Shown one piece after another: positions 1 to 64,000 of a stretch of DNA of 64,000 nt. The stretch spans positions 6,080 through 70,079 of the forward strand of contig JBAYGC010000007.1 of the NCBI GenBank assembly GCA_041666845.1. Reading direction: 5' to 3'. The notes beneath the pieces were generated by a model. It was not told where the DNA came from, did not search any database, and was given only the letters and a program-made list of their open reading frames with translations. Both the position numbers and the translations under genes were made by a program. This DNA is from Patescibacteria group bacterium (lineage in GTDB: Bacteria; Patescibacteriota; Patescibacteriia; UM-FILTER-42-10). Each line of letters begins with the position of its first letter. Positions within the stretch are counted from its first letter, which is position 1.

Positions 1-19
1 AAATGAATCACCACATTAA

Positions 20-787
20 TCAGTATTTACTCACTATTTTCAGCAGATTACTGTGTACCCTTCCATTTGAAGCCAGCATATCTATTGATTTTAGACTCCA
101 CTCATTGCCCTTAAAATCCGTTACTTTCCCACCGGCTTCTCTGACCAATAATACCCCCGCTCCCACATCCCAAGAGTGCGCACCGGGAATGACGATTGTT
201 TCCGTCCGTCCGTCTGCGACAAACCCCAGTTCAATGGAAGCGGCCCCCAGTTGTCGGATATCCCGGCCATCATGTTTCAATCTGCCATAAATTGCGATTG
301 CTCTTTTTCTGTCTTCTGCTCTGTGCCCATGACAATAAGTCAGCATCGATTTCCCTACTGAACTCAAAGATGATACATGCAATTTCTTACCATTCAAATA
401 CGCGCCCCTACCTTTTTCCGCAACATATAATTCTTTCATATACGGCGCATGAACAACCCCCAACACCACCTCATCATTTTTAAATAGGGCGATTGAAACA
501 GCATATAACGGATTACCCATTGAATAGTTGGTCGTGCCATCCAAAGGATCAATTACCCAAAGATATTCAGACTTTCTTTTCTTGCCGCCACCTTCTTCGC
601 TCAATATACTATGGTCCGGAAAATTTTGCCTGATATGATTTAAAATAATTTTTTCAGCTCGATAATCTTCCGATGTTACTATCTCATGTTTATCCTTAAA
701 ATGGACATCTTTTGATTTGATGTTATGGAATCTTTTTAATAGTGATACCCCCGCTTCTCTAGCGGCTCTGATTGCTACCTGCTTCAT
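20..787 (-). CDS. suhB: Inositol monophosphatase family protein (SuhB-like)
   Basis: 255 aa; canonical IMPase motif WVIDPLDGTTNY plus Mg-binding EE/DP context; ATG at 785-787. Confidence 0.85.
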   Translation of the reverse strand: MKQVAIRAAREAGVSLLKRFHNIKSKDVHFKDKHEIVTSEDYRAEKIILNHIRQNFPDHSILSEEGGGKKRKSEYLWVIDPLDGTTNYSMGNPLYAVSIALFKNDEVVLGVVHAPYMKELYVAEKGRGAYLNGKKLHVSSLSSVGKSMLTYCHGHRAEDRKRAIAIYGRLKHDGRDIRQLGAASIELGFVADGRTETIVIPGAHSWDVGAGVLLVREAGGKVTDFKGNEWSLKSIDMLASNGRVHSNLLKIVSKY

Positions 788-825
788 ATAATTGTTTCAA
801 GTACTATTTAAAAATAAATGCCTGT

Positions 826-1338
826 CTAGTCACCAATTATCTCCTCGACAAATTGAATCTGATCTTCAATTGGTTGACCCATCTGAAGATAGTGATAATC
901 CAGTCCGATACCATCAAGCGCAGTTTCGTGAACTTCCGGAAAATTGCGTTCAAATTTCTTCAACAAAGCTTCCTTGTCAATTACTCTTTCCCTCTTTTCT
1001 TCCCTGGCCAGACACTCTTCCTTTGATAATAGGCAGAGAAAAATATTCAAATTCGCGCTGTCTGTAATCATCTTTAGCTGCTCGGTATTGAAATCATGAT
1101 GATTCGTCCCCAGCTCAAGAATTATATTACCCTCACGGTTTTTCAGATCTTGATACATATCCGTATATGCAGTAATTGTATATTTCTCGCTGATTAATGT
1201 TCCGTCAGGACGTTTATATTTTTTAATATACTCATAAACATCATGTAGCCTATAATCAGGATGTTTGGCTATAAAAGCCGTGGCAAATGTCGTTTTACCC
1301 GCCCCCGGATAACCAATTAATACGATTATATTGTTCAT
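826..1338 (-). CDS. P-loop NTPase / nucleotide-kinase-like protein
   Basis: 170 aa; Walker A GYPGAGKTT near N-terminus; 4-nt overlap with upstream MBL gene suggests operon. Confidence 0.5.
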   Translation of the reverse strand: MNNIIVLIGYPGAGKTTFATAFIAKHPDYRLHDVYEYIKKYKRPDGTLISEKYTITAYTDMYQDLKNREGNIILELGTNHHDFNTEQLKMITDSANLNIFLCLLSKEECLAREEKRERVIDKEALLKKFERNFPEVHETALDGIGLDYHYLQMGQPIEDQIQFVEEIIGD

Positions 1339-2087
1339 ATTTTAATCTTCATTAAATCTTCTCCAAGTATTAATTTGCCTTTATAGAATTTTTTGACATC
1401 TTTCTTATTGTTTCGCTTATCAGCAGCGGGGTAGAAATGTGTTAATACTAGTTTTTTCACCATCGCCTCTTGTGCAACCATTCCAGCCTGCCCTGGAGTG
1501 GGATGCACTTCCTGAGCACCATATCTTTTTGATAATCCTACGGAATGCAATAACACATCTGCTTTAGAAGCTAGCTCAACGGATTTTTTACAGTATTTTG
1601 AATCCGAGGTGAAAACAAATGTTTTTCCTTTTTCAGATATCCTATACCCAATTATTTCCCCTATGTGCTTTAAAGAATTTGATTTAACCCTAGTACCAAA
1701 TAAATTAAACTCTCTTTTATTAATAGTTTTTACTTCCATTGGTATATTTATATTCCACTGAGCAACGATTTTCTTTACACCACTTGGTCCATAGATTTTG
1801 ATCTTTTTAACTTTCTTTTTTGGATATTCTCCAAATTCAGGATAAGCTATTTGATGTTTTAGCTCATTTAGGATAACCGGCAGATCTAGATAATGATCTT
1901 TATGAAAATGAGTATACAAGATTGCATCAATATCCAATATATGTTTCCCCGCTCTCAATAATTGTCGAGCGCAACCTGCTCCAGTGTCAATGAGGATATT
2001 CTTGCCAGAAACTTCTAAAAGGTAAGCGGGGGCACTTCTTTTGATAGATACTCGATTTGTACCAGATCCTAATATCGTGAGTTTCAT
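1335..2087 (-). CDS. MBL-fold metallo-hydrolase (RNase Z/beta-lactamase-like)
   Basis: 250 aa; HxHxDH motif (HFHKDHY), DTGAG context. Confidence 0.7.
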   Translation of the reverse strand: MKLTILGSGTNRVSIKRSAPAYLLEVSGKNILIDTGAGCARQLLRAGKHILDIDAILYTHFHKDHYLDLPVILNELKHQIAYPEFGEYPKKKVKKIKIYGPSGVKKIVAQWNINIPMEVKTINKREFNLFGTRVKSNSLKHIGEIIGYRISEKGKTFVFTSDSKYCKKSVELASKADVLLHSVGLSKRYGAQEVHPTPGQAGMVAQEAMVKKLVLTHFYPAADKRNNKKDVKKFYKGKLILGEDLMKIKI

Positions 2088-2161
2088 AATGTTGAGTAAA
2101 ATCTTATTATTATATGGACAATTCTTATTTTAACACATTTTCAATAAAAAATTAAAAACGC

Positions 2162-2190
2162 TTGACAAATATACGGCGGTATTATATCTT
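2162..2190 (+). promoter_or_regulatory. sigma70-like promoter of GC-rich island 1 (TTGACA -35, TATA-rich -10)
   Basis: TTGACA at 2162-2167, TATATC/TATCTT region 2183-2190 at 15-17 nt spacing. Confidence 0.4.
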
Positions 2191-2330
2191 TACTTAATTA
2201 AAGTGCTTTATTACGATAAAGTACCAATCGATCTTTAACAAGTAAATCATGCGGAATATCCCTCTCCCCAGAAATGCAAACGACTGTTGCGCAATTCGCG
2301 ACTTCCAACCCGAGACAGGGAGGTGCTATC

Positions 2331-2573
2331 ATGGCGATTGACCCGACCAGCATTATCACAGCTCTCAACAACCTGAGCGGAGTCACCAACATTTCGGAAA
2401 ACGGCAGTTTGACCGTCCGGATCCCCGACGACAGTGGAAACACGGTGCACGTTGCCGTGGACCGCTTTACCGGCATTTGCACCTCGGCTGGGCAGGTAGT
2501 TGGAACATTTTCCACTAGCGACATCAGCTGGGCGCTCCCCAGTTCAATCTTCCCCCACAGCCAGAAACAGTGA
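2331..2573 (+). CDS. Hypothetical small protein (island 1, gene A), 80 aa, GC-rich
   Basis: ATG 2331 preceded by GGGAGG (2318-2323, 7-nt spacer); track ORF 2274-2573 trimmed to SD-supported start; about 55% GC vs AT-rich flanks; no recognisable motif. Confidence 0.4.
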   Translation: MAIDPTSIITALNNLSGVTNISENGSLTVRIPDDSGNTVHVAVDRFTGICTSAGQVVGTFSTSDISWALPSSIFPHSQKQ

Positions 2574-2657
2574 GCTGTTCCCCACCAACGCTCTCCTCAT
2601 CTGAAGTGACGACAATGTAGCGCCTTTACGAGGGCGCGCAACAAAGGAGGGTGAACC

Positions 2658-2927
2658 ATGGACAGGCAGTTCGTTATCACCGAGATCTGCAAACACATTC
2701 GGTCCCATCGGGACCGGAGGCTCGGTGCGTGCATCGACATCATTATCCCCTGGGGTAACAGTTGCCAGCTTTCCGTCCGCGTCGAGCGGGTGACCGGCAA
2801 GTGCATCAATTTGCACACCGATATGGAGATGCTGACCATTGACCCCCAGATCCTCGACGCGGCGTTTGCCGGGAAAGCGGTGGCTGAGCAGACCGACGGA
2901 CCACAATCCATGGGAGCTTACGCATGA
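2658..2927 (+). CDS. Hypothetical small protein (island 1, gene B), 89 aa
   Basis: ATG 2658 with near-consensus SD AAAGGAGGG (2643-2651, 6-nt spacer); stop TGA 2925-2927; followed by hairpin+T-run. Confidence 0.45.
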   Translation: MDRQFVITEICKHIRSHRDRRLGACIDIIIPWGNSCQLSVRVERVTGKCINLHTDMEMLTIDPQILDAAFAGKAVAEQTDGPQSMGAYA

Positions 2928-2966
2928 TTTGCAGATCGTTCGCCCTCACCGGGCGAAACACAAAAA

Positions 2967-3019
2967 GGCGACCAACACCTTAAGATTGCAACATCTTCAG
3001 CGGTCGCCTCGTTTTTTAT
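2967..3019 (+). terminator. Putative intrinsic terminator of island 1 (GGCGACC...GGTCGCC + TCGTTTTTTAT)
   Basis: 7-bp GC stem 2967-2973/3002-3008 (long 28-nt loop) followed by T-run 3011-3019; overlaps last codons of folC on opposite strand. Confidence 0.35.
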
Positions 3020-4316
3020 CCCTTAGAATTTCACCAATGGTGTATAGTGAGCCGGTAATAATTACTGCTCCGTCTTTCCCAGCCAATTTCTTCGCCTTAA
3101 CAATGCCACCATCTAATGAAGTCGTAATTATCCCTCTTGGATAATATTTTTTTAATTTTGATGCATGATAAAAATCCTTAAGATCATCAATTTTCGTTAC
3201 ATCGGGGAAAACTATTTTTTGAGAAAAAGCGGAAAGCGTGCGCAGTATTTCCGGCACTTGTTTTTTGGTATTTTTAATGCTGACGACAAAAACTGTATTG
3301 CCTGATTTTATTTTTACATCCCTTAATGCTTTTATGAGTGCTCTGATGCTGAATAAATTATGCGCACCGTCTAGAATAACTAGCGGATTTCTGTACCAGA
3401 TCTGGAATCTTGCTTCGTGTGCGGTGTTTGCAGATGCTTTAACAATTGCCTTTGACGGTATTTCAAACCCTTGGTCGCGCAATTGCAGAGCCGTCGCTAA
3501 TGCGCAGGCAAAGTTTTCCGCCTGATGTCTGCCAATCAGGGAGAGTCTCAGATTACGATATGTTTCACCCTGATAGTTGAGATCAATATAGGTTCCGGTC
3601 AAATCGACTTTATTGACTGAATATTTCAGGTCTTGATTAATATTGACTAATGAGGCTTTTTTAGCTTTCACTCTTTTTTTTACCACCTTCAATGCATTGC
3701 CTTTCACTGCTGTCACAACCTGGTCATTTGCTTGAATAATTCCGGCTTTTTCACCTGCTATTTTAGTAATCGTATTGCCGAGCGATTTAGTATGATCAAA
3801 ACTGATATTGGTAATGATTTTATTTTTCAAATTTACCGCAGTTGTGGCATCCAACCTCCCGCCCATACCAACCTCGATAACGACTACATCCGTTTTTTCT
3901 TCAGCAAAATACTGCACCGCAAGCGCAGTTGTAAATTCAAAAAAAGTAACATGGTCTCCACGTTTGCCGATTTCTTTCAATATTGGAATCATTCTATCAC
4001 CAATTTTTTTTACTCTTTGCAGTGAAATCGGCCTACCGTCGATCAAAATCCTTTCACTGGGCGATACTAAATACGGAGAATAGAATGATCCCGTTTTATA
4101 ACCGGCTTCTCTCAGGATTCTTTCTAGGAATGCCACCGTGGAACCTTTCCCCTTAGTACCGGCCACCTGCACGCCGACCAGTTTTTTTTCCGGACTACCC
4201 ATTTTCTTGAGTAGTGCTTTCACCCGGTGTAGTTGCAAAAAATCCCTACTGACAAAACGCGGGTCGTAAGGTTTCAGATATTCTTGGTACTGATTGAATA
4301 TTTCTTTTGCGCGCAC
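2997..4316 (-). CDS. folC: Mur ligase family protein, folylpolyglutamate synthase/dihydrofolate synthase-like (FolC)
   Basis: 439 aa; P-loop VAGTKGKGST typical of Mur ligase/FolC; C-terminal codons (KKRGDR) lie inside GC-rich island terminator. Confidence 0.75.
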   Translation of the reverse strand: MRAKEIFNQYQEYLKPYDPRFVSRDFLQLHRVKALLKKMGSPEKKLVGVQVAGTKGKGSTVAFLERILREAGYKTGSFYSPYLVSPSERILIDGRPISLQRVKKIGDRMIPILKEIGKRGDHVTFFEFTTALAVQYFAEEKTDVVVIEVGMGGRLDATTAVNLKNKIITNISFDHTKSLGNTITKIAGEKAGIIQANDQVVTAVKGNALKVVKKRVKAKKASLVNINQDLKYSVNKVDLTGTYIDLNYQGETYRNLRLSLIGRHQAENFACALATALQLRDQGFEIPSKAIVKASANTAHEARFQIWYRNPLVILDGAHNLFSIRALIKALRDVKIKSGNTVFVVSIKNTKKQVPEILRTLSAFSQKIVFPDVTKIDDLKDFYHASKLKKYYPRGIITTSLDGGIVKAKKLAGKDGAVIITGSLYTIGEILRDKKRGDR

Positions 4317-5146
4317 TACTTTTTTCTCAATTTCTTTAATAATTTAATATCACTCCCCCTATCTTCTGCTGGGGTCTCTAGAATAAAGTCCACATTTTTT
4401 AATTTCGGGTGATTAATTAAAACTGCAAATCCTTTTTCACCGATTTCTCCTTTTCCAATATGTTCGTGCCGATCAACTTTGGCGTTTAATTCTACTTTAG
4501 AATCATTAGCATGAATTAATTGCAACAAATCAAGTCCGATAGCCTGATCAAATTTCTTGAGTGTTTCATCAACATCTTTTTTTGTCCGCAAATCATAACC
4601 AGAAGCAAAAGCATGAGCCGTATCAAAACAGACGGCTACTTTTTTGTGATCCACTTTTTTTATTATTTCACCGATCTCTTCAAAACTGTCACCAATAATA
4701 TTGCCCGATCCCGCAGCAATCTCCAGTAGGAAAGTTGCGTCACCTTTGTAGCCAATCAGCAATTGTTTGATTCCATCAATAACCATCCGCAGTGCTTTGG
4801 CACGAGTAAAATCCTTGGAAGACCCCAAGTGAGTCATTACCGCCGCCACTCCTAATTGGGAGGCGCGATCCAGTTCTTCCCGGATAATACTGATCGAACC
4901 GTTCCGCACCCGGTCCTGTTTTGAAGCAAGATTAATATAGTAAGGGGTATGGATATATGCATTGCCCAATCCGCTATCTTTGATATTCTGCTGAAATTTT
5001 TTTACAATCTCATCATTAATTTCCGGCGCTTTACCACCACGCGGTGAACGTGAAAACATTTGAAAACATTCACACCCTTCTGCTTTAGCATTCAGCGGTG
5101 CGTTTTCCAGACCTCCGGCTATTGATACGTGAGCTCCAATATTCAT
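4316..5146 (-). CDS. nfo: Deoxyribonuclease IV / endonuclease IV (Nfo)
   Basis: 276 aa TIM-barrel AP endonuclease 2 family; metal-binding His/Asp/Glu pattern (HxxY, HANDS, EHIG). Confidence 0.9.
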   Translation of the reverse strand: MNIGAHVSIAGGLENAPLNAKAEGCECFQMFSRSPRGGKAPEINDEIVKKFQQNIKDSGLGNAYIHTPYYINLASKQDRVRNGSISIIREELDRASQLGVAAVMTHLGSSKDFTRAKALRMVIDGIKQLLIGYKGDATFLLEIAAGSGNIIGDSFEEIGEIIKKVDHKKVAVCFDTAHAFASGYDLRTKKDVDETLKKFDQAIGLDLLQLIHANDSKVELNAKVDRHEHIGKGEIGEKGFAVLINHPKLKNVDFILETPAEDRGSDIKLLKKLRKK

Positions 5147-5174
5147 AGTGTAATTATAACAGATGCTGATAAAA

Positions 5175-5203
5175 TTGACATCGAATTATTTCATTGTTAT
5201 TAT
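5175..5203 (+). promoter_or_regulatory. sigma70-like promoter of island 2 gene A (TTGACA-17-TATTAT)
   Basis: TTGACA 5175-5180, 17-nt spacer, TATTAT 5198-5203. Confidence 0.5.
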
Positions 5204-5271
5204 GTCGGTTCTGGTTAGTGTAATCATCCCCTAACCAAGTCCGCTCATTTTAATGGTGGAAGGAGCCAGTC

Positions 5272-5679
5272 GTGGCCAACGATAGAGAGAAACGACACGC
5301 CTTTGAATTCCTTGTACACTGCCTCATCGGGGACGTTGCGCATGCCAAGGTGTTGCATGCACTAATTGACGCCGGGTCAGTCTCTTATGAAGAGCTGGGG
5401 ATTACCCCGGATGACATGGCAGTATTCCAGGCCCTATCCTGTATTGCAGACCCCAAGGAGCGTGCCCTATCGGCACTCCGCGGTTGTCGTGAAGGCAAGG
5501 TCCTCGCCAACTTCGGCGTGATTCAGTATCTATTCCGTTCCCGCCAAGTCCAACTGGCCGACCTGCAAGAGGGCGACAACGGCATCCTCAAAGTCGGCTC
5601 CGATCTGAGTCATTTTCACAAAGCACACACAGCACACCTCACCAGAATTCTTCCCCAGGAAGACCCTGCGCAAGACTAG
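5272..5679 (+). CDS. Hypothetical protein (island 2, gene A), 135 aa, GC-rich, His-rich C-terminus
   Basis: GTG start 5272 with SD GGAAGGAG (5258-5265); about 58% GC; no family recognised; no competing minus-strand ORF. Confidence 0.45.
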   Translation: MANDREKRHAFEFLVHCLIGDVAHAKVLHALIDAGSVSYEELGITPDDMAVFQALSCIADPKERALSALRGCREGKVLANFGVIQYLFRSRQVQLADLQEGDNGILKVGSDLSHFHKAHTAHLTRILPQEDPAQD

Positions 5680-5698
5680 TTTCTTGCGTTTTTTTTAT
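5669..5698 (+). terminator. Intrinsic terminator after island 2 gene A
   Basis: CGCAAGA(5669-5675)/TCTTGCG(5682-5688) stem, 6-nt loop, T8 run 5689-5697. Confidence 0.55.
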
Positions 5699-5721
5699 TC
5701 TTTATGATTTCAACCAATATT

Positions 5722-5750
5722 TTGACATATTTGTTTCATCATGATATGTT
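5722..5750 (+). promoter_or_regulatory. sigma70-like promoter of island 2 gene B (TTGACA-17-TATGTT)
   Basis: TTGACA 5722-5727, 17-nt spacer, TATGTT 5745-5750. Confidence 0.45.
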
Positions 5751-5805
5751 TTGCCAACCGCTGTTCGCTGGGGAACGGGGTAACTAACATCTGTAGGAGA
5801 CACTC

Positions 5806-6042
5806 TTGTTCTCGAAGCGCAGAATCAGAAAGTTTGTACGGCGGATTATCGCCTCAGCAGTTGGAGTAGGCATCGGGCTGATTCCGGCATGGTTTCTGCT
5901 CTATGACCTGCATACTGCCAAGAGTGGTGTGCTCTACTTCGCTCGCTGGTTGTGGCTCATTCTCACTGTACAGTTCTTTCTACTCATTCTAGTTTTCGCC
6001 TGGGTCTGGGCGGTCTGGACCAACCGGATCTATGACCTCTAA
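5806..6042 (+). CDS. Hypothetical small membrane protein (island 2, gene B), 78 aa, two predicted TM helices
   Basis: TTG start 5806 with SD AGGAGA (5795-5800, 5-nt spacer); two hydrophobic stretches (IIASAVGVGIGLIPAWFLL; WLWLILTVQFFLLILVFAWVWAVW). Confidence 0.45.
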   Translation: MFSKRRIRKFVRRIIASAVGVGIGLIPAWFLLYDLHTAKSGVLYFARWLWLILTVQFFLLILVFAWVWAVWTNRIYDL

Positions 6043-6071
6043 CGCAAGTTGAACACTTGCGTCTTTTTATT
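6043..6071 (+). terminator. Intrinsic terminator after island 2 gene B
   Basis: CGCAAGT/ACTTGCG 7-bp stem, 5-nt loop, TCTTTTTAT. Confidence 0.55.
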
Positions 6072-6078
6072 AAACTAA

Positions 6079-6112
6079 ACAAAAACCACCCTATTAACTG
6101 CAGTAAGGGTGG
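6079..6112 (-). terminator. Intrinsic terminator of tig (convergent with island 2 terminator)
   Basis: CCACCCT/AGGGTGG stem followed on minus strand by TTTTTGT. Confidence 0.5.
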
Positions 6113-6120
6113 TTTCTAAA

Positions 6121-7413
6121 TTACTCTTGAGTTGCCATTTTATAAAGCATATCAATCACCTTTTGATTGACCATCACATTTTTGACAAAGCTGTGATAAT
6201 CGGGAGAGTCCAGCTGTTTTAACATTTCATCATTACCCTGTTGTTCATACATCTTTTTGCTTTTGTCTATTTCTGTATGAATCTCCGCTTCTGTCGCTTC
6301 AATCTTATCCAGTTCAGCAACCTTGCGGATCAGTAATGCTGTCCTCACCCGCTTCTCCGCCCGCGGTTCAAACGACGTTCTTAATTCTGCTTCAGTTTTT
6401 TTGATACTCTGGAGATAGTCTTCGTATTTCAAACCTTGATTCTCAAAATCATGTCGAAGTTCATGAATCATTTTGTCTATTTCGGACGCGACCAGATCTT
6501 CCGGAAACTCACCGAATTTACTCTTATCTGCGATTGATTCCAGCATTTCCAGTTCTACCCGCTGGCGTTCTTTATTTTCCAATTCCTGAAGCAAGTTTTT
6601 ACTGATCTGATCCTCCAAATCTTTGATCGATTTGAACGGGCCGAATGATTTGGCAAACTCATCATTAGCTTCCGGTTTTTCAATCTTAAAAACGCCGTTC
6701 ACCTTAATCCGGAACTCGGCCGGTTTGCCCGCCAGGTTTTTCTGGAAATATTCCTTCGGAAACTTCAGCTCAAATTCTTTGGTTTCTCCTTTTTTCATCC
6801 CAATCAGATTATCCTCAAAACCGGGAATGAAGTTTCCTTCACCAATAATAATCGGCTGGTTTTTACCCTGCCCGCCTTCAATTGGAACTTTGTTTTGAAA
6901 CACCTCAATATCCACTTCCGCTTTATCACCCTTCTGTACTTCACGATCAACAAGCGCTTCTTTACTGCGCATTTTTCTCAAATCATCGACTGCTTTTGTC
7001 AGCTCTTTCGGGTCCACTGTCACTTTTTTCTTTTTTACTTTTACTGATTTGTAGTCTCCGATCTCTACAGTCGGCAGCAGTGACACAGTAGCTTTATAAA
7101 TAAAAGGGTTCCCCAAAGCCTGCTTGATTATATCAATCTTGGGCGTTGATATGATAATTATTTTTTCCTGTTCGATAGCCTCGCCGATACTCATCTGGAT
7201 CGCCAGATCACAGGCCTCGGCCATAATCTGTTCCGCACCGACTTTTTTTATCACTACATCGTCCGGCACCTTGCCCGGTCGGAATCCGTCAATTCGAATC
7301 CCGGCACCGACTTTTTTAGTTGCCGTTTGGTAATATTTCTCTAATTCTTCTGCCGGAAGCTCAATTGTCAGCTCTAATTGGCCCTTTGGCAGCTGGTTCT
7401 TGGTTACTTGCAT
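6121..7413 (-). CDS. tig: Trigger factor (ribosome-associated chaperone, PPIase)
   Basis: 430 aa; N-terminal ribosome-binding domain, central FKBP-like region, C-terminal arm; typical order and length. Confidence 0.9.
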   Translation of the reverse strand: MQVTKNQLPKGQLELTIELPAEELEKYYQTATKKVGAGIRIDGFRPGKVPDDVVIKKVGAEQIMAEACDLAIQMSIGEAIEQEKIIIISTPKIDIIKQALGNPFIYKATVSLLPTVEIGDYKSVKVKKKKVTVDPKELTKAVDDLRKMRSKEALVDREVQKGDKAEVDIEVFQNKVPIEGGQGKNQPIIIGEGNFIPGFEDNLIGMKKGETKEFELKFPKEYFQKNLAGKPAEFRIKVNGVFKIEKPEANDEFAKSFGPFKSIKDLEDQISKNLLQELENKERQRVELEMLESIADKSKFGEFPEDLVASEIDKMIHELRHDFENQGLKYEDYLQSIKKTEAELRTSFEPRAEKRVRTALLIRKVAELDKIEATEAEIHTEIDKSKKMYEQQGNDEMLKQLDSPDYHSFVKNVMVNQKVIDMLYKMATQE

Positions 7414-7453
7414 AAAAAAAATCCTTTATTCTTTAAGGAAGTTAAGTAAGGGC

Positions 7454-7481
7454 ATTATAGCGGATTAGCGTTTTTTTGCAA
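7454..7481 (-). promoter_or_regulatory. Candidate tig promoter (TTGCAA-16-TATAAT on minus strand)
   Basis: revcomp of 7454-7459 = TATAAT; TTGCAA at 7476-7481; 16-nt spacer; about 40 nt upstream of tig ATG. Confidence 0.45.
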
Positions 7482-7494
7482 GCATACATGACCT

Positions 7495-7522
7495 GGGGTG
7501 GGGACTAATCAGTCCCCACCCC
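7495..7522. repeat. Perfect 12-bp GC-rich inverted repeat hairpin (GGGGTGGGGACT aatc AGTCCCCACCCC)
   Basis: read directly; lies 16 nt downstream of PaaK-like stop on minus strand, no adjacent U-tract. Confidence 0.6.
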
Positions 7523-7537
7523 GCGCATCAATTAATT

Positions 7538-8995
7538 CTAGTTTTTCGGCCGATTATCAACCATTCTCTTTTCTTTGAGCTCAGTCTCCATCCCCAACTG
7601 ATCCAGTAAAGACTTAAGGTCTCTTTTCTCAGTCAGAACCTGAATAAACATGTCGCTGTGTATCTTTTTCTTTATTTCCTCTGATAATGCTTCATACGAA
7701 ACCCCTTCTTTAGGACAAAGATAAACAACAATCTCGTCAATTTCATATGGATCGTTATTTTTCTTCCGGATTTCCACTTGCCATTCTTCAATCTCTTTCA
7801 CACCAGATAATAGAGGATAAAAATTATTCAGATTAACGAGTTCCCCCTTCACCTTAGTAAGATGAAATTCTTTTACATCTGAAGAACGCTGGATATCCAT
7901 TTTAATTCTTGGGACGGTCTTACCGCAAAAGGCACATTGTCCGTATTCAATACCCTGGACCATATCACCGGTTTTATAACGAAGTACCAGTGAGCCTCTC
8001 CAATCCAAGGCGGTATAAACCAATTCGCCGGGCTGACCTTCTTCAACCCGCTTGCCTTCTTTATCAACCACTTCAAAAAATTCCAGATCCGGATAGGTAT
8101 GATAACCGGAATCTTCTGCACATTGGATCCAGGCAGTTTTACCTTCAGTTAAAGCATAAGTTGCAAAGATCTGTACGTCTTTCGCTCCTACTTGTGTTAA
8201 CAACTCTTTGACTTTAACGCGGAGTCCGGGACTAACACGCTCTCCTCCGAAAATAATATATTTTAAGTTAGAGAAATCTCTTTTTTGCTTAACCGCTTCA
8301 CGAAGTAGGTGATAACTGTATCCCGGAATAAATGCCACTAAGCCAGCCTTCATATTTTGAATCGCATCCATTATTTTCTGCGTCCCCATCACTTTACCAC
8401 CGCCGGTGGCCAGTGATGTCATCCCGATCGTGGTAAAACCATAATAAGCCAACCAAAAAGCCAGATGCGGTGAATATGGGAAAGCGTTGATAGCCACATT
8501 ATCCGGACTGACATTAATCACGTCAATCAGGCGGTTAGCTGATTCCTTCAAATAGCTTATATCCCTTTCCGAATAACCAAAAGGCGTCGGTAGCGCCGTG
8601 CGACCGGTTGTAAAATGCAAATGAATCGGCTTATACTCTCTAGCTAATTCTCTTTTAACGTCTTTACCAGTAATTTTACCCCATACTATTTTCAGCAATG
8701 TTCCTTTGGACGCATACTTTTTTATCATATGCTCATCCGGTTGCAACATAAACTGCTTTGGTCTACCCCTATCATCCGCAGTTGGCGCTAAATCTTCCTT
8801 AGATGTGAAGGGCAATTTCTGCAAATCATCTGTTGTCTGTATATCATCAAAACTTAAATTATTCTTTTTCAATAATTCCCGATAATACGGATGATACGGT
8901 ATCTGGTACTTTATTAGCGCACGAAGCTTTTTATTTTGGATCTTTTTTTGCTCCTCTCGTGAACTATGGGCAAGTTTTTTCCAGTTTTCGTACAT
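7538..8995 (-). CDS. Phenylacetate-CoA ligase family / adenylate-forming enzyme (PaaK/CapK/F390 synthetase-like)
   Basis: 485 aa; N-terminal PaaK-type helical region (LQ..L..LIKYQIPYHPYYRELL...DDLQKLPFTSKEDL) and ANL-type central fold. Confidence 0.65.
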   Translation of the reverse strand: MYENWKKLAHSSREEQKKIQNKKLRALIKYQIPYHPYYRELLKKNNLSFDDIQTTDDLQKLPFTSKEDLAPTADDRGRPKQFMLQPDEHMIKKYASKGTLLKIVWGKITGKDVKRELAREYKPIHLHFTTGRTALPTPFGYSERDISYLKESANRLIDVINVSPDNVAINAFPYSPHLAFWLAYYGFTTIGMTSLATGGGKVMGTQKIMDAIQNMKAGLVAFIPGYSYHLLREAVKQKRDFSNLKYIIFGGERVSPGLRVKVKELLTQVGAKDVQIFATYALTEGKTAWIQCAEDSGYHTYPDLEFFEVVDKEGKRVEEGQPGELVYTALDWRGSLVLRYKTGDMVQGIEYGQCAFCGKTVPRIKMDIQRSSDVKEFHLTKVKGELVNLNNFYPLLSGVKEIEEWQVEIRKKNNDPYEIDEIVVYLCPKEGVSYEALSEEIKKKIHSDMFIQVLTEKRDLKSLLDQLGMETELKEKRMVDNRPKN

Positions 8996-9027
8996 ATTAT
9001 ATTATAGAATGGTTAAATATTCTTAAG

Positions 9028-9762
9028 CTATTTTTTGCTCTGCTCTATTTCTTTCTCCCTATCACGCAATAACCGCTTGGCTAATGTTAACCCTGCTGTT
9101 GTACAAAAATATTTTTCACTATCAACCGCAAGGTTCTTGAGATATAAATCTGGTTCCACATTTTTTCTGATTGTATCCTGCCAAAAATTTTCGTGTGTAA
9201 AAGACCAAAGTCTGTCTAAATCTGCAACTAATTTGCCGTTTTCAGATAGTTTTTCCATAGTATCATGATATAACACGGAATCCAAAATCTCCTGTTTTTC
9301 CATTACATTTAATGGCGGATCAAATCTATAATTATCCAGAATCCGCCTAGAAACTTTTACCCCTTCAATAACATGACGCTCCTTAGGTCCTAGCGAAGCA
9401 CTACTAAGCTCCAGTCCTTTATAATCAGATAAACTGCCTATTATGTCTTTTTCGGTCAAACTTGCCCAGCCGATATCATGTAGAATAAGACCCAAAGCAA
9501 CTACTCTTCTATTTATCTTACCATTATATAAAGCAATAAGCATGTCCAGATAAGACAAAGAGATGGCCGTGTGTACATCTGTTGTTCTGACATGCAGATG
9601 CGGTAAAGCCTGGAGAAAAAAATCTTTGAATTCTTCCTGGACGTAATCTAAATAGCTATCTCTCCACGGGATATAGACTAGAGTATTACTCGTTGAATTT
9701 TCAGAAGTAACTAACTCTATGTCTTTAGGAATTAATTTATTTTTAAATTTCTTGAACTTCAT
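9028..9762 (-). CDS. HD-domain phosphohydrolase
   Basis: 244 aa; HD motif (LILHDIGW) preceded by conserved His. Confidence 0.5.
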   Translation of the reverse strand: MKFKKFKNKLIPKDIELVTSENSTSNTLVYIPWRDSYLDYVQEEFKDFFLQALPHLHVRTTDVHTAISLSYLDMLIALYNGKINRRVVALGLILHDIGWASLTEKDIIGSLSDYKGLELSSASLGPKERHVIEGVKVSRRILDNYRFDPPLNVMEKQEILDSVLYHDTMEKLSENGKLVADLDRLWSFTHENFWQDTIRKNVEPDLYLKNLAVDSEKYFCTTAGLTLAKRLLRDREKEIEQSKK

Positions 9763-9764
9763 TT

Positions 9765-10421
9765 TTATCGCTCCACCGGCTTGCCGGTCAGATAAGAAAT
9801 TTTTCCTAGAACCTGCTCGGTAATTCCGTGTAGTATTTCTTTTCCCAACTCCTGATTATAATATGAGTCAAAGGTTACAGGCTTACCAAAATTTATTTTG
9901 ACTTCATGTTTCCTGCAAAAAATTAACGGTAATAATTTTACTTCCTTATCATTCGGGCCAATATAGCCAACGGGAATGACCGGGCATTTTGCCCATAATG
10001 CTAAACGGGCCACCCCCGTTCTCCCCCGGCCGATCGTATTATCATAGTGTCTGTGTCCTTCTGGGAATATCCCGACTACTCCGCCCTGTTTCAGATGATC
10101 AGACGCTATTTCCAAACAGCGTCCCGGGTTTTCCTTCTCAACATAAATCATACCGAACCACCGCTCACCGACAAATTTGCCAAAGAATTTCTTCAATTCA
10201 ATTTTACTAATAAACCTTATCTTCAATTTGCTCCGGCGCGCGACGACTGACGCCAACAATGGCGGATCCATAAAACTCACGTGATTGGAAGCTATAATAT
10301 AAGGGCCATTCTTCGGCAGATTCTCAATTCCGTTAATCTCTTTTATCCTAAGCATAATAATCGGCGACAAAATCATCCTTAAAAAATGAAAAATTAAAGT
10401 TTCTTTTTTTCTTCTTACCAT
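9765..10421 (-). CDS. plsC: 1-acyl-sn-glycerol-3-phosphate acyltransferase (PlsC family)
   Basis: 218 aa; HX4D acyltransferase motif NHVSFMD; FPEG motif (GIFPEGHR). Confidence 0.8.
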   Translation of the reverse strand: MVRRKKETLIFHFLRMILSPIIMLRIKEINGIENLPKNGPYIIASNHVSFMDPPLLASVVARRSKLKIRFISKIELKKFFGKFVGERWFGMIYVEKENPGRCLEIASDHLKQGGVVGIFPEGHRHYDNTIGRGRTGVARLALWAKCPVIPVGYIGPNDKEVKLLPLIFCRKHEVKINFGKPVTFDSYYNQELGKEILHGITEQVLGKISYLTGKPVER

Positions 10422-10960
10422 CTTTCTTTATTTACTTTTAAATAGTAACCGATATTCCGTACTAAAATATGTAAAACAAAGGTGAACACAACTAACACTA
10501 ATGAACGTATCCAACCGACCGGCCAAATAATTGATATTAAAGCAATCGCTCCAATCGCGGCGTCAATTTGATCCCAAGGCATGAATTTTTTACCCGGTTC
10601 AATCCCTACCCTTCGCTTGATAAAACTTTTTACCATATCTCCAAGTAAGGCACCAAATCCGATCAAAAATCCTACCAGCCATACTGAATATTGGTCATAA
10701 GGAAACATGCTGATCTTTTCGAATATTTCAAACTGCATTAACCATCTTTGGATCGCGACAACTATAATACTTGCCACTACCCCACTAATCAAACCTCGCC
10801 AAGTCTTATGATCGCCAAGCAGATTCTTGCCGTCAAACCATTTCAAATTAAAATCAACCGGACGAGCCAGCCACAGCCAGTGTTTTTTCATTAAAACCGG
10901 CATCATATTAGCAAAAATGCCGGGTAGCATAAAATATAAATAAGTTAAGAGGATCATCAA
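10415..10960 (-). CDS. CDP-alcohol/CDP-archaeol synthase-like membrane cytidylyltransferase (CarS/DUF46 family)
   Basis: 181 aa polytopic membrane protein; overlaps plsC by 7 nt; pattern GDHKTWRG...K..G resembles CTP-transferase-like family. Confidence 0.5.
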   Translation of the reverse strand: MMILLTYLYFMLPGIFANMMPVLMKKHWLWLARPVDFNLKWFDGKNLLGDHKTWRGLISGVVASIIVVAIQRWLMQFEIFEKISMFPYDQYSVWLVGFLIGFGALLGDMVKSFIKRRVGIEPGKKFMPWDQIDAAIGAIALISIIWPVGWIRSLVLVVFTFVLHILVRNIGYYLKVNKERW

Positions 10961-11024
10961 TTATCGCTTTACTTATGATAGATCAAGGTTATTTTACCAT
11001 TTTATAAACCTTTTTAAAAGTATC

Positions 11025-11053
11025 TTGACGCTTCATAGATAATGCTTTAGTAT
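11025..11053 (+). promoter_or_regulatory. sigma70-like promoter of island 3 (TTGACG-17-TAGTAT)
   Basis: TTGACG 11025-11030, 17-nt spacer, TAGTAT 11048-11053. Confidence 0.45.
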
Positions 11054-11274
11054 GGGAAATACATTAACAATTTGTTCAAGTTATCAAGAGTGATTCAGAT
11101 CCCGCCAATGCGGGAATATGCAGGACCGGCCTGCTAAAAACTGGATCCAGCAACCCTCTCCAAGGAGGAATGGGTGCTAACTCCGGCCCTATGCGGGGAA
11201 GATGATAGAAGTAAGATGCTTTCCTTAGGGAAAGTTTTTGTTTTGACTGCACCACTCCAACCGGGAGGGACCTC
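11054..11274 (+). promoter_or_regulatory. Structured 5' leader of island 3: hairpins, SD+GTG uORF start, terminator-like hairpin with U-tract
   Basis: hairpins CCCGCcaatGCGGG (11101-11114) and GCAGGaccggCCTGC (11120-11134); SD AAGGAGG 11162-11168 + GTG 11174; hairpin CTTTCC ttag GGAAAG (11219-11234) followed by TTTTTGTTTTG (11235-11245). Confidence 0.4.
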
Positions 11275-11622
11275 GTGGCTAACCCAACCAGTAATCAGGT
11301 CTTCCACGTCCTGTGCCGTCGAGCCGGGAAGATCGGCTACTATTCCCACGGTCATCCGCTGTGCAACCTGATTCTGGGACGTGAAGTATTCCTCTGCGAA
11401 CGCCATTACACCCCCAGCGGTTGGATCACGCGAATAGTCTGCGTTCCGCCGGAGGACATCCTCAACTACGTCGGTGAAGAAGACGCTCGAGTGATCCGAT
11501 CGAAATTCCCAACCTTCTCTGATCAGTTCACCATCAACGGTGACAACTACCCACAGCCGGAAGGGTTCGGTCCTCCTGTGAGGATCGAGCTGGAGCTGGA
11601 GCCTGCACCGCGGGCAAAGTAA
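11275..11622 (+). CDS. Hypothetical Cys/His-rich protein (island 3, gene A), 115 aa
   Basis: GTG 11275 with SD GGGAGGG (11263-11269, 5-nt spacer); about 57% GC; no family recognised. Confidence 0.45.
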   Translation: MANPTSNQVFHVLCRRAGKIGYYSHGHPLCNLILGREVFLCERHYTPSGWITRIVCVPPEDILNYVGEEDARVIRSKFPTFSDQFTINGDNYPQPEGFGPPVRIELELEPAPRAK

Positions 11623-11632
11623 GGAGCAGGTC

Positions 11633-11833
11633 ATGTCGCTGCGCGATGGACTCACACTTGCTGAGGCGACTGTTCGCCAACAGCACCTGGATCAGGCACA
11701 TCAAACAACTTCCCTTGCCGAAGACGAGCGCATCGTCCGGAGAGCAATTGCCCAGTACGAAGCAGGCGACGACACTCCGGTAGCCCGGGTAATCTCCAAA
11801 TGGATCGCCAGCCGCACGGCGCAATCGTTCTAA
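11633..11833 (+). CDS. Hypothetical small protein (island 3, gene B), 66 aa
   Basis: ATG 11633 with SD AAGGAG (11621-11626, 6-nt spacer); 10 nt after gene A stop (translationally coupled arrangement); followed by terminator. Confidence 0.45.
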   Translation: MSLRDGLTLAEATVRQQHLDQAHQTTSLAEDERIVRRAIAQYEAGDDTPVARVISKWIASRTAQSF

Positions 11834-11853
11834 TCGTACATTCACCCAATTCG

Positions 11854-11893
11854 AAAGGACCATGGTTCCCCACGGTCCTTTTTTTATTTTTAC
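11854..11893 (+). terminator. Intrinsic terminator of island 3
   Basis: AAAGGACCATGG ttcc CCACGGTCCTT stem (1 mismatch) followed by TTTTTTTATTTTT. Confidence 0.6.
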
Positions 11894-11901
11894 AACCTAT
11901 T

Positions 11902-13917
11902 CTAGATAAGCAGGCCAACAATCAGTAATGCAACCACATTAATTACTTTAATCATCGGGTTGATCGCCGGACCGGCAGTATCTTTATACGGATCACCGAC
12001 TGTGTCGCCAGTTACCGCCGCCTGATGAGCCGGGGAATTTTTCCCGCCATAATGCCCGTCTTCAATATATTTCTTGGCATTGTCCCAGGCCGCTCCACCC
12101 GCTGTCATTGAAAGTGCCACAAAGACACCGGTGATGATCGAACCGATCAACATTCCGCCTAGTGCATCGATCCCCAATAAAAATCCAACGGCAATTGGTG
12201 CAACAACCGGGATTGCTGCTGGAAAGATCATTTCTTTCAATGCCGCTTTAGTAACAATATCAACTGCTTTACCGTATTCCGGTTTGGCAGTACCTTCCAT
12301 AATTCCTTTTATTTCACGAAACTGTCTGCGCACTTCTTCAACGACACTGGTTGCCGCACGACCAACTGAGCGCATCGCAACTGAACCGAATAAATATGGC
12401 AGAGAACCGCCGATGAATAAGCCGATCAGAACATTATGGTTGCTCAAAGCAAACTGAGCATCAATTCCTTTATCCATAATTTCCTGCACGTATGATGCAA
12501 ACAATACCATCGCGGCCAGACCAGCTGAGGCGATTGCATATCCTTTGGTTACTGCTTTGGTTGTATTACCAACAGAATCCAGTGGATCAGTAACAGCTCT
12601 TACCGATTCCGGCATGTCGGACATTTCAGCAATCCCGCCCGCGTTATCAGTAATCGGACCGAAAGAATCGATTGCGACAATAATTCCCGTTAGAGAAAGC
12701 ATGGCCATAGTTGCAATGGAAATCCCGTATAAACCAAGATCATAATCTCCCAGCAACATATAGCTGGCCAGTATTCCACCGACAATCACCAGCACCGGTA
12801 GGAAGGTAGATTCCATGCTCACTGATATTCCTGTAATAATATTTGTCCCATGCCCGCCCTCTGATGATTTGGCAATACTTTGGACCGGACGATGTTCTTT
12901 CGATGTATAGTATTCTGTAATTACCACAATCAATCCGGTAATCACCAAACCAATTAGACTGGCGTAGAATATACTCATAGCATAAGGTTTGTCACCGAAC
13001 GCATTATCAGTTGCAAAGTAGAAAAGGACAGCCGCGACCAGACCGCTGACAATTATTCCCTTGTACAAAGCACCCATGATGTTCGGTTTGTTGTTATTTA
13101 ACCGGACAAAGAAACTGCCGATAACCGAAGCAATAATCGCCAGCCCACCTAAAATCAAAGGAAATTCAACCGCTGTCTGTTGTAATACATTGTCGCTCTT
13201 GAATATTAGTGAACCCAGTAACATTGCGGCAATCGTTGAAACCGCATATGTCTCAAACAAGTCCGCTGCCATGCCGGCACAGTCACCGACGTTGTCACCG
13301 ACATTGTCCGCAATCACAGCTGGGTTACGTGGATCATCCTCCGGGATACCTGCTTCAACTTTTCCAACCAAGTCCGCTCCAACGTCCGCGCCCTTGGTGA
13401 AAATACCACCACCCAGGCGGGCAAACACTGAGATCAGCGATCCTCCCAAGCCCAATCCAACTAGCGCTTTAAGATCTGAAGTAATAAAATAAAAACCGGC
13501 GACAGATAATAAACCGAGACCAACCACCATGAATCCGGTTACTGCACCACCCTGGAAAGCAATATCAAAAGCTTTTTTAATTCCAGATCTAGCCGCTTCT
13601 GCTGTTCGTACATTAGTGCGTACTGAAACATTCATACCAATATATCCGGCAAGTGCTGAACTGATTGCACCAATCAGAAATCCGAAAGCGGTCAGTTTGC
13701 CAAGCGCGAACCAAAGGATTACGAAAAGAATCACAGCAACAATTGCTACTGTCTTGTATTCCCGCTTAATGAAAGCGGCGGAACCCTCGCGGATAGCCCG
13801 GGCGATATCTTTTTGTTTACCTTCACCCTCTGGTTTTTTCATTATCGAAATAATAAGGAAAATACCATAAGCAAGCGCGATCAGCGCTGCTACGATAGAC
13901 CAATGCACAAGTCTCAT
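11902..13917 (-). CDS. hppA: Membrane-bound proton/sodium-translocating pyrophosphatase (H+-PPase)
   Basis: 671 aa polytopic; signature [19 protein letters not shown] and [21 protein letters not shown]. Confidence 0.95.
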
Positions 13918-13975
13918 TGCTTCACTCCTTGTTAATCTTCGGTCCGCAAATTAGCGGCATCGAAATAGTTAATAA

Positions 13976-15274
13976 TTATTTATCTTTTTTATCCTCTTTT
14001 TTTGCTGATGCCTTTTTCTTGGTTGTCTTTTTCCCCGGCTTATCTTCCGTTTCTTTTACTTCTTCTTTAACCTCAACTTCAGATGTTTCTGACTTTTCTT
14101 CCTTAATCTCATTCTTGGCTTTATTTTTTTCCTCTACTGTCTCGCCTTCTTTAATAATATCAATTTTTAATCCGGTCAATTTTGCTGAGAGGCGGACATT
14201 TTGACCGCTCTTACCAATGGCCAAAGATAGCTGGTCTTCTTTTACTTCAGCAATCGCTCTGCCTTCTTTTTCATCCAGTTTAACGCTGATAACTTTCGCC
14301 GGGGAAAGAGAGTTGATGATAAATTTAATCGGATCTTCGTCATATTCAATAATATCAATTTTTTCTCCGCCCAGTTCTGCAATAATTGTCTGCACGCGGG
14401 TTCCACGCTGGCCGACACACGAACCAACCGGATCAATGTTTGATTCTTTTGAAATGACAGCGATTTTTGTCCGGGAACCGGCTTCGCGAGCGACTGCTTT
14501 TATATCGATCGAGCCATTGGCAATTTCCGGTACTTCCATCGTAAATAGTTTCTTGACCATTTCCGGGTGGGAACGCGACACAACAATCTCCGGACCCTTG
14601 GTTGTCTTTTTGACTGAAACAATATATACCTTGATTCTTTGACCGGAATTGTAATGTTCCTGGTCAATTTGTTCTTGGGGTGGCATCACAGCCGTGGTCT
14701 GCCCGATATCGACTAAAACAACTCTGCCTTCGACTCTCTGAATGGTCGCATTGATAATTTCGCCTTCCCGATTTTTATAATCATTATAGACAACATCCCG
14801 TTCCGCTTCGCGTAGTTTTTGAATGATTACCTGTTTAGCGGTTTGTGCCGCCATTCTGCCGTAAGCTTCTGAAGGAAATTTTTCAGTTCTAATCTCATCA
14901 CCGATTGAGACATCCTTTTTCAATTCCCTTGCTGCCGAAATCATAATGTCAGTTTTAGGATTGAAAAGTTCTACTCTTTCCTCATCAGTCAGTTCTCTGT
15001 TTTCTTCTTTAGCTTTCTCGCGCTTTTCCTTTTCTTCCTCCTTTGCTTTTTCTATTTCTTCTTCCGTCATATCCTCTACAACTGTTTTCACGTCAAAGAC
15101 GCGTGACCCTGCCGTCTCGAGATTGAATTCAACCTTAATATTTTCATCCTTTTCGCCGAAATCTTTCCGGTAAGCCACAGCTAATGCAGCTTCAATTGTT
15201 TCGATAACCGAACTCTCCGAAATATTTTTCTCGTCGCAAATTTGTTTTATCGCTTTTTGAATTTCTGATGACAT
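13976..15274 (-). CDS. nusA: Transcription termination/antitermination factor NusA with Lys/Glu-rich C-terminal tail
   Basis: 432 aa; N-terminal RNAP-binding domain, S1 and two KH regions; basic/acidic C-terminal extension. Confidence 0.9.
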   Translation of the reverse strand: MSSEIQKAIKQICDEKNISESSVIETIEAALAVAYRKDFGEKDENIKVEFNLETAGSRVFDVKTVVEDMTEEEIEKAKEEEKEKREKAKEENRELTDEERVELFNPKTDIMISAARELKKDVSIGDEIRTEKFPSEAYGRMAAQTAKQVIIQKLREAERDVVYNDYKNREGEIINATIQRVEGRVVLVDIGQTTAVMPPQEQIDQEHYNSGQRIKVYIVSVKKTTKGPEIVVSRSHPEMVKKLFTMEVPEIANGSIDIKAVAREAGSRTKIAVISKESNIDPVGSCVGQRGTRVQTIIAELGGEKIDIIEYDEDPIKFIINSLSPAKVISVKLDEKEGRAIAEVKEDQLSLAIGKSGQNVRLSAKLTGLKIDIIKEGETVEEKNKAKNEIKEEKSETSEVEVKEEVKETEDKPGKKTTKKKASAKKEDKKDK

Positions 15275-15361
15275 ATCTTTTATTGTTAAACATAAATAAA
15301 ACTAGTCTTCATAACGAACACTAGTCAAGACAAGTATAGCAAAGAGATAAAATAATGCAAG

Positions 15362-15396
15362 TTATATAAAAAAAGCTATCTTGTGAGAGATAGCTA
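15362..15396 (-). terminator. Intrinsic terminator of prs (minus strand)
   Basis: AGCTATCT tgtgag AGATAGCT stem (15374-15395) overlapping stop codon, followed on minus strand by TTTTTTTATATAA. Confidence 0.55.
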
Positions 15397-16377
15397 GCGC
15401 TGTTCAAAGCAGATGTCCGAGACTGAGGTCTCGGTGGTAATCGCCTCGATTGCCGGGGCGAAAACATCTGCAAAAGAGCAAACCTTGATCTTCGAGCCGG
15501 GACCCGCCTTCGTGCCAACGGGGATAGTATCCCCCACCACTAGCGACTTCAGGCAGGAGCGTTCGATCTTACCTACGGCATCCCCGGAGAACACCGGATG
15601 TGCCGCGATCCCGTAAACCACTCTGGCACCAGCGTCCAGTAGTGCCTCCGCAGCGCCGATTATTGAGCCGGCGCCGTCCACCATGTCGTCCAGAACGATG
15701 CAGATGCATCCCTTCGGATCGCCGTAGATCTCGTTGACCCGGGACTGCCCGTGCCCGCTACGCTCCTTGTCGATGATTACGACACGATCTCCCGGGAAAC
15801 GGAACTTGCGGTAGTTGCGGACCATTTTGCCGCCGTTGACATCCGAGGACACTAGGGCTAGCGGCGTATCCGGGCCGTACTCTTCCCGTTCGCTCAACAC
15901 GATCCGCTTGATCTCCGGCACCATTACCGGATACATGTACAGGTGGTCACAGGGGATGTTGAAGAACCCCTGGATCTGCGCGGCGTGCAGTTCTGCCGTA
16001 ACCACCCGGCTGGCACCGGCCGTGGCCAGCAGGTCAGCGACTAGTCTGGCAGTAATCGGTACCCGCCCTTCCTTCTTGCGGTCCTGGCGCGCGCAGCCGA
16101 AATACGGCATAACGGCCGTAACAGCGGCGGCTGAAGCCCGTTTGGCAGCATCAATCATCACAAGCAACTGCATCAGGTTGTCGGCCGGCGAGTAAGTGGA
16201 CTGGATGATGAAAACGTGCCGGCCGCGCACATTCGCATTCAGCTGAGCAAACGGTTCCCCGTCAGCAAACGGAGTGGTCTTGGCCGAGCTCAAGGGAACA
16301 CCCAGTTTGGACGCGATCGCCTGAGCCAGCTCAGGGCACGATCCACCGGAAAACAGGACGATTCTGGAGAGATCCAT
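15394..16377 (-). CDS. prs: Ribose-phosphate pyrophosphokinase (PRPP synthetase), about 60% GC
   Basis: motifs FADGE, YFGCARQDRK, ELHAAQIQGFF, DDMVDGAGS; likely ATG at 16375-16377 with SD GAGGAGG (track ORF begins at upstream GTG 16386); strongly GC-rich relative to neighbours. Confidence 0.85.
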   Translation of the reverse strand: MDLSRIVLFSGGSCPELAQAIASKLGVPLSSAKTTPFADGEPFAQLNANVRGRHVFIIQSTYSPADNLMQLLVMIDAAKRASAAAVTAVMPYFGCARQDRKKEGRVPITARLVADLLATAGASRVVTAELHAAQIQGFFNIPCDHLYMYPVMVPEIKRIVLSEREEYGPDTPLALVSSDVNGGKMVRNYRKFRFPGDRVVIIDKERSGHGQSRVNEIYGDPKGCICIVLDDMVDGAGSIIGAAEALLDAGARVVYGIAAHPVFSGDAVGKIERSCLKSLVVGDTIPVGTKAGPGSKIKVCSFADVFAPAIEAITTETSVSDICFEQR

Positions 16378-16462
16378 CGCCGCCACCTCCTCACAGGCAA
16401 GTTACAGGGTTTCGGGTTGTCAAAGTATATTACCTTAACATGACCGTTAGGAGAATTCAAGT

Positions 16463-16497
16463 AAATAAAACAACCCTACATTTCGTAGGGTTGTTTT
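16463..16497 (-). terminator. Bidirectional-type intrinsic terminator after surface-protein gene
   Basis: 13-bp perfect stem AAAACAACCCTAC atttc GTAGGGTTGTTTT with T/A runs on both sides. Confidence 0.6.
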
Positions 16498-16505
16498 ATT
16501 ACCTT

Positions 16506-17636
16506 CTATTTACTAGGAGGGGGAGGGGGCATATTATTACCACCTTCACTTTTTTCCGAATTCTCTTTATGTAGCAAGGTTTGTTGTCCCGAATGATCGG
16601 AAGGTTTATTTTCCAATCCGCCCAATTTCTCAAGACCCTTCAAACCTCCTTGGTCACTTTTACCACCGCGACCGCGAAGATTCACAGCAATTATGATTAT
16701 GATAATCGCCAGGATCACCCACCATACCAGTGCAGACTGACTTTCTTCAGAGTCAGCATTTTCGTCAGTGTCTTTGTTGGTGTTTTCATCCGTTAATGTT
16801 ATTTCAGTCTCAGTATTCTCCGCATCCGCAGGATTATTCTCACCTACTGCCTCAAGTAGAGTATCGCCGACCGCCACCGGGGTATCACTTACTCCCAGTA
16901 CCTTTGGGTCAGTGTATCCCTCCGTTGATGTTTCGGATGCCTCAACAAAGAATCCAACAACATTTGAAAAACTGCTTTCCTTCCCCTCGGGGCTGACTGT
17001 AGTAACATACACCAGATGTTTTTCCTCTGGGTTAAGATCCAGAAACGGCTGGTAGGCGAAACTGGCAATGCCAGATTCATCATTCTTCACTTTGAATTGA
17101 CCGTTGAATTCTTTATCAATAAAGACCTTAATCAACGAATCATTTACCGCCAATCCGGTAATAAACGGTTTTGTCGATACCGTCTTATTATTTACAACTG
17201 GCTGAAACAAAGTAGGAGCCGGATAAGGTTCTTCAATTACGAATGACGTCTCTTTTGACATCAGACTTTTTAATTTAGAATCCTTATCTATTGCTGATAC
17301 AGCTACCGTATGTTCGCCGGATTTGAGTGATAAAAACGGAACAAATGTAAAACTGGCAGTTCCCTTCTTACCGTCCAAAACCTTTGCCATGCCGTTGAGC
17401 TGGCCATCAATATATACTTCGACCTTGGTGCTGTTTTCTGTGAGTCCGGTAATTACCGGCTGCTCATAGATAGTGGAATCTCCGATTGCCGGCCAGATCA
17501 ACGTTGGTGTTGATACGGTCGGGTTAGCTGCCAGTAAACTTTGTGGAACAACCAATAGGGTTATTACACATACTGACACGAAGAATCCGAAGACCTTGCT
17601 TAAAGAGGATCGATTTGTATGATCTAACATATTCAT
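16506..17636 (-). CDS. Cell-surface protein with two tandem Ig-like repeats, acidic linker, C-terminal TM anchor and Pro-rich tail
   Basis: 376 aa; N-terminal signal/TM (FGFFVSVCVITLLVV); internal repeat around PTLIWP...KVEVYIDGQLNG...GEHTVAVSAID vs PTLFQP...KVFIDKEFNG...; hydrophobic WWVILAIIIIIIAV near C-terminus; ends PPPPPSK. Confidence 0.5.
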   Translation of the reverse strand: MNMLDHTNRSSLSKVFGFFVSVCVITLLVVPQSLLAANPTVSTPTLIWPAIGDSTIYEQPVITGLTENSTKVEVYIDGQLNGMAKVLDGKKGTASFTFVPFLSLKSGEHTVAVSAIDKDSKLKSLMSKETSFVIEEPYPAPTLFQPVVNNKTVSTKPFITGLAVNDSLIKVFIDKEFNGQFKVKNDESGIASFAYQPFLDLNPEEKHLVYVTTVSPEGKESSFSNVVGFFVEASETSTEGYTDPKVLGVSDTPVAVGDTLLEAVGENNPADAENTETEITLTDENTNKDTDENADSEESQSALVWWVILAIIIIIIAVNLRGRGGKSDQGGLKGLEKLGGLENKPSDHSGQQTLLHKENSEKSEGGNNMPPPPPSK

Positions 17637-17722
17637 AAATTTTTCCTCTTTTACTTTTTAAGGGACATCTGTCTACACAGACAGTGTTGTATCTTACTAC
17701 AGCAATTCTCAAAGTGTCAAAT

Positions 17723-18118
17723 CTAATAAGTATCAATCTCATGGTTCTTTGCTTCCGAAATTCCGATTCCTTTAATATGTTTGATTAGATGAGTAAATAT
17801 ATCCAAACGAAATCGCACAACAATTACATCAATCCTATATTCTGATACTTCTGGATGATCCGCCAGAAAAACTTCAGCCGTCTTAATTATTCGATTTATC
17901 TTATTATCAGTTACAGCTTCTTCGGGAGCCCCAAACGAATTGGTACAACGGCTTTTAACTTCAATAAAAACAACTTCCTCCGCTTCTTTACTGATAATAT
18001 CAATCTCCCCAAAACGGGTAGTATAATGCCGATCAATGATTGAGTATCCAAGTTTCATGCAATATTCTACTGCAATGTCTTCTCCTACTTTCCCTAAATT
18101 TTGGCGGTGATTTCGCAT
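17723..18118 (-). CDS. yraN: YraN family (UPF0102) endonuclease-like protein
   Basis: 131 aa; GE.IA..YL...G..I...N.R...GEID(I/L)I pattern and E.VFIEVK core. Confidence 0.75.
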   Translation of the reverse strand: MRNHRQNLGKVGEDIAVEYCMKLGYSIIDRHYTTRFGEIDIISKEAEEVVFIEVKSRCTNSFGAPEEAVTDNKINRIIKTAEVFLADHPEVSEYRIDVIVVRFRLDIFTHLIKHIKGIGISEAKNHEIDTY

Positions 18119-18140
18119 AACAAAATACCCCTTTAAGGTA

Positions 18141-18178
18141 GTGCTTTAATAAAAAAGCGCCCCCAAAAGAGGGCGCCC
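18141..18178 (-). terminator. Intrinsic terminator after methyltransferase gene
   Basis: GCGCCC/GGGCGC stem with 8-nt loop followed on minus strand by TTTTTTATT. Confidence 0.55.
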
Positions 18179-18200
18179 AATAATCGATTAATTTATACCA

Positions 18201-18758
18201 TTATTGCTTGATAAATTCAAGTAGATAATGATAAGGCCCGGTTTCTTCCGATTTTTCAAGAGTATACTTCAAATCTTCTGCAATTTTTTTCAGATCTTCA
18301 ACCGAAACACGATCCTCCGTCTTAGGACCAAATGGCGTACTCATTTTTTTCCAATCTACAATCACTAATTTACCACCCTTCTTCAAGAGCCGGGTCGCTT
18401 CTTTAATTACCGCCTCATGTTTTTTTGTCTGAAATAGAGTATTCACCAATAATGCAAAATCCAGGCTACCCTCGCGGATTTTTGTCGCGCCGAGAATTTC
18501 CAGATTAGACCAGACCATTCTGACATTATCAAACCCTTCTAGTTTTACCTTAGTCCAAACACTTTGTAATACATTCTTAAGGATGTCCACCGCATAAACT
18601 CGACCCTTGTCACCGACCGTTCTGGCCGCCTGTAGCGTAAAATACCCCATGCCTCCGCAACCCAGATCCGCCACTACATCGCCATACCCAATACCGGCCT
18701 GATTCAGAATCGCTTCCGGGTTCAATAGTTCGTTTCCTCCTGGTACTTTTCGATCCAT
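18201..18758 (-). CDS. Class I SAM-dependent methyltransferase
   Basis: 185 aa; motif I VADLGCGGMGYFT, acidic motif II YAVDI. Confidence 0.7.
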   Translation of the reverse strand: MDRKVPGGNELLNPEAILNQAGIGYGDVVADLGCGGMGYFTLQAARTVGDKGRVYAVDILKNVLQSVWTKVKLEGFDNVRMVWSNLEILGATKIREGSLDFALLVNTLFQTKKHEAVIKEATRLLKKGGKLVIVDWKKMSTPFGPKTEDRVSVEDLKKIAEDLKYTLEKSEETGPYHYLLEFIKQ

Positions 18759-18806
18759 ATTATTTAAGTTATTACACTACTTAATATTATACTTCATTTT
18801 CCAACC

Positions 18807-19415
18807 TTACACCAAATCCTTCATCGGTGAGAAAGACACTCTATGAATCTTGCAAATACCATATTGATCGATCTTTCTCTGATGATGTTCCGTCCCGTAT
18901 CCTTTGTGTGTATGAAAACCGTATTCCGGAAATTCTTTATGTGCCGCTACCATAATATAATCACGGGTTACCTTGGCAATAATTGACGCTGCAGCGATCG
19001 ACGCCACTTTCTGATCACCTTTTTCTATAGCATGATGTTCGATACCGACGTGGTCAAGCAAAAAGTAATCAATCAGTAAATAATCCGGCCGAAGCAGAAG
19101 TTTCTTTACGGCTTGCTCCATCGCCAGCGCATTCGCTTCGTTAATACCGATCCGGTCAATTGTTTTTTCGGATACAATCCCGACACTCCAATTCAAAGCG
19201 TTCTTTACGATTTCCAAATAGAGTTGTTTGCGTCTGGTTGGAGTCAGTTGCTTAGAATCACGCAGTCCGTCAACGCGAAATCTGGGGTTTAGAATAACAC
19301 TGGCTGCTACAATCGGACCGGCCCACGCCCCGCGTCCAGCTTCATCAAGACCGGCTATTTTCAAGTAACCTTTCTTCTTCAGTTTTTCTTCTTCCAAATA
19401 CGTTGGTTCTACCAT
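18807..19415 (-). CDS. rnhB: Ribonuclease HII
   Basis: 202 aa; GLDEAGRGAWAGPIVAASV catalytic DEDD-type motif. Confidence 0.9.
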   Translation of the reverse strand: MVEPTYLEEEKLKKKGYLKIAGLDEAGRGAWAGPIVAASVILNPRFRVDGLRDSKQLTPTRRKQLYLEIVKNALNWSVGIVSEKTIDRIGINEANALAMEQAVKKLLLRPDYLLIDYFLLDHVGIEHHAIEKGDQKVASIAAASIIAKVTRDYIMVAAHKEFPEYGFHTHKGYGTEHHQRKIDQYGICKIHRVSFSPMKDLV

Positions 19416-19466
19416 AAATTTTCCTTACATAGACAGTATATCACTATTGCCTATATCGGAAAATAC

Positions 19467-20747
19467 TTATTTATAACCCTTTGCTTGTAGCGCGTCCGCT
19501 ACCCTTTGGATTGCCAGCACGTATGCGGCAGTCCTAAGGTCTGTTTTTAATTTTTCTTTGATCTCCCAGACATCATTGAACGCTGTAGTGATTAACTGTT
19601 TTAATTTTTTATTAACTACTTCTTCAGTCCAATAGTCATTAGAAATATTCTGTAGCCATTCAAAATAGGAAACCGTCACTCCGCCGGAGTTTGCCAAAAT
19701 ATCCGGCACTACCAGGATACCTCTCCTTGCCAGTTTTTCGTCCGCCTCGGAAGTAATTGGGCCGTTGGCCATTTCCAAGACTACTTTCGCTTTTACCTTT
19801 CCGGCATTCGCATCCGTGATTTGGTTCTCTAAAGCGGCCGGCACCAGAATATCACAGGTCAGTTCCAGCAATTTTTTGTCTGATACTTTCTCATAGTTCT
19901 TGCAGTCACACACCGTACCGGTACAATAACATCCGCTAGTTAAACCTTTCTTCTTTTTTGTATCCATTACATATTTCGGGTTGAGACCTTTACCACGCTT
20001 GTCATAGATATTCCCCCGCGAATCTGAGATGGCAATTATTTTATACCCTGCCTGATACGCGAATCTGGCAAAATGATATCCGACATTACCAAGCCCCTGG
20101 ATTACGATCTTTGTATTTTTGGGATTGAGTTTCAGTTTTTTAGCAACTTCTTGTAACAAATAAAACCCACCCAGTCCAGTAGCCGCTTCCCTGCCTTGAG
20201 AACCGCCTAAAGCCAGGGGTTTCCCGGTTAGTACCGCCGGTGTCGGATGACCGACCAATTTGCTGTATTCATCCACCATCCACCCCATTATCTTCGGGTT
20301 AGTATTAACGTCCGGCGCTGGTACATCCAGGTTCGGGCCAATAAAGTCCCGCACAGCATTAATATAACCCCTAGAGAGCCTTTCTAGCTCTCCTTCAGAA
20401 AGCTGTTTTGGATCAACTTTAATTCCGCCCTTCCCTCCGCCAAACGGGATATTAGCTACAGCTGTTTTCCAAGTCATCAATGCCGCTAAGGCTTTTACCT
20501 CATGCAAGTTGGCCTGGGGGTGGAAACGAATACCTCCTTTATACGGACCGCGGTCATTGTTGTATTGAACCCGGTAGCCTTCAAAAACTTTCCAAGTCTG
20601 GTCATCCATTTTTACCGGAATAGCAAACTGAAATGTTCTATAAGGAACTTTCAATATCTCATAAATATTCTGGTCCAAGCCGATTAAGTCTGCCGCTTTT
20701 TTAAGCTGTTCTAATGTGTTTGTAAAGGGATTCTTGGTTGTTGCCAT
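19467..20747 (-). CDS. gdhA: Glutamate dehydrogenase (NAD(P)-dependent)
   Basis: 426 aa; KGGIRFHP and GGGKGG substrate/active-site motifs; Rossmann GLGNVG. Confidence 0.9.
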   Translation of the reverse strand: MATTKNPFTNTLEQLKKAADLIGLDQNIYEILKVPYRTFQFAIPVKMDDQTWKVFEGYRVQYNNDRGPYKGGIRFHPQANLHEVKALAALMTWKTAVANIPFGGGKGGIKVDPKQLSEGELERLSRGYINAVRDFIGPNLDVPAPDVNTNPKIMGWMVDEYSKLVGHPTPAVLTGKPLALGGSQGREAATGLGGFYLLQEVAKKLKLNPKNTKIVIQGLGNVGYHFARFAYQAGYKIIAISDSRGNIYDKRGKGLNPKYVMDTKKKKGLTSGCYCTGTVCDCKNYEKVSDKKLLELTCDILVPAALENQITDANAGKVKAKVVLEMANGPITSEADEKLARRGILVVPDILANSGGVTVSYFEWLQNISNDYWTEEVVNKKLKQLITTAFNDVWEIKEKLKTDLRTAAYVLAIQRVADALQAKGYK

Positions 20748-20766
20748 TTTATATATAGATTAATAG

Positions 20767-22008
20767 TTATTTGTATTCTTCCAAAGCAATCTTCAAAATT
20801 TCCATTGCTCTTTTTAACTGCTCTGTTTCAAGCACAAATGCAATGCGAATTTCATTCTTACCCGCGCCCTTTGTTTCGTAGAAACCGGCAGCCGGGGCGA
20901 ACATAACTGTTTCATTATTATGACTGAACTCTTCAAGCAACCAGCGGCAGAAATATTCTGCGTTAGCAATCGGCAATTCTGCGATTAGATAGAGTGCCCC
21001 CTGCGGGAGATAGAATTTTACGCCGGGAATTTTTTGTAAATATTTTGCGACTACATCTCTTCTTTTTTTATATTCCTTAACCATAGGAGTAATATATTTT
21101 GCCGGCTCCTGTAGCAGAGGCACCACTGCTAGCTGATCAATTGTCGGTGACGAAAGTCTGCCTTGGGCGAATTTCAAAACATTTTCCATAACACTTTTGT
21201 TTTTTGAAGCAACGCAACCGATGCGAGCACCACAGATATTAAAACGTTTGGAAACACTGTCCACGATAATAATCCGATCCTGGATTTTTTTAAACTCCAT
21301 CATACTGACTGCTTTGCCTTCGAATACTATCTCACGATAAACTTCATCAGCAATGATAAAAATATTATGTTTTTTTGCCAGCGCAGCGATCCTCCCTAGC
21401 TCTTCCCTGGTATAAACTGTACCGGTCGGATTAGAGGGATTACAAATAATGATTGCCTTGGTTTTCTTGGTAATTTTCTTTTCGATCAATTCATCGGGTG
21501 GTAGATGAAAACCATCTGCGAGGAATGTCTGAACCGGCACCGGAATTACCGAGGCCATCCGGGCATACGTAATGTAATTAGCATATAGTGGTTCAAAAAT
21601 AATCACTTCATCACCCGGATCAGCTACAGTCATCAGAGTAAAAATAATTGCTTCACTGCCCCCCGTTGTTACAATAATATCCTCACTTTCAAAAGGAATA
21701 TTATTTTTGTGATAATAATCTTTCCATGCGCTTATCGCATCAGTATACCCTTCTGACGGGGCATATGCCAAAGTCCTTTCTGCGAACTTTCTGACTTCTG
21801 TATAAAATCTTTTCGGGGTTTTTAAATCAGGTTGTCCAATATTTAAATGATAAACTTTAACCCCTCTCTTTTCTGTTTCACTGGCAACTGATGACAATTT
21901 TCTAATCGAAGAAGCGTGCATCCCAGCTGCACGAAAAGAAATTGGGGTTGAGTTTTCTAAAGACATACGTCTTGATTTATGTTTAATTTTTTCTGCCCCA
22001 GTCCACAC
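20767..22008 (-). CDS. PLP-dependent aminotransferase, class I/II (aspartate/aromatic-type)
   Basis: 413 aa; PLP-lysine context SVSKRFNICGARIG; overlaps trxB start by 26 nt. Confidence 0.75.
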   Translation of the reverse strand: MWTGAEKIKHKSRRMSLENSTPISFRAAGMHASSIRKLSSVASETEKRGVKVYHLNIGQPDLKTPKRFYTEVRKFAERTLAYAPSEGYTDAISAWKDYYHKNNIPFESEDIIVTTGGSEAIIFTLMTVADPGDEVIIFEPLYANYITYARMASVIPVPVQTFLADGFHLPPDELIEKKITKKTKAIIICNPSNPTGTVYTREELGRIAALAKKHNIFIIADEVYREIVFEGKAVSMMEFKKIQDRIIIVDSVSKRFNICGARIGCVASKNKSVMENVLKFAQGRLSSPTIDQLAVVPLLQEPAKYITPMVKEYKKRRDVVAKYLQKIPGVKFYLPQGALYLIAELPIANAEYFCRWLLEEFSHNNETVMFAPAAGFYETKGAGKNEIRIAFVLETEQLKRAMEILKIALEEYK

Positions 22009-22942
22009 CGGCTGTTTTTCCTGCTTTATGCTGTAAGAATTTATAAGCCTGCAAAGCGGCTTTTGCTCCCTCGCCCGCTGAAATTACTATCTGTTTATAG
22101 GTAATATCCGTAACATCTCCGGCCGCAAATACACCCGGATAAGATGTTTCACAATTGCTGTTAATCTTGATCTGATTGCGTTCATTGCGTTCCACTAAAT
22201 CCTTCACAATCCCAGTTTTAGCAATATAACCCACTTCCACAAACACACCGTCACATTTAATTTCCTTTGCTTCGTTTGTCTGATTGTTTTTTACTTGTAT
22301 CGCACTAACAGTATTTTCTCCGGTTATTTCTGCTATTTCCGTATTCATTAACATCAAAACGTTATCTCTTTCTTTGAGTTTTTCTAATATTATTTTTTCT
22401 CCTCTGAACTCGTCACCCCTATGGATCAGATACACTTGTTTAGCAATTTTAGAAAGCAGTTCGGCAGAATCCAAAGCAGAATTCCCTCCGCCCACCACGA
22501 CAACAGTTTTGTTCTTAAACAATGGCCCGTCACAGGTAGAGCAATACGACACTCCTTTGTTTTTGAATTCTGACTCGCCCGGGACATTGAGGTCCCGCGG
22601 TGTTAATCCGAATGCCAGAATAATTACCTTTCCGTAAAATTCATCGTCGGCAGTCCTTACCAGGAACTGATCATCTGTTTTTTCAATCTGACTTACTTCG
22701 CGATAAACAATTTCCGCACCGTATTCTTCCGCCTGTTTTCTAAACCTTTCCATAATATTAAGTCCGGTTTCCTTCCCAAGCCCGGGATAATTCTCCACCA
22801 AACCGGCAATCGAAGCCTGCCCACCTAAATCTTTTGTAAGCACTACCGTCTTCAGTGTCCTGCGCGCAGCATAAATAGCCGCAGTCAGGCCGGCTGCTCC
22901 GGCGCCAATAATAATGCAGTCATATTCTCTTGCAGCGGACAT
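21983..22942 (-). CDS. trxB: Thioredoxin-disulfide reductase
   Basis: 319 aa; FAD GxGxxG (IIGAGAAGL), redox CSTCDG (CxxC), NADPH GGGNSA. Confidence 0.9.
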   Translation of the reverse strand: MSAAREYDCIIIGAGAAGLTAAIYAARRTLKTVVLTKDLGGQASIAGLVENYPGLGKETGLNIMERFRKQAEEYGAEIVYREVSQIEKTDDQFLVRTADDEFYGKVIILAFGLTPRDLNVPGESEFKNKGVSYCSTCDGPLFKNKTVVVVGGGNSALDSAELLSKIAKQVYLIHRGDEFRGEKIILEKLKERDNVLMLMNTEIAEITGENTVSAIQVKNNQTNEAKEIKCDGVFVEVGYIAKTGIVKDLVERNERNQIKINSNCETSYPGVFAAGDVTDITYKQIVISAGEGAKAALQAYKFLQHKAGKTAGVDWGRKN

Positions 22943-22956
22943 TATTTATTGTTTAA

Positions 22957-23280
22957 TTATATATTTTCGTCAATTACCTTTTGCAGTTCTTCCTTGGACT
23001 GTGCTCCGATTGATTGTTTCACTACCTCCCCGTTCTTAAAAAACAAAAAGGTCGGGATACTCATGACACCGTATTTTTGTGTCGTCGTCTGGTTTTCATC
23101 GATATTCATTTTAGCAATTTTGACTGCCTTACCTTCATTATCTTTTACTAACTCTTCCATCACCGGCAACATTATTTTGCATGGTCCACACCATTCAGCC
23201 CAAATATCCACTAAAACCAACTTATCTGCTTTTAGTACTTCCGCATCAAAAGTACTGTCATTAATTTCGATACCTGCCAT
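22957..23280 (-). CDS. trxA: Thioredoxin
   Basis: 107 aa; WCGPC active site. Confidence 0.9.
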   Translation of the reverse strand: MAGIEINDSTFDAEVLKADKLVLVDIWAEWCGPCKIMLPVMEELVKDNEGKAVKIAKMNIDENQTTTQKYGVMSIPTFLFFKNGEVVKQSIGAQSKEELQKVIDENI

Positions 23281-23299
23281 TTTATTATTCCTTTCTTAA

Positions 23300-23572
23300 T
23301 TATGTTATTTTAAATAAATTAGATGTAATCTTTTCTAAATCTTGTGACTTTTTCTTTATACTTCCTTCTCCAGTTAAACACTCCCTAGACTCATTGCGTA
23401 ATACGTTTACTCCCAAAGAATCCAACGATGCTCTTGCCGCCATCAGTTGGGTAATTATCTCTCCGCAATTGCGCTTACTTTGTAGCATTCTTTCAATCCC
23501 CTTCAGCTGGCCAATAATCCGCCGGAGATGAGCTTGATTCTTGGGTATTGGTATTTTAGCAGTGTCTGTCAT
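23300..23572 (-). CDS. CsoR/RcnR/FrmR-family (DUF156) transcriptional repressor, two-Cys (CstR-like) variant
   Basis: 90 aa from ATG 23570-23572 (track N-terminal extension is translation of the operator palindrome); pattern LRRIIGQLKGIERM and Cys at positions corresponding to C..(25: Glu, not His)..C, i.e. no His ligand. Confidence 0.65.
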   Translation of the reverse strand: MTDTAKIPIPKNQAHLRRIIGQLKGIERMLQSKRNCGEIITQLMAARASLDSLGVNVLRNESRECLTGEGSIKKKSQDLEKITSNLFKIT

Positions 23573-23589
23573 AATAGTGTAATTGTTAC

Positions 23590-23606
23590 ATACCCCCCCA
23601 GGGTAT
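23590..23606. promoter_or_regulatory. CsoR-type operator ATACCC-N5-GGGTAT located between -35 (TTGTCA) and -10 (TATGTA) of the regulator/trx operon promoter
   Basis: GC-tract pseudo-palindrome ATACCCCCCCAGGGTAT resembles known CsoR-family boxes (e.g. B. subtilis copZA operator TACCC...GGGTA); about 20 nt upstream of start codon. Confidence 0.55.
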
Positions 23607-23720
23607 ACTGACAATATTAGACCAATTACGAATTATTGTCAAGCCGACATATAAAGTATAGTAAAAAAATGCCCCAACCAATAGTGGTGAGGCGAATGGA
23701 AAACAGGAATGTGCGAAATA

Positions 23721-23921
23721 CTAATCCCGTCTGGGCTTGTGCTTGATGCGCGGGGGTTTCCCCAAAGCGATCTCGTCAGCGATCTCCTTACGATGGACCG
23801 GGATGTCCTTGGGGGCGGTGATTCCGATCTGGACCTGGTCGCCACGGATGTCGACAATCATGATCGAAATTTGGTCTCCGATCACGATCACTTCGTTGAG
23901 TTTGCGACTCAAGATCAGCAT
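23721..23921 (-). CDS. csrA: Carbon storage regulator CsrA (RNA-binding global regulator), GC-rich
   Basis: 66 aa from ATG 23919-23921 with SD GGAGGA (6-nt spacer); MLILSRK..GD.I.I......G.QV.IGI.AP..I.VHR.EI signature; about 55% GC. Confidence 0.8.
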
Positions 23922-24009
23922 GGGTCTTCCTCCTTGAAGGGTCAAACTACCCCCGCAAAATAACGAGAGCCAAATTACAATAGCAAGGATTAAATTTTAA
24001 TGCAAGTAT

Positions 24010-24027
24010 TTGTTCTACGTGGAACAA
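24010..24027. repeat. Imperfect palindrome TTGTTCtACGTGGAACAA (degenerate copy of the 24584-24609 palindrome)
   Basis: one mismatch from perfect dyad; shares GTTC(C/T)ACGTGGAAC core. Confidence 0.6.
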
Positions 24028-24229
24028 TAATCAAAAACCGCCCTGTTTACATAGGACGGATCACTAATATTTTAATTAATTAAACTTCAAATTACTAAAC
24101 TTATATAAATGCATTTACTTAGTTGTAGTCTTTGAGCAATTGAAACCACCAACGAAGTAATTAATTAATGCCATGAATAACGCCGTAGACATTACGAGCG
24201 AGCTACAAACTCGTGAGGGGTAAATCGAG

Positions 24230-24305
24230 TGGTGGAGATGAGGGGACTCGAACCCCTAACCCCTTCCATGCCATGGAAGTGCTCTACCAATTGAGCCACA
24301 TCCCC
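24230..24305 (-). tRNA. tRNA-Ala (anticodon GGC)
   Basis: cloverleaf readable on minus strand: acceptor GGGGATG/CATCTCC with G3:U70 Ala identity pair, anticodon loop AUGGCAU, T-loop GGTTCGAGTCC, encoded CCA. Confidence 0.85.
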
Positions 24306-24583
24306 GTATATACTCCAGTATTTCTCTACGTCTATCCAATTCAGAGTAATCAAATTATATTATGCTTAACACAATATGTCTAGACGATGATACTTATACT
24401 ATTTATATTCCCGACTATTTATAATATTCATCTGATTCTTAAAGTAATACTTCGATTTGTGATTAGTATTGTTTACCCATATATCACTAGAATTTGTATT
24501 GCATCAAACAATAATATATTTACATTCGTCATGAATTACATTAATCCTGATATTGATTGTCACTACTAAACATTGAATAAAAG

Positions 24584-24609
24584 ATAAATGTTCCACGTGG
24601 AACATTTAT
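24584..24609. repeat. Perfect 26-bp palindrome ATAAATGTTCCACGTGGAACATTTAT (CACGTG core), candidate operator
   Basis: read directly; self-complementary; upstream of tRNA-Ala(GGC). Confidence 0.7.
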
Positions 24610-24666
24610 TCATATCTATATAAGAATGGGGAATTTATTCAAGTATTTTTAACATTGATCCGTGTC

Positions 24667-24740
24667 TGGTGGAGATACTGGGAATCGAACCCAGGCCTCA
24701 GCAATGCGAATGCTGCGTAATGCCTCTTTACTATATCCCC
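24667..24740 (-). tRNA. tRNA-Ala (anticodon CGC)
   Basis: acceptor GGGGATA/TATCTCC with G3:U70; anticodon stem CAGCA/TGCTG, loop UUCGCAU; T-arm CTGGG TTCGATT CCCAG; CCA encoded. Confidence 0.8.
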
Positions 24741-24799
24741 AGCAAACATGGATCAATATTTGGCGTCTAATTAAACTATAGAAACAATATAATATACAG

Positions 24800-24874
24800 T
24801 GGTGCCCCCGGCAGGAATCGAACCTACATTTAAAGCTTAGGAGTCTCTCGTTCTATCCATTGAACTACGGGGGC
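24800..24874 (-). tRNA. tRNA-Arg (anticodon CCU)
   Basis: acceptor GCCCCCG/CGGGGGC, D-arm GTTC AATGGAT(A) GAAC, anticodon loop CUCCUAA (U33, A37), T-loop TTCGATT, CCA encoded; one A-G mismatch at base of anticodon stem. Confidence 0.7.
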
Positions 24875-25156
24875 AAATATAAACAAATAACTCGCTATTA
24901 GCACTACCCATTATCAGCCCAAGATCCACGTCTTTGAAGCAAACTGATCCACCCTAGGTAGAAACAATGGGTGTAAATCTCATATATACCCAAACATATA
25001 AACCACTCACTTACCCAAATTAACTATATGCTGGGATATACCACCGCAAAGTCACTAACAAACACAAATTCCAATAATTTGCAGATACGGGCTTCTATAT
25101 GAATTCAACAAATTAGCACAAGAGGGGATACTTTGCTCGTCTTTTGCGTCGTACAA

Positions 25157-25324
25157 CTATTTTATTACAGCTCCGGCAATCTTTTTACCAAGATTAGCAA
25201 TTATCTCAGTGTTTTTGTCCAAATATACTAAAGCAGTCAAAACGACCGTGAATAGTATAACAACCGCTAATAGGGTAATTAAATCACTTCTCAAATATGA
25301 AGTTTCTTTTTTTTCTTCTTCCAT
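25157..25324 (-). CDS. Possible small single-TM protein (55 aa) in tRNA-cluster intergenic region
   Basis: MEEEKKETSYLRSDLITLLAVVILFTVVLTALVYLDKNTEIIANLGKKIAGAVIK; below ORF-track length cutoff; weak SD. Confidence 0.2.
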   Translation of the reverse strand: MEEEKKETSYLRSDLITLLAVVILFTVVLTALVYLDKNTEIIANLGKKIAGAVIK

Positions 25325-25578
25325 AATATTTTTCTAACTACGTATATTCTAATTAAAAAGTGATAATTGCACAAGTGATATTGACGGATATATCTATTTT
25401 ATGTTGTAGTATGTTAGTTATCCACAGATTACCATATGAACATCTGTTTGCATATGTATTTTTGGACTAGAACCCCCAAAGTACCTAAGACCCCTTTGAA
25501 GCTATTAATTTCAAGTTCAGTTAATCGCCTGCTCATTGAGCTGTATAACTATCACTACCCAAAGCTATCTTACCAACA

Positions 25579-25605
25579 ATCAAAAAACCTCCCCGGTGGG
25601 GGAGG
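25579..25605 (-). terminator. Intrinsic terminator after yidC-operon distal gene
   Basis: CCTCCCC/GGGGAGG stem with 4-nt loop, TTTTTTGAT on minus strand (T-rich on plus as well). Confidence 0.6.
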
Positions 25606-25613
25606 ATTTTACT

Positions 25614-25916
25614 TTATAAAGAGACGGGTGGGGCAGATTTATTTTTACCAAGTTCTTTTGCGTTAAATAGTCTTTCCTTATTATCTCCGACAGAATCTTC
25701 CACGATCATTTTTTCTTTACTAATCGAAATGACTTGTGATTTATTAATAAGCAGTTCTTTTGAAAAAAACTCTTCAATCAGATTACTGCTCCTGATAATA
25801 TATTGCTCCACCTCGTGCGTATCAACATTGATAATTAATTCAGAAATTTTTCCCAATTCTTCACCTGAATTTGTAAAAACAGAGAGGTGTAGAAGTTTTT
25901 TGGAAGAAATTTTCAT
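25614..25916 (-). CDS. PRC-barrel-like small protein, last gene of rpmH-rnpA-yidD-yidC operon (occupies the position where jag normally sits)
   Basis: 100 aa; G.ELGKISELIINVDT..V..YII pattern reminiscent of PRC barrel; not a KH/R3H Jag. Confidence 0.35.
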   Translation of the reverse strand: MKISSKKLLHLSVFTNSGEELGKISELIINVDTHEVEQYIIRSSNLIEEFFSKELLINKSQVISISKEKMIVEDSVGDNKERLFNAKELGKNKSAPPVSL

Positions 25917-25918
25917 GA

Positions 25919-26704
25919 TTATTTTTGATCAATGACTTCAGGTTGCCCGGATTTATTTTTTTTATCTCTAAAAATCAGATACTGCTGACCAACCTGAAAC
26001 AAAGTAGAGGTCGCCCAATAAAGAGTTAGCCCCGCAGGGAATTGGATACCGAAAATGACAGTAATCACCGGCATGAAATACATCATTTGACGATTCATAG
26101 CCGCGGCTTTCCCTTCATCTTTACTGCCCTTGGTATCAATTTCCGGTTTTCTGCGCATCATCATTTTCCCCTGCAAGAATTGCAGTCCGCCGGCGATAAG
26201 GGCCAGGATATAATTTCCTTTTTTTGCCAAATCGACAAAGCCCAGAAACATGGCATTAATCGGCGTTGTAGCATATACATCCTTTAAATACCCGTATAAA
26301 TGCTGTACTTGGTCAGCAACCAGAATCCCAGTTTGCGAATCAGTTGTTAAGCCCCCAAAAAACACTCTGTATAAGGCGATCAATATTGGTAGCTGAATCA
26401 ACAAGGGGAGACAGGAAGAGAAGGGATTTACCTTATTTTCCTTGTAAAAACTCATCAGCTGTTTGCCCATTTCCTCACGATTATCCTTATATTTAGCCTT
26501 AATTGCGTCTAATTTAGGCTGGGTTTCCTGCAGCGTCTTCTGTGATTTAATCGATGATCGAGATGGCAGATAAAGCACTAGTTTAATCAATAAAGTAAGG
26601 ACAATTATCGCAATCCCCAGGTCTTTCCAGGGCAAAATATCATAAATATAAATAAGACCGTTAAAGAGTGGTTCGTAGAGTACTGTGTTGAAAAATGCTG
26701 CCAT
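25919..26704 (-). CDS. yidC: Membrane protein insertase YidC/Oxa1 family (short form)
   Basis: 261 aa; five TM core with conserved PLLIQLPILIALY and positively charged loop. Confidence 0.85.
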   Translation of the reverse strand: MAAFFNTVLYEPLFNGLIYIYDILPWKDLGIAIIVLTLLIKLVLYLPSRSSIKSQKTLQETQPKLDAIKAKYKDNREEMGKQLMSFYKENKVNPFSSCLPLLIQLPILIALYRVFFGGLTTDSQTGILVADQVQHLYGYLKDVYATTPINAMFLGFVDLAKKGNYILALIAGGLQFLQGKMMMRRKPEIDTKGSKDEGKAAAMNRQMMYFMPVITVIFGIQFPAGLTLYWATSTLFQVGQQYLIFRDKKNKSGQPEVIDQK

Positions 26705-26717
26705 AATTAGTTTTAAA

Positions 26718-27026
26718 TTACTTATTTAAATCTACTGGATCATAACCACCTTGACTATGGGGGTTACATTTTAAGATGCGTTTTGCCGATTTTATCCCAC
26801 CTCTTACAACCCCAAATTTCCCTACTGCCTGATACGTATAATCCGAGCAGGTTGGGAAGTATTTACAATAACCATAGGGGTGTTTATAGGCAAATAGCCC
26901 GTGGTCAGGAGATAATGTTCTTTGATAAGCTTTAACCAATAATAAAACCGCCTTGCGCGGCAATAAAACCAGCTCATTAGTCCTTCTTCTCGGCATATAA
27001 TCGTGATTTCCTAAACAATCTTTCAA
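26718..27026 (-). CDS. yidD: Membrane protein insertion efficiency factor YidD
   Basis: 102 aa; YQ...SP......C.Y.P.CS.Y...A....G...G..L...R..RC.P...GG.D motif; overlaps rnpA. Confidence 0.75.
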   Translation of the reverse strand: MKDCLGNHDYMPRRRTNELVLLPRKAVLLLVKAYQRTLSPDHGLFAYKHPYGYCKYFPTCSDYTYQAVGKFGVVRGGIKSAKRILKCNPHSQGGYDPVDLNK

Positions 27027-27333
27027 TTTCTTTTTCTATTTCGGTGAACTTTTTATTTTTTACTCCTGGTCGGGCGGAAATAATAAAGTCATACCCGGGT
27101 AAAATATCTTCAAGTTGTTTCTTGATAATCGCTCTCATTCTTCTCTTCAGTAGATTGCGATCAACGCTGTTTTTATAAATTTTAGAAGAGATAACAAAGC
27201 CAAAACGACTGTCCTCCTTTTTTCCTTTCTTGAGATACCGCAGAGAAAGCGCGGGCAGAAAAACCGAGTTTCTCCTTTCGTAGACTTTTTTAAAGTCCAC
27301 CTCATTGGTTAGGCGGTATTTTTTCGGAAGCAT
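26977..27333 (-). CDS. rnpA: Ribonuclease P protein component
   Basis: 118 aa; LPKKYRL N-terminus, RNR-like basic motif (KKGKKEDSRFGFVISSK). Confidence 0.85.
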   Translation of the reverse strand: MLPKKYRLTNEVDFKKVYERRNSVFLPALSLRYLKKGKKEDSRFGFVISSKIYKNSVDRNLLKRRMRAIIKKQLEDILPGYDFIISARPGVKNKKFTEIEKEIERLFRKSRLYAEKKD

Positions 27334-27345
27334 GATAAGAAAAAT

Positions 27346-27483
27346 TTAGGCAGATAACTTAGCCCGCTTTTTTGCTCTTCTTCTTTTCAAGACCTTTTTC
27401 CCAGTATGAGAACTCATTCTTTCTCGAAAACCGTGAGTCTTTTGTCTTTTTCTTTTCTTCGGCTGATATGTTCTTTTAGGCAT
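27346..27483 (-). CDS. rpmH: 50S ribosomal protein L34
   Basis: 45 aa, [45 protein letters not shown]; not in ORF track (too short); canonical position upstream of rnpA. Confidence 0.85.
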
Positions 27484-27699
27484 CTTTTTCTTTTATGATT
27501 TTTCTGTTACCTAATTATAAGTATATGTAGTCTATCAGACGAGGAGATGAAGGTCAACGCCTAAAAATATCCTTAAAATATTTATCCTCACTTTTTCCAC
27601 AGATTATGAACAAGGTCGTCTCGTTTTACCGATATCTGTCTTTAATGTTTTGTGGTATAGTCAGTATTAGTCAATATTTAGCAATAATCTTTACATGAT
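27484..27699. promoter_or_regulatory. Candidate oriC segment / dnaA promoter region with DnaA-box-like 9-mers
   Basis: TTATCCTCA (27582-27590), TTTTCCACA (27593-27601), TGTGGTATA (27651-27659); between divergent rpmH and dnaA. Confidence 0.45.
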
Positions 27700-29067
27700 A
27701 TGACAAAGGAGCAGTTGTGGCAGGCGGTCTTAGGGGAGTTAGAACTATCGCTGAGTAAAGCCAACTTTACCACTTGGTTTAATAATACCTTTGTTTCAGA
27801 GTTTGAAGATAATGTAGTAGTAATTGCCGTCCCGAATACTTTCACAAAGACATGGTTTGAAAATAAATATCATGGGGCTATTGCCCAGGCTTTGCAAAAT
27901 GTAACAGATGGTGGGGTTAAAGAAGTGACTTATAAGGTAGAGTCTTCTAAGAACCCCAAGAATGGCATGATTGCTAAAACCCAAACCACAGAAGCAGATC
28001 GAAAGGTTGACTCACTGAAGAAGAAAGATTCTGCAGAAGCAAATAATGGATTAAACCCCTTATATACTTTTGAGAATTTTGTCGTCGGCAAAGGAAATGA
28101 TCTGGCGAAAGCTGCTTGTATCGCAACCGCGGAAAAACCAGGGATTATTTATAATCCTCTTTTCATTTACGGTGGTGTTGGGCTGGGTAAGACCCATTTA
28201 CTACAGGCGGTTGGGCATCGCACTATGGAAGTTTATAATAACAAAAAGGTTGTTTATGTCACGTGCGAGAGTTTCACTAATGATTTTATTCAAGCGGTTA
28301 GTAACGGCCGGACAGAAAAATTTAAAGATTTTTATCGTTCTGTCGATGTTCTTTTGATTGATGACATCCAGTTTCTAGCCACTAAAGAAAGAACCCAAGA
28401 AGAGTTTTTTCATACCTTCAATGCCTTACATCAAGCCAGAAAACAAATTGTGATCAGTTCTGACCGCCCACCAAAAGCAATCCCAGCTCTTGAGAAAAGG
28501 CTGATTTCCCGCTTTGAATGGGGGATGATTGCTGACATCTCCAGCCCGGATCTTGAAACCAGAACCGCAATTCTAGAAACCAAGTGCCGGGAAAAGGGCT
28601 ACGAATTGAGTAATGAAATTCTTTCTTCTATCGCCGCCTCCGTTCACAATAACGTTCGTGAGCTTGAGGGGGCTTTAAACCGCATCATTGCCCACCATCA
28701 ATTGAATAACAGCGTACCTACACTAGAATCAACAAGAGAAGTGTTGTCCGCACTAGCTAACACGCCACGAAAAGGCGCTTTAACCCCAAAACAAGTTATT
28801 TCTACGGTTGCGGAATTTTATGAAATTAGCATTAAAGACTTGACCGGGGAAAGTAGAAAAAAAGAACTGGTGGTCCCCAGACAGATCTCTATGTTTTTAA
28901 TGAGAGAAGAAATAAAGACCTCCTACCCGAGTATTGGGCAAGAGGTTGGTGGCAGAGACCACACAACAGCAATGCATGCATACATGAAAATTACCAAAGA
29001 AGTTGAAGAAAATGAAAAAATCAAACAAGAAATTGATCTGATTCTTCAAAGGCTTTATAATAATTAA
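27700..29067 (+). CDS. dnaA: Chromosomal replication initiator protein DnaA
   Basis: 455 aa; AAA+ Walker A GGVGLGKTHLL, sensor/arginine finger region, C-terminal DNA-binding HTH. Confidence 0.95.
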   Translation: MTKEQLWQAVLGELELSLSKANFTTWFNNTFVSEFEDNVVVIAVPNTFTKTWFENKYHGAIAQALQNVTDGGVKEVTYKVESSKNPKNGMIAKTQTTEADRKVDSLKKKDSAEANNGLNPLYTFENFVVGKGNDLAKAACIATAEKPGIIYNPLFIYGGVGLGKTHLLQAVGHRTMEVYNNKKVVYVTCESFTNDFIQAVSNGRTEKFKDFYRSVDVLLIDDIQFLATKERTQEEFFHTFNALHQARKQIVISSDRPPKAIPALEKRLISRFEWGMIADISSPDLETRTAILETKCREKGYELSNEILSSIAASVHNNVRELEGALNRIIAHHQLNNSVPTLESTREVLSALANTPRKGALTPKQVISTVAEFYEISIKDLTGESRKKELVVPRQISMFLMREEIKTSYPSIGQEVGGRDHTTAMHAYMKITKEVEENEKIKQEIDLILQRLYNN

Positions 29068-29159
29068 CTTTTTGGTGGAAAAGATTGTTGATAAAGGATG
29101 TAGATAATTTGTTTAGAAGTCAGAAGTATTTCTTCATTTAAACTGGTGCACAGTACACT

Positions 29160-29278
29160 CATCTACTTATCCAAAACAAAGTGTTAATAAAAACTTCTTA
29201 AAACAAAAGAGAAAGTAAAGAATCACGATCGTTATCCACTTATTAACATTATTACTACTATAATTAATATAATATACT
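29160..29278. promoter_or_regulatory. dnaA-dnaN intergenic region with DnaA boxes and AT-rich DUE-like tract
   Basis: TTATCCAAA (29167-29175), TTATCCACT (29232-29240), then ATTATTACTACTATAATTAATATAATATACT. Confidence 0.45.
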
Positions 29279-30385
29279 ATGAAACTATATTGTACTCAGG
29301 AGAATTTAAACAGGGGATTAAATATTGTCAGTCATCTTGCAGGTAAAAATACCACCTTGCCAATACTTGATAATATTTTAGTGAGTATTGAAAATGGAGT
29401 AATTCAACTTTCCACCACAAATTTGGAAATGGGGATCAGTTGTAAAATAAGAGGCAAGGTTGAAAGCGAAGGGAAAACAACTATCCCGGCGAAACTGTTT
29501 GCTGATTATGTCAGTCTTTTACCAAACGAAAAAATTTATATAGAAGAAACAGAAAAAAAGATTTATATCAGTTGCACAGATCAAGAGACGACAATTCAAG
29601 GGATGTCGGCGGAAGATTATCCACTGATCCCGTCTTTAGAAAAAAAGAATAAAATTGTAATCAAAGCCGAGGACTTAAAAAATGTAGTTAGGGAAACACT
29701 GTTCGCGGCGGCCTATGATGAAACTAGACCGGAAATCAGCGGAGTATTAGTCAAAATAGAGGGTAATAAAGCAAGGTTTGTTGCCACAGACAGTTACCGG
29801 TTGGCTGAAAAAACAATAATTATTGACGCAAAAGAGGTGGGAGATGTGGAAAGTATCTTACCTTCCAGAACACTACAAGAGTTGGTTAGGATTGTCGGGA
29901 TGTCTCAGGTAGAAGAAATAGAGATGTATATAGCAGAGAATCAGGTGTTGTTTTGTCTTGATGACGTTGAAATTATTTCCCGGGCAATTGAGGGTAATTA
30001 CCCGGATTACCAGCAGATAATTCCAAAAGATAAAAAAACCGCAGTGCTTGCCAATAAAGAAGACCTGTTGAAAGTAATAAAAACAACCAGCTTGTTTTCC
30101 AAGAGCGGAATTAATGATGTAAATCTAAAAGTCGTTACGGAAAATAAAGAATTGATTGTGTCAGCAATTAATTCACAGTTGGGTGAAAACATATCGAGAA
30201 TGAAAGTGGAGATTGAAGGCGAAGATAACCAGATAGTTTTCAATCATCGTTACCTTCTGGACGGATTGCAAAGTATTAATTCCGAAAGAGTATCGCTGGA
30301 AATAATTAATAATACCAATCCAGGGGTAGTTAGGCCGGAAAATGACGAAAATTATGTCTATATAATTATGCCGATAAAGCAGTAG
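29279..30385 (+). CDS. dnaN: DNA polymerase III beta sliding clamp
   Basis: 368 aa; three-domain clamp, N-terminal LNRGLNIVSH...TLPIL. Confidence 0.9.
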   Translation: MKLYCTQENLNRGLNIVSHLAGKNTTLPILDNILVSIENGVIQLSTTNLEMGISCKIRGKVESEGKTTIPAKLFADYVSLLPNEKIYIEETEKKIYISCTDQETTIQGMSAEDYPLIPSLEKKNKIVIKAEDLKNVVRETLFAAAYDETRPEISGVLVKIEGNKARFVATDSYRLAEKTIIIDAKEVGDVESILPSRTLQELVRIVGMSQVEEIEMYIAENQVLFCLDDVEIISRAIEGNYPDYQQIIPKDKKTAVLANKEDLLKVIKTTSLFSKSGINDVNLKVVTENKELIVSAINSQLGENISRMKVEIEGEDNQIVFNHRYLLDGLQSINSERVSLEIINNTNPGVVRPENDENYVYIIMPIKQ

Positions 30386-30391
30386 GGAATT

Positions 30392-30685
30392 ATGAGAAAG
30401 ATAGAAAATCTTCTGGAGGATTCTCTGGTACGTGCCGGAATCGAACAAAAGATAAATACAATGAGGGTAATTTATGAAGTAAAGAAAATATTTCTTGGTA
30501 TGTTTGGGATAAATTCCCGCTATACTATTGTTCCTAAAACGATCAAAGAAAAAATGTTGGTGGTTGAGGTAAGAAATGAATCAGATATCGAAGAAGTTAA
30601 AAATCGCGAAGAAGAGATTCTGGTTGAATTGGAAAATAAACTAAAAAAAACCGCAGTAAAAAGATTGCGCTTCCAAGTAAGATAA
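30392..30685 (+). CDS. DUF721 (DciA-like) small protein downstream of dnaN
   Basis: 97 aa; position and hydrophobic pattern (..RVIYEV...FLGMFG...Y.IVP....K..L.V.V.N...) match DUF721 proteins found next to dnaN/recF/gyrB. Confidence 0.4.
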   Translation: MRKIENLLEDSLVRAGIEQKINTMRVIYEVKKIFLGMFGINSRYTIVPKTIKEKMLVVEVRNESDIEEVKNREEEILVELENKLKKTAVKRLRFQVR

Positions 30686-30689
30686 CTTT

Positions 30690-33533
30690 TTATTCGATAA
30701 CTAAAGGCAAGAGGTCGCTCGTTGCCCTTTTGTTATTTCTAGTAGTTACAGAAATGTATAAATTATATGATCCTGTCTCCGGATAATCTTGCCACTGAAT
30801 AGTATTGGAGTTTGACCCCGGGTTGGTAATGGAATTGATTAGTGTGGGAGATGAGACCCCTGGTTGGGAGTAATATAAACTAATTTTTTCGATACCTTCT
30901 GGGCTATATGAATAGCTATTGATCGACAGCGGGAAATTATTCTGGTTGAAAATATCATTTGCGCTGGGGGATACAAAATAAACAGTTGCCGAAAGATTGG
31001 AACTATAAGTAAAGTTGACGCTCTCTTGGGAACTGTTGGCAACTTCATCATAAGCGACTACTGTTAAAGTATGCTTGCCATTGGTGAGATTGAAAGCGGA
31101 GTAGGTTGTTTGGAAAGGGGTATTAGTTACGGTTTCTACCAAAGTCTTATCAATATAGTATTCCACCTTAGTAATCTCATGATTATCTTTAGCCGAGAAT
31201 TGTGCCGAGACGGAAAAGGTTTCCTCATTCAGTTCGGCATCTTTAGCCGGCTTTTTTATAGTAACGGTCGGTTGTTGGTCCGATGGTCTGAAATTACAAT
31301 CTTCAAAAACTTCCTGACCAGCAGATACATAACCATTTCTTTGTGCCCACGCGCGGACCGGGGCTTCCCACTGATTGTACTGCGGATCACTTGTCGGATT
31401 GGATGGTATTGGACCATCCGGATCATTTTTGTCGACATAATGAAGAATGGTATGCGTTTCTTTATAGCTTACCTCCTTGGTATATTTTGAGGGGTATGAA
31501 TCAATACAGCTTTGCGGGATTGTTTTGCCGGAATAAATGTCGACTACCCTGGTTGTTACTGTGTCGATTTCTCCCCTTAAGATCGGCTTCTTTGAATCAT
31601 TTGGTGCTGGAGCATTGAAAGTTTCTACTGGTGAACCGACTAAGACTCTCTTCATAAACTGATTCCAAATTGGTGCCGCAACAATTGACCCGTCGGCACC
31701 GTGGGACATTTCCGAGTTATCATTATTCCCAACCCAAACACCAGCGGCAATGGATGGGGTATAACCCATTGTCCAGGCGTCTTTATAGTCGTTAGTAGTA
31801 CCTGTTTTGGTTGCCACGGGGCGATCCGGTAAGGTTAAGTAGTTGGAAGCACCGAAAATATATGCCCGAGCATCATTATCAGTAAGTATGCTGTTTAATT
31901 GTCGTACGGCATTTTTGTCAATTACTTCCGTTCCTTCTGATTCGGTGAATTCTTCTAAAACTTTACCATCCCGGTCTTCAACTTTCATAATAGCGGTATG
32001 GGGGTGACGTACTCCTTCGCGGGCCAATGTGGAATAAGCGGAAACATGTTCCAATAATTTTACGTCACCACCGCCTAATACTAAGGAAAGCCCATAGCGA
32101 TCGGGGTCGTTTAGTGTGGTATAACCAAGATCGTGTGCGGTGTCGATTACATTATTAACCCCGGCTAAGTAAAGCGTTTTCACAGCTGGTATATTGAGTG
32201 ATCCCGCCAAAGCTTTTCTCATTGATACGGGTCCTCGCTCACCACCATCATAGTTTGAAGGAGAATAGTCTCCGAAGTCTGTTTTCAAATCGAATAGCAT
32301 GGTTTCCGGAGTATATCCTCTCTCAAAGGCGGTAACATAGGCGATTGGTTTAAAAGATGATCCTGGTTGGTTACCACGGATTGCTATATTGACTTGCCCG
32401 TCGATGTTTTCATCAAAATAATTACGCGAACCGACCATGGTTAAGATTTGCCCCGTTTTGGTGTCAATAGCAACCAAGGCGGCATTTTCAGCGTTGTATC
32501 GGGCTTCGTTTTTCGGAACCTGCTCTGCAATTATCTCCTCTGCTATTTTTTGTTTATCATAATCAAGCGTGGTGATGACTTTCAGTCCTCCCTCTTCGAC
32601 TACTCTTTCGCCGTATTTTTCTGTTAGTAATTCCTTAACATACATTACAAAGTGCGGTGCTTCAATATCTGTAGATTGAGAAACAAAAACTAACTCAGTG
32701 TTTTTCGCTTCTTCCGCCTGTGTTTCAGTAATATATCCTTGTTCAACCATGAGATCTAGAATATATTGCTGCCTGCCTATTAAAATGTCCTTATTTGATC
32801 CATAAGGAGAATAGCGGGTAGGGGCTTGTGGTAGAGCTGCAAGAATAGCCGCTTCTGCTAGATTGATATCCTGTACATTCTTGCCAAAATATTTTTGACT
32901 GGCTGTTTGTACACCATATGCAGTTGATCCGTAGGGTATCTCATTTAAATACATCTGCAAAATCTCATCCTTTGAAAATTTATTTTCAATCTGGTATGAC
33001 AGTATCCATTCTTTAATTTTTCTAGTTACGGTTCTTTCGTCAGTAAGGATTGAATTTTTAACAAATTGTTGAGTTAGAGTTGAGCCACCTTGAGCGCTCC
33101 CGCCCCTTAATTTTTGTAGTACTACACCTCGAAATATACCCCAAAGACTTACACCACCGTGCTTATAGAAGTTCTTATCCTCCATGGATATTGTTGCTTG
33201 TTCTAGGTAGTCAGGAATATCTTTCAAAGTAACAAGAGTTCTTTTTTTGTCACCATAAATCTCGTATAAAAGATGTTCGCCGGTGCGGTCAAATATTTGA
33301 GTACTTTGTGCAATATTTCTTTCCAGAATCTTATCTGGATCAGGCAGGTCTCTGGAAATCCATGCGAACATGCCGATTACCACTACGACCCCGGCTAGAA
33401 ATAGAATACCGAAAAGCCTGAGATAAAAAGCTTTACCTTTGTGTTTTTTGGTTTTTTTACCTGTTTCCGGAGAGCCAACCGGCCGGCTTTTCCAGGAACG
33501 CTGGTATTTGGGTGATAATTGTGGTATTGGCAT
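30690..33533 (-). CDS. Class A penicillin-binding protein (PBP1A-type transglycosylase/transpeptidase) with about 300-aa C-terminal Ig-like extension
   Basis: 947 aa; N-terminal TM; GT51 motifs EDKNFYKHGG, RKIKEW; TP motifs SSFK, SxN (SPSN), KTGTT; C-terminal beta-rich repeats. Confidence 0.85.
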   Translation of the reverse strand: MPIPQLSPKYQRSWKSRPVGSPETGKKTKKHKGKAFYLRLFGILFLAGVVVVIGMFAWISRDLPDPDKILERNIAQSTQIFDRTGEHLLYEIYGDKKRTLVTLKDIPDYLEQATISMEDKNFYKHGGVSLWGIFRGVVLQKLRGGSAQGGSTLTQQFVKNSILTDERTVTRKIKEWILSYQIENKFSKDEILQMYLNEIPYGSTAYGVQTASQKYFGKNVQDINLAEAAILAALPQAPTRYSPYGSNKDILIGRQQYILDLMVEQGYITETQAEEAKNTELVFVSQSTDIEAPHFVMYVKELLTEKYGERVVEEGGLKVITTLDYDKQKIAEEIIAEQVPKNEARYNAENAALVAIDTKTGQILTMVGSRNYFDENIDGQVNIAIRGNQPGSSFKPIAYVTAFERGYTPETMLFDLKTDFGDYSPSNYDGGERGPVSMRKALAGSLNIPAVKTLYLAGVNNVIDTAHDLGYTTLNDPDRYGLSLVLGGGDVKLLEHVSAYSTLAREGVRHPHTAIMKVEDRDGKVLEEFTESEGTEVIDKNAVRQLNSILTDNDARAYIFGASNYLTLPDRPVATKTGTTNDYKDAWTMGYTPSIAAGVWVGNNDNSEMSHGADGSIVAAPIWNQFMKRVLVGSPVETFNAPAPNDSKKPILRGEIDTVTTRVVDIYSGKTIPQSCIDSYPSKYTKEVSYKETHTILHYVDKNDPDGPIPSNPTSDPQYNQWEAPVRAWAQRNGYVSAGQEVFEDCNFRPSDQQPTVTIKKPAKDAELNEETFSVSAQFSAKDNHEITKVEYYIDKTLVETVTNTPFQTTYSAFNLTNGKHTLTVVAYDEVANSSQESVNFTYSSNLSATVYFVSPSANDIFNQNNFPLSINSYSYSPEGIEKISLYYSQPGVSSPTLINSITNPGSNSNTIQWQDYPETGSYNLYISVTTRNNKRATSDLLPLVIE

Positions 33534-33563
33534 GGGTTCAAATGAAAAACAATAATAGCTTAA

Positions 33564-34433
33564 TTATTGTTGCTTTGTCAAAGCCTGTTTAGCTAGCATT
33601 GCCGCTCCGATAATTGCACTATTTTTCAGCGAAGAGATTCTGATTGAGCAGGGTCGGATCAGTGATCTTCTGGCCATTTCTTTGTGCATGGAAAGAGTAA
33701 AGAACTTCCATGCCTGGCTGATTTTTCCACCGAGTACAATCACGTCAGGGTCATAAACATTGATTGTATTAACTAGCCCGATGCCGAGATATTTACCCAT
33801 TTCTCGCCAGGCGCGTAGAGCTTTAACATTACCGCGTTTCGCTAGCTTATAAAGACCATATCCGTCTGTGGTCGGCAGGTCATATTTTCTGGCCAGCCAG
33901 GCGACCCCCTTTTTACCGACGTATTGTTCAAAACAGCCGGAGTTACCACATTCGCATTGCGGTCCGTTGTAATCCAGAGTGGTGTGCCCGATTTCCGAAG
34001 CTTCTTTTCTGCCATGGTATATCTTCTGGTCAATCACCAGCCCCCCGCCGATCCCTGTGCCCAGAGTAATACCGGTTACAATATCATGGTGTTTCCCTTT
34101 CCCTACCAATGCTTCTGCTAAGGCGAAACAATTCGCGTCGTTGTCTAAGAATACCGGTAGACTGAAAGCGCGTTCCAGACGACTCTTGATTAGAGAACCT
34201 CGAACGGGTATGTTAACCGCTGCCGGCCAACCTAAACCGATTCCAGCGCAGTCCGGTGATGATTGTAAAAGTTGGCGTACATTTTCAACTACCTTTTTTA
34301 TAATTAGCCTTTGGCGATGACGAGTCGGTACCAAGGTGGTAAAAGTTTCCAGCACCTTGCCCTTAGCAGAAACAAGCCCACCCTCTAAAGTGGTCCCGCC
34401 CATATCGATTCCGATGTATGTTTTTTGTTTCAT
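33564..34433 (-). CDS. ROK-family glucokinase
   Basis: 289 aa; IGIDMGGT ATP motif, zinc CECGNSGC ROK signature. Confidence 0.8.
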   Translation of the reverse strand: MKQKTYIGIDMGGTTLEGGLVSAKGKVLETFTTLVPTRHRQRLIIKKVVENVRQLLQSSPDCAGIGLGWPAAVNIPVRGSLIKSRLERAFSLPVFLDNDANCFALAEALVGKGKHHDIVTGITLGTGIGGGLVIDQKIYHGRKEASEIGHTTLDYNGPQCECGNSGCFEQYVGKKGVAWLARKYDLPTTDGYGLYKLAKRGNVKALRAWREMGKYLGIGLVNTINVYDPDVIVLGGKISQAWKFFTLSMHKEMARRSLIRPCSIRISSLKNSAIIGAAMLAKQALTKQQ

Positions 34434-34463
34434 TTGTGTCTTTCTATTATATCAGGAGTGGTG

Positions 34464-34469
34464 TATAAT
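34464..34469 (+). promoter_or_regulatory. Candidate -10 (TGTATAAT, TG-extended) for tyrS
   Basis: TATAAT at 34464-34469 preceded by TG; about 30 nt upstream of GTG start. Confidence 0.3.
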
Positions 34470-34500
34470 TTGAATATCTAAGCCTTATTTCCCAGCAAAA

Positions 34501-35685
34501 GTGAACAAAAAAGAGTTACAACAAGAACTATTATCCCGCGGTGTTGAAGAAATAATTGATCGGAAGAATTTAGAGAAAAAATTAAATTCCGGAAAAAAAT
34601 TACGGATTAAACTTGGTATCGATCCGACCAGCCCTAATTTGCATATTGGGAGAACAATCCCCCTACTGAAGTTGCGTGACTTTCAGGGGTTGGGGCACAA
34701 AATAGTTTTTATCATCGGTGATTTTACCGGCGTGATCGGCGATACTTCGGATAAAGAAAGTGAACGGCCGATGTTGGATGAAAAGGAAGTAGCGCAAAAT
34801 ATGAGAAGCTATGTTAAACAGGCTGAGAAAATATTAGATATCGAAAAATGTGAGATTCGTTACAATAGTGAGTGGTTGAAAAAGCTGGACTATCATAATA
34901 TCGGCAAGCAGGCGGACATTTTTTCTCTGAATGAATTCATCTCCCGGGAGAATATCGCAAAACGGCTGGATGCCGGCAAGCGGGTATCTTTGCGCGAACT
35001 GCTTTACCCTCTGATGCAGGGTTATGACTCGGTTGCGGTAAGGGCAGATGTAGAAATTGGCGGGACAGACCAAAGATTCAATTTATTAGCAGGTCGTGAA
35101 CTACAAAGGAACTATGGGCAAGTCGCTCAGGACATAATTACCAATCCGCTGATTGAAGGTCTGGACGGACGCAAAATGAGTTCCAGTTGGGGTAATACAA
35201 TTGATCTACTAGATCCGGCGGAAGAGATTTATGGAAAAGTTATGTCACTACGTGATGAGTTGATTATCCGCTATTTCGTTTTGACGACCCGCGTACCACT
35301 TAAAGATATTGAAATATACGAAAAAGATTTGAAAGCAGGTAAAAATCCGCGCGACTATAAAATGAAGCTGGCATATGAACTGGTGAGATTTTATCATTCG
35401 GAAAAAGCAGCGAGGCAAGCAGGGGGAGAATTTACCAAAGTATTTTCCAATAAAGAAAAACCTTCCAACATTCCAAAGACAAATATTAAGTACGGCGATT
35501 ATTTAATCCCCGATTTACTGGTTGAATTAAAATTAGCTAAGAGTAAAAGCGAAGCTCGTCGTTTAGTCGAACAGGGTGGTGTCAGAATTGATGCTAAAGT
35601 AAAAACTGATTGGAAGGAAAAAGTGAAGGTGCGGCAAGACACGCTGGTGCAGGTAGGTAAGAAGAAGTTTGTTGAAATTGGATAA
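34501..35685 (+). CDS. tyrS: Tyrosine-tRNA ligase (class I, with C-terminal S4 domain)
   Basis: 394 aa; HIGH (LHIGR), KMSKS variant KMSSS, C-terminal S4-like RRLVEQGGVRID; GTG start. Confidence 0.85.
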   Translation: MNKKELQQELLSRGVEEIIDRKNLEKKLNSGKKLRIKLGIDPTSPNLHIGRTIPLLKLRDFQGLGHKIVFIIGDFTGVIGDTSDKESERPMLDEKEVAQNMRSYVKQAEKILDIEKCEIRYNSEWLKKLDYHNIGKQADIFSLNEFISRENIAKRLDAGKRVSLRELLYPLMQGYDSVAVRADVEIGGTDQRFNLLAGRELQRNYGQVAQDIITNPLIEGLDGRKMSSSWGNTIDLLDPAEEIYGKVMSLRDELIIRYFVLTTRVPLKDIEIYEKDLKAGKNPRDYKMKLAYELVRFYHSEKAARQAGGEFTKVFSNKEKPSNIPKTNIKYGDYLIPDLLVELKLAKSKSEARRLVEQGGVRIDAKVKTDWKEKVKVRQDTLVQVGKKKFVEIG

Positions 35686-36376
35686 ATACAATTTGATGCC
35701 CAAAATAAAACTTATAATTTTTGACTGGGATGATGTTTTTACACTTGGTTCAAAAGAAGGTTATTTTAAATGTTATCACCAAGCGCTAATTGGTGTTGGA
35801 GTATATCTAGAACCAAAAGAAGAGAAAAAAAGAATCCTAGCTAAATGGGGTCAATCTCATCAAGAAGAGCTTAGAGAGTTATTAAAAGAAAGGCCTGAAT
35901 TATTAAATCAGGCTTGTAGTATTTATAAAGAAAAACTGTTTGGCAATACATTTATTGATTGTCTATCGTTGGTCCCCGGCGCTATTGGGCTTTTAAATAG
36001 ATTAAGTAAAAATTATCTACTTACAGTCGCTACTGGGCTCAATCCAGTCATAATGAAGGAAAGAGTTTTTCCAAAATTTAAGATTCCGGATGTATTTTCT
36101 CAAATTATTTCAACCCATGATATTAATGATCCTAAAAAACACAAACCAAGTCCTTACATTGCCAATGAAATCTTAAAACACCATAACGTTTTACCCAGTG
36201 AAGCATTATTGGTTGGCGATGCTGAAAATGATGTACTTATGGCTTATAGCGCGAATATAATACCTGTAGCTGTTCTTACCGGCCATCTAAGCAAAAAAGA
36301 AGCGAAATTATTAAATGTAAAGTATATAATTGATAATATTGTGCAGATTGATAAAGTATTAGAAGAATTAGGTTAA
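35669..36376 (+). CDS. HAD-superfamily hydrolase (phosphatase)
   Basis: 235 aa; motif I IIFDWDDVF (DxD), motif III K, motif IV GDAEND. Confidence 0.7.
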   Translation: MLKLDKYNLMPKIKLIIFDWDDVFTLGSKEGYFKCYHQALIGVGVYLEPKEEKKRILAKWGQSHQEELRELLKERPELLNQACSIYKEKLFGNTFIDCLSLVPGAIGLLNRLSKNYLLTVATGLNPVIMKERVFPKFKIPDVFSQIISTHDINDPKKHKPSPYIANEILKHHNVLPSEALLVGDAENDVLMAYSANIIPVAVLTGHLSKKEAKLLNVKYIIDNIVQIDKVLEELG

Positions 36377-36393
36377 AATATAATAATAATTTT

Positions 36394-36921
36394 GTGATTG
36401 TTTCATTAAATATAGAATTCGAAAAAGCCGTACGTTTACTGGCGGAGCAAATGCCTGTGTCGGATGAAAACAGCAGGAAACCAATTTTATTCCATAATAT
36501 TCGTGTTGGTGTTTATTTGTATGAAAATGGTTATTCGCGGGATATTGTTCTGGCGGGTGTTTTGCATGATGCAATTGAATGGGCTGATATTGGCGAGGAT
36601 TTATTGAAAGATGAATTTGGTGATAATGTGGTAAGACTTGTTTTGGCAAGTACAAAGGACGATTCAATTGCTGATCAGAAAGAAAAGACCAATGAGTTAA
36701 TAATACGCTGTGTACAAAACGGACAGGAGGCTCTGATTATTAAGGCCGTTGATATTATTGACAGCTTTAAGTGGTATTCCGGTCAAAATAACAAAGATCA
36801 ACTGCAATATTGTATGAGAAACGCTGATGCTATATTAAAATTTAAGCCAGAAGATTTTAAGGATAAGATATTTAACGAACTGGAGACCTGGCAAGAAAGG
36901 TTTGCAGATTTAGCTAAATAA
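36394..36921 (+). CDS. HD-domain protein
   Basis: 175 aa; FHNIRVGV...AGVLHDAIE (H...HD). Confidence 0.55.
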   Translation: MIVSLNIEFEKAVRLLAEQMPVSDENSRKPILFHNIRVGVYLYENGYSRDIVLAGVLHDAIEWADIGEDLLKDEFGDNVVRLVLASTKDDSIADQKEKTNELIIRCVQNGQEALIIKAVDIIDSFKWYSGQNNKDQLQYCMRNADAILKFKPEDFKDKIFNELETWQERFADLAK

Positions 36922-36943
36922 AATCATATTTTTGCATGAAAGA

Positions 36944-36966
36944 AACCCCTGATTATGGGGTTTTAT
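36944..36966 (+). terminator. Bidirectional intrinsic terminator (AACCCC tgattat GGGGTT TTTAT)
   Basis: stem 36944-36949/36957-36962 plus T-run; A/T-rich on the other side too. Confidence 0.55.
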
Positions 36967-36992
36967 GATCCGATTAATTTCTAAGAAAGTAA

Positions 36993-37790
36993 TTATTTTT
37001 TTGGATAAATTACGATCATCACCCTGCGTCCGTTGGCTGGGTCGCCGTTGTTCCAGTCATGAGTAGCATTGATCAAAACATCCGGATCGTAGACATAATC
37101 GTGCCCTTTGCGGGTGCCGGGGTCATTGGTAATAATCTGGGTTTCTGTCCAACCTTTGACCACCAGTGCATGATAGAGCGGCCCTGGCTGTTTAAAGTTC
37201 GGATTGCCAAGCTCGCGTCCCGCGGAGAGCAGGATCACCGGTCTTCCTTGGGTAACTTGTTGTTTAATGTCATTTATTGTGATGTCATAAATTACATCCA
37301 CTTTATTGTAATGATAAAAATCTTTGATCAGCTGTGCGGTTTCTTCCGCAGAAGTGCTCTTATAATCCCCATATTGTAAGTTTTCAAAATCAACCAGCGC
37401 AAGCAGTTCATTGTCCGCGGTTTGAGCGTCTTCAAATGGCTTGTTTTCATAAAAACGATGCACCATTAAAAGTGCTGCCTCCTCACAAGTGTCTTCATGA
37501 ATTTCGTCCCAATTCGAAAGTGGCGCCTGTGAAGTGAAGGGAACATCCAGATTTAATGTGGTAGGAATGCTAGTCGAGATATTTGTATTAGTTGGATTTG
37601 CATTGATGTTTGCGGTATTGGTGTTTTGATTTGAATTTGCATTTGCCGAGATATCATTGTATGAAACTGCGTCAGGCACCGGTTCTTGGAACTGTTTTTT
37701 GACCCAATCAGAAACCGGCACGCGGTACCAGTAAAGTACGGCGAGTAATACAGTGGTGATAGTTATGCTGATGAATATTTTTTTCTTCAT
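36993..37790 (-). CDS. Membrane-anchored secreted protein with C-terminal C39-like (papain-fold) peptidase domain
   Basis: 265 aa; N-terminal TM; low-complexity Asn/Thr linker; DTCEEAALLMV catalytic-Cys-like motif, downstream His/Asn-Asp. Confidence 0.45.
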   Translation of the reverse strand: MKKKIFISITITTVLLAVLYWYRVPVSDWVKKQFQEPVPDAVSYNDISANANSNQNTNTANINANPTNTNISTSIPTTLNLDVPFTSQAPLSNWDEIHEDTCEEAALLMVHRFYENKPFEDAQTADNELLALVDFENLQYGDYKSTSAEETAQLIKDFYHYNKVDVIYDITINDIKQQVTQGRPVILLSAGRELGNPNFKQPGPLYHALVVKGWTETQIITNDPGTRKGHDYVYDPDVLINATHDWNNGDPANGRRVMIVIYPKK

Positions 37791-37822
37791 GGTCTCTTGA
37801 TTGAATCAGGAAGATTATCCCA

Positions 37823-39391
37823 TTACGACCGCTTTGTCAAGCCACTAAGGCGCTTAAGCCAATTACGGATGATATCAGTATTCTCATCGTGCAGGGCATT
37901 ACTTACCAGAAAATAAATGAATGCGCCGATTAAAACTCCGCTACCAATTTGTATAATCCCCATCAATGTTCCGGCAGTAAAAGCGGAACGAAACCACCAC
38001 AAATAAACAGAGAGAATAGCTGACATAATCAGCGTGGCGATGATGCTAGTACGGGTGGTTTTTATGAAAGACTTAATATTGAATCCCTGTACCCGTTTAT
38101 GGAGCATCAATAGAAGTAATGCTAATTGTAACGCATTCGCAACAGCGAATCCGAGTGGAAGTCCTGCCACGCCAATCCATCGTGTGAAAGCAAGGGCGCT
38201 AAAAATATTAGTAGCAGTCATTGCCAGCGAAATAAGTAAGGGGATCTTAGTATCCAATTGTGCATAGAAAGCGCGCAGTAGTAAATGAACGACACTTTCC
38301 AAGGGTGTCACCAGACAAAATACGCCAAGTGTGAAAGCGGTGGCGCGCATGTTGGTATTTGTGAATTGTCCTCCGCTGAAGAGGACGTCCGCGATTTCAT
38401 AGCGGAGCAGAAACATGCCTACTCCGGCCGGCAGAGTAAAGAAAAGAATTCGGGAAAATGTACGGCGGATATGTTCTACGAATTTTGGCCAGTCGTTTGT
38501 ACTTGCTGCATCGGTGAGCGTCGGTGAAACGGCGGTAGCCAAGGCGATCCCAAACAGACTAACGGGCAGACTTTGCAAATTTCTGGATAAATTAAAAATG
38601 GCAATACTTCCGACCGCTAGCGTCGATGCAATAGCATTCCATGCCCAGAGATTGGCCTGGACCGCCATTAGGTTTATCATACGCGGCACCATCAGCGTAC
38701 CGATCTTGCGGAGTGCCGGATGTTTTAAGTCAAGAATGGGGGAATAACGGTAAGGTGTGCGGATTAATTCCACAAACCGGAATAGCAGATGCAAAAAAGC
38801 ACCGGTAATGGTGCCGATAACGGCGGCATGAATACCGAATTTTTCACTGAAAATCAACAGACCAATAACAATGCCGATATTATAAAATACGGGCGAGAAG
38901 GCATAGCTAGCAAATCGTTTCATCGAAACCAGGATCGAACCAAATGCGTTGGAAAGTGCGAAAAGCAGAGGTGAGAGCAGCATTAGGCGCGATAGTTCGA
39001 CGGTAAGTGTTCTTTGTTCACCGGCAAATCCCGGAGCCACTAGTCTGATCAGTATCGGCATCAGAAAAAATACAATTACCGAAAGTACAGTGAGAACAAT
39101 CGCTGTAAGATTGAGCACGGTGTTTGCAACACGAAATGCCTCGGCGGTTTTTTTACGCGCAGTAATATCGGTCAGCACCGGCATCAGAACGGAAAGAGAA
39201 ACACCGGCAAACAATAGATTAGCGATGACATCCGGGATAATGAATGCGGTATTGTATGCATCAAGTGCTGCACCGGCGCCGAAAGTCGAAGCCAGTAGGC
39301 GGTCCCGAAACAAACCAAGCAGATAACTCAGAAAAGATGCCGCACCCAAGATCAGCGCGCTACGGGTAATGGATTGTGATTTTAATTGCAT
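37823..39391 (-). CDS. murJ: Lipid II flippase MurJ (MviN)
   Basis: 522 aa, 14-TM MOP family; N-terminal SALILGAASFLSYLLGLFRDRLLASTFGAG. Confidence 0.85.
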   Translation of the reverse strand: MQLKSQSITRSALILGAASFLSYLLGLFRDRLLASTFGAGAALDAYNTAFIIPDVIANLLFAGVSLSVLMPVLTDITARKKTAEAFRVANTVLNLTAIVLTVLSVIVFFLMPILIRLVAPGFAGEQRTLTVELSRLMLLSPLLFALSNAFGSILVSMKRFASYAFSPVFYNIGIVIGLLIFSEKFGIHAAVIGTITGAFLHLLFRFVELIRTPYRYSPILDLKHPALRKIGTLMVPRMINLMAVQANLWAWNAIASTLAVGSIAIFNLSRNLQSLPVSLFGIALATAVSPTLTDAASTNDWPKFVEHIRRTFSRILFFTLPAGVGMFLLRYEIADVLFSGGQFTNTNMRATAFTLGVFCLVTPLESVVHLLLRAFYAQLDTKIPLLISLAMTATNIFSALAFTRWIGVAGLPLGFAVANALQLALLLLMLHKRVQGFNIKSFIKTTRTSIIATLIMSAILSVYLWWFRSAFTAGTLMGIIQIGSGVLIGAFIYFLVSNALHDENTDIIRNWLKRLSGLTKRS

Positions 39392-39400
39392 AAGTGTTGG

Positions 39401-41341
39401 TTAACGGACAACGACCCCGGCATTACCGAAGATGCCCCAGTCCTGTTCGAAGCGGGCTTTGGACCAATAGATTTGTCCGGCATAGGTGTCGTTTAAAATA
39501 ATCTGGGTTGGGTTATCTTTGCTGCCGACATAACCGATGACGGTGCGGGCGTGTTCCCCCTTCCAGGCATAAATATATTTTCCGGCAGGAGTGTGCCAAG
39601 AATCTTCATAACCGGAGCCGTAAACTCCCCACACAACTACCGCATTACCCTTGCTGATTTCTTCCGTAATTTGTGTCACATCCCAGCCGGTGAAGGCCTC
39701 AGAGGGGCGCCAATGGTTGGCCGCTCGGGCGATTGGGTCCCAATAGACTCCGTAGCCGGTTGAGTTCTGCCTGCCACGAATATCGCCGACAAAAGCCTCA
39801 TAAGGATCACCCCATATCGCACCGGAGTGTGACGTAGGGTCGTAACCGACATAAGTCATAATATCACTCTCTGAAACAGAAACACTCTTGCCTGCCAGAG
39901 CCATTTTTAAAGCGGCAGCCTCGCATGATAAGGGTAAATCCTGCAGGTCGCTTGCAATGGCAAGCTTCACTACTTCTGGTTCTGTTGTGAAAGAATATGA
40001 CAAATCTTTTGTCAGATCGAGTCCGTGAACACTTACAATGCCACTTTGGATATTTAAATGATAGTTTGTATTATATTGAAGGGAATTTACCGGTTGAATG
40101 TTTACTGTATTTCCTTCCCAGCGGAAAGTTAATAGAACGCTTGGTTCAAGTGTAATATGTGCCTCGGCGGATACATGGTCCACTTCCTGATCAAATGCAA
40201 TTTGAAGACCGCTGTTTACTCCTACACCGGTAGCGCCGTCGTGCGGTGAAATACGAGAGACTTTAATTTCACCGATGGTTGTAAATTTATATGAAACGGG
40301 TTCTTCAAGATAGCCACCACCTTGAGTTTTTGTATTGGCATTAATTAGTACGTTGTATTCAGTCCCATAAGCCAATTTTTTAGCGGGAGTGACAGTGGCA
40401 ACCATACCATTTTCGGAAAGTGTGATAGTAGGTTTGATATCGGGTTTGACTGATAAATTTGCACGTAAGGATTCCACATCCATTGCCTTAGTGAATGTAA
40501 TCGAAATTGGCGCGTCAATAAAAACCGCTTTCCCGGTTGGTGTCGATTCAGCAATCAGAGGTGGCGCGATTGTTTTAAAAGCGCCTTCATATACTTTCTT
40601 CGGGTCACTTCTGTGGACAACTTCGCGGGTCGTAGTATCACGTGAGACGCCGACACGGTATATAGTTAAATTGTATTTTGCTGACTGCTGTAGCGGTTCA
40701 GTCGGGGTGAGTGTGTAGAGATCATTTGTCTCATTAATTGTTTCTTCAACGGTAATTTCCGGATCAAAGACGAATTCAAACTCAGCAATAGCAGGGTTTG
40801 GTTCATTCAGTTTAATGGTGATGGGGGTGGCCGGCGAAATATCTTGTGAATGTATTTTGGGTACTACCGCCAAAACATCCGGTAGGGGGCTGGTTGTAAA
40901 TAAAAAAGCGGACGAGCTCGTTTTCCCGATTGGTAGCGGGCTTTGTATTTGATTAATATTAACCTGATACTTTGTCTCTGCTAGGAGTGTATGGTTTGGC
41001 ACAAATCGGATGCGCCGGAATAGCTGCTGGTTGAATAACGGTGCCTCGAAATGCCATTCACCTTCTATGTCAGGTGAAATAGATACCGAAAGTGCTCGCC
41101 GATCTACGGGACGACTGAAGTTAATTACAATTGGCGTCTCCAGTTCTACGTTTTCGGTGGTCTGCGGACTAATCTGTGTAATTGTTGGAGTAAATATAAA
41201 GTTTCTTGCCAGGATAATAAAAAGTACCAGCCCGCCGGCTAGTACCCCTAAAATAATGATTGCCCGTGTACGCAAAAAACTTAGATATTTTTTATTAACT
41301 ATGACTTTTTTCGCTTTATCCTCGGTAAAATTTTGCAGCAT
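39401..41341 (-). CDS. Large secreted multi-Ig-like-domain protein with C-terminal C39-like peptidase domain
   Basis: 646 aa; N-terminal TM; repeated beta-rich segments; C-terminal SCEAAALKMAL...H...ND motifs homologous to 36993-37790 product; overlaps GalT-like gene by 26 nt. Confidence 0.45.
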   Translation of the reverse strand: MLQNFTEDKAKKVIVNKKYLSFLRTRAIIILGVLAGGLVLFIILARNFIFTPTITQISPQTTENVELETPIVINFSRPVDRRALSVSISPDIEGEWHFEAPLFNQQLFRRIRFVPNHTLLAETKYQVNINQIQSPLPIGKTSSSAFLFTTSPLPDVLAVVPKIHSQDISPATPITIKLNEPNPAIAEFEFVFDPEITVEETINETNDLYTLTPTEPLQQSAKYNLTIYRVGVSRDTTTREVVHRSDPKKVYEGAFKTIAPPLIAESTPTGKAVFIDAPISITFTKAMDVESLRANLSVKPDIKPTITLSENGMVATVTPAKKLAYGTEYNVLINANTKTQGGGYLEEPVSYKFTTIGEIKVSRISPHDGATGVGVNSGLQIAFDQEVDHVSAEAHITLEPSVLLTFRWEGNTVNIQPVNSLQYNTNYHLNIQSGIVSVHGLDLTKDLSYSFTTEPEVVKLAIASDLQDLPLSCEAAALKMALAGKSVSVSESDIMTYVGYDPTSHSGAIWGDPYEAFVGDIRGRQNSTGYGVYWDPIARAANHWRPSEAFTGWDVTQITEEISKGNAVVVWGVYGSGYEDSWHTPAGKYIYAWKGEHARTVIGYVGSKDNPTQIILNDTYAGQIYWSKARFEQDWGIFGNAGVVVR

Positions 41342-42251
41342 CTTCTGGCGAAACCGAATTAATGATTACCCCAGAGCCAATTTCCACACCGGCCCAAATC
41401 GATCCCCGCGGAGTTATTTTCAGATAGAGATGCTGGTCTTCATCGTTGATCACCTGGTGGAAATAGTAGTTGTAGGGGAGTCCTAGTTCTGCGACTTTGA
41501 GCAAGACTTTTTTTAAAATTTTGGCAAAAGATATTCTTTCCGCGCTAGTCAATACCGTGATATTATCCAAGTGGCGTTTGGGCATGATCCAGATTTCATA
41601 ATTGTGGATGGAGGCGTACGGAGTAAAGGCAATTACGTTTTTGTCTTCAAAGACAAAGCGCGGTCCTTTGCGTTCTTCCTTGATTACATCGCAATATACG
41701 CAGGTTCCCTTTTCCAGTTTATATTCCTGGGTTTTTTGTGATTTATCCATTAGGTGTGGGGGGAGAAACTCGGTGGCGAATACCTGTGAGTGGGAGTGGG
41801 CGACTGACTGACCGGCTTTTCCGCCGTCATTTTTGAAGATTAGGATATATTTAATTTTATCCAGCTTTGAAATCTCATAAGTCCGTTCCGCATAAACGTC
41901 GAAAAGCTTTTTAATGTGGCTCTCTGGTAAATATTCCAATTCAGTCGCGTGGTCCGGCGTTTCAATCACTAATTCCTGAACGCCATAGGCATTAGGATTA
42001 TCCAAAGTAACGGCCGGAAATTTATTTTTGAGCGTCAAAAGTGACCAATTCTTCCCCTGTCCGTCATATTTTCTGATAATCAAATCTTTTTCAATATTCT
42101 CCGGGCAGAAAACACACTTCTTCTCCCTGGTTATTTTGCTGACAATCTGTTCAAAATCATGTGGTCTACTCCCTCGTCGGGGTGCGATGATTACATACTT
42201 GTCTTGAATATAATCTTTTCTTATTTCGGATTTTTGAACGGTTTCGGTCAT
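41316..42251 (-). CDS. GalT-type HIT-family nucleotidyltransferase (galactose-1-phosphate uridylyltransferase/ADP-glucose phosphorylase-like)
   Basis: 311 aa; zinc CVFCPEN (CxxC) and active-site HSHSQ (HxHxQ). Confidence 0.65.
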   Translation of the reverse strand: MTETVQKSEIRKDYIQDKYVIIAPRRGSRPHDFEQIVSKITREKKCVFCPENIEKDLIIRKYDGQGKNWSLLTLKNKFPAVTLDNPNAYGVQELVIETPDHATELEYLPESHIKKLFDVYAERTYEISKLDKIKYILIFKNDGGKAGQSVAHSHSQVFATEFLPPHLMDKSQKTQEYKLEKGTCVYCDVIKEERKGPRFVFEDKNVIAFTPYASIHNYEIWIMPKRHLDNITVLTSAERISFAKILKKVLLKVAELGLPYNYYFHQVINDEDQHLYLKITPRGSIWAGVEIGSGVIINSVSPEDAAKFYRG

Positions 42252-42262
42252 GGTAATTATTT

Positions 42263-43732
42263 TTAATTTAATGATTTTTCGTAAAGCTCAATATATTTTA
42301 GCGCCGACTGAGTCCAGGAGAAATCCTGATTCATACAATTAATCACCAATTTTCGCCAGAGGCTTTTGTCTTTGTATATTTGCAGAGATTTTCTAGTAAC
42401 AGCCAGTAATTCATCGCTTTGGTAATTCTGAAACACAAATCCAGTTCCGGTTCCCAGCTGGGCGTTGTAATTTTGGACGGAATCTTTTAATCCGCCAGTG
42501 GCTCTGACAATCGGTACGGTCCCATAACGCATAGCGATCATCTGACCGAGCCCGCATGGTTCAAACCGGGAGGGCATAAAGAACAGATCGGAAGCAGCAT
42601 ATATTTCTTGCGCCAGGTCAGCGTCAAATCCGATAGTAACCGCCACCTTTTCCGGATGTTTTTCCGTCTCCGCTTTCAATTTTTGTTCCAAAATCGCTTC
42701 GCCGGTTCCTAAAAAGACCATTTGTACTTCCAGTGTAGCAAGTTCATCAATGATTTCAAGAATCAAATCTAATCCTTTTTGGTCTGTCAGTCTGGAGACC
42801 ATGCCGATTACCGGGATTTCCTTGTTTTCGGGTAGGCCGACGGCTTTCTGTAGGATCAGTTTGTTTTCAGTCTTTCTCTCTATTTCTTTAATGGAATAAT
42901 TAATTTTAATTTGCGGATCTGTGGCCGGGTTGAAATGATCCTGGTCGATGCCGTTTAGGATGCCGTACAAATTTTCCTTCCTTTTTGCCAAAGTACCTTC
43001 CAATCCTTCTCCAAATTCTTCAGTCAGGATTTCTTTCGCGTAGGTCGGACTAACGGTGTTAATGATGTTACTGTTCAAAATTGCCTGTTGCAGGAAGTTA
43101 ATATCATTGTTCTTGCCGAACCGCTCACTTAAAGTCGGCCAGTCTTTTTCGGTGACGCCCAATTTATCAAACACTTTCTCCGGGGAACATTTTCCCTGGA
43201 AAGCGAGATTGTGGATAGTCAGTACGGTAGGGAAGTCTGGGCGGTCTTTTTCTTTACTGTGCAGTATCTTAATCATTGGGATCATGATGCTGGCATGCCA
43301 GTCATGACAATGGATAACATCCGGTGTCCATTTCAGCGATCCGAACAGTTCCAAGACAGAACGTGCAAAAAAAGTGAAACGCCTGGTTTCCTTGCCGAAA
43401 TCCCCGCCGATGTCGCCGTAATATATTCCATTTTCACCCAATATTTCAGGATGGTCGACAAAATAAACCGGGACAGAGCTGTTTGGTAAATTAGTTTTCC
43501 AAATGCTGACACTTTCCTCTTTGTTTTTGAAGGGGATTTTGACACTTTCTACAATTTTTTTGAGCCCGTATTTTTTTTCATCAATTACTCCGTATTTTGG
43601 CATGATTACACGGACGTCGATTCCCAGTTGCTTCAATGCTTTGGGTAATGCACCCACGACATCGGCTAATCCGCCTACTTTAGCAAAAGGAGTAATTTCA
43701 GATGCGACAAACAGAACTTTTATTTTCTTCAT
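42263..43732 (-). CDS. glgA: Glycogen/starch synthase (GT5, GlgA)
   Basis: 489 aa; N-terminal KVGGLADVVGALPKAL; C-terminal GT-B with E...GL.Q. Confidence 0.85.
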   Translation of the reverse strand: MKKIKVLFVASEITPFAKVGGLADVVGALPKALKQLGIDVRVIMPKYGVIDEKKYGLKKIVESVKIPFKNKEESVSIWKTNLPNSSVPVYFVDHPEILGENGIYYGDIGGDFGKETRRFTFFARSVLELFGSLKWTPDVIHCHDWHASIMIPMIKILHSKEKDRPDFPTVLTIHNLAFQGKCSPEKVFDKLGVTEKDWPTLSERFGKNNDINFLQQAILNSNIINTVSPTYAKEILTEEFGEGLEGTLAKRKENLYGILNGIDQDHFNPATDPQIKINYSIKEIERKTENKLILQKAVGLPENKEIPVIGMVSRLTDQKGLDLILEIIDELATLEVQMVFLGTGEAILEQKLKAETEKHPEKVAVTIGFDADLAQEIYAASDLFFMPSRFEPCGLGQMIAMRYGTVPIVRATGGLKDSVQNYNAQLGTGTGFVFQNYQSDELLAVTRKSLQIYKDKSLWRKLVINCMNQDFSWTQSALKYIELYEKSLN

Positions 43733-43747
43733 ATTAAATTTTAATTA

Positions 43748-44845
43748 TTATTTGCTGCCTAATTTTTCTTTTAGGAATTCCAGATTACTGGTAGTCTTTC
43801 CGCGGACAGTGGTTAAAAAATTTAATAAATTTTCCGGAGAGGAATTAATCACGCGGTCGGGAGTAACGCCCAACGATTCCAATTTCTTTAATACTTTGAT
43901 CAATCGGACAATTATCCTAACTCCCGGTCCACTGGTCATCCGTTCGATTCGGTATTGATTTAAGATATCAATATCTGCATCACTAGCATCTCCCGCCGCC
44001 CATTTCTTTTTCTCGCCACTGACTTCTGTGCCGCTTGATTTGTACTGGTTGAAATCGTGAGCGTCCAAGTCTAGACTGAACCGCACTCCGCTATTTGCTG
44101 CCATCTCGAGTAGTTTACGGGAAGGTTGGCAATTTAAATTTATTTCAAACGCTTTATTTTGAGCAACCATTTCAGCTAAAATTTCCTGCCAAACACCCCA
44201 GTATTCTTCCCAGTACTCAGGGGATTTTTCCTTGTCTTTTCTGGTGTAGCGGTCAGGATGACCAATCACGTCCACATAACCGTTTCTAACTGTAGCCAGT
44301 AATGACTCTCTAATTGCAGAGGGTTCTTTTTCATTGGCAATAGCATGACGTGAAGCAACAACTAAATCCAGTTTAGCTAAAATTTCATCCGGGACATCCA
44401 CAATTGCCTTACCATCATCATCAAACATGATATTGGCTTCAACACTGGAAAAAGCGATGATATCAAAATTTCCTTCTCGATTGATCCCCTCAATTTCTTC
44501 GGCGCCGGATACTAGTGATTGTGAAATAGAATCTTCAACTGAAAGCTGTTTGGGATGGTGTGTGTCGGAGGCATGTTCGGCAAAAGCTACAAACCGGAGC
44601 CCGATTCTCTGATAATATTCCATAATTTCTTGCGGGCGGTACAATCCTTCGTATTGACCTGTTTCTTCCCGCGTGCTTCTGGTCGAATGGGAATGGGCAT
44701 CGCCCTGCCACCACTTATCTATGTATTGGGTTAATTCTCTCTGCTCACCCGCTTCATCTTCTCTTTGTGGTAGCCCCGCTTGCTCGCGTTTTTTATGTGC
44801 TTCCTCCTGCGGATCGATATATGGTACCGATGGTAGTTCTCTCAT
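43748..44845 (-). CDS. PHP-domain phosphoesterase
   Basis: 365 aa; GDAHSHS, HPDRY, LDLDAHD His/Asp motifs of PHP fold; acidic N-terminal region. Confidence 0.55.
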   Translation of the reverse strand: MRELPSVPYIDPQEEAHKKREQAGLPQREDEAGEQRELTQYIDKWWQGDAHSHSTRSTREETGQYEGLYRPQEIMEYYQRIGLRFVAFAEHASDTHHPKQLSVEDSISQSLVSGAEEIEGINREGNFDIIAFSSVEANIMFDDDGKAIVDVPDEILAKLDLVVASRHAIANEKEPSAIRESLLATVRNGYVDVIGHPDRYTRKDKEKSPEYWEEYWGVWQEILAEMVAQNKAFEINLNCQPSRKLLEMAANSGVRFSLDLDAHDFNQYKSSGTEVSGEKKKWAAGDASDADIDILNQYRIERMTSGPGVRIIVRLIKVLKKLESLGVTPDRVINSSPENLLNFLTTVRGKTTSNLEFLKEKLGSK

Positions 44846-45711
44846 AAATATTTTTTCAAATTATCATAAATAGTATAAGGCATTTTCATATAATCCTGCA
44901 TGCTGTTGACAATATTCCCTCTGGATCTGGTTTCGCTGTGGAAGTCCGATCCACCCGTCATCAGTAAGCCGTGCTTTTTGGCAAAATATTGATAATGTTC
45001 TACCTGGTGCCAGTTGTGATAAGGGGAGATTGCTTCAATGCCTGCCAGCCCTTCTTCTTTAAGTTCCAGGATAATTGTATCTTCTTCCCAGGTCAGTTTG
45101 TGACCCGGGTGGGCCAGAACGGCCAGTCCGCCGGCATTTTTCACTAAGCTAATTGCATCCGGAGTAAGTAGGCTAGTATGTATAATCGGGCAGAATGCTC
45201 TTTTTGCAAAATATTTGTTAATAATTTCAAACAGATCGGGGTCCGGTTTTCCACAGTCTTTTCGGATTAATTCCTTGTTCTCCGGAAAATCGGAAAGCAT
45301 AGCTATAATCTCTGCCACGCTCAAATATTTTGTGATCAGTGAATCAATTTTTTTCCGATCAACGGTAAACCCGTATTCTTCCAGACGATCAAGTGCTTTT
45401 TTGATATTTGCCAAATGTTGCTGCTGAAGTGTATTAAGGGTTCTGTTTAATTCTTGATCATCAAGATTAAAACCATAACCCAGTAAATGCAACCCCTTAC
45501 CCTTATATTCGGTATAAATTTCTACTCCCGGCACCACCGCGACTCCCTTCTTTTCACCAATTGCCATGATTTCTTTAACACCGTAAATTGTATTGTGGTC
45601 GGTTAAAGAAATCGCCAAAATATTTCTTTCAACAACCCGGTTGACCAATTCTTCACAACTCAAATCACCTCCGGAGTATTGAGAATGAAAATGAAGGTCG
45701 CAATATTTCAT
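44842..45711 (-). CDS. PHP-domain phosphoesterase (TrpH/YciV-like)
   Basis: 289 aa; DLHFHSQYSGGD N-terminal motif, later H..H / D.H motifs; 4-nt overlap with downstream PHP gene. Confidence 0.6.
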   Translation of the reverse strand: MKYCDLHFHSQYSGGDLSCEELVNRVVERNILAISLTDHNTIYGVKEIMAIGEKKGVAVVPGVEIYTEYKGKGLHLLGYGFNLDDQELNRTLNTLQQQHLANIKKALDRLEEYGFTVDRKKIDSLITKYLSVAEIIAMLSDFPENKELIRKDCGKPDPDLFEIINKYFAKRAFCPIIHTSLLTPDAISLVKNAGGLAVLAHPGHKLTWEEDTIILELKEEGLAGIEAISPYHNWHQVEHYQYFAKKHGLLMTGGSDFHSETRSRGNIVNSMQDYMKMPYTIYDNLKKYL

Positions 45712-45723
45712 TTTGCTTCTTGT

Positions 45724-46752
45724 TTACAAATTAAGCAATCGCTTTGCTTCAGGGAAGGTGTGGTCGATAATCGTTCTTTGGACCGCCGCTCTGTTTTTTT
45801 TGGTATCAACTAAAATGGAAACACAGAATGCAGTAATCTGCATTACCCACCAGACTTTCCACAAATCGATCTGCTCTTTAGCCGCCTTGGTATTTTGGTT
45901 GGTTTTTTTGAGATAATTTTTCAGAAATATGTCGTGCAATTTGTGAATGGTTTTTAAGGAAGCTCTTTTCTGCCAGCCCAAGAGTTCCATCTGAACAAAG
46001 TAGTTGGCAATATCGCAGAACGGATCAAATTCCCAGGCGTTACCGAAATCTATCACGCCGACATTATCCCCGTTAAATACAATATTATTGGAATTCAGAT
46101 CACCATGGATCAGACAATGCCGATCCGGTCGGTAATATTTTTTATAACGTTTCAGAAATGTTTCCAGGATTAATTTTCCTTCCGCTTCTAATTCCGGAGA
46201 GAATTTTTTGTAGTCAGTGACAAAGTATCCCACCTCTTCTTGTACTCGCTTTAAGGTTTTTGTCCTACCGGCTTTTATTTTTAAATTATGGAATTTAGCC
46301 ACCCAATTGGATGCGAGTAGCGCCTGTTTTTCCAAGCCCGGTTTGCCGTCCAGAATCAAATCAGTGAAAATCTTTCCCGGGTATTCTTCATAGACCAACA
46401 TCCGCCATTTCGGGTAATTACCAAGCGGGCGTGTGATTTGATATTTGCCGCTATCGAAACCCCTGCTGTAGATTGCCTGCATTGCCTGATCGGAATTTTT
46501 TATTTCCCAAGCTTGGTGGGCACTCGGAACATTTGCCCGGATAATTCTTTTTTCCATCCGTCCGTTCGGGTATTCCAGTTTCAGAGTGTAGCGGACGGAT
46601 TTTTTAAATTTATACGGGCTTTGATCTTTCAGTTCAAAACCAACCAGCTTCGCTCCCCTATAGAACTTAGGGATGATAGTCTCTTTAAAGAATTTTTCCA
46701 TAATTCGGATACTGACTGCATGTCGGAGAATTGAACGGTCCGCTTTTTTCAT
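45724..46752 (-). CDS. APH/choline-kinase-fold kinase (possible sugar kinase, maltokinase-like)
   Basis: 342 aa; Brenner motif HGDLNSNN, IDFGNA (DFG-like). Confidence 0.55.
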   Translation of the reverse strand: MKKADRSILRHAVSIRIMEKFFKETIIPKFYRGAKLVGFELKDQSPYKFKKSVRYTLKLEYPNGRMEKRIIRANVPSAHQAWEIKNSDQAMQAIYSRGFDSGKYQITRPLGNYPKWRMLVYEEYPGKIFTDLILDGKPGLEKQALLASNWVAKFHNLKIKAGRTKTLKRVQEEVGYFVTDYKKFSPELEAEGKLILETFLKRYKKYYRPDRHCLIHGDLNSNNIVFNGDNVGVIDFGNAWEFDPFCDIANYFVQMELLGWQKRASLKTIHKLHDIFLKNYLKKTNQNTKAAKEQIDLWKVWWVMQITAFCVSILVDTKKNRAAVQRTIIDHTFPEAKRLLNL

Positions 46753-46765
46753 AATTACTTGGCTT

Positions 46766-48145
46766 TTATTTTTTAGTTAGTTCGCTCTCTTTTTCCTTCA
46801 ATTCGGTAACGCGATCCCGAATTTGCGCCGCTCTTTCATACTCCTGTGATTTGGCTGCGGTGAGCATTTGGTTTTCCAGGTTGCCGACGATTTTATCAAA
46901 TTCAGCTTGCGGAATATAAGGCATTTCGGCGGTAATTCTTTGGGTAACATCTTCATCGGAGAGTTTGCTCAGTTCTTCCACCTTCCCGGACCGTTGCCAT
47001 TCAAATGATTCTTGGATGATGTTTAAATACAGATCACGGGCCTTATCTTTCTTTTTCTGATCAATCGGTAATGTCTGCAGGATATCTTTGAATTCTTTGG
47101 CGCCGACCTCAATCATCTCAATGCTCCACCAAGGTTGTGCGGAAGCCCACCAGTATTGATCGGAATGCACGGCTTTGTCCAAAGCGTTTCTCGCTTTTTC
47201 ATATACAGGTGAATTCTGGTCCATGCCGTTTACTTCTTCAATCGCCATATTGGTCAATTCCCATTGCCAGGTATGGATTTGATTATCGTTGCTTTTCCAA
47301 CGTGAGTATGGCGTATTTCTTTCTATATCTTTTTTCATTAATGCCCAGCTGGAATCAAGTGGTTGTACTTCCGCCTTTTTGGTGAATAACTGATCAACAT
47401 CCGATAGAAAAACGCTTTCCAGTTCCTTCGTTTTGTACAAGTCGAAAAGCAGGTCCTCAAGCCCTGGGCGATGGTGGCCGAAAGTTTCACCGTCCATGGC
47501 GGTAATTAAATACTCTTTTTTATTTACCCGATCGCCCAGCAGTTTGACCAGCATGTCGCTGGAAAAAACACTCATGCCGATTTCAGCGGACAAAATGCGG
47601 AAACTAGTTTCCCGATCGCGGAAATATACATTCAGATTGTTATTGCCTTTGAGCTGATAAATTGTATCGGGTTTAATGGCGCCGGTTGTCCCGTTAAATG
47701 CTAGTTCATCCAAAATAATCCATTTGTAGCCCAGTTTTGATGCGATCTCTCCCACCTTTTTGGCATAGCCCATTTCCGTCGGGAAAAAACCTTTCGGCTG
47801 GTATGATTTACCGAAATATTTTTTGTTGGTCTCGTGATTCAACTTGATCTGCCGCTCAATTTCTTTTTCCGGCATCAACGGGAGAAAAGCATGGTATTTG
47901 GCGGAGTCAGTAAAATCAATCTGGCCTCTTTCCGACAGCATTTTCAAATCCGTAACCACATCCATGCAGCCGTCCCGTTCAAAGAGTTCTACCAATGCGG
48001 CATTGATATTCAGCGTTACTTTTGCTTTAGGGTCCGCTTTTAATCCCTTGGTCAGGCGCCGGTAGCTTTCATTGGCGATTTTTTTAACCCAGTATGATTT
48101 CTGAGTCGGCGGTTGGTAGATGTGTAAAAAATTTATCCAATACAT
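46766..48145 (-). CDS. Glycoside hydrolase family 57 protein with C-terminal UVR-like motif
   Basis: 459 aa; GH57 regions: LHIYQPP, FPTEMGY (nucleophile Glu region), DGETFGHHRPG (Asp region), QYWWASAQPWW; C-terminus IVGNLENQMLTAAKSQEYERAAQIRDRVTEL matches UvrB/UvrC UVR motif. Confidence 0.7.
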   Translation of the reverse strand: MYWINFLHIYQPPTQKSYWVKKIANESYRRLTKGLKADPKAKVTLNINAALVELFERDGCMDVVTDLKMLSERGQIDFTDSAKYHAFLPLMPEKEIERQIKLNHETNKKYFGKSYQPKGFFPTEMGYAKKVGEIASKLGYKWIILDELAFNGTTGAIKPDTIYQLKGNNNLNVYFRDRETSFRILSAEIGMSVFSSDMLVKLLGDRVNKKEYLITAMDGETFGHHRPGLEDLLFDLYKTKELESVFLSDVDQLFTKKAEVQPLDSSWALMKKDIERNTPYSRWKSNDNQIHTWQWELTNMAIEEVNGMDQNSPVYEKARNALDKAVHSDQYWWASAQPWWSIEMIEVGAKEFKDILQTLPIDQKKKDKARDLYLNIIQESFEWQRSGKVEELSKLSDEDVTQRITAEMPYIPQAEFDKIVGNLENQMLTAAKSQEYERAAQIRDRVTELKEKESELTKK

Positions 48146-48156
48146 TATTTTTTCGT

Positions 48157-49380
48157 TTAAGTTTCTTTTTTCCCAGCCATATAGGGCTTATAATTATAAC
48201 CTGCTAAAAACATCTTTTTTTCTTTTTTAGCGCGGCCGGTATATTGCCATTCGTGAGCTAATTTTTTAATTTGTTCAGACAGCAGTCTGGCCTTTTTTAA
48301 TTTACTGATCGGAGGATTCTTTAGTGCATTGATTAAGTCCAGTAGTCGGTTGGCTCCCTCTTCGATTATTTCTACGCTCCACCAAGGGTGAGCTGATGCC
48401 CACCAGAAGAAATCACTGCTCATACTTCTGTCCAACAACGTCCGTGCCGCATCAAAATTTTTATCCTTAGTGGATTCCTTGACAGTGGCTAGTACCAGTT
48501 CAAAAAGTTGCCATTGCAGTTTGTGGATCGGGTTATTCGGATGATCCCATAGTTCAAAAGGAATTCCGTTTTTCAGCTCCTTTTCAGAGGATGCCCAGCT
48601 GGAAGCGAGGGGAGTGATGGATTTAAAGGAACTGTATTGTTTTAGTGCTTCGGAATAGGTTTCTGTTTGGATCTTTTTATCCAGAGTCAATTCTTCAAAC
48701 ACTTTTTCCATTCCCGGACGGTGGTGGCCGAGGGTTTCCCCGTCAAAAGCGGTAAATAAAGGATCACCAGTACAACAAGTTTTCTTAAATACTTTCTTTG
48801 TCTCCATCTGAGGTTTAACAGTAAAAAGATCAGACATATTATGATTACGAAAAGCTACTTTCAGGGGTGTTCCTTTAATTCTGTATCCGTTTTTCCAGTC
48901 AACCACCCCCTTCTTTTTCTGATAGGCTATTTCATCCAGTGCGATCCAGGAAAATTTTTCTTTCACCAGCGCCTGGGCAACTTTTTCGCTGTAGCACATT
49001 TCCGGCGGAAAGAAACCGGAGAGTTGGTAGGATTTGCCGAAATACTTGGTATTAACTTTGGTATTGAGCTGGATCTGGCGTTGAATCTCTGAGACGGGTA
49101 ATTTCGGCAGAATTGTGTGATACATGGCACTGCCTGTAAACTCAATCTGTTTTCTTTCCGCCAGCAGTTTGATCAGATTGATGATTTCACCCAACTTATG
49201 TTCGAATAACTGTTCGGTCAGTGAGCCATTAATATTGAGAGTAATTTTTATCTGGGGGTGTTTTTTTAAAATGCGGAATACCGGTAAATAGCTTTCACGT
49301 GCGACTTTTTTTATTATTTTCACATCCCAGCCCGGTGGCTGGTAAATGTGCAATAAGTTGGCCCAAACGGTTTTGATCAT
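48157..49380 (-). CDS. Glycoside hydrolase family 57 protein (paralog)
   Basis: 407 aa; LHIYQPP, FPPEMCY, FDGETLGHHRPG, DFFWWASAHPWW; about 40% identical to neighbour by eye. Confidence 0.7.
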   Translation of the reverse strand: MIKTVWANLLHIYQPPGWDVKIIKKVARESYLPVFRILKKHPQIKITLNINGSLTEQLFEHKLGEIINLIKLLAERKQIEFTGSAMYHTILPKLPVSEIQRQIQLNTKVNTKYFGKSYQLSGFFPPEMCYSEKVAQALVKEKFSWIALDEIAYQKKKGVVDWKNGYRIKGTPLKVAFRNHNMSDLFTVKPQMETKKVFKKTCCTGDPLFTAFDGETLGHHRPGMEKVFEELTLDKKIQTETYSEALKQYSSFKSITPLASSWASSEKELKNGIPFELWDHPNNPIHKLQWQLFELVLATVKESTKDKNFDAARTLLDRSMSSDFFWWASAHPWWSVEIIEEGANRLLDLINALKNPPISKLKKARLLSEQIKKLAHEWQYTGRAKKEKKMFLAGYNYKPYMAGKKET

Positions 49381-50864
49381 TCCTTGTTAACTAAATAGAG
49401 TTGTTTATTTTTAATAGCCTTCTTATATAACAATTCATATTTCTTTGCCGGGATCTTCCAAGAAAAACTTAACTGCATACTTTTCTTAATTAATTCAATC
49501 CACTCTTCGCGGTGTTTATGATTTTCAATTGCGCGGGTAATGGCGACCAGTAGGTCGCGTGAATCATAAGTCTTGAAAGTGAATCCGTTACCTTTTTGGG
49601 TACGCGGGTTATAGTTGGTAATAGTATCGGCCAGACCGCCGGTAGCTCTGACAATCGGAATTGATCCGTAACGGAGGCTAATCATTTGGCCTAATCCACA
49701 AGGTTCAAACCGGGATGGCATTAAAAACATGTCGGAGCCGGCATAAACCTTTGTGGCATGCTGGCTGTTGAACTGCAAGTGTGCGGCAACTTTCTTTGGG
49801 TACTTTCGGATCAGTTTTTTAAAAAAGGATTCATACTTTTTCTCGCCACCGCCCAAAATTACAACTTGAACATCCTGTCGCATTAACGGGTCCATGATGT
49901 CAAAAATCAAATCAAAACCCTTTTGTTCTGTAATACGCGAGACTACGCCGATCAGAGGAATTTTCGGGTCTTCCGGTAGTTGAAACATTTTTTGCAGATG
50001 CAGCTTATTCTTTGTTTTTAAATGCAAGGAATTAAAATCATAATTTTTGTAAAGTCCCGGATCGGTGGCCGGATTGAAATCATTATAGTCAATCCCGTTG
50101 ACGATGCCGAAAAGATTTTCCTTACGGTTCAAAAGAATCCGATGTAATGCCTGGCCGTATTTTTTGGTCATAATCTCCTGGGCGTACTGTTCGGAAACGG
50201 TGTTGATGATATCCGCATTCACAATTCCTCTTTTTGCGTAATTAATATTTTCAATTGCACCTTTTTCCTTAAAAAGAGGGAGCTTGGTATTACCGTCATC
50301 TTTTTCTCTGGGTTTCAGTTCCCACCAGTTTTTACCCATCTGGAAGGCCAGATTATGAATGGTAAATAACGAACCAGTTTGTTTAAACAGCGGATCATCC
50401 GCAAACCGGGTGCGTAGCAGGAATGGGATTAATCCGGTATGCCATTCATGTGCCTGAATCACATCCGGCCGAAAATTGAGGAACTTTAACAATTCAAAAA
50501 CGGCGACGTTAAAAAAATAAAATCGGAGGTTTTCCGTCTTAGAACCATAAACTTTTTTATGTGAGGAGAAAAAACGCGGGTGGTCAATAAAATATACCGG
50601 CACGCCGGTTGAGAGGGAGCTTTTCCAAAAATCCGCCTTGATGGTTGTCGATTTGTCGATGTATACCGGCACATCCTTCTGAAGCAGTTCCAGCTTGAAT
50701 TTTTTGTCCTGAATCACTCCGTGCAATGGTGTAACGATAATCACATCATGGTTCAGCTTGCGCAAAGCTTTTGGTAAAGAGCGCGCGACATCCGCCAGAC
50801 CGCCGGTTTTGGAGAACGGATCGACCTCTGAAGAGACGCTGACTATTTTGAGTGAGTGCTTCAT
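49377..50864 (-). CDS. Glycogen synthase-like GT5/GT4 glycosyltransferase (second GlgA paralog)
   Basis: 495 aa; KTGGLADVARSLPKAL N-terminus; 4-nt overlap with GH57. Confidence 0.8.
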   Translation of the reverse strand: MKHSLKIVSVSSEVDPFSKTGGLADVARSLPKALRKLNHDVIIVTPLHGVIQDKKFKLELLQKDVPVYIDKSTTIKADFWKSSLSTGVPVYFIDHPRFFSSHKKVYGSKTENLRFYFFNVAVFELLKFLNFRPDVIQAHEWHTGLIPFLLRTRFADDPLFKQTGSLFTIHNLAFQMGKNWWELKPREKDDGNTKLPLFKEKGAIENINYAKRGIVNADIINTVSEQYAQEIMTKKYGQALHRILLNRKENLFGIVNGIDYNDFNPATDPGLYKNYDFNSLHLKTKNKLHLQKMFQLPEDPKIPLIGVVSRITEQKGFDLIFDIMDPLMRQDVQVVILGGGEKKYESFFKKLIRKYPKKVAAHLQFNSQHATKVYAGSDMFLMPSRFEPCGLGQMISLRYGSIPIVRATGGLADTITNYNPRTQKGNGFTFKTYDSRDLLVAITRAIENHKHREEWIELIKKSMQLSFSWKIPAKKYELLYKKAIKNKQLYLVNKE

Positions 50865-50866
50865 AT

Positions 50867-51364
50867 TTATAAATAATTATTTTTTGATACGGCGGAACAG
50901 ACAGCGATAGCTAGTGCATCCGCAGTATCGTCGGGCTTTGGGACAGTTTTCAACTTCAGAATGATTTTGATCATTTTTTGAATCTGTGCTTTTTCCGCCC
51001 GGCCATAACCGCAAATTGTTTGTTTCACTTGGAGTGGGGTGAATTCATGTACTGGTACTTTCGATTGCTCGGCAGCTAAGAGGATTACGCCCCTTGCTTG
51101 ACTAACTGCCAGAACGGTCTTGGCATTTTTAAAGAAAAACAGTTCTTCAACCGAAACAACATCCGGTTTAAATTTTCTAATTATTTTCTGTAGCTCCTTA
51201 TGAATAATCGCTAACCTTTTTTCTAGTGGGAGACTTTTGTCAGTTTCAATGTAACCGTAATCTTTTGCGACCAACTTATCATGAATTCCTTCTACTACGC
51301 CCCAACCGACTAACGCAAATCCGGGGTCGACACCAAGAATGGTGACTGGCTTTTTAATATTCAT
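50867..51364 (-). CDS. ruvC: Crossover junction endodeoxyribonuclease RuvC
   Basis: 165 aa; ILGVDPG...GWGV, catalytic Asp/Glu pattern. Confidence 0.9.
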   Translation of the reverse strand: MNIKKPVTILGVDPGFALVGWGVVEGIHDKLVAKDYGYIETDKSLPLEKRLAIIHKELQKIIRKFKPDVVSVEELFFFKNAKTVLAVSQARGVILLAAEQSKVPVHEFTPLQVKQTICGYGRAEKAQIQKMIKIILKLKTVPKPDDTADALAIAVCSAVSKNNYL

Positions 51365-52079
51365 AATTTGAATAAATATTGGTTACCTCGTCGTTATTCT
51401 CCAACTCTTCCAGTAAACCGGTTATTTTTTCTGGATCGGATACATCGGATTTAGTCAGAATAGTCTTGGCAACCGGGTCGACACTGGCATATTCGACTGT
51501 ATACCCCTTCTCAATTAAGGACTTGTTGATACTTTCCAGGCTTTCCGGCGTGGTGTAAATGGTAAAGCCATCAGATTCCTCTTTAATATCCTCAGCCCCC
51601 AAGTCGATAAGCTCCAATTCGACTGCTTCTTTCTGGCTGTTTTCAGGAGCAGTGACCAGTAAAACACCCTTTCTTTCAAACATCCAGCTGACACTGCCAT
51701 TTTCCGCTAAACGGCCGTTTTTTTTGCTAAGAATAGCCCTAATTACCGGTGCAGTGCGGTTTTTATTATCGGTGAATGATTCGATTAATATTGCTACACC
51801 ATCAGGTCCGAACCCTTCATAGACCACTTCATCAATTTTTCCTTCAGAACCCTCGCCCGTGCCTCTCTTTATTGCCCTTTCGATGTTTTCTTTGGGCATA
51901 TTAGCCTGTTTTGCCTTGTCAATTGTGAGACGCAATTTAAAGTTCGTATCAGGATCTCCACCCCCTTCGCGGGCTGCCAGAGAGATGGTATTCGCTATTT
52001 TAGTAAAAATTGTGCCTTTTTTGGCATCGGTAACGCCTTTTGCTCTTTTAATTGTTGACCATTTGGAATGTCCGGACAT
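51354..52079 (-). CDS. yebC: YebC/PmpR family DNA-binding transcriptional regulator
   Basis: 241 aa from internal ATG (MSGHSKWSTIKRAKG canonical N-terminus); track ORF extended to 52127. Confidence 0.85.
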   Translation of the reverse strand: MSGHSKWSTIKRAKGVTDAKKGTIFTKIANTISLAAREGGGDPDTNFKLRLTIDKAKQANMPKENIERAIKRGTGEGSEGKIDEVVYEGFGPDGVAILIESFTDNKNRTAPVIRAILSKKNGRLAENGSVSWMFERKGVLLVTAPENSQKEAVELELIDLGAEDIKEESDGFTIYTTPESLESINKSLIEKGYTVEYASVDPVAKTILTKSDVSDPEKITGLLEELENNDEVTNIYSNYEY

Positions 52080-52169
52080 AAAAAATAATATTATTAAATA
52101 TTTGATAGTACCTTTATAATATAGCAAAAAAACGGGCTAAAGTCAATGTTAATTAAAATCATATTTTGC

Positions 52170-52198
52170 TTGTAAGTTGAATAAATCCCTGTTATAGT
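52170..52198 (+). promoter_or_regulatory. Candidate promoter for pgi/pmi (TTGTAA-17-TATAGT)
   Basis: TTGTAA 52170-52175, 17-nt spacer, TATAGT 52193-52198, about 25 nt upstream of ATG. Confidence 0.45.
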
Positions 52199-52223
52199 GG
52201 ATGCACATTAAACTGACGCGAGT

Positions 52224-53294
52224 ATGAATCAACTGGATGACCAAAAAAAGATCGAAGCTAGGGATACGGGGCATGTTTTAGAGACGATTTCTTTACTACC
52301 GAAGCAAATTCAGCAGACATGGGAAGATGTTCAGAATGTCACAATACCCAAATCATACCGTTCAGTACAAAATATTGTGGTAAATGGCATGGGTGGCTCA
52401 GGATTGGGCGCTCATATTTTGTTTTCGCTTTTTTATGACCAACTGCCGGTGCCTTTACGCGTGGTACATAGTTATACCATGCCGGCCTACGTCAATAAAA
52501 AGACACTTTATGTGCTGTCCAGTTATTCGGGGACGACTGAGGAGCCGCTTTCGACCGCCAAAGAGGCATTGAAACGAGGCGCCAAAGTAATTGGGATAAC
52601 AACCGGGGGTGAAGTTAAAGATTTTTGTCTGAAAAACAATTTGCCATGCTTTTTATTTGACCCAGTTTATAATCCGTCCAACCAGCCGCGGATGGGTGTT
52701 GGATATTCTGTGTTTGGGATATTGGGGTTGCTTAAACGCTGCGGAATAATCGATCTTGATGAAAGAGATGTTAATAGAGTAATAACTCACCTCAACCTGA
52801 TGATTCGAAAGTTTTCGGCCAATATTACAACAGCTAAAAATCCTGCCAAACGAATCGCCGAAGAACTGCATGGCACAATCCCGATTTGTGTTGCAGCGGA
52901 ATTTCTGACCGGAAATGTGCATACGCTTACTAATCAGTTAAATGAAAACAGCAAGAATTTTTCCGCGTACTTTTTACTTTCGGAACTGAATCATCATTTA
53001 TTGGAAGGATTGGCGGCGCCGAAGATTGTACCGCAGGCTCTGCGATTTCTATTTATTGAATCGGCATTGTATCATCCGCGCAATAAGGTAAGATTTCCGA
53101 TTACAAAAAAAATAGTAAAAAAGAATAAGGTTGAATTTTCTTCATATCAGGCCGAAGGGAAAACAAAATTACTCCAATCTTTTGAAGTGTTATTGTTCGG
53201 AAGCTACCTTAGCTACTATTTGGCGTATTTGAATCATGTTGATCCGGTTAAAATCCCGTGGGTTGATTATTTCAAGAGAGAACTGAAGAAATAA
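52224..53294 (+). CDS. Bifunctional phosphoglucose/phosphomannose isomerase (SIS domain, archaeal-type PGI/PMI)
   Basis: 356 aa; SIS nucleotide-binding GMGGSG...; two SIS-like halves. Confidence 0.7.
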   Translation: MNQLDDQKKIEARDTGHVLETISLLPKQIQQTWEDVQNVTIPKSYRSVQNIVVNGMGGSGLGAHILFSLFYDQLPVPLRVVHSYTMPAYVNKKTLYVLSSYSGTTEEPLSTAKEALKRGAKVIGITTGGEVKDFCLKNNLPCFLFDPVYNPSNQPRMGVGYSVFGILGLLKRCGIIDLDERDVNRVITHLNLMIRKFSANITTAKNPAKRIAEELHGTIPICVAAEFLTGNVHTLTNQLNENSKNFSAYFLLSELNHHLLEGLAAPKIVPQALRFLFIESALYHPRNKVRFPITKKIVKKNKVEFSSYQAEGKTKLLQSFEVLLFGSYLSYYLAYLNHVDPVKIPWVDYFKRELKK

Positions 53295-53330
53295 TATAAT
53301 AATCGTTTTCCGCCCTCATGCCTTGGAAAA

Positions 53331-53370
53331 GATTCTTATTCCCATGCTTGATAAGAATCAATTCTTTTAT
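53331..53370 (+). terminator. Hairpin + T-run after pgi/pmi (GATTCTTAT ... ATAAGAATC, then AATTCTTTTAT)
   Basis: 9-bp perfect stem 53331-53339/53351-53359, 11-nt loop. Confidence 0.4.
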
Positions 53371-53398
53371 AAGGTGCGGGGGCGTTTGGATTAAAATA

Positions 53399-55018
53399 AT
53401 GAAGGACAGTTTGAAAAAAATTATTAATCATATTACTAAAAGTAATTTCCCGTATACTTATTTGGTAATTTTTACTATTGCATTCGGAATTTTCTTTTAT
53501 ATCCAGTATACGCCGGCCTTTCCGGATCCCGATTCCTTTTACCACATGAAAATGGCCCTGCTGATCAGGGATGGCAATCTGGGCCAGGGTTTTCCCTGGC
53601 TCTCGGACTATACTATTCTAGGCAATGCATATACTGACCAGCATTTGCTTTATCATGTATTTCTCATTCCTTTTGTCACTTTGTTTACACCGGCGATCGG
53701 AATAAAAATCGCAACTGTTTTTTTGGGTGCGACATTAATAACAACTTTTTATTGGTTGCTGCGAAAAGAAAAGATTAGATTTGCCTGGTTTTACAGCTTA
53801 TTATTGCTATTTGTGGAACCATTTACTTTTCGGATCAGCCTGGCCAAAGCGCCCTCAGTGTCCATAATATTTTTACTGCTAGTGCTATGGTGTCTTTTCC
53901 GTTACCGGATGAAACTTTTATTTATTTTATCGACGATCTTTGTTTGGGCATATGGCGGATTTTTATTGACCGTAGTATTTGCCGGACTTTATGGGGTGGT
54001 TAATACCCTTTTTGATTTAAGAAAAAATAAAGTAACTGGATTATTAAAACACTATTTTGGGCATGAAAAATCCTGGGTGAAAAAAGTATTGACTGGGAAA
54101 GAGTTAGGTATGGTTCTGGTCAGTGTCGCGGGTATAATGGTCGGTTTGGTGATCAATCCGTATTTCCCGAATAACCTGTCATATTACTGGGCGCAACTGG
54201 TTCAAATCGGGATTGTAAATTATCAGAATATAATCGGGGTAGGTGGTGAATGGTATCCGTATTCAGTCACTGAGCTGGTACCGAATACAGTGTTTCTTTT
54301 TTTAATTTTATTGGCAGCGTTTGTAATCTTTTTCGTTACAATCAAAAAACAAAACAGCAAATCGGTCACGCTTTTGATTCTGACTGTTTTCTTTTTGGCT
54401 TTAACTTTGAAATCACGCCGGTATGTGGAATATTTTGTACCGTTCAGTATGCTATTTAGCGCGTTTGCTTTAAGTCCATTTTTGGCGAAGGTAAGTGTTA
54501 CTGGGATGTTAAAAAAAATACCTTCTTTTTACAACAGTCGGAAGATAATTTTTACCATTCTATTGGTTTATTTTGTGGTAACAATTCCAACAATTGCAAT
54601 TCGCGATCTTAAACAGGAAAGAAATAGTTTTAAGAATGGAATTCCTTATAATAAATTTGAATCGGCCAGCAATTGGCTAGAGAATAATACCCCCGAAGGC
54701 TCTATTGTACTCCATAGCGACTGGGATGAGTTCCCGATTTTGTTCTATCACAACTCACACAATCACTACATTGTAGGTCTGGATCCGACCTTTATGTATA
54801 TCCATAATGAAGATTTATACTGGAAATGGGTGAACATAACCATTGGTAAGGAAAGTAGCGCTTTGTATGATATAATTACCAAAGATTTTAACAATGCAAC
54901 AGTGTTTCTGGAAAAGGATCACACCGCAATGGATCTGAATTTCCAGCAGGATTCTCATTTTAAGCTAGTATATGAGGATGCTGAAGCTAAAATTTATCAA
55001 ATATCCGATAATCAATAA
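53399..55018 (+). CDS. Polytopic membrane protein, GT-C-fold glycosyltransferase-like (YfhO/ArnT/PMT-like)
   Basis: about 540 aa from ATG 53399 (track start 53318 precedes terminator hairpin); more than 10 predicted TM segments followed by soluble C-terminal domain. Confidence 0.45.
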   Translation: MKDSLKKIINHITKSNFPYTYLVIFTIAFGIFFYIQYTPAFPDPDSFYHMKMALLIRDGNLGQGFPWLSDYTILGNAYTDQHLLYHVFLIPFVTLFTPAIGIKIATVFLGATLITTFYWLLRKEKIRFAWFYSLLLLFVEPFTFRISLAKAPSVSIIFLLLVLWCLFRYRMKLLFILSTIFVWAYGGFLLTVVFAGLYGVVNTLFDLRKNKVTGLLKHYFGHEKSWVKKVLTGKELGMVLVSVAGIMVGLVINPYFPNNLSYYWAQLVQIGIVNYQNIIGVGGEWYPYSVTELVPNTVFLFLILLAAFVIFFVTIKKQNSKSVTLLILTVFFLALTLKSRRYVEYFVPFSMLFSAFALSPFLAKVSVTGMLKKIPSFYNSRKIIFTILLVYFVVTIPTIAIRDLKQERNSFKNGIPYNKFESASNWLENNTPEGSIVLHSDWDEFPILFYHNSHNHYIVGLDPTFMYIHNEDLYWKWVNITIGKESSALYDIITKDFNNATVFLEKDHTAMDLNFQQDSHFKLVYEDAEAKIYQISDNQ

Positions 55019-55662
55019 TGAGCGAGATTAGCAAGGAGCAATTAGACGAACAGCATCGGAGCGTTCCGCCGGATTATTACGACCAAGGAATAAAAAAGAA
55101 TATTTTCCAGTGGATCTGGCATAAAGGAAGGACCAATATTTTACCGGAGGCACTGGCGGGGGTTGGCCACAAAGTGCTTGATGTCGGCTGTCATGGCGGT
55201 TTTTTTACCAATGAAATTGCAAAAATTATTGGTAACGATATATTAGGGGTTGATATTTCTGAGAGCGCAATTAATTATGCAAAAAATAAATATCCGGAAT
55301 TGAGTTTTGTCACCGCTGATATAGGAAAAAAATTTGACCTGCCGGACAATACTTTTAATACCGTGACAGCGTTTGACGTGGTTGAACATATTCCGAATTT
55401 GAACTTTGTCTCTCAGGAAATAAACAGGGTATTGAAACCTGGTGGCGTGTTTGTGATGGGAATACCCAGAGAAAACATGCTGTTTAAAGCGGTTTGGTAT
55501 TTCTGGACCAAAAGCAAGGGGAAGGTCTGGCACGATGTCCATGTCCACGAATTTTCTGAGAGCAATCTGAAGAAATATTTCGAAGCGAACGGATTTAAGA
55601 AAATATTCGACAAGAAAATTCATCTTGGCATGTATTGGGTAATCAAATATCAAAAGATTTAA
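55018..55662 (+). CDS. Class I SAM-dependent methyltransferase
   Basis: 214 aa; VLDVGCHGGFFT motif I; start overlaps previous stop (ATGA). Confidence 0.7.
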   Translation: MSEISKEQLDEQHRSVPPDYYDQGIKKNIFQWIWHKGRTNILPEALAGVGHKVLDVGCHGGFFTNEIAKIIGNDILGVDISESAINYAKNKYPELSFVTADIGKKFDLPDNTFNTVTAFDVVEHIPNLNFVSQEINRVLKPGGVFVMGIPRENMLFKAVWYFWTKSKGKVWHDVHVHEFSESNLKKYFEANGFKKIFDKKIHLGMYWVIKYQKI

Positions 55663-55666
55663 GTAT

Positions 55667-56974
55667 ATGAAAAAGAGCATATCATTGACCGGAATAATAT
55701 TGTTCCTACTTGTGACGATCCGACTGGCTACCACCGAATATGATTCCAGTTTTGGGCTGGTTTTTACTTACTCGGTATCGTTTATTATTCTTTTCTCCTA
55801 TTTTTTATTGGACATTATACCTCGAGTCAAGGATGATATTATCAAATCAATGAAGGTTGTTCTGTTGATTTTGTTGATGATGATTTTAATTGTCATTCCT
55901 GTTGTATCAAATATGTATAACCGGGTCGAGGGCGACCCGCGAGCGCTTTATCATGACGGAATTGTCCAGACAGAGGAGGCAATCAAATTTTTGTTTGCTG
56001 GTAAGAATTTCTACACTGAGGATTATACCAACACTCCGGTCGCGGACTGGAGTGAAGGCAAAATATCGGAGCTGATCAGCAGGGAAACTATCGTAAACCC
56101 CGCTATCTACCACAATATTTACTTACCTTTTTATATTTTAGTATCAGCGCCGTTTTATTGGGTTAGTCATATGATTTTTGACTGGTACGACCAAAGAATA
56201 ATTTTGTTATTGGCATTGGCGGGAGTAATATGGCTACTGTTTAAAAAGGGTGGGATGAGCGAAAAGACATTATTTGTAACAGTACTATTTGCATTAAACC
56301 CCATGTTCTTAAGGTTTTTTATTGAGGGAAGAAACGATATTTTTACGATATTTTTAATTACTTTTTCCGTTTATTTATTGTCAAAGAAGAAGTTATTATT
56401 GTCATCAATTCCTTTTGCCTTGGCCTGTGTCAGCAAGCATACCGCCTGGCTTCTGCTTCCTTTTTATTGGTGGTTTGTATACTTTCAGGTATCCGATCAG
56501 TCCAAAAAAATCACGGACAATATTAAAACAACCTTGAAGAAAATCTACCCGATTTTCATAATCGGGGCAGTATTCATTGTACCGTTTTTAGTTTGGGATT
56601 TTGGTGCTTTCTGGGAAGACGTCTTTCTTTATCCTAGCGGAAAGTTAGTAACCAGTTATCCAATCACCGGATACGGCTTTTCCCAATTGATGCTGATGGC
56701 GAAAATTGGTGTTAAGACTATTCATGATTATTACCCGTTTTGGATTCTGCAATTAATCGTTTCCGCTCCCTTGCTGTTCTTTCTGTATCGCTATCAAAAA
56801 AGAAACAAAACAGTCAGCGCGATGCTGGTAAGCTACGGTATATTTATTTTTGTCTTCTGGTTGTTCTCCAGATTTTTTAATGACAATTATATCACTTACA
56901 TATTCAGCATTTTAATTATTGCGTATTTTTTTAACCAGGACGAGTCTAACCCAATCATTAAAGGAATATCATAA
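55667..56974 (+). CDS. Polytopic membrane protein, GT-C-like (DUF2029/GT87-like)
   Basis: 435 aa; multiple TM; acidic loop near N-terminus (RVEGDPRALYHDG). Confidence 0.4.
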   Translation: MKKSISLTGIILFLLVTIRLATTEYDSSFGLVFTYSVSFIILFSYFLLDIIPRVKDDIIKSMKVVLLILLMMILIVIPVVSNMYNRVEGDPRALYHDGIVQTEEAIKFLFAGKNFYTEDYTNTPVADWSEGKISELISRETIVNPAIYHNIYLPFYILVSAPFYWVSHMIFDWYDQRIILLLALAGVIWLLFKKGGMSEKTLFVTVLFALNPMFLRFFIEGRNDIFTIFLITFSVYLLSKKKLLLSSIPFALACVSKHTAWLLLPFYWWFVYFQVSDQSKKITDNIKTTLKKIYPIFIIGAVFIVPFLVWDFGAFWEDVFLYPSGKLVTSYPITGYGFSQLMLMAKIGVKTIHDYYPFWILQLIVSAPLLFFLYRYQKRNKTVSAMLVSYGIFIFVFWLFSRFFNDNYITYIFSILIIAYFFNQDESNPIIKGIS

Positions 56975-57651
56975 TGAAACTTTCAATTATCATACCTGTT
57001 TATAACGAAAAAAATACTTTCAACAAGATTATTGAAAAAGTGAAAGCGGTTCCTTATGAAAAAGAAATTATTGTTGTTGATGACGGTTCTGAGGACGGCA
57101 CCCGGGAAATTCTAAAAAACTTCAGTGATCCCGAAGTGCAAATATATTATCACGAAAAAAATTATGGCAAAGGCCGGGCAATCAGAACCGGGTTTGAACA
57201 CATAACGGGGGATGTTGTTTTGATCCAGGATGCTGATCTGGAATATGACCCGCAGGAATACGGCATCCTTCTGAAGCCGATCCAGGAAGGAAAGGCGGAA
57301 GTTGTCTATGGTTCTAGGTTTCGAGGAGAGGGTAAGGCAATGCTTTTTTGGCATGCGATCGGTAATAAATTTCTCACTTTCATGACGAATTTGCTTTATG
57401 ATACAACAATCACTGATATGGAAACATGCTATAAAGTTTTTAAAGCGGATGTGATTAAGAGTCTAAAGCTGACTGCGGATCGTTTCAACATTGAACCGGA
57501 GATCACGGCAAAAGTTCTGAAAAAAGGATACCGAATTTATGAAGTCCCGATTTCCTATACGGGCAGAGAATATGATGAAGGTAAGAAAATTACTTGGCGC
57601 GACGGCTTTATTGCCTTGTGGACACTCATTAAATATCGTTTCGTAAAATAA
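56974..57651 (+). CDS. GT2 polyprenyl-phosphate glycosyltransferase (Dpm1/GtrB-like)
   Basis: 225 aa; LSIIIPVYNE, VVDDGSEDGT, DADL (DxD) motifs. Confidence 0.8.
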   Translation: MKLSIIIPVYNEKNTFNKIIEKVKAVPYEKEIIVVDDGSEDGTREILKNFSDPEVQIYYHEKNYGKGRAIRTGFEHITGDVVLIQDADLEYDPQEYGILLKPIQEGKAEVVYGSRFRGEGKAMLFWHAIGNKFLTFMTNLLYDTTITDMETCYKVFKADVIKSLKLTADRFNIEPEITAKVLKKGYRIYEVPISYTGREYDEGKKITWRDGFIALWTLIKYRFVK

Positions 57652-57684
57652 AAATTTCTCTAATTTCTGTTTTCTGATTGAGAT

Positions 57685-58977
57685 ATGATAAGTTTACCGA
57701 GCAAAGCAAGAACAATATTGTTATTTGTGCTAATATTTTTGGTTTATATCAGTTCCGTTCGTTTTCTTGGCACAATTGATGGGGCGCCGACCAGAATGTT
57801 GCCGATCAGCATATTGAAGGAGGGGGATTTTGATCTGGATGAATATGTGCCGGCAAGGCAGGATGATTTTGTTTGGTTTGTACTGATCGAAACCACTGAC
57901 GGGCATTTTATTTCCAAATATCCGGTATTATCATCAATATTAGCTCTGCCTTTTTATGCCATACCACATTTTTTGGGTATAGGATTCACCACCGCAATTA
58001 TTATTACTTTGTCTAAAATATCAGCAGCCTTTATCACTGCCATATCCGCAATATTATTATTGTTCATTTTTCGGAAATATCTTTCAGAGAAATGGTCGGT
58101 ATTTTTGACTATTGCCTATGCTTTTGGTACTAGTAGCTGGACAGTGTCAAGCCAAGATTTGTGGCAACACGGCGCCAGCCAGCTATTTCTGATTTTGACC
58201 GTCTATTTATTGTTGAAACCTAAAAAAAGTGATCTGAGATTTTTATTGATCGGAGTTGTTATCGGCTTGTCAATTGCCGCACGTTATTTAAATGTCATTT
58301 TTGGGGCAGTATATTTAATCTTTATATTATATAAGTACCGGACAAAAATATTTTCTACATTGCTCGGGGTGCTTGTTCCGCTGTCCTTGGTTTTAATCTA
58401 TCAATCATATTATTTGGATAATCCATTCCAAACGGGGTACAGTTGTAATGCATATAGTAACCGTTCCTTTGCCTGCATTGAAGGTTGGTACAGTGAATTC
58501 TGGGATGGGTTCGGCGGGCTATTAATCAGTCCAAGCCGGGGCTTGTTTATTTTTACTCCATTCCTGATATTTAGTTTGATTGGAATGTGGTTGATTTGGA
58601 AGCGAAATAAAAAAGAAGTGCGAGATTATAATCTGCTTTTCAAGTTTACTTCGATTGGCGTACTAATATTTGTTGTAGTTATGAGTAAATGGTGGGCGTG
58701 GTATGGTGGGGTTACATACGGTCCAAGAATGTTGGCTGATATTACTCCACTTATGATGTTATTTTTTATTCCCTTATTAAGAAGTGAATTGTTCAAAAGA
58801 AAAGTTGTCCCGGCTATTTTTATTTTGTTGGTAGTGTTTTCTATTATTAACCAATTCACTGGTATTATTTTCTGGGATGGTTCGTGGCAAAAAGCAGACA
58901 CTCTGTCTGCTGATCATGCATGGCTCTGGGATTGGGGGAATAGTCAATTAATTTATTATATAAAAATGTTTTTTTGA
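57685..58977 (+). CDS. Polytopic membrane protein, GT-C-fold glycosyltransferase-like
   Basis: 430 aa, about 12 TM; overlaps next gene by 4 nt. Confidence 0.45.
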   Translation: MISLPSKARTILLFVLIFLVYISSVRFLGTIDGAPTRMLPISILKEGDFDLDEYVPARQDDFVWFVLIETTDGHFISKYPVLSSILALPFYAIPHFLGIGFTTAIIITLSKISAAFITAISAILLLFIFRKYLSEKWSVFLTIAYAFGTSSWTVSSQDLWQHGASQLFLILTVYLLLKPKKSDLRFLLIGVVIGLSIAARYLNVIFGAVYLIFILYKYRTKIFSTLLGVLVPLSLVLIYQSYYLDNPFQTGYSCNAYSNRSFACIEGWYSEFWDGFGGLLISPSRGLFIFTPFLIFSLIGMWLIWKRNKKEVRDYNLLFKFTSIGVLIFVVVMSKWWAWYGGVTYGPRMLADITPLMMLFFIPLLRSELFKRKVVPAIFILLVVFSIINQFTGIIFWDGSWQKADTLSADHAWLWDWGNSQLIYYIKMFF

Positions 58978-60671
58978 TGATAAACGCTAAAATATTTTCA
59001 AACATAAAAAAACATCTATTAATAATCACGTTATTTGTTGTTTTAACTGTGGTGATGACTTATCCGTGGGTTAACCATATGGATACGTGGGTGCATGACG
59101 GGGCGGATTCTTATTTTATCGCGTGGAACCTGGCATGGGACGTAAATTCATTTCAAAATGATGTCGGTAATATATTTAATGCCAATATTTTTTATCCGCA
59201 TGATAATACCCTGGCCTATTCCGAGCATCTGATCGGCACGGCATTATTGGTGTGGCCGATTCTGGCTCTAACTCATAACCCGATTCTGGCATATAACATT
59301 GTGACCTTCATATTCTTTGTTCTGGGTGCCTATTGCATGTATTTGTTTATGTTCAAACTTACACGTAATTTACCCGTTTCGATTATCAGTGCCATAATTT
59401 TCGGGTTTAACCCGTATCGAGTAATTCATTTCAGCCAGATTCATTTGCAGGTAATCTTTTTCTTCCCCTTGATTTTATTGATCTTACATCGGTTATTTGA
59501 ATCCAAAAAACACCGGGATTTTATTTTTTTGATTTTAGCCTACGTCACGTTGGGTTATATGAGTATGCACTATCTGTTAATGATGGCTGTTGTTACAATA
59601 GTGTTCTCAGTTTTCTATTTTGCCGCCATTGATAAAAAATTGCCGGAAAAGAAATTCATTATTAAGCTGGGGTTAGCCTTTTTTCTGGTTATTCTAGCTA
59701 TTTTGCCGGTGTATTACCCGTATTTTTTTGCACATGATGAAAACGGTTACAGCCGTTCCTATAGCATGATTACGACTTACTCACCGACTGTCATGGATTA
59801 TCTAGCTTTCTCTCCACTAATTACAAAAATTGTCGGTTTTCCCAATACGATAGAGAGAGTGCTGTATACCGGGTTTACAGTAGTAATATTGTTTTTTGTC
59901 AGTTTATATTATCTGATCAAGCGGCGCATTGTAGATCAGAAAACAATTGAGATTCTTTTGCTCTATCTGCTGATCGGTGCGGTTTGCGTATTATTGTCAT
60001 TTGGTATTTTGGTGCGGTTTACGACGGACGGTGGCGGGGTGGTCGGTCCGTATATATTTTTCTATAAATTAATTCCCGGGTTTGACGGTCTGCGCGCTTT
60101 GGGGAGATTTTTTGTTGTTGTTCTGCTTTCAATCAGCGTTGTTATTGGTCTGGGGTTAAACCAGATGTTGAGAAGAATCAAAAAGAGATTTATTTATGGT
60201 TCGGTCGTTATTTTGGTTGCCTCATTAATAATGGTCGAATATCTCTGGGTACCGCCATTTCAGCCGGTGGAATACCGTGAGGCGTTGATTGATAATAAAA
60301 TTCCGGAAGTGTATCATTGGCTCGCGGAGAAGTCGGATGACTCGGTGATTCTTGAATTACCTTTGGATGTTAACTTGAGAAAAAGCACCGAATATATGTA
60401 TTTATCCGTATATCACTGGAAAAAAATGATCAACGGGTACAGCGGGTTTTTCCCAGAAGATTATATCAAGCTGGAAAAAATGATTGCGGACAATTTTACC
60501 GGTGATGAAACTCAAAATGAAATATCGAAAGCGGGCGTGAAATATATAATCGTACATTTTGGCGTCCAATCAAAATTTACTACTCAAATAACACCCGAAG
60601 GATTAGACCAACTGCCAAAACTCAGACTGATAGAAACTTTCGGGACCGACTACGTTTATGAAGTAATATAG
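58974..60671 (+). CDS. Polytopic membrane protein (GT-C/YfhO-like), tandem paralog 1
   Basis: 565 aa; strong similarity to 60677-62365 product (e.g. NIFNANIFYPHDNTLAYSEHLIG vs DIFNANIFYPNKNTLAYSENLIG). Confidence 0.45.
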   Translation: MMINAKIFSNIKKHLLIITLFVVLTVVMTYPWVNHMDTWVHDGADSYFIAWNLAWDVNSFQNDVGNIFNANIFYPHDNTLAYSEHLIGTALLVWPILALTHNPILAYNIVTFIFFVLGAYCMYLFMFKLTRNLPVSIISAIIFGFNPYRVIHFSQIHLQVIFFFPLILLILHRLFESKKHRDFIFLILAYVTLGYMSMHYLLMMAVVTIVFSVFYFAAIDKKLPEKKFIIKLGLAFFLVILAILPVYYPYFFAHDENGYSRSYSMITTYSPTVMDYLAFSPLITKIVGFPNTIERVLYTGFTVVILFFVSLYYLIKRRIVDQKTIEILLLYLLIGAVCVLLSFGILVRFTTDGGGVVGPYIFFYKLIPGFDGLRALGRFFVVVLLSISVVIGLGLNQMLRRIKKRFIYGSVVILVASLIMVEYLWVPPFQPVEYREALIDNKIPEVYHWLAEKSDDSVILELPLDVNLRKSTEYMYLSVYHWKKMINGYSGFFPEDYIKLEKMIADNFTGDETQNEISKAGVKYIIVHFGVQSKFTTQITPEGLDQLPKLRLIETFGTDYVYEVI

Positions 60672-60676
60672 CAAAT

Positions 60677-62365
60677 ATGGGTAATCATCCATTGAAGAGA
60701 AATAGTCTGGCGGTGGTAATATTTTTATTGCTGACATTTTTGATGACTTTCCCATGGGGTGCCCGGCTGGCAACGTCGGTACAGGCCAGCAGTGATTCCT
60801 ATTTCAATATATGGACAATTGCCTGGGACGTTCATATGTTTCAGGAAAATCCTACCGATATATTTAATGCTAATATATTCTATCCGAATAAAAACACACT
60901 GGCCTATTCTGAAAATCTGATCGGATCTGCATTATTTGCCTGGCCGGTTATTGCTTTGAGCGGTAATCCAGTTTTGGCTTACAATATAATTATCTTTATA
61001 TTTTTTGTTCTAGCCGGTTACTGCATGTATCTGTTGGCTTATTATTTTACAAAAAATTTTCCGGTCTCTATCTTAGGCGGTATCATCTACGGCTTTAATG
61101 CATATATGTTTTTGCATTTTAATCTGTTGCATATCATGGCAGTATTTTTTTTCCCTTTGATTTTTTTGATTATGCATAAGCTGGTTGAATCGGAGAAAAG
61201 GAAGTACTTTGCCTATTTTATCGTTACTTTCACACTGCTTGGCTATATGAGTATGCATTTTTTTATGATGCTATTATTGTTTATCCCGGTTTATTTATTG
61301 GTATATTACGGGGTGATAAAAAGAAAAATGCCAAGCAAAAAAATCATCGTCAATTTTGTTATTTCCTTTATTATATCTACTATCATTATTCTGCCTGTTT
61401 TTTATCCCTATCTCACATTACGCACCAACATTGAATATGACCGTTCATATGCCATGGTCAACCAGTTTTCACCGACAGTCACTGACTATCTTACATTTTC
61501 ACCAATGCTTATGGGTCTATTTGAATTACCGAAAAATATTTTTAAGACATACATTTATTCCGGCTTTACCGTATTATTTTTGGTCATTTTCAGTATAATA
61601 ATGCTGATAAAAAAGTATTACAGACAGAAGGAAATTATTAATATATCCTCCCTTTATATTATTATTGGTTTTGTTGCCTTCATTATGTCTTTTGGCGTAG
61701 TGATCAGATTTTCCGAAAACGACCCGGGTGTTGTCGGGCCGTTTATGTTACTTTTTGAATTTGTTCCGGGATTTTCCAGTCTCAGGGCGCTTGGCAGGTT
61801 TTCGATCGTAATACTGCTCTCGATGAGTGTGATCATAACTATAATTTTGAATCAGTATATGACCAGGTTCAAAAAAAAGTTTGTGTATGTCGGGATGCTG
61901 CTGATCATCAGTTGTCTGGTTATCCTGGAATATATGATTATCCCACCGTTGAAGCCGGTTAATTTGGAAACGGTCAAAACCGGTTCAAATATACCGGAAG
62001 TTTATCGCTGGCTATCGGAGCAAAAAGACGATACAGTCATACTCGAGTTGCCGATTTGGGTAAATGGTATGGAAGAAACTGCAAAGTATCAGTATTATTC
62101 GGCATTCCATTGGCACAGGCAAATGCACGGGTATAGTGGTTATTATCCGCCCGAATACCGAAAAATATTTATCAAGCCATTAAAAGATTTGCTGAATGAT
62201 GATACTATTAAAGAAATCCGGGCAGTTGGAGTTGATTACATAATATTGCACACCGGTGCTTCGATGGAATTCGCAAAAGAATTAAGAGAAGCGGATGTCA
62301 AAAACAATCAGAATCTTCAGTTAATAGAAATATTTGGTAGCGATTGGGTGTATCAAATAAAATAA
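60677..62365 (+). CDS. Polytopic membrane protein (GT-C/YfhO-like), tandem paralog 2
   Basis: 562 aa; same architecture as preceding gene. Confidence 0.45.
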   Translation: MGNHPLKRNSLAVVIFLLLTFLMTFPWGARLATSVQASSDSYFNIWTIAWDVHMFQENPTDIFNANIFYPNKNTLAYSENLIGSALFAWPVIALSGNPVLAYNIIIFIFFVLAGYCMYLLAYYFTKNFPVSILGGIIYGFNAYMFLHFNLLHIMAVFFFPLIFLIMHKLVESEKRKYFAYFIVTFTLLGYMSMHFFMMLLLFIPVYLLVYYGVIKRKMPSKKIIVNFVISFIISTIIILPVFYPYLTLRTNIEYDRSYAMVNQFSPTVTDYLTFSPMLMGLFELPKNIFKTYIYSGFTVLFLVIFSIIMLIKKYYRQKEIINISSLYIIIGFVAFIMSFGVVIRFSENDPGVVGPFMLLFEFVPGFSSLRALGRFSIVILLSMSVIITIILNQYMTRFKKKFVYVGMLLIISCLVILEYMIIPPLKPVNLETVKTGSNIPEVYRWLSEQKDDTVILELPIWVNGMEETAKYQYYSAFHWHRQMHGYSGYYPPEYRKIFIKPLKDLLNDDTIKEIRAVGVDYIILHTGASMEFAKELREADVKNNQNLQLIEIFGSDWVYQIK

Positions 62366-62391
62366 TATAATATAATCACCATTATAAAGAC

Positions 62392-63096
62392 ATGAAATCG
62401 GTAATAATCGTCCCAACATATAATGAAAAAGACAATATAGAAATATTGATCAGAAGAATTGCCGATTTATCAATTACTGATCTTTTTGTTTGCGTTGTCG
62501 ATGATAACTCTCCCGATGGAACCGGGAAAATCGTTGATCAATTGGCCGTTCAGTTTCCCTTTGTGACGGTCATCCACAGGGATCAGAAACTAGGTCTAGG
62601 GAGCGCATATGTGGCCGGGTTCAAGAATGCTTTGCAGGCTGGTGCAGATTTTGTTTTTGAAATGGATTCGGATTTGTCCCACAATCCTGATGACATACCC
62701 AGGTTCTTAGTGGAAGCAAGAAATGGAAATGATATTGTCATCGGTTCGCGCCGGATTCCGAAGGGTGGCGTTGAGAATTGGGGGATTATAAGAAATCTAA
62801 TGAGCAAAGGAGCGATGTGGTTCTCCAGGGTGATGCTGAGTTTAAAAACTCACGACGTTACTTCCGGGTACCGATGTTATGCACGCAGAGTAATTGAAGC
62901 GATTGATTGGAACCAAATAAAAGGAAATGGCTATTCCTTTCAAGAAGAGACAATTTATTTGTGCGAAAAAAAAGGTTTTAAAGTAAAAGAAATACCGATC
63001 GTATTCAAGGATCGTACTTATGGGCATTCCAAACTTTCAAAGAAAGAAATAGTAAATTTTTTCATTACAATTGTAAAACTTCGTTTAAAAAAATAG
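62392..63096 (+). CDS. GT2 dolichyl/polyprenyl-phosphate mannose(hexose) synthase (Dpm1/Ppm1-like)
   Basis: 234 aa; IIVPTYNE, VVDDNSPDGT, DSDLSH (DxD), typical DPM synthase length. Confidence 0.8.
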   Translation: MKSVIIVPTYNEKDNIEILIRRIADLSITDLFVCVVDDNSPDGTGKIVDQLAVQFPFVTVIHRDQKLGLGSAYVAGFKNALQAGADFVFEMDSDLSHNPDDIPRFLVEARNGNDIVIGSRRIPKGGVENWGIIRNLMSKGAMWFSRVMLSLKTHDVTSGYRCYARRVIEAIDWNQIKGNGYSFQEETIYLCEKKGFKVKEIPIVFKDRTYGHSKLSKKEIVNFFITIVKLRLKK

Positions 63097-63099
63097 TCA

Positions 63100-64000
63100 A
63101 TGACTGTCAGAAACAGAATGATAATTTTAGGTGTTGTGTCTAGTCTCTTGTATGCTGTACTCGCTTTCATCGCGTATCATTATCAGACAAGCGCAACCAC
63201 TCCTTGGGGGGGCTCTTTTAAGGCAATTCTATTGGTAATAAATATGTTGTTGGTTGTTGTCTACTGGTTTGCCTTCATTTCAGTAAAGTCGGTCAATGGT
63301 AAAAGTATTATAAAGATTATTTTCCTGTTTTCAGCCGTGTTTAGCGTAATTATGATTTTTACTCCGCCAATCGGATCAGCGGATGTTTATAACTATGCAT
63401 ATCGGGCGCGGATTAATACAGTATATGATGAAAACCCTTATATTGTGGCAACCGGAGAGCATTCGGGTGATATGTTCTATGACTTTTCGCCAAAAGAATG
63501 GAACTATCTGACCATGCAGTATGGACCTTTCTGGACGTCGGTATCTATCTTATTTAGTAATATTACAAAGAACAGTTTTTTTTGGAATGTTTTTATTTAT
63601 AAATTACTGGCGCTAGTTTCTTTTTTTGGAGTTGCATTTCTGTTGAGAAAAATATTGCAAAAATTCAATCCGGGTATGGAAATGAAGGGATTATTTTTAT
63701 ATTTATGGAGCCCGATTATCATATTTGAAGCGATTAATAATGCGCATAATGATATGTTCATGATGTTCGTAGTGGTTTTTGCAATATATTTGTTAATGAA
63801 AAAGTGGTATATTTTGGCAGCAATAATGCTACTGCTTTCAATACTCACGAAGTATATCCCTTTATTAATATTACCTGTATTCGTTTTTTATATCTTTAGA
63901 GACATTCAAGAGACCAGAAAAAAGGTTAATTTTGTATGGGTATCCGGCATTCTGGCGATCATAATTTCAGTAATATTTTATTTGCCATTTTGGGAGGGCA
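63100..64000 (+). CDS. Polytopic membrane protein, GT-C-like (DUF2029/GT87-like), partial (runs off window end)
   Basis: ATG 63100; open frame with no stop to position 64000 (300 codons); multiple hydrophobic segments; not in ORF track because no stop within window. Confidence 0.45.
   Translation, partial: MTVRNRMIILGVVSSLLYAVLAFIAYHYQTSATTPWGGSFKAILLVINMLLVVVYWFAFISVKSVNGKSIIKIIFLFSAVFSVIMIFTPPIGSADVYNYAYRARINTVYDENPYIVATGEHSGDMFYDFSPKEWNYLTMQYGPFWTSVSILFSNITKNSFFWNVFIYKLLALVSFFGVAFLLRKILQKFNPGMEMKGLFLYLWSPIIIFEAINNAHNDMFMMFVVVFAIYLLMKKWYILAAIMLLLSILTKYIPLLILPVFVFYIFRDIQETRKKVNFVWVSGILAIIISVIFYLPFWEG

Follow-up and report, generated by a model that had tools for sequence, protein, structure and literature searches.

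The closest known systems to the locus described here each share part of its gene content. In classical glg operons, which encode the GlgC-GlgA-GlgB pathway, synthetic and degradative genes are clustered around GT5 synthases of the ADP-glucose type. In the GlgE pathway of mycobacteria and pseudomonads, the alpha-glucan cluster encodes an APH-fold kinase next to, or in one protein with, an enzyme of a glycoside hydrolase family, with treS/pep2 (TreS-Pep2(Mak)) as the precedent for a fused glycoside hydrolase-maltokinase gene. The bifidobacterial GNB/LNB pathway combines an APH-fold anomeric sugar kinase, NahK, with a GalT-type transferase, GalT2, so that a sugar-1-phosphate is turned into an NDP-sugar. 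The AmgK-MurU salvage route shares this pathway logic of a kinase followed by a nucleotidyltransferase. Single enzymes must be considered as well, namely the plant ADP-glucose phosphorylase At5g18200 (1z84), the P. aerophilum GalT (6k5z; class I as deposited and cited) and short GH57 enzymes of the amylopullulanase/alpha-amylase type such as Aquifex aeolicus AaApu (9jlr).

The locus analysed here lies in a window of 64,000 nucleotides on a contig from Patescibacteria (CPR, tiny genome). Like the classical operons, it combines synthetic and degradative genes and encodes GT5 synthases of the ADP-glucose type. Unlike them, it has two GT5 paralogs, minimal GH57 enzymes instead of GH13 enzymes, and in addition an APH-fold kinase and a GalT-type HIT enzyme. 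The features are as follows.

41316..42251, minus strand: GalT-type HIT nucleotidyltransferase, 311 aa (Pfam GalP_UDP_transf, DUF4931_N and HIT), candidate NDP-glucose supplier flanking the island
42263..43732, minus strand: GlgA1, GT5 glycogen/starch synthase paralog, 489 aa (Pfam Glyco_transf_5, 9.5e-77), last island gene
43748..44845, minus strand: PHP365, divergent PHP-like phosphoesterase, 365 aa (PF02811 at 20.9 bits, below the cut-off of 26.4), lineage-specific insertion
44842..45711, minus strand: PHP289, PHP-family phosphoesterase of the TrpH/YciV-Cv1693 type, 289 aa (PF02811, 1e-12), recurrent accessory member
45724..46752, minus strand: APH-fold (eukaryotic-like kinase fold) small-molecule kinase, 342 aa (PF01636, 1.4e-10; HGDLNSNN motif), core island member
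46766..48145, minus strand: GH57b, GH57 paralog with a C-terminal UVR hairpin motif, 459 aa (PF03065, 4e-32; UVR, 5.3e-10, aa 418-451)
48157..49380, minus strand: GH57a, minimal GH57 alpha-glucan hydrolase/transferase, 407 aa (PF03065, 3.5e-31)
49377..50864, minus strand: GlgA2, GT5 glycogen/starch synthase paralog, 495 aa (Glyco_transf_5, 2.4e-64, and Glycos_transf_1), first island gene
50867..52127, minus strand: yebC and ruvC (Pfam TACO1_YebC and RuvC), head of the co-directional block and upstream boundary of the island
52224..53294, plus strand: bifunctional phosphoglucose/phosphomannose isomerase (NCBIfam PRK08674 family, 1e-78, below the equivalog cut-off)

The region forms a single operon-like block, in which a conserved glycogen-type island lies between yebC-ruvC and the GalT-type HIT nucleotidyltransferase. 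The alpha-glucan gene series proposed in an earlier note is present, with open reading frames at precisely the coordinates it gave. The co-directional run that the note described is also there, although it comprises 12 genes from yebC to murJ rather than ten, in the order yebC, ruvC, GlgA2, GH57a, GH57b, kinase, PHP289, PHP365, GlgA1, GalT-like, Big5/C39 and murJ. The spacing of at most 12 nt, or overlap, holds for most junctions (-26, -11, -4, -4, 2, 9, 11, 11 and 12 nt), with two gaps of 13 and 15 nt slightly above it.

The backbone (PGI)<-yebC-ruvC-island-GalT-like-(tyrS)<-ROK-PBP1 is conserved across 80 loci from related genomes, and the island recurs among Patescibacteria in the same order, GlgA2-GH57-kinase-GlgA1. 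Counts were made on the 51 complete ruvC-GalT intervals among these 80 loci, in which yebC-ruvC is the conserved upstream anchor. GlgA is present in 33 of them and is joined by GH57 in 30; GlgA2 occurs in 32/51, and both synthases are found in 28/51, of which 25 also carry the kinase. This order is kept even though the GalT-like proteins are only about 60-80% identical between lineages and the kinases only about 22-26%, and the same order across lineages with such divergent proteins places the arrangement far beyond chance. The storage-sugar gene set is found again in dozens of related genomes.

The enzymes of the island support the proposed alpha-glucan module, as both synthases and both GH57 proteins retain their catalytic residues. 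GlgA1 and GlgA2, which share 45% identity, pass the NCBIfam family TIGR02095 with 564.9 and 502.8 bits, respectively (cut-off 328), and the motifs SKTGGLADV and FEPCGL are found in GlgA2. The assignment of both paralogs to GH57 is upheld by the PF03065 matches listed above, and GH57b is 39% identical to GH57a. In 46/46 GH57 homologues from Patescibacteria, the five conserved sequence regions are all present, as are the catalytic Glu and Asp. Branching activity, which had been among the options, finds no backing: the branching-enzyme fingerprint is absent from both proteins, the fingerprint is amylase/amylopullulanase-like, and no branching enzyme is recognisable among the genes present. The two GH57 types co-occur in only 4/51 loci. 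A YERAAQxRD-type motif is exact in 8 of about 13 GH57b-type ORFs from other loci and carries one substitution in two more; the UVR domain was confirmed by Pfam in all three GH57b-type ORFs tested.

The kinase belongs to the glucan module, as had been proposed, based on its conserved position, its fusions to GH57 and the fact that look-ups anchored on its own relatives, an independent anchor, arrive at the same island. Single-ORF fusions of GH57 and kinase were found in at least six proteins. Four of these (L011, L083, P0177 and P0195) are confirmed by Pfam, while L037 and L074 were judged by ORF length and a kinase-like C-terminus; P0177 and P0195 came from an unbiased library search, and the ORFs of L011, L037, L074 and L083 are about 745 aa each. 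The GH57 catalytic residues are intact within the fusions. This fusion evidence tying the kinase to the glucan genes is new. The HGD..N and IDF catalytic motifs are invariant, and the AF2 model has a pLDDT of 91.6. The resemblance to maltokinase suggested earlier is not borne out, since PDB sequence and fold searches returned generic APH, MTR-kinase and choline-kinase folds, with PsiK, an antibiotic kinase, MTR kinase and choline kinase on top (TM 0.5-0.65, 10-17% identity) and no maltokinase or NahK entry recognised in the top 50 matches. Neither sequence nor fold points to the substrate of the kinase.

The canonical partners are missing from the locus and its surroundings, in agreement with the earlier note: no GlgC-, GH13 GlgB- or GlgP-type gene was found in the window, elsewhere on the contig or in the 10 kb to either side at about 85 related loci. 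The G-G-x-G-[TS]-R-L motif of sugar nucleotidyltransferases occurs in no ORF of the window or the related loci, NTP_transferase is absent from the gene tables, and no GlgX was found in the cluster, the window or the related loci. As the classical sugar-activating GlgC is not found near the island, glycogen metabolism appears to take a variant form here, one that is now open to testing. In the mechanism that we propose, GlgA1 and GlgA2 would polymerise NDP-glucose into an alpha-1,4-glucan. The NDP-glucose would be made or recycled from glucose-1-phosphate by the GalT-like enzyme in place of a pyrophosphorylase, in an exchange of nucleotidyl groups that passes through a covalent His-NMP intermediate (either ADP + Glc-1-P <-> ADP-Glc + Pi or a swap with another NDP-hexose). 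The GH57 enzymes would cut or rearrange the glucan, and the kinase would act on the sugar that they release or use, whether glucose, maltose or maltooligosaccharide, most likely at the anomeric position as in the APH-fold sugar kinases Mak, NahK, AmgK and MtnK, its product returning to the pool of 1-phosphates and NDP-sugars. PHP289 may hydrolyse a phosphoester in the same branch, while PHP365, probably a recent lineage-specific addition, is given no role. For the whole reading, with island, GalT-like enzyme, kinase and PHP289 acting together, we estimate a probability of about 0.5. The scheme differs from the GNB/LNB and AmgK-MurU routes, which act on N-acetylhexosamines or MurNAc, employ other subfamilies of kinase and transferase and do not pass their product to a glucan synthase.

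The supply of NDP-glucose is where an ordinary explanation competes with this scheme. ADP- or UDP-glucose could come from a canonical GlgC or GalU whose gene lies elsewhere in the genome, and the GalT-like protein could be a housekeeping enzyme, either of the Leloir type or an NDP-hexose exchanger of general use, whose gene only happens to flank an insertion hot spot. The GalT-like gene had been counted as part of the module and is instead a backbone gene: it directly adjoins ruvC in 12/51 loci without glucan genes within 10 kb, and because it is kept and equally conserved there, its function is not island-specific. In other genomes the same junction is occupied by unrelated sugar genes (GT4s, ATP-grasp proteins, pyruvyl transferase). 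The protein shares with At5g18200 and the P. aerophilum GalT the HIT GalT-branch fold, two CxxC metal sites and a similar length, and its HSHSQ nucleophile motif is identical to that of At5g18200; this motif and both CxxC sites are invariant in its homologues, which are 59-98% identical in the 80 loci from several Patescibacteria lineages. Its best PDB match is 1z84 (4e-43), followed by 6k5z (1e-33). It is no closer to ADP-glucose phosphorylase, which the earlier note had named, than to GalT, with 35% identity to At5g18200 against 36% to the archaeal GalT. At such identities to either enzyme the substrate (ADP-Glc/Pi or UDP-hexose/hexose-1-P) is not assignable, and the protein also passes the galT equivalog TIGR00209 (107.7 bits, cut-off 102.1). 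Unlike those two enzymes, however, it is encoded by a conserved bacterial backbone gene beside a glycogen synthase: a GlgA directly precedes it in 38/69 loci with enough upstream sequence, here with a gap of 11 nt. The conserved neighbourhood holds no galK or galE partner, and a GalU-type gene is as absent as GlgC from the 64 kb and the surroundings of the related loci. We regard the bystander explanation as possible yet unlikely.

The role of the phosphoesterases raises a similar question, as both could be passengers that are co-transcribed only through the compactness of CPR genomes, with PHP289 a housekeeping enzyme of the pAp phosphatase/RNase AM type and PHP365 an unrelated phosphoesterase. 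The nearest characterised relatives of PHP289 do act on nucleotides or RNA, namely the pAp phosphatase Cv1693 (2yb1, best PDB match, 4.8e-23) and RNase AM (7ug9). Its score against NCBIfam NF041577, 133.6, falls short of the threshold (400), and PHP289 therefore does not count as an equivalog of that family. PHP365 is backed as a PHP protein by NCBIfam (PRK07945, 7e-19; PolX PHP domain, 2e-16) and by YcdX/PolX matches in the PDB (about 1e-4), and is confined to contigs of the same species and a 98% relative (L004). Most islands carry no PHP gene. Against this, PHP289 is found in 8/51 loci (8/33 GlgA-containing islands) always between kinase and GlgA1, even between lineages that share only about 65-79% identity in the GalT-like protein, and a single kinase fusion, P0282, has a PHP half that is 32% identical over the full length of PHP289 (E 7e-40) and shows no similarity to PHP365. 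Of the two tandem PHP proteins in the earlier note, PHP289 is tied to the kinase by fusion and recurrence, and the case for PHP365 is weakened by its confinement to this lineage. The passenger reading is possible yet unlikely. Reversible phosphorylation of the glucan itself, comparable to GWD and SEX4 in plants or laforin in mammals, would have the kinase phosphorylate the polymer, the PHP enzyme remove the phosphate and GH57 bind the glucan. The adjacency of kinase and phosphoesterase, their fusion in P0282 and the fusion of the kinase to a glucan-binding catalytic domain would suit it, yet the catalytic residues of the fused GH57 are intact, in better agreement with substrate channelling than with mere targeting, P0282 is encoded outside any glucan island, most islands lack PHP289 and we know of no bacterial precedent; we consider it very improbable. 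An analogue of the GlgE pathway, in which the kinase would form maltose-1-phosphate or another oligosaccharide-1-phosphate for a retaining GH57 to use as glycosyl donor, as GlgE (GH13_3) does, is likewise very improbable. The GH57-kinase fusions parallel treS/pep2, GH13 GlgE and GlgB are both absent, and in L009 the island includes a GT4 that scores 493 bits against the actinobacterial family TIGR02149, to which GlgM, the maltose-1-phosphate synthase, belongs. Unlike TreS, however, the hydrolase here is GH57, the kinase shows no particular kinship to Mak, the locus already encodes two genuine synthases of the NDP-glucose type, no GH57 is known to use a sugar-1-phosphate donor, and maltose-1-phosphate chemistry is only hypothetical in this locus.

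A promoter-like site at 52146-52118, a match to consensus only, lies at the head of the block. The divergent phosphoglucose/phosphomannose isomerase gene next to it is conserved in many loci and provides context for the supply of hexose phosphates.

The window is from a metagenome contig of Patescibacteria (CPR bacteria). Its alpha-glucan genes belong to a run of 12 co-directional genes on the minus strand, from 52127 to 37823, in which intergenic distances range from -26 to +15 nt. The earlier note had described ten such genes with gaps of at most 12 nt; the compact, co-directional arrangement holds, but there are twelve genes and two gaps measure 13 and 15 nt. Its coordinates and the motifs CxxC, HSHSQ, HGDLNSNN and UVR were all found in the window. 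The order of the block is as follows:

51354-52127, minus strand: yebC
minus strand: ruvC
minus strand: GlgA2, a GT5 synthase
minus strand: GH57a, a GH57 enzyme of 407 aa
minus strand: GH57b, its paralog of 459 aa with a C-terminal UVR motif
45724-46752, minus strand: APH-fold kinase of 342 aa
minus strand: PHP289, a PHP phosphoesterase of 289 aa
minus strand: PHP365, a PHP-like protein of 365 aa
minus strand: GlgA1, a GT5 synthase
41316-42251, minus strand: GalT-type HIT nucleotidyltransferase of 311 aa (GalT-like)
39401-41341, minus strand: protein with four Big_5 domains and Peptidase_C39_2
minus strand: murJ

A phosphoglucose/phosphomannose isomerase gene is transcribed divergently upstream of the block, and a ROK-family sugar kinase and a HAD hydrolase are encoded a few kb downstream. 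Scans for promoters and terminators gave background levels only. For yebC, the mechanical ORF starts at a TTG and has 257 aa, the start chosen by gene callers gives 241 aa, and it is this shorter version that agrees with a promoter-like site at 52146-52118 (TTGACT-17-TATATT). The Big_5/Peptidase_C39_2 gene shares 26 nt with the 3' end of the GalT-like gene; as the former is called as two genes (98 and 533 aa) in the JGI copy of the contig, its start may be miscalled or a frameshift variant may exist.

Comparison of 80 loci in the genomes of several Patescibacteria lineages, anchored on the GalT-like protein, revealed a widely conserved backbone in the order PGI, yebC, ruvC, a variable island, GalT-like, tyrS, ROK and PBP1, with PGI and tyrS in the opposite direction. 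At least one GlgA lies between ruvC and the GalT-like gene in 33 of the 51 loci that have both anchor genes. GlgA is accompanied by GH57 in 30/51 and both GlgA paralogs are present in 28/51, 25 of which also have the kinase. The commonest island order is GlgA2, GH57, kinase, a P-loop-like ORF of about 195 aa and GlgA1; two GH57s occur together in 4 loci. Look-ups anchored on relatives of the kinase instead of the GalT-like protein again reached islands of the type ruvC-GlgA-GH57-kinase-(PHP)-GlgA. Chance co-linearity, conceivable in a compact genome, was rejected because the order is conserved across lineages and because fusions between island genes exist. In 12 loci ruvC directly adjoins the GalT-like gene and no glucan gene lies within 10 kb, and other junctions hold GH15, a GDE_C/GH100-like protein, ROK, GT4s (one of them TIGR02149), a pyruvyl transferase or ATP-grasp proteins. 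This junction is thus a hot spot where the glucan genes make up an island; the GalT-like gene belongs to the backbone and not to the island.

Two further features of the islands were observed. The ORF of about 195 aa is conserved. With its Walker-A-like GAELSGKS motif (e.g. L033:7905-8486, in one of the numbered loci), it occurs in 15 islands, in most of them between the kinase (or GH57) and GlgA1, and matches no Pfam or NCBIfam family; it is absent from the window, where the PHP genes fill its slot. At L009:5893-7116, one island has, beside two GT5 synthases, a GT4 that matches the actinobacterial family 'glgA_Coryne' (TIGR02149, 493 bits), to which the maltose-1-phosphate synthase GlgM belongs.

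Both GT5 proteins pass TIGR02095, the curated model for glycogen/starch synthases of the ADP-glucose type (cut-off 328.45; GlgA1 564.9 bits, GlgA2 502.8 bits). They combine an N-terminal Glyco_transf_5 domain (Pfam PF08323, 1e-76 and 2e-64, respectively) with a GT-B C-domain, are paralogs with 45% identity, share the sequence SRFEPCGLGQM in the C-terminal part and keep the K-x-G-G-L donor-binding motif as AKVGGLADV and SKTGGLADV. The absence of a GlgC-type gene for glucose-1-phosphate adenylyltransferase, which the earlier note had remarked on, was borne out for the window, the contig and the roughly 85 retrieved loci.

The two GH57 proteins reach 109.1 and 112.1 bits against PF03065 (gathering score 21.2). 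Their catalytic Glu127 and Asp213 align with Glu123 and Asp214 of TLGT in CSR-3 and CSR-4. Neither residue varies in alignments A4 and A5, and 46/46 homologues keep both along with all five conserved sequence regions. The structure predicted from a 4-sequence alignment is a (beta/alpha)7 barrel followed by a helical bundle, as expected for the GH57 fold. Branching enzymes of this family have a published fingerprint of Leu at logo position 23, Phe and a non-aromatic residue at positions 35-36, and a length of about 520-546 aa (Martinovicova & Janecek 2018, PMC6037648). Both window proteins have Thr at position 23 and are 407 and 459 aa long; position 23 is T, I, M, N, V or L in the relatives (Leu in 2/46), and positions 35-36, at the end of CSR-5, are WW in 46/46 Patescibacteria homologues. 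According to the published GH57 logos, WW without Leu23 is an amylopullulanase- or amylase-like signature and not that of a branching enzyme. With WW at the end of CSR-5 and Leu23 missing in nearly all of the 46 homologues, the fingerprint does not support the branching activity that had been considered for the pair. In two loci (L048:4494-6623 and L073:4443-6569), GH57b+UVR proteins reach about 710 aa, with some 240 additional residues at the C-terminus that match no family.

The kinase has the catalytic motif HGDLNSNN and the motif IDFG of the metal-binding Asp, with D218, N223 and D235 invariant, and its predicted model is a confident APH fold (pLDDT 91.6). Neither sequence nor fold singled out a substrate: the NCBIfam and PDB matches are non-specific (APH(2''), Bud32, thiamine, homoserine and MTR kinases, E 1e-8 to 1e-2), and despite the high confidence of the model Foldseek returned a flat list of APH-fold enzymes including PsiK, antibiotic kinases, MTR kinase and choline kinase. 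The likeness to maltokinase proposed in the earlier note extends to the general APH/ELK fold and the catalytic motifs, but not to a specific similarity or to the TreS/GlgE partners. No maltokinase entry was recognised among the PDB phmmer matches (E<=1) or the best 50 Foldseek matches, no NahK entry stood out in the sequence or fold matches, and there is no GH13 gene in the window or among the annotated recurrent gene families of the islands. As the family diverges fast, word-indexed searches gave only 9 and 24 matches and an exhaustive representative search was needed. This profile search of 1.84 billion representatives found 156 at E<=1e-30, centred on Patescibacteria and, where named, called 'phosphotransferase', 'aminoglycoside phosphotransferase family protein' or 'thiamine kinase-like enzyme'.

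The fused partner of the kinase is GH57 and not TreS or GlgE. Single ORFs of about 745 aa that join the two were found in four loci:

L011:6755-8998: GH57::kinase
L037:6640-8880: GH57::kinase
L074:2777-5014: GH57::kinase
L083:6748-8976: GH57::kinase

Pfam confirmed both domains in the two locus fusions tested (L011 and L083), and the GH57 domains of the fusions retain their catalytic residues. The islands around the four ORFs have one GlgA each, with GH15 in 4/4 and a pyruvyl transferase in 3/4. The 156 close kinase relatives include two further GH57::kinase fusions (proteins P0177 and P0195; about 735-753 aa for all six), many tandem double kinases and one kinase::PHP fusion of 640 aa, P0282 (L087:10001-11923). 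The PHP half of P0282 aligns with the whole of PHP289 (32% identity, E 7e-40) and is unrelated to PHP365; the fusion gene lies outside any glucan island, adjoining riboflavin genes and about 7 kb from a GalT-like gene. The comparisons show a conserved alpha-glucan island and a functional coupling of its kinase with GH57, and a looser one with PHP289.

An alternative reading takes the PHP genes as passengers. PHP289, of the TrpH/YciV-Cv1693 type, scores 49.1 bits against Pfam PHP (cut-off 26.4) and is a full-length relative of Cv1693 (2yb1, 4.8e-23 over aa 3-266) and RNase AM; it falls far below the cut-off of the equivalog model for 3',5'-nucleoside bisphosphate phosphatase (NF041577, 133.6 vs 400). 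In 8 loci it stands between the kinase and GlgA1, and it has its counterpart in P0282. For this protein a passenger role is possible. For PHP365 such a role is likely. It was found outside the window only in a 98% relative, scores 20.9 for Pfam PHP against a gathering score of 26.4, and is weakly supported as a PHP protein by NCBIfam PRK07945 (7e-19), the PolX PHP domain (2e-16) and PDB matches; the H-x-H motif is present (DAHSHS).

The GalT-like protein carries the motifs of the HIT GalT branch. Its HxHxQ nucleophile motif H152-S-H154-S-Q156 and its zinc-site cysteine pairs C46xxC49 and C184xxC187 are invariant in alignment A1 and align with the motifs of the Arabidopsis ADP-glucose phosphorylase At5g18200 (1z84) and of the P. 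aerophilum GalT (6k5z). It passes TIGR00209 marginally (107.7 vs a cut-off of 102.1) and stays below the threshold of PRK11720 (119 vs 448). The best PDB match is 1z84 (4e-43, vs 1e-33 for the P. aerophilum GalT), while identity is 35% to At5g18200 vs 36% to the P. aerophilum protein, which is deposited and cited as a class I GalT. Many MAG records titled 'uncultured Gammaproteobacteria bacterium' (among them OZ246408.1, CAYHOD01 and CAZZDA01; loci L014, L018, L063 and others) have the typical Patescibacteria backbone and GalT-like proteins 58-68% identical to that of the window, and their organism labels look wrong.

The likeliest mode of action, which we consider about as likely as not, is the following. 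GlgA1 and GlgA2 would elongate an alpha-1,4-glucan from NDP-glucose, which the GalT-like enzyme may supply or recycle from Glc-1-P via a His-NMP intermediate. GH57 would cleave or rearrange the glucan, the kinase would phosphorylate a product or substrate of GH57, and PHP289 may act on a phosphoester of the kinase branch. Precedents are the treS/pep2 fusion of the GlgE pathway and the pair of NahK and GalT2 in the bifidobacterial GNB/LNB pathway. Those sugar kinases with an APH fold that are known (Mak, NahK, AmgK and MtnK) all phosphorylate the anomeric hydroxyl. Supply by an ADP-glucose phosphorylase in reverse has to be read with caution, as together with GlgA it amounts to glycogen phosphorylase in net terms and a high Glc-1-P/Pi ratio would therefore be needed. 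A bolder model, to which we give a probability of about one in five and with which the fusions, the synteny and the lack of a nearby glgC are compatible, is an alpha-glucan cycle of non-canonical components in Patescibacteria. In it a HIT-type phosphorylase/transferase would regenerate NDP-glucose from Glc-1-P without a pyrophosphorylase, and a GH57-coupled kinase would form a phospho-sugar branch with a PHP phosphoesterase; the kinase could be an anomeric gluco- or maltokinase that feeds a 1-phosphate pool.

An ordinary pathway supplied by GlgC or GalU, in which the GalT-like gene would be a housekeeping bystander, is a real possibility, on balance somewhat unlikely. The backbone status of the GalT-like gene speaks for it; against it, the same gene lies 11 nt downstream of GlgA1 in the window, and no GlgC-type gene was found in the window, the contig or any retrieved locus. 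The non-canonical cycle has two strongest forms. In one, GH57 would take the part of GlgE in a maltose-1-phosphate pathway; in the other, bacteria would have a glucan kinase paired with a glucan phosphatase. The former is suggested by the fusion of the kinase to GH57, and we consider it very unlikely; the latter, to which the single kinase::PHP fusion outside a glucan island would point, is a long shot.

All gene families involved are known and NCBI names the genes generically. No description of the module (GH57, glycogen synthase and GalT), of GH57::APH-kinase fusions or of the pairing of GlgA with a GalT-like gene in CPR bacteria was found in the searchable literature; CPR papers make generic statements only, and the surveys consulted score GH57 as "starch degradation". 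Patescibacteria are a very large and nearly uncultured group with minimal genomes, whose carbon storage and sugar activation have mostly been deduced from generic annotation. The island is of interest as it is widespread in this major uncultured radiation and directly testable: it is a widely conserved, clonable set of two synthases, a minimal GH57 and a dedicated kinase, in some cases fused to GH57, with a GalT-type enzyme at the place expected for GlgC. If the proposed chemistry is true, alpha-glucan metabolism would gain a new way of making NDP-glucose or a phospho-sugar step not described before, and a Patescibacteria-centred family of APH kinases would be given a function.

Other features of the window were noted in passing. 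A membrane H+/Na+-translocating pyrophosphatase (PF03030) is encoded at 11902-13917 on the minus strand; it is relevant to PPi economy, given that NDP-glucose may not be made by a pyrophosphorylase in this organism. From 53318 to 64000 and beyond, the plus strand carries a long co-directional block with GT2 and GT87/MptA-like membrane glycosyltransferases, DUF2079 and large proteins without a Pfam match, followed by type IV pilin genes; it looks like a cell-envelope glycan cluster, which would also need NDP-sugars or lipid-linked sugars. Within the sole sizeable stretch without long ORFs lies a cluster of three tRNA genes at 24230-24874 on the minus strand (Ala-GGC, Ala-CGC and Arg-CCT). The replication-origin region lies at 25900-30400, with dnaA (27700-29067) and dnaN (29279-30385) on the plus strand and rnpA-yidD-yidC opposite them on the minus strand; the cumulative GC-skew has its minimum at about 26-28 kb, and the glucan island is about 12-22 kb from the origin.

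Follow-up and report, generated by a model that had tools for sequence, protein, structure and literature searches.

A likely transmembrane glycosylation locus in a variable island with STT3-like borders in Patescibacteria

Several described systems build glycans beyond a membrane from lipid-linked sugars. In the GtrA/GtrB/GtrC, CsbB/GtcA/YfhO and GacI/J/K/L systems, a GT-A enzyme of family GT2 makes a polyprenyl-phosphate sugar and an adjacent polytopic GT-C enzyme transfers the sugar outside the membrane; YfhO and PMT_2 are the two Pfam families listed for the Gram-positive GT-C components (PMC8035078, Table 2 therein). N-glycan assembly in the lumen of the endoplasmic reticulum (DPM1, ALG5, ALG3/9/12, ALG6/8/10 and STT3) relies on GT2 Dol-P-hexose synthases that feed a far-side series of GT-C enzymes, next to an STT3-type enzyme. 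In the Agl cluster of Haloferax volcanii, AglP is a SAM-methyltransferase and AglS is a GT-C enzyme that uses a Dol-P-sugar. Here we analyse a 64,000-nucleotide stretch from an ultra-small, Kerfeldbacteria-related Patescibacteria bacterium (hereafter, the window), one end of which carries a locus that we consider likely to encode a multi-component transmembrane glycosylation pathway. The locus lies within an island of glycan diversity whose chromosomal site is conserved. The product is most likely a strain-variable surface glycan. What is new is the STT3-like nature of one border protein, TM-A, and the hypervariability of the island at its conserved site.

Between positions 52224 and 64000 of the window, an ORF check found ten tightly packed, co-directional plus-strand genes: a PGI/PMI gene, a SAM-methyltransferase gene, two GT2 synthase genes and six genes for polytopic GT-C-type proteins.

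52128..52223, no strand: intergenic stretch separating the divergent yebC (-) and PGI (+) genes
52224..53294, +: bifunctional phosphoglucose/phosphomannose isomerase-type SIS protein, 356 aa (PF10432, 4.7e-32)
53399..55018, +: TM-A, predicted divergent STT3-superfamily GT-C protein, 539 aa; marks the island's conserved left edge
55018..55662, +: class I SAM-dependent methyltransferase, 214 aa (Methyltransf_31/11/25/23, 1e-17 to 1e-20)
55667..56974, +: GT87-like GT-C protein, 435 aa (PF09594, 2.5e-6, 27.9 bits versus a cut-off of 25)
56974..57651, +: GT2a, AglJ/ArnC/GtrB-like polyprenyl-phosphate glycosyl synthase catalytic domain, 225 aa (PF00535, 6.4e-39)
57685..58977, +: PMT_2/LA_3751-like GT-C protein, 430 aa (NF047440, 7.9e-21, below cut-off)
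58977..60671, +: D1, YfhO/PTPS_related-like GT-C protein, 564 aa from the ATG (PF10131, 0.0028)
60677..62365, +: D2, YfhO/PTPS_related-like GT-C protein, 562 aa (PF09586, 9.2e-5, below cut-off)
62392..63096, +: GT2b, DPM1/Ppm1-type polyprenyl-phosphate hexose synthase catalytic domain, 234 aa (PF00535, 2.8e-30)
63100..64000, +: MptA/MptB-like (GT87-related) GT-C protein, truncated where the window stops (TIGR03459, 2.9e-14; NF038066, 1.2e-6)

The ORF calls bear out the strand and the overlapping or closely spaced arrangement given in the initial annotation. Intergenic gaps range from -1 to 33 nt, except for 104 nt between the PGI gene and the start at 53399, and three junctions are 1-nt stop/start overlaps; these overlaps, together with the island's other gaps of 3–33 nt, point to genes that are transcribed together and coupled in translation. 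An alternative start at 53318 is possible for TM-A; for D1, the public gene call uses the ATG, and a TTG at 58974 is also possible. The plus-strand transcription unit likely starts within 52128..52223, where an extended -10-like element, TGTTATAGT, can be read as a putative promoter; a promoter consensus scan of the locus gave matches that were not above those of shuffled sequence. The G+C content of the region is 0.37 versus 0.41–0.48, which may reflect only its membrane-protein composition.

By crude hydropathy, each of the six membrane proteins has 8–12 hydrophobic segments. In three of them (53399, 58977 and 60677) the last segment is followed by a soluble C-terminal domain of some 140 aa, whereas the others end 14–35 residues past the last segment, so that the TM-rich build proposed earlier holds for all six and the periplasmic C-domain for half. 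None of the six is transporter-like, and the GT-C assignment made in the initial annotation is sustained by Foldseek, by a Pfam GT87 match, by relatives with PMT_2 and by resemblance to MptA and MptB, with four of the six genes falling below the curated cut-offs of every named family in Pfam and NCBIfam. Foldseek searches with the TM-A and D2 models returned GT-C enzymes only (STT3, PglB, AglB, DPY19, ArnT and AftA/D) at E <= 1e-3.

TM-A appears to be a divergent relative of the oligosaccharyltransferases STT3, AglB and PglB, the enzyme type that glycosylates proteins in archaea and eukaryotes, and comes from a large Patescibacteria family, judging by its sequence and its predicted structure. 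It has no Pfam match, the Pfam STT3 model included, and its NCBIfam match is sub-threshold only (TIGR04154 archaeo_STT3, 2.1e-12). The best 18 Foldseek matches of its AlphaFold2 model (pLDDT 90) were STT3, PglB or AglB (1e-9, TM 0.66), although this STT3-first ranking is not specific to TM-A, as D2 ranks alike. Alignment by hhalign to 60 bona fide STT3 proteins (WWDYGY proteins of 575–1289 aa, 59 of them with a PF02516 match) gave 98.5% and E 2.7e-15 over 422 columns; all four GT-C profiles that were tested align to this set, at 9e-9 to 2.7e-15. D45 aligns to the catalytic EL1 Asp of STT3, E284 to the TIXE/SVSE Glu of EL5, R341 to the conserved STT3 Arg, and W442-D443 to the second W and the D of WWDYG. 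Among 135 diverse family members, D45, E284, R341 and W442 are 98–100% conserved and D443 79%. Where STT3 has its metal-binding D-x-D/E, TM-A has K150/P, a position occupied by K in 129 of the same 135 proteins and by R in the other 6. Because this conserved Lys replaces the metal-binding Asp/Glu pair, TM-A probably works without a divalent metal. Our working guess is that it transfers onto the final acceptor, which is probably proteinaceous.

The other membrane proteins are diverse. In the GT87-like protein (55667..56974), D97 of the first loop is invariant, and its profile, A7, matches GPI mannosyltransferase 1 (3.8e-7). The 57685..58977 protein has zero Pfam matches itself, whereas PF13231 (PMT_2) is found in 15 of 39 relatives (best 9.3e-11), for which the NCBI name is 'glycosyltransferase family 39 protein'; it aligns to the STT3 set at 9e-9 (hhalign). 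D1 and D2 are tandem paralogs (44% identity over 556 residues). Relatives of D2 carry PTPS_related (12/36) or YfhO (8/36), and an AlphaFold2 model of D2 (pLDDT 89) matched STT3, DPY19, AftA, AftD and ArnT at 5e-8 to 3e-4 in Foldseek. In full, the MptA/B-like gene encodes 462 aa, with its end projected at 64488 in window coordinates; its product has PF26314 (MptA_B_family) on record, an MptA-like match of 5e-12, zero PDB matches by profile, and 29% identity to the 55667 protein over 164 residues. Expansion by duplication, as first proposed, therefore describes the D1/D2 pair only, the GT-C proteins belonging to at least six different families.

Both GT2 proteins retain a DxD motif (DAD and DSD), supporting the earlier view of them as DPM-synthase-like and, more broadly, as polyprenyl-phosphate-sugar-synthase-like enzymes. 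GT2a matches TIGR04182 (AglJ) at 4.8e-41, below cut-off, aligns through its DAD motif with ArnC (9hwj, 1.7e-17) and DPMS (5mlz, 1.5e-16), and also resembles GtrB and PgfS. GT2b aligns over residues 1-229 with the P. furiosus Dol-P-Man synthase (5mlz, 2.1e-38), its DSD facing DAD. Crude hydropathy found zero hydrophobic segments in GT2a and a single one in GT2b. The latter spans residues 18-36, where the GT2 domain begins, a long way from the C-terminus, and we read it as a buried beta-strand (LFVCVVDD), so that a C-terminal anchor would be present in neither.

The isomerase at the head of the locus is confirmed (NF006425, 1.1e-78, but 264.6 bits against a cut-off of 471), and its gene adjoins that of TM-A in 54 of 80 related loci; its membership of the pathway, also claimed earlier, does not follow, as it is equally syntenic with RuvC and YebC. 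The methyltransferase, which overlaps TM-A by 1 nt and has no transmembrane segment by crude hydropathy, is of a generic type (Methyltransf_11, 2.4e-20; best NCBIfam matches, UbiG/UbiE-type enzymes), with comparable proteins making up 6 of 94 island ORFs of relatives.

A public contig with 100% identity confirms that the cluster runs on past position 64,000, as had been expected. On it, the MptA/B-like gene is complete and further genes appear: an eighth one of GT-C-like type, one for DUF2079 in convergent orientation (family match 2.7e-66), three for pilin-like proteins and GalU. GalU, whose product is UDP-glucose, is the sole nucleotide-sugar enzyme found among the larger ORFs annotated in the window and 9 kb beyond (3.3e-26 to the AglF model, as a GalU/AglF-type uridylyltransferase). 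The pilin-like proteins bear Thr-rich tails and, as a speculative lead, a semi-conserved C-terminal N-x-T motif. TM-F, a second STT3-like paralog, retains the EL1 Asp, the Arg and, in EL2, a D...E pair, and is without the EL5 Glu and WWD.

TM-A and TM-F bracket the island in 80 related Patescibacteria genomes, in the order RuvC-, YebC-, PGI+, TM-A+ ... TM-F+, DUF2079-, pilins-, SBP-, GalU-, with GalU conserved at the right flank. The island measures 10 bp to 8.9 kb in 47 loci and 11.1 kb in the window, the largest and most expanded version seen; five genomes have zero island genes. The 94 island ORFs from 37 genomes include GT2 (19), GT87 (19), PMT_2 (11), ALG3 (10), methyltransferase (6) and ALG6/8 (2); nearly all families that recur are of the GT2, GT-C or methyltransferase kind, and other kinds occur only once each. 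As genes between the STT3-like borders are swapped among lineages, strains should differ in the glycan they make. Being neighbours is in itself weak evidence that genes act together, because the unrelated housekeeping genes for RuvC and YebC are no less constant in position than those for glycosylation.

We propose that, on the cytoplasmic face, GT2a and GT2b would load sugars from nucleotide sugars onto polyprenyl phosphate, as their homology suggests. These sugars would probably be hexoses; a hexosamine is also possible, because the closest NCBIfam model of GT2b is a GalNAc synthase. UDP-glucose is the only candidate donor with synthesis encoded nearby. The lipid-linked sugars would then be flipped by a flippase encoded outside the locus, in which neither a GtrA- or Wzx-type flippase nor an initiating phosphoglycosyltransferase was found. 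Outside the membrane, as many as eight GT-C enzymes of at least six families (STT3-like TM-A/TM-F, GT87-like, MptA/B-like, PMT_2-like, YfhO/PTPS-like D1/D2 and DUF2079) would use the lipid-linked donors, one sugar each time, building the glycan and attaching it to a surface acceptor. The methyltransferase would probably methylate a sugar. This GT-A plus GT-C logic agrees with the systems reviewed in PMC8035078.

The glycosylation cluster as a whole thus stands as first observed, and its original interpretation is supported in part. Of the other explanations, a lipoglycan pathway of the mycobacterial lipomannan/LAM type, making a lipid-anchored envelope polymer and not a glycoprotein, is possible but doubtful. 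A Ppm1-like synthase would make polyprenyl-phosphate-mannose, PimE/MptC-like (GT87) and MptA/MptB-like enzymes would extend mannan on a glycolipid, and the remaining GT-Cs would branch or cap it. The above-cut-off GT87 match at 55667-56974, MptA and MptB (with PF26314 on record) as best named relatives of the last gene, an anchor-less GT2b that resembles the Ppm1/DPM1 catalytic part (DPMS match, 2e-38) and the prominence of GT87 among island families (19/94 ORFs) are consistent with it. However, matches to mycobacterial equivalogs lie far below cut-off (52.8 versus 439 bits; 27.3 versus 40), the MptA/B-like profile lacks a PDB match, PimA/PimB-type cytoplasmic GT-B and inositol-lipid genes are absent nearby, GDP-mannose genes were not found among the larger annotated ORFs of the window and 9 kb beyond, and the two conserved STT3-like border genes are left unexplained.

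Somewhat less probable still is a role in decorating a wall polymer, either teichoic-acid-like or a secondary cell-wall polysaccharide. The polymer itself would be made elsewhere and would receive one side-chain sugar from each GT2/GT-C combination, in the manner of the Firmicutes CsbB/GtcA/YfhO and GtrABC-type systems. D1/D2 have YfhO and PTPS_related as relatives, the 57685-58977 protein has PMT_2, GT2a resembles GtrB, ArnC and PgfS, and Patescibacteria encode peptidoglycan machinery, the window itself holding PBP1, MurJ and a Mur ligase. Yet a GtrA/GtcA flippase gene is absent in and near the locus, TagO/TagF/LtaS-like backbone genes were not seen in the annotated regions, and eight GT-Cs per two GT2s is far from the typical 1:1 pairing. 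Moreover, no island components are rarer than D1/D2 (3 of 80 loci) and the PMT_2-like gene (2 of 80), which therefore cannot explain the conserved core.

Protein O-mannosylation by a Pmt/GT39-type system, with PMI and Dol-P-Man-synthase-like enzymes as its supply, is one of the two readings offered in the initial annotation and is improbable. The DPM1-like GT2b, the PGI/PMI-type isomerase at the head of the cluster, the PMT_2 domains and family 39 name of 57685-58977 relatives, and pilin-like Thr-rich tails that could be O-glycosylated all fit, but the Pfam scan gave zero PF02366 (PMT) matches and no MIR domains of true GT39, leaving no bona fide GT39 PMT; the window's PMT_2-like protein has no Pfam match, and its gene occurs in only 2 of 80 loci. 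Nor is mannose upheld as the sugar: ManB and ManC were not found among the larger annotated ORFs of the window and 9 kb beyond (those of about 235 aa or more at 1–27 kb), whereas GalU is conserved at the right flank. The least probable reading, that independent GT-C genes with unrelated targets (for example, lipid, peptidoglycan or protein) share an insertion-tolerant site, accords with the conserved RuvC and YebC positions and with island content free to vary down to zero genes, but the overlaps and short gaps point to co-transcription, and a neutral insertion site would not gather GT2, GT-C and methyltransferase genes almost exclusively.

A transmembrane glycosylation pathway can be set beside several known systems. 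Like the GtrABC-type systems, the locus joins GT2 enzymes to adjacent polytopic GT-Cs; unlike them, it has two GT2s for up to eight GT-Cs of at least six families, lacks GtrA or Wzx, is without the C-terminal anchors of GtrB, CsbB and ArnC, and has STT3-like rather than YfhO/PMT_2 conserved members. It unites an anchor-less Ppm1/DPM1-like enzyme with GT87-type and MptA/B-type proteins, as in mycobacterial lipomannan/LAM synthesis (Ppm1, PimE, MptA, MptB and MptC), but with scores far below equivalog cut-offs, no PimA/PimB or inositol-lipid genes and a host that is not an actinobacterium. As a lead, its gene types may match those of the Agl cluster (AglJ, AglD, AglS, AglP, AglF and AglB): an AglJ-like GT2 (4.8e-41), a SAM-methyltransferase, GalU/AglF-type enzyme nearby, GT-Cs and an archaeal-STT3-like protein, although all scores are below equivalog cut-offs, cytoplasmic AglG/I/E-like GT steps are absent and the host is bacterial. 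TM-A resembles STT3/AglB/PglB (GT66, PF02516) in fold and in full-length profile homology (E 2.7e-15), sharing the EL1 Asp, EL5 Glu, Arg, the second W and D of WWDYG and a downstream G-L-D, but is shorter (539 versus 575-1289 aa; its periplasmic domain has about 125 residues), has D-W-D-E-F in place of W-W-D-Y-G and lacks nearby genes for lipid-linked oligosaccharide assembly (PglC/WecA type, GT-B). With the endoplasmic reticulum, similarities are at clan level only and cytoplasmic-face assembly genes were not seen here; what is shared is the logic of GT2 synthases that feed a far-side GT-C series beside an STT3-type enzyme, with ALG3-like (10) and ALG6/8-like (2) ORFs in the islands of relatives.

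All ten plus-strand open reading frames (ORFs) named by the initial annotation were found in the window, and its expectation that the locus continues past the window end was borne out by a public contig (L001) that is 100% identical to the window tail and supplies a further 9.1 kb. The protein of the second GT2 gene, GT2b, is present on three public contigs, each 100% identical to the window tail across the entire overlap; NCBI lists the products as hypothetical proteins of 'Patescibacteria group bacterium'. Given the complete gene set on L001, the co-directional unit comprises 11 genes (52224 to ~66141), and the neighbourhood contains eight GT-C-like genes.

Genes of the glycosylation locus and its continuation on L001 (window coordinates; positions past 64000 are window-equivalent)
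52224-53294, + strand: phosphoglucose/phosphomannose isomerase-type protein (PGI/PMI)
53399-55018, + strand: TM-A, membrane protein of 539 aa
55018-55662, + strand: methyltransferase
55667-56974, + strand: GT87-like membrane protein
56974-57651, + strand: GT2a, 225 aa
57685-58977, + strand: PMT_2-like membrane protein
58977-60671, + strand: D1, first of two tandem paralogous membrane proteins
60677-62365, + strand: D2, second of the pair
62392-63096, + strand: GT2b, 234 aa
63100-64488, + strand: MptA/B-like membrane protein, 462 aa, complete on L001
64501-66141, + strand: TM-F, polytopic protein of 546 aa, on L001
beyond TM-F on L001, convergent: DUF2079 gene (PF09852, 2.7e-66)
68322-70075 (L001 15931-17684), - strand: three PF18895 'T4SS_pilin' genes, past the glycosylation genes
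beyond the window on L001: SBP, sugar-binding lipoprotein-like
beyond the window on L001: GalU (TIGR01099, 6.6e-110, above cut-off)

The packing is as tight as had been described, with spacings of -1 to 33 nt, except for 104 nt between the PGI/PMI gene and the TM-A start at 53399. An in-frame ATG at 53318 would cut this gap to 23 nt; public gene calls start at 53399. Three junctions (55018, 56974 and 58977) are 1-nt stop/start overlaps. A promoter and terminator scan was uninformative (78 versus 62.5 +/- 8.3 and 21 versus 13.7 +/- 3.5). The G+C content is 0.37-0.39 over the glycosylation genes (52001-64000) compared with 0.41-0.48 in the flanking housekeeping genes (38001-52000); the lower value may stem from the codon content of membrane-protein genes or from a foreign origin of the island.

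Upstream, yebC and ruvC lie on the minus strand, followed by an alpha-glucan/glycogen-type cluster (41316-50864, -) that adjoins the glycosylation locus on the opposite strand and encodes two GT5 starch-synthase-like proteins, two GH57 proteins (one with a UVR motif), a GalT/HIT-like protein, two PHP-domain proteins and an APH-type kinase. Farther away (36993-41341, -), the lipid II flippase gene murJ sits between genes for two Peptidase_C39_2-like proteins, one of which has 646 aa and three Big_5 Ig-like domains. The dnaA and dnaN genes (27700-30385) are located at the cumulative GC skew minimum, which turns near 27-28 kb, where the strand bias of the genes also switches; the chromosomal replication origin probably lies within the window. 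Three tRNA genes (Ala-GGC, Ala-CGC and Arg-CCT; 24230-24874, -) lie in a region of ~22.9-25.9 kb without an ORF of at least 120 aa, and G+C falls to 0.35 at 24-26 kb.

The first gene encodes a PGI/PMI-type SIS protein (PF10432, 4.7e-32; 111 bits versus a cut-off of 24.5) that scores below the NCBIfam equivalog cut-offs (264.6 versus 471 and 178 versus 214). RuvC and YebC are equally syntenic, which leaves the isomerase's membership in the glycosylation unit uncertain. The methyltransferase is a generic class I SAM-dependent enzyme by Pfam. The two GT2 proteins do carry the DPM-synthase motifs ascribed to them (PF00535, 6.4e-39 for GT2a and 2.8e-30 for GT2b): the DxD motif is kept as DAD in GT2a and DSD in GT2b, and both line up with the DAD motif of characterised lipid-phosphate sugar synthases. 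GT2a is nearest to AglJ (4.8e-41, below cut-off), ArnC (1.7e-17) and DPMS (1.5e-16), and GT2b aligns over its full length with the Pyrococcus furiosus Dol-P-Man synthase 5mlz (2.1e-38). Both proteins score far below every NCBIfam equivalog cut-off (for example, AglJ 141 versus 325 and PpgS 65 versus 370), and the sugar therefore cannot be assigned from these scores. Both also stop shortly past the catalytic domain, and a crude hydropathy analysis found no C-terminal transmembrane anchor of the GtrB/ArnC/PfDPMS type in either. The same analysis gave no hydrophobic segment in GT2a and a single one in GT2b, inside the catalytic domain at residues 18-36; we read it as a buried beta-strand (LFVCVVDD) and no anchor. 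In this, the pair resembles the anchor-less DPM1/Ppm1 type.

By crude hydropathy, each of the eight membrane proteins has 8-14 hydrophobic segments (8-12 in the six within the window). The build proposed for all six, a transmembrane-rich N terminus followed by a C-terminal domain, was found in TM-A, D1 and D2, which have a soluble C-terminal domain of ~140 aa; the remaining three window proteins lack one. Such domains also occur in TM-F (~140 aa) and the DUF2079 protein (310 aa). The GT87-like protein passes the PF09594 gathering score (27.9 versus 25), and a profile built from 22 of its orthologs matches GPI mannosyltransferase 1 in the PDB (3.8e-7). The MptA/B-like protein falls under the same threshold (21.6-22.7 versus 25), has PF26314 (MptA_B_family) on record, resembles MptA (2.9e-14) and MptB (1.2e-6), both far below cut-offs, and is 29% identical to the GT87-like protein across 164 residues. 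For the protein at 57685-58977, the LA_3751/LA_3752 'putative glycosyltransferase' model NF047440 gives a match below threshold (7.9e-21; 74.4 bits versus a cut-off of 200); the protein has no Pfam match itself, and PMT_2 (PF13231) is detected in 15 of its 39 aligned relatives (best 9.3e-11). D1 and D2 are 44% identical and miss Pfam gathering scores (D2, YfhO PF09586, 21.4 versus 28.5; D1, PTPS_related PF10131, 16.6 versus 26.4); PTPS_related is found in 12/36 and YfhO in 8/36 of their relatives. An AF2 model of D2 (pLDDT 89) matches STT3, DPY19, AftA, AftD, PglB and ArnT in Foldseek (5e-8 to 3e-4). In PDB sequence and profile searches, TM-A, the D family, the PMT_2-like protein, TM-F and the MptA/B-like protein returned nothing meaningful; the GT87-like profile is the only one that matched a solved GT-C structure. 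A transporter identity can be dismissed, as Foldseek searches with the TM-A and D2 models found MFS, ABC and GPCR structures only at E values of at least 0.14 and TM-scores of 0.08-0.17. The assignment to GT-C enzymes stands for all six window proteins, at a stringency that differs among them.

The D1/D2 family includes ~14 close Patescibacteria sequences and then longer proteins at 25-38% identity, several of which have discoidin domains. The few named distant relatives are from Anaerolineae, Limnocylindrales, Aminicenantes and one Patescibacteria metagenome-assembled genome (MAG), which hints that the family was acquired from outside the phylum.

TM-A has no Pfam match at E <= 0.01. Its homologs number over 1,000, and all those with a named source are 'hypothetical protein' entries from MAGs of Patescibacteria lineage, 'Candidatus Peregrinibacteria' or an unclassified 'bacterium'; the TM-A profile retrieves 3,440 cluster representatives (50% identity) at E <= 1e-3, of which 1,434 reach E <= 1e-30. 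The match to the archaeal STT3 model TIGR04154 is below threshold (2.1e-12; 46.3 bits versus a cut-off of 450), and the family profile matched none of the STT3 chains among PDB sequences. The AF2 model of TM-A (pLDDT 90, pTM 0.90) has a GT-C fold with ~13 transmembrane helices and a C-terminal periplasmic domain, and its top 18 Foldseek PDB matches are all STT3, PglB or AglB (E values of 1e-9 to 4e-7, TMq 0.51-0.66). We compared the family with a reference set of 60 full-length WWDYGY ORFs from a metagenome scan, 59 of which match PF02516; hhalign gave 98.5% probability, an E value of 2.7e-15 and 422 columns (global mode, 1e-22). An STT3-first Foldseek ranking does not prove membership, as D2 ranks alike and every GT-C family tested here aligns to the STT3 set (TM-F 4.4e-14, D family 6.4e-12, PMT_2-like 9e-9). 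Given the ranking of D2, TM-A was tested at the level of residues, scored in 135 family representatives; with neither fold match nor hhalign specific, the relationship to STT3 therefore rests on motif-level alignment.

TM-A positions aligned with STT3 landmarks and their conservation in the TM-A family
D45 (DPDSFYH): EL1 catalytic Asp ('Dpy' Asp of the STT3 set); kept in 135/135
R145: Arg of 'RTxxGxxDxE' (EL2); kept in 135/135
K150 and position 152: acidic metal-binding pair of 'RTxxGxfDxE' (EL2)
E284 (GGEWYPY): TIXE/SVSE Glu in EL5 ('SVaE'); kept in 135/135
R341: conserved Arg preceding 'P'; kept in 134/135
W442-D443 (HSDWDEFP): second W and D of WWDYG; W442 in 132/135, D443 in 107/135
D462 (G-L-D): downstream 'TLxD'; kept in 135/135

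In the STT3 set, the Glu of 'SVaE' is the sole invariant residue apart from WWDYGY. An 'SVTE' string in TM-A was considered as the EL5 motif and rejected: it is not conserved, and the aligned invariant Glu is E284. The acidic D-x-D/D-x-E pair is missing from TM-A, in which the first position is Lys in 129 and Arg in 6 of the 135 representatives and the second, Pro in the window protein, is variable (P 41, S 29, Q 21, T 15). Alignments by both hmmsearch and hhalign place W442-D443 opposite the second W and the D of WWDYG, whose other three residues (the first W, Y and G) are not retained. Judged by these alignments, TM-A is homologous to STT3 and appears to retain most catalytic landmarks; we do not class it as an oligosaccharyltransferase, as the metal-binding acidic pair and the full WWDYG are both missing. 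TM-F is a distant paralog (hhalign 96.6%, 6.9e-10) that retains the EL1 Asp, an EL2 D...E pair and the Arg, and is without the EL5 Glu and WWD. Two related genomes have tandem TM-A duplicates (L056 8551-11470 and L076 8548-11383; 33-42% identity to the query), directly followed by pilin-like genes on both strands.

To place the locus in a wider context, we used the TM-A profile to retrieve 80 loci from species-representative genomes, labelled Kerfeldbacteria, Falkowbacteria, Buchananbacteria or other Patescibacteria, and some otherwise. Many contigs with a Patescibacteria backbone (for example, L014, L015, L027, L030 and L048) carry the database label 'uncultured Gammaproteobacteria bacterium' (TPA_asm bins), and L055 is labelled Vicinamibacterales; for these contigs the labels look wrong. 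Searches with the window proteins (tblastn) define a common backbone of RuvC (-), YebC (-), PGI (+), TM-A (+), a variable segment, TM-F (+), DUF2079 (-), two pilin-like genes (both -), SBP (-) and GalU (-). Across the 80 loci, we detected YebC in 63, RuvC in 60, PGI in 54, TM-F in 51, DUF2079 in 38, GT2b-like in 35, GT87-like in 23, MptA/B-like in 16, GT2a-like in 12, the methyltransferase in 11, the D family in 3 and PMT_2-like genes in 2. In the 47 loci with both flanks captured, TM-A and the right flank are 10 bp to 8.9 kb apart, compared with 11.1 kb in the window; five genomes lack the island altogether. The island ORFs scanned (n = 94, 37 genomes) include 19 GT2, 19 GT87, 11 PMT_2, 10 ALG3, 6 methyltransferase and 2 ALG6/8 proteins, and the 25 families listed for them include no GT-B, Wzx/Wzy or phosphoglycosyltransferase family. 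Only L004 (TM-A 93% identical) shares the whole island of the window; L007 has nearly all of it with one D gene only. This restricts the D1/D2 duplication and the full gene set to a small clade. The site is a chromosomal hot spot at which GT2/GT-C content varies like that of an O-antigen locus, which points to diversifying selection on a surface glycan, for example by phage, host recognition or predation.

Past 64 kb, where the initial annotation had suggested looking for glycoprotein substrates such as pilins, lie the three PF18895 genes that adjoin the glycosylation genes; their products are candidate acceptors only. In these proteins, the second of two hydrophobic helices is followed by a short tail (median 9 aa), which in the pil1 type is a conserved C-terminal 'TTxNVT'; pil2 and pil3 carry Cys-rich extensions at the N or C terminus. 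The tail contains N-x-S/T in 34 of 63 unique homologs, compared with 20.1 +/- 3.0 in within-tail shuffles (0/2000 reach 34); the homologs share ancestry and have Thr-rich tails, and because of this relatedness the counts are not an independent test. Variants include NVT, NTT, NAS, NVS, NIT, NAT and NNT. We regard the tail sequon as a conserved motif and a lead, not proof of glycosylation. An apparent covariation of the sequon with TM-A residue 441, which occupies the place of the first W in WWDYG, was not accepted as evidence: D441 genomes mostly have N-x-S/T tails and S441 genomes mostly do not (21/25 versus 3/12; naive Fisher 8e-4), and the S441 genomes form one clade, so the link may be a single evolutionary event. 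Directly upstream of the first pilin-like gene is a perfect sigma-70 consensus (TTGACA, 18 nt, TATAAT; 12/12; L001 16377-16348, -), the only 12/12 site in 17 kb, which suggests that this gene is strongly expressed.

The evidence best fits a transmembrane glycosylation pathway that combines GT-A and GT-C enzymes, like the systems reviewed in PMC8035078; each of its biochemical steps is inferred. Both the GT-A and the GT-C components of such a multi-component system are present at the locus. The two GT2 enzymes would make lipid-phosphate sugars inside the cell; these would be flipped by a flippase not encoded in the locus, and the GT-C set would use them outside, assembling a methylated glycan on an acceptor at the surface. 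No GtrA- or Wzx-type flippase gene was found in 52224-64000 or the 9 kb beyond, and MurJ (37823-39391) is the sole flippase-type gene seen. Mannose is the sugar implied by the O-mannosylation reading. Neither ManB nor ManC (GDP-mannose) was found among the larger ORFs of the window and the downstream 9 kb (at 1-27 kb, ORFs from ~235 aa upwards), and GalU (UDP-glucose) is the only nucleotide-sugar source encoded locally; 'mannose' is therefore unproven. Lineage-specific gene content predicts lineage-specific glycans.

A more specific proposal, which we consider improbable, is that TM-A is Patescibacteria's own STT3-derived, metal-independent transferase, glycosylating the Asn or a neighbouring Thr in the short extracellular 'TTxNVT' tail of the VirB2-type pilin-like proteins encoded a few genes away, with the glycan assembled wholly on the outer membrane face by swappable GT-C enzymes fed by polyprenyl-phosphate sugars. 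If true, it would be a bacterial counterpart of ER-lumenal ALG/OST logic and would give a cell-surface filament or adhesin a strain-specific glycan. The neighbouring pilin-like proteins with a C-terminal N-x-T tail are a testable candidate substrate.

Patescibacteria (the candidate phyla radiation) make up a large share of bacterial diversity, and cultivated members live attached to host cells. In the literature searched, we found no paper on STT3/GT-C enzymes or N-glycosylation in Patescibacteria/CPR, and a recent study of Saccharibacteria pili calls their glycosylation processes 'unexplored' (PMC11623550). The TM-A family (~3,400 sequence clusters), which Pfam does not recognise and NCBIfam matches only below threshold, is a pared-down relative of STT3, and the Lys that appears to replace the metal site is a natural experiment on OST-type catalysis. 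Bacterial PglB is known from Campylobacterota and Desulfobacterota; if the protein-glycosylation reading is true, STT3-type chemistry would reach a major bacterial lineage beyond these two. What is new here is the STT3-derived TM-A and TM-F families, their role in bordering a variable GT2/GT-C island and the density of GT-C genes. The locus recalls ER-lumenal ALG/OST logic, the mycobacterial Ppm1/PimE/MptA/B set and the haloarchaeal Agl cluster; it scores below the curated membership thresholds of each, and works like known GT-A/GT-C systems.
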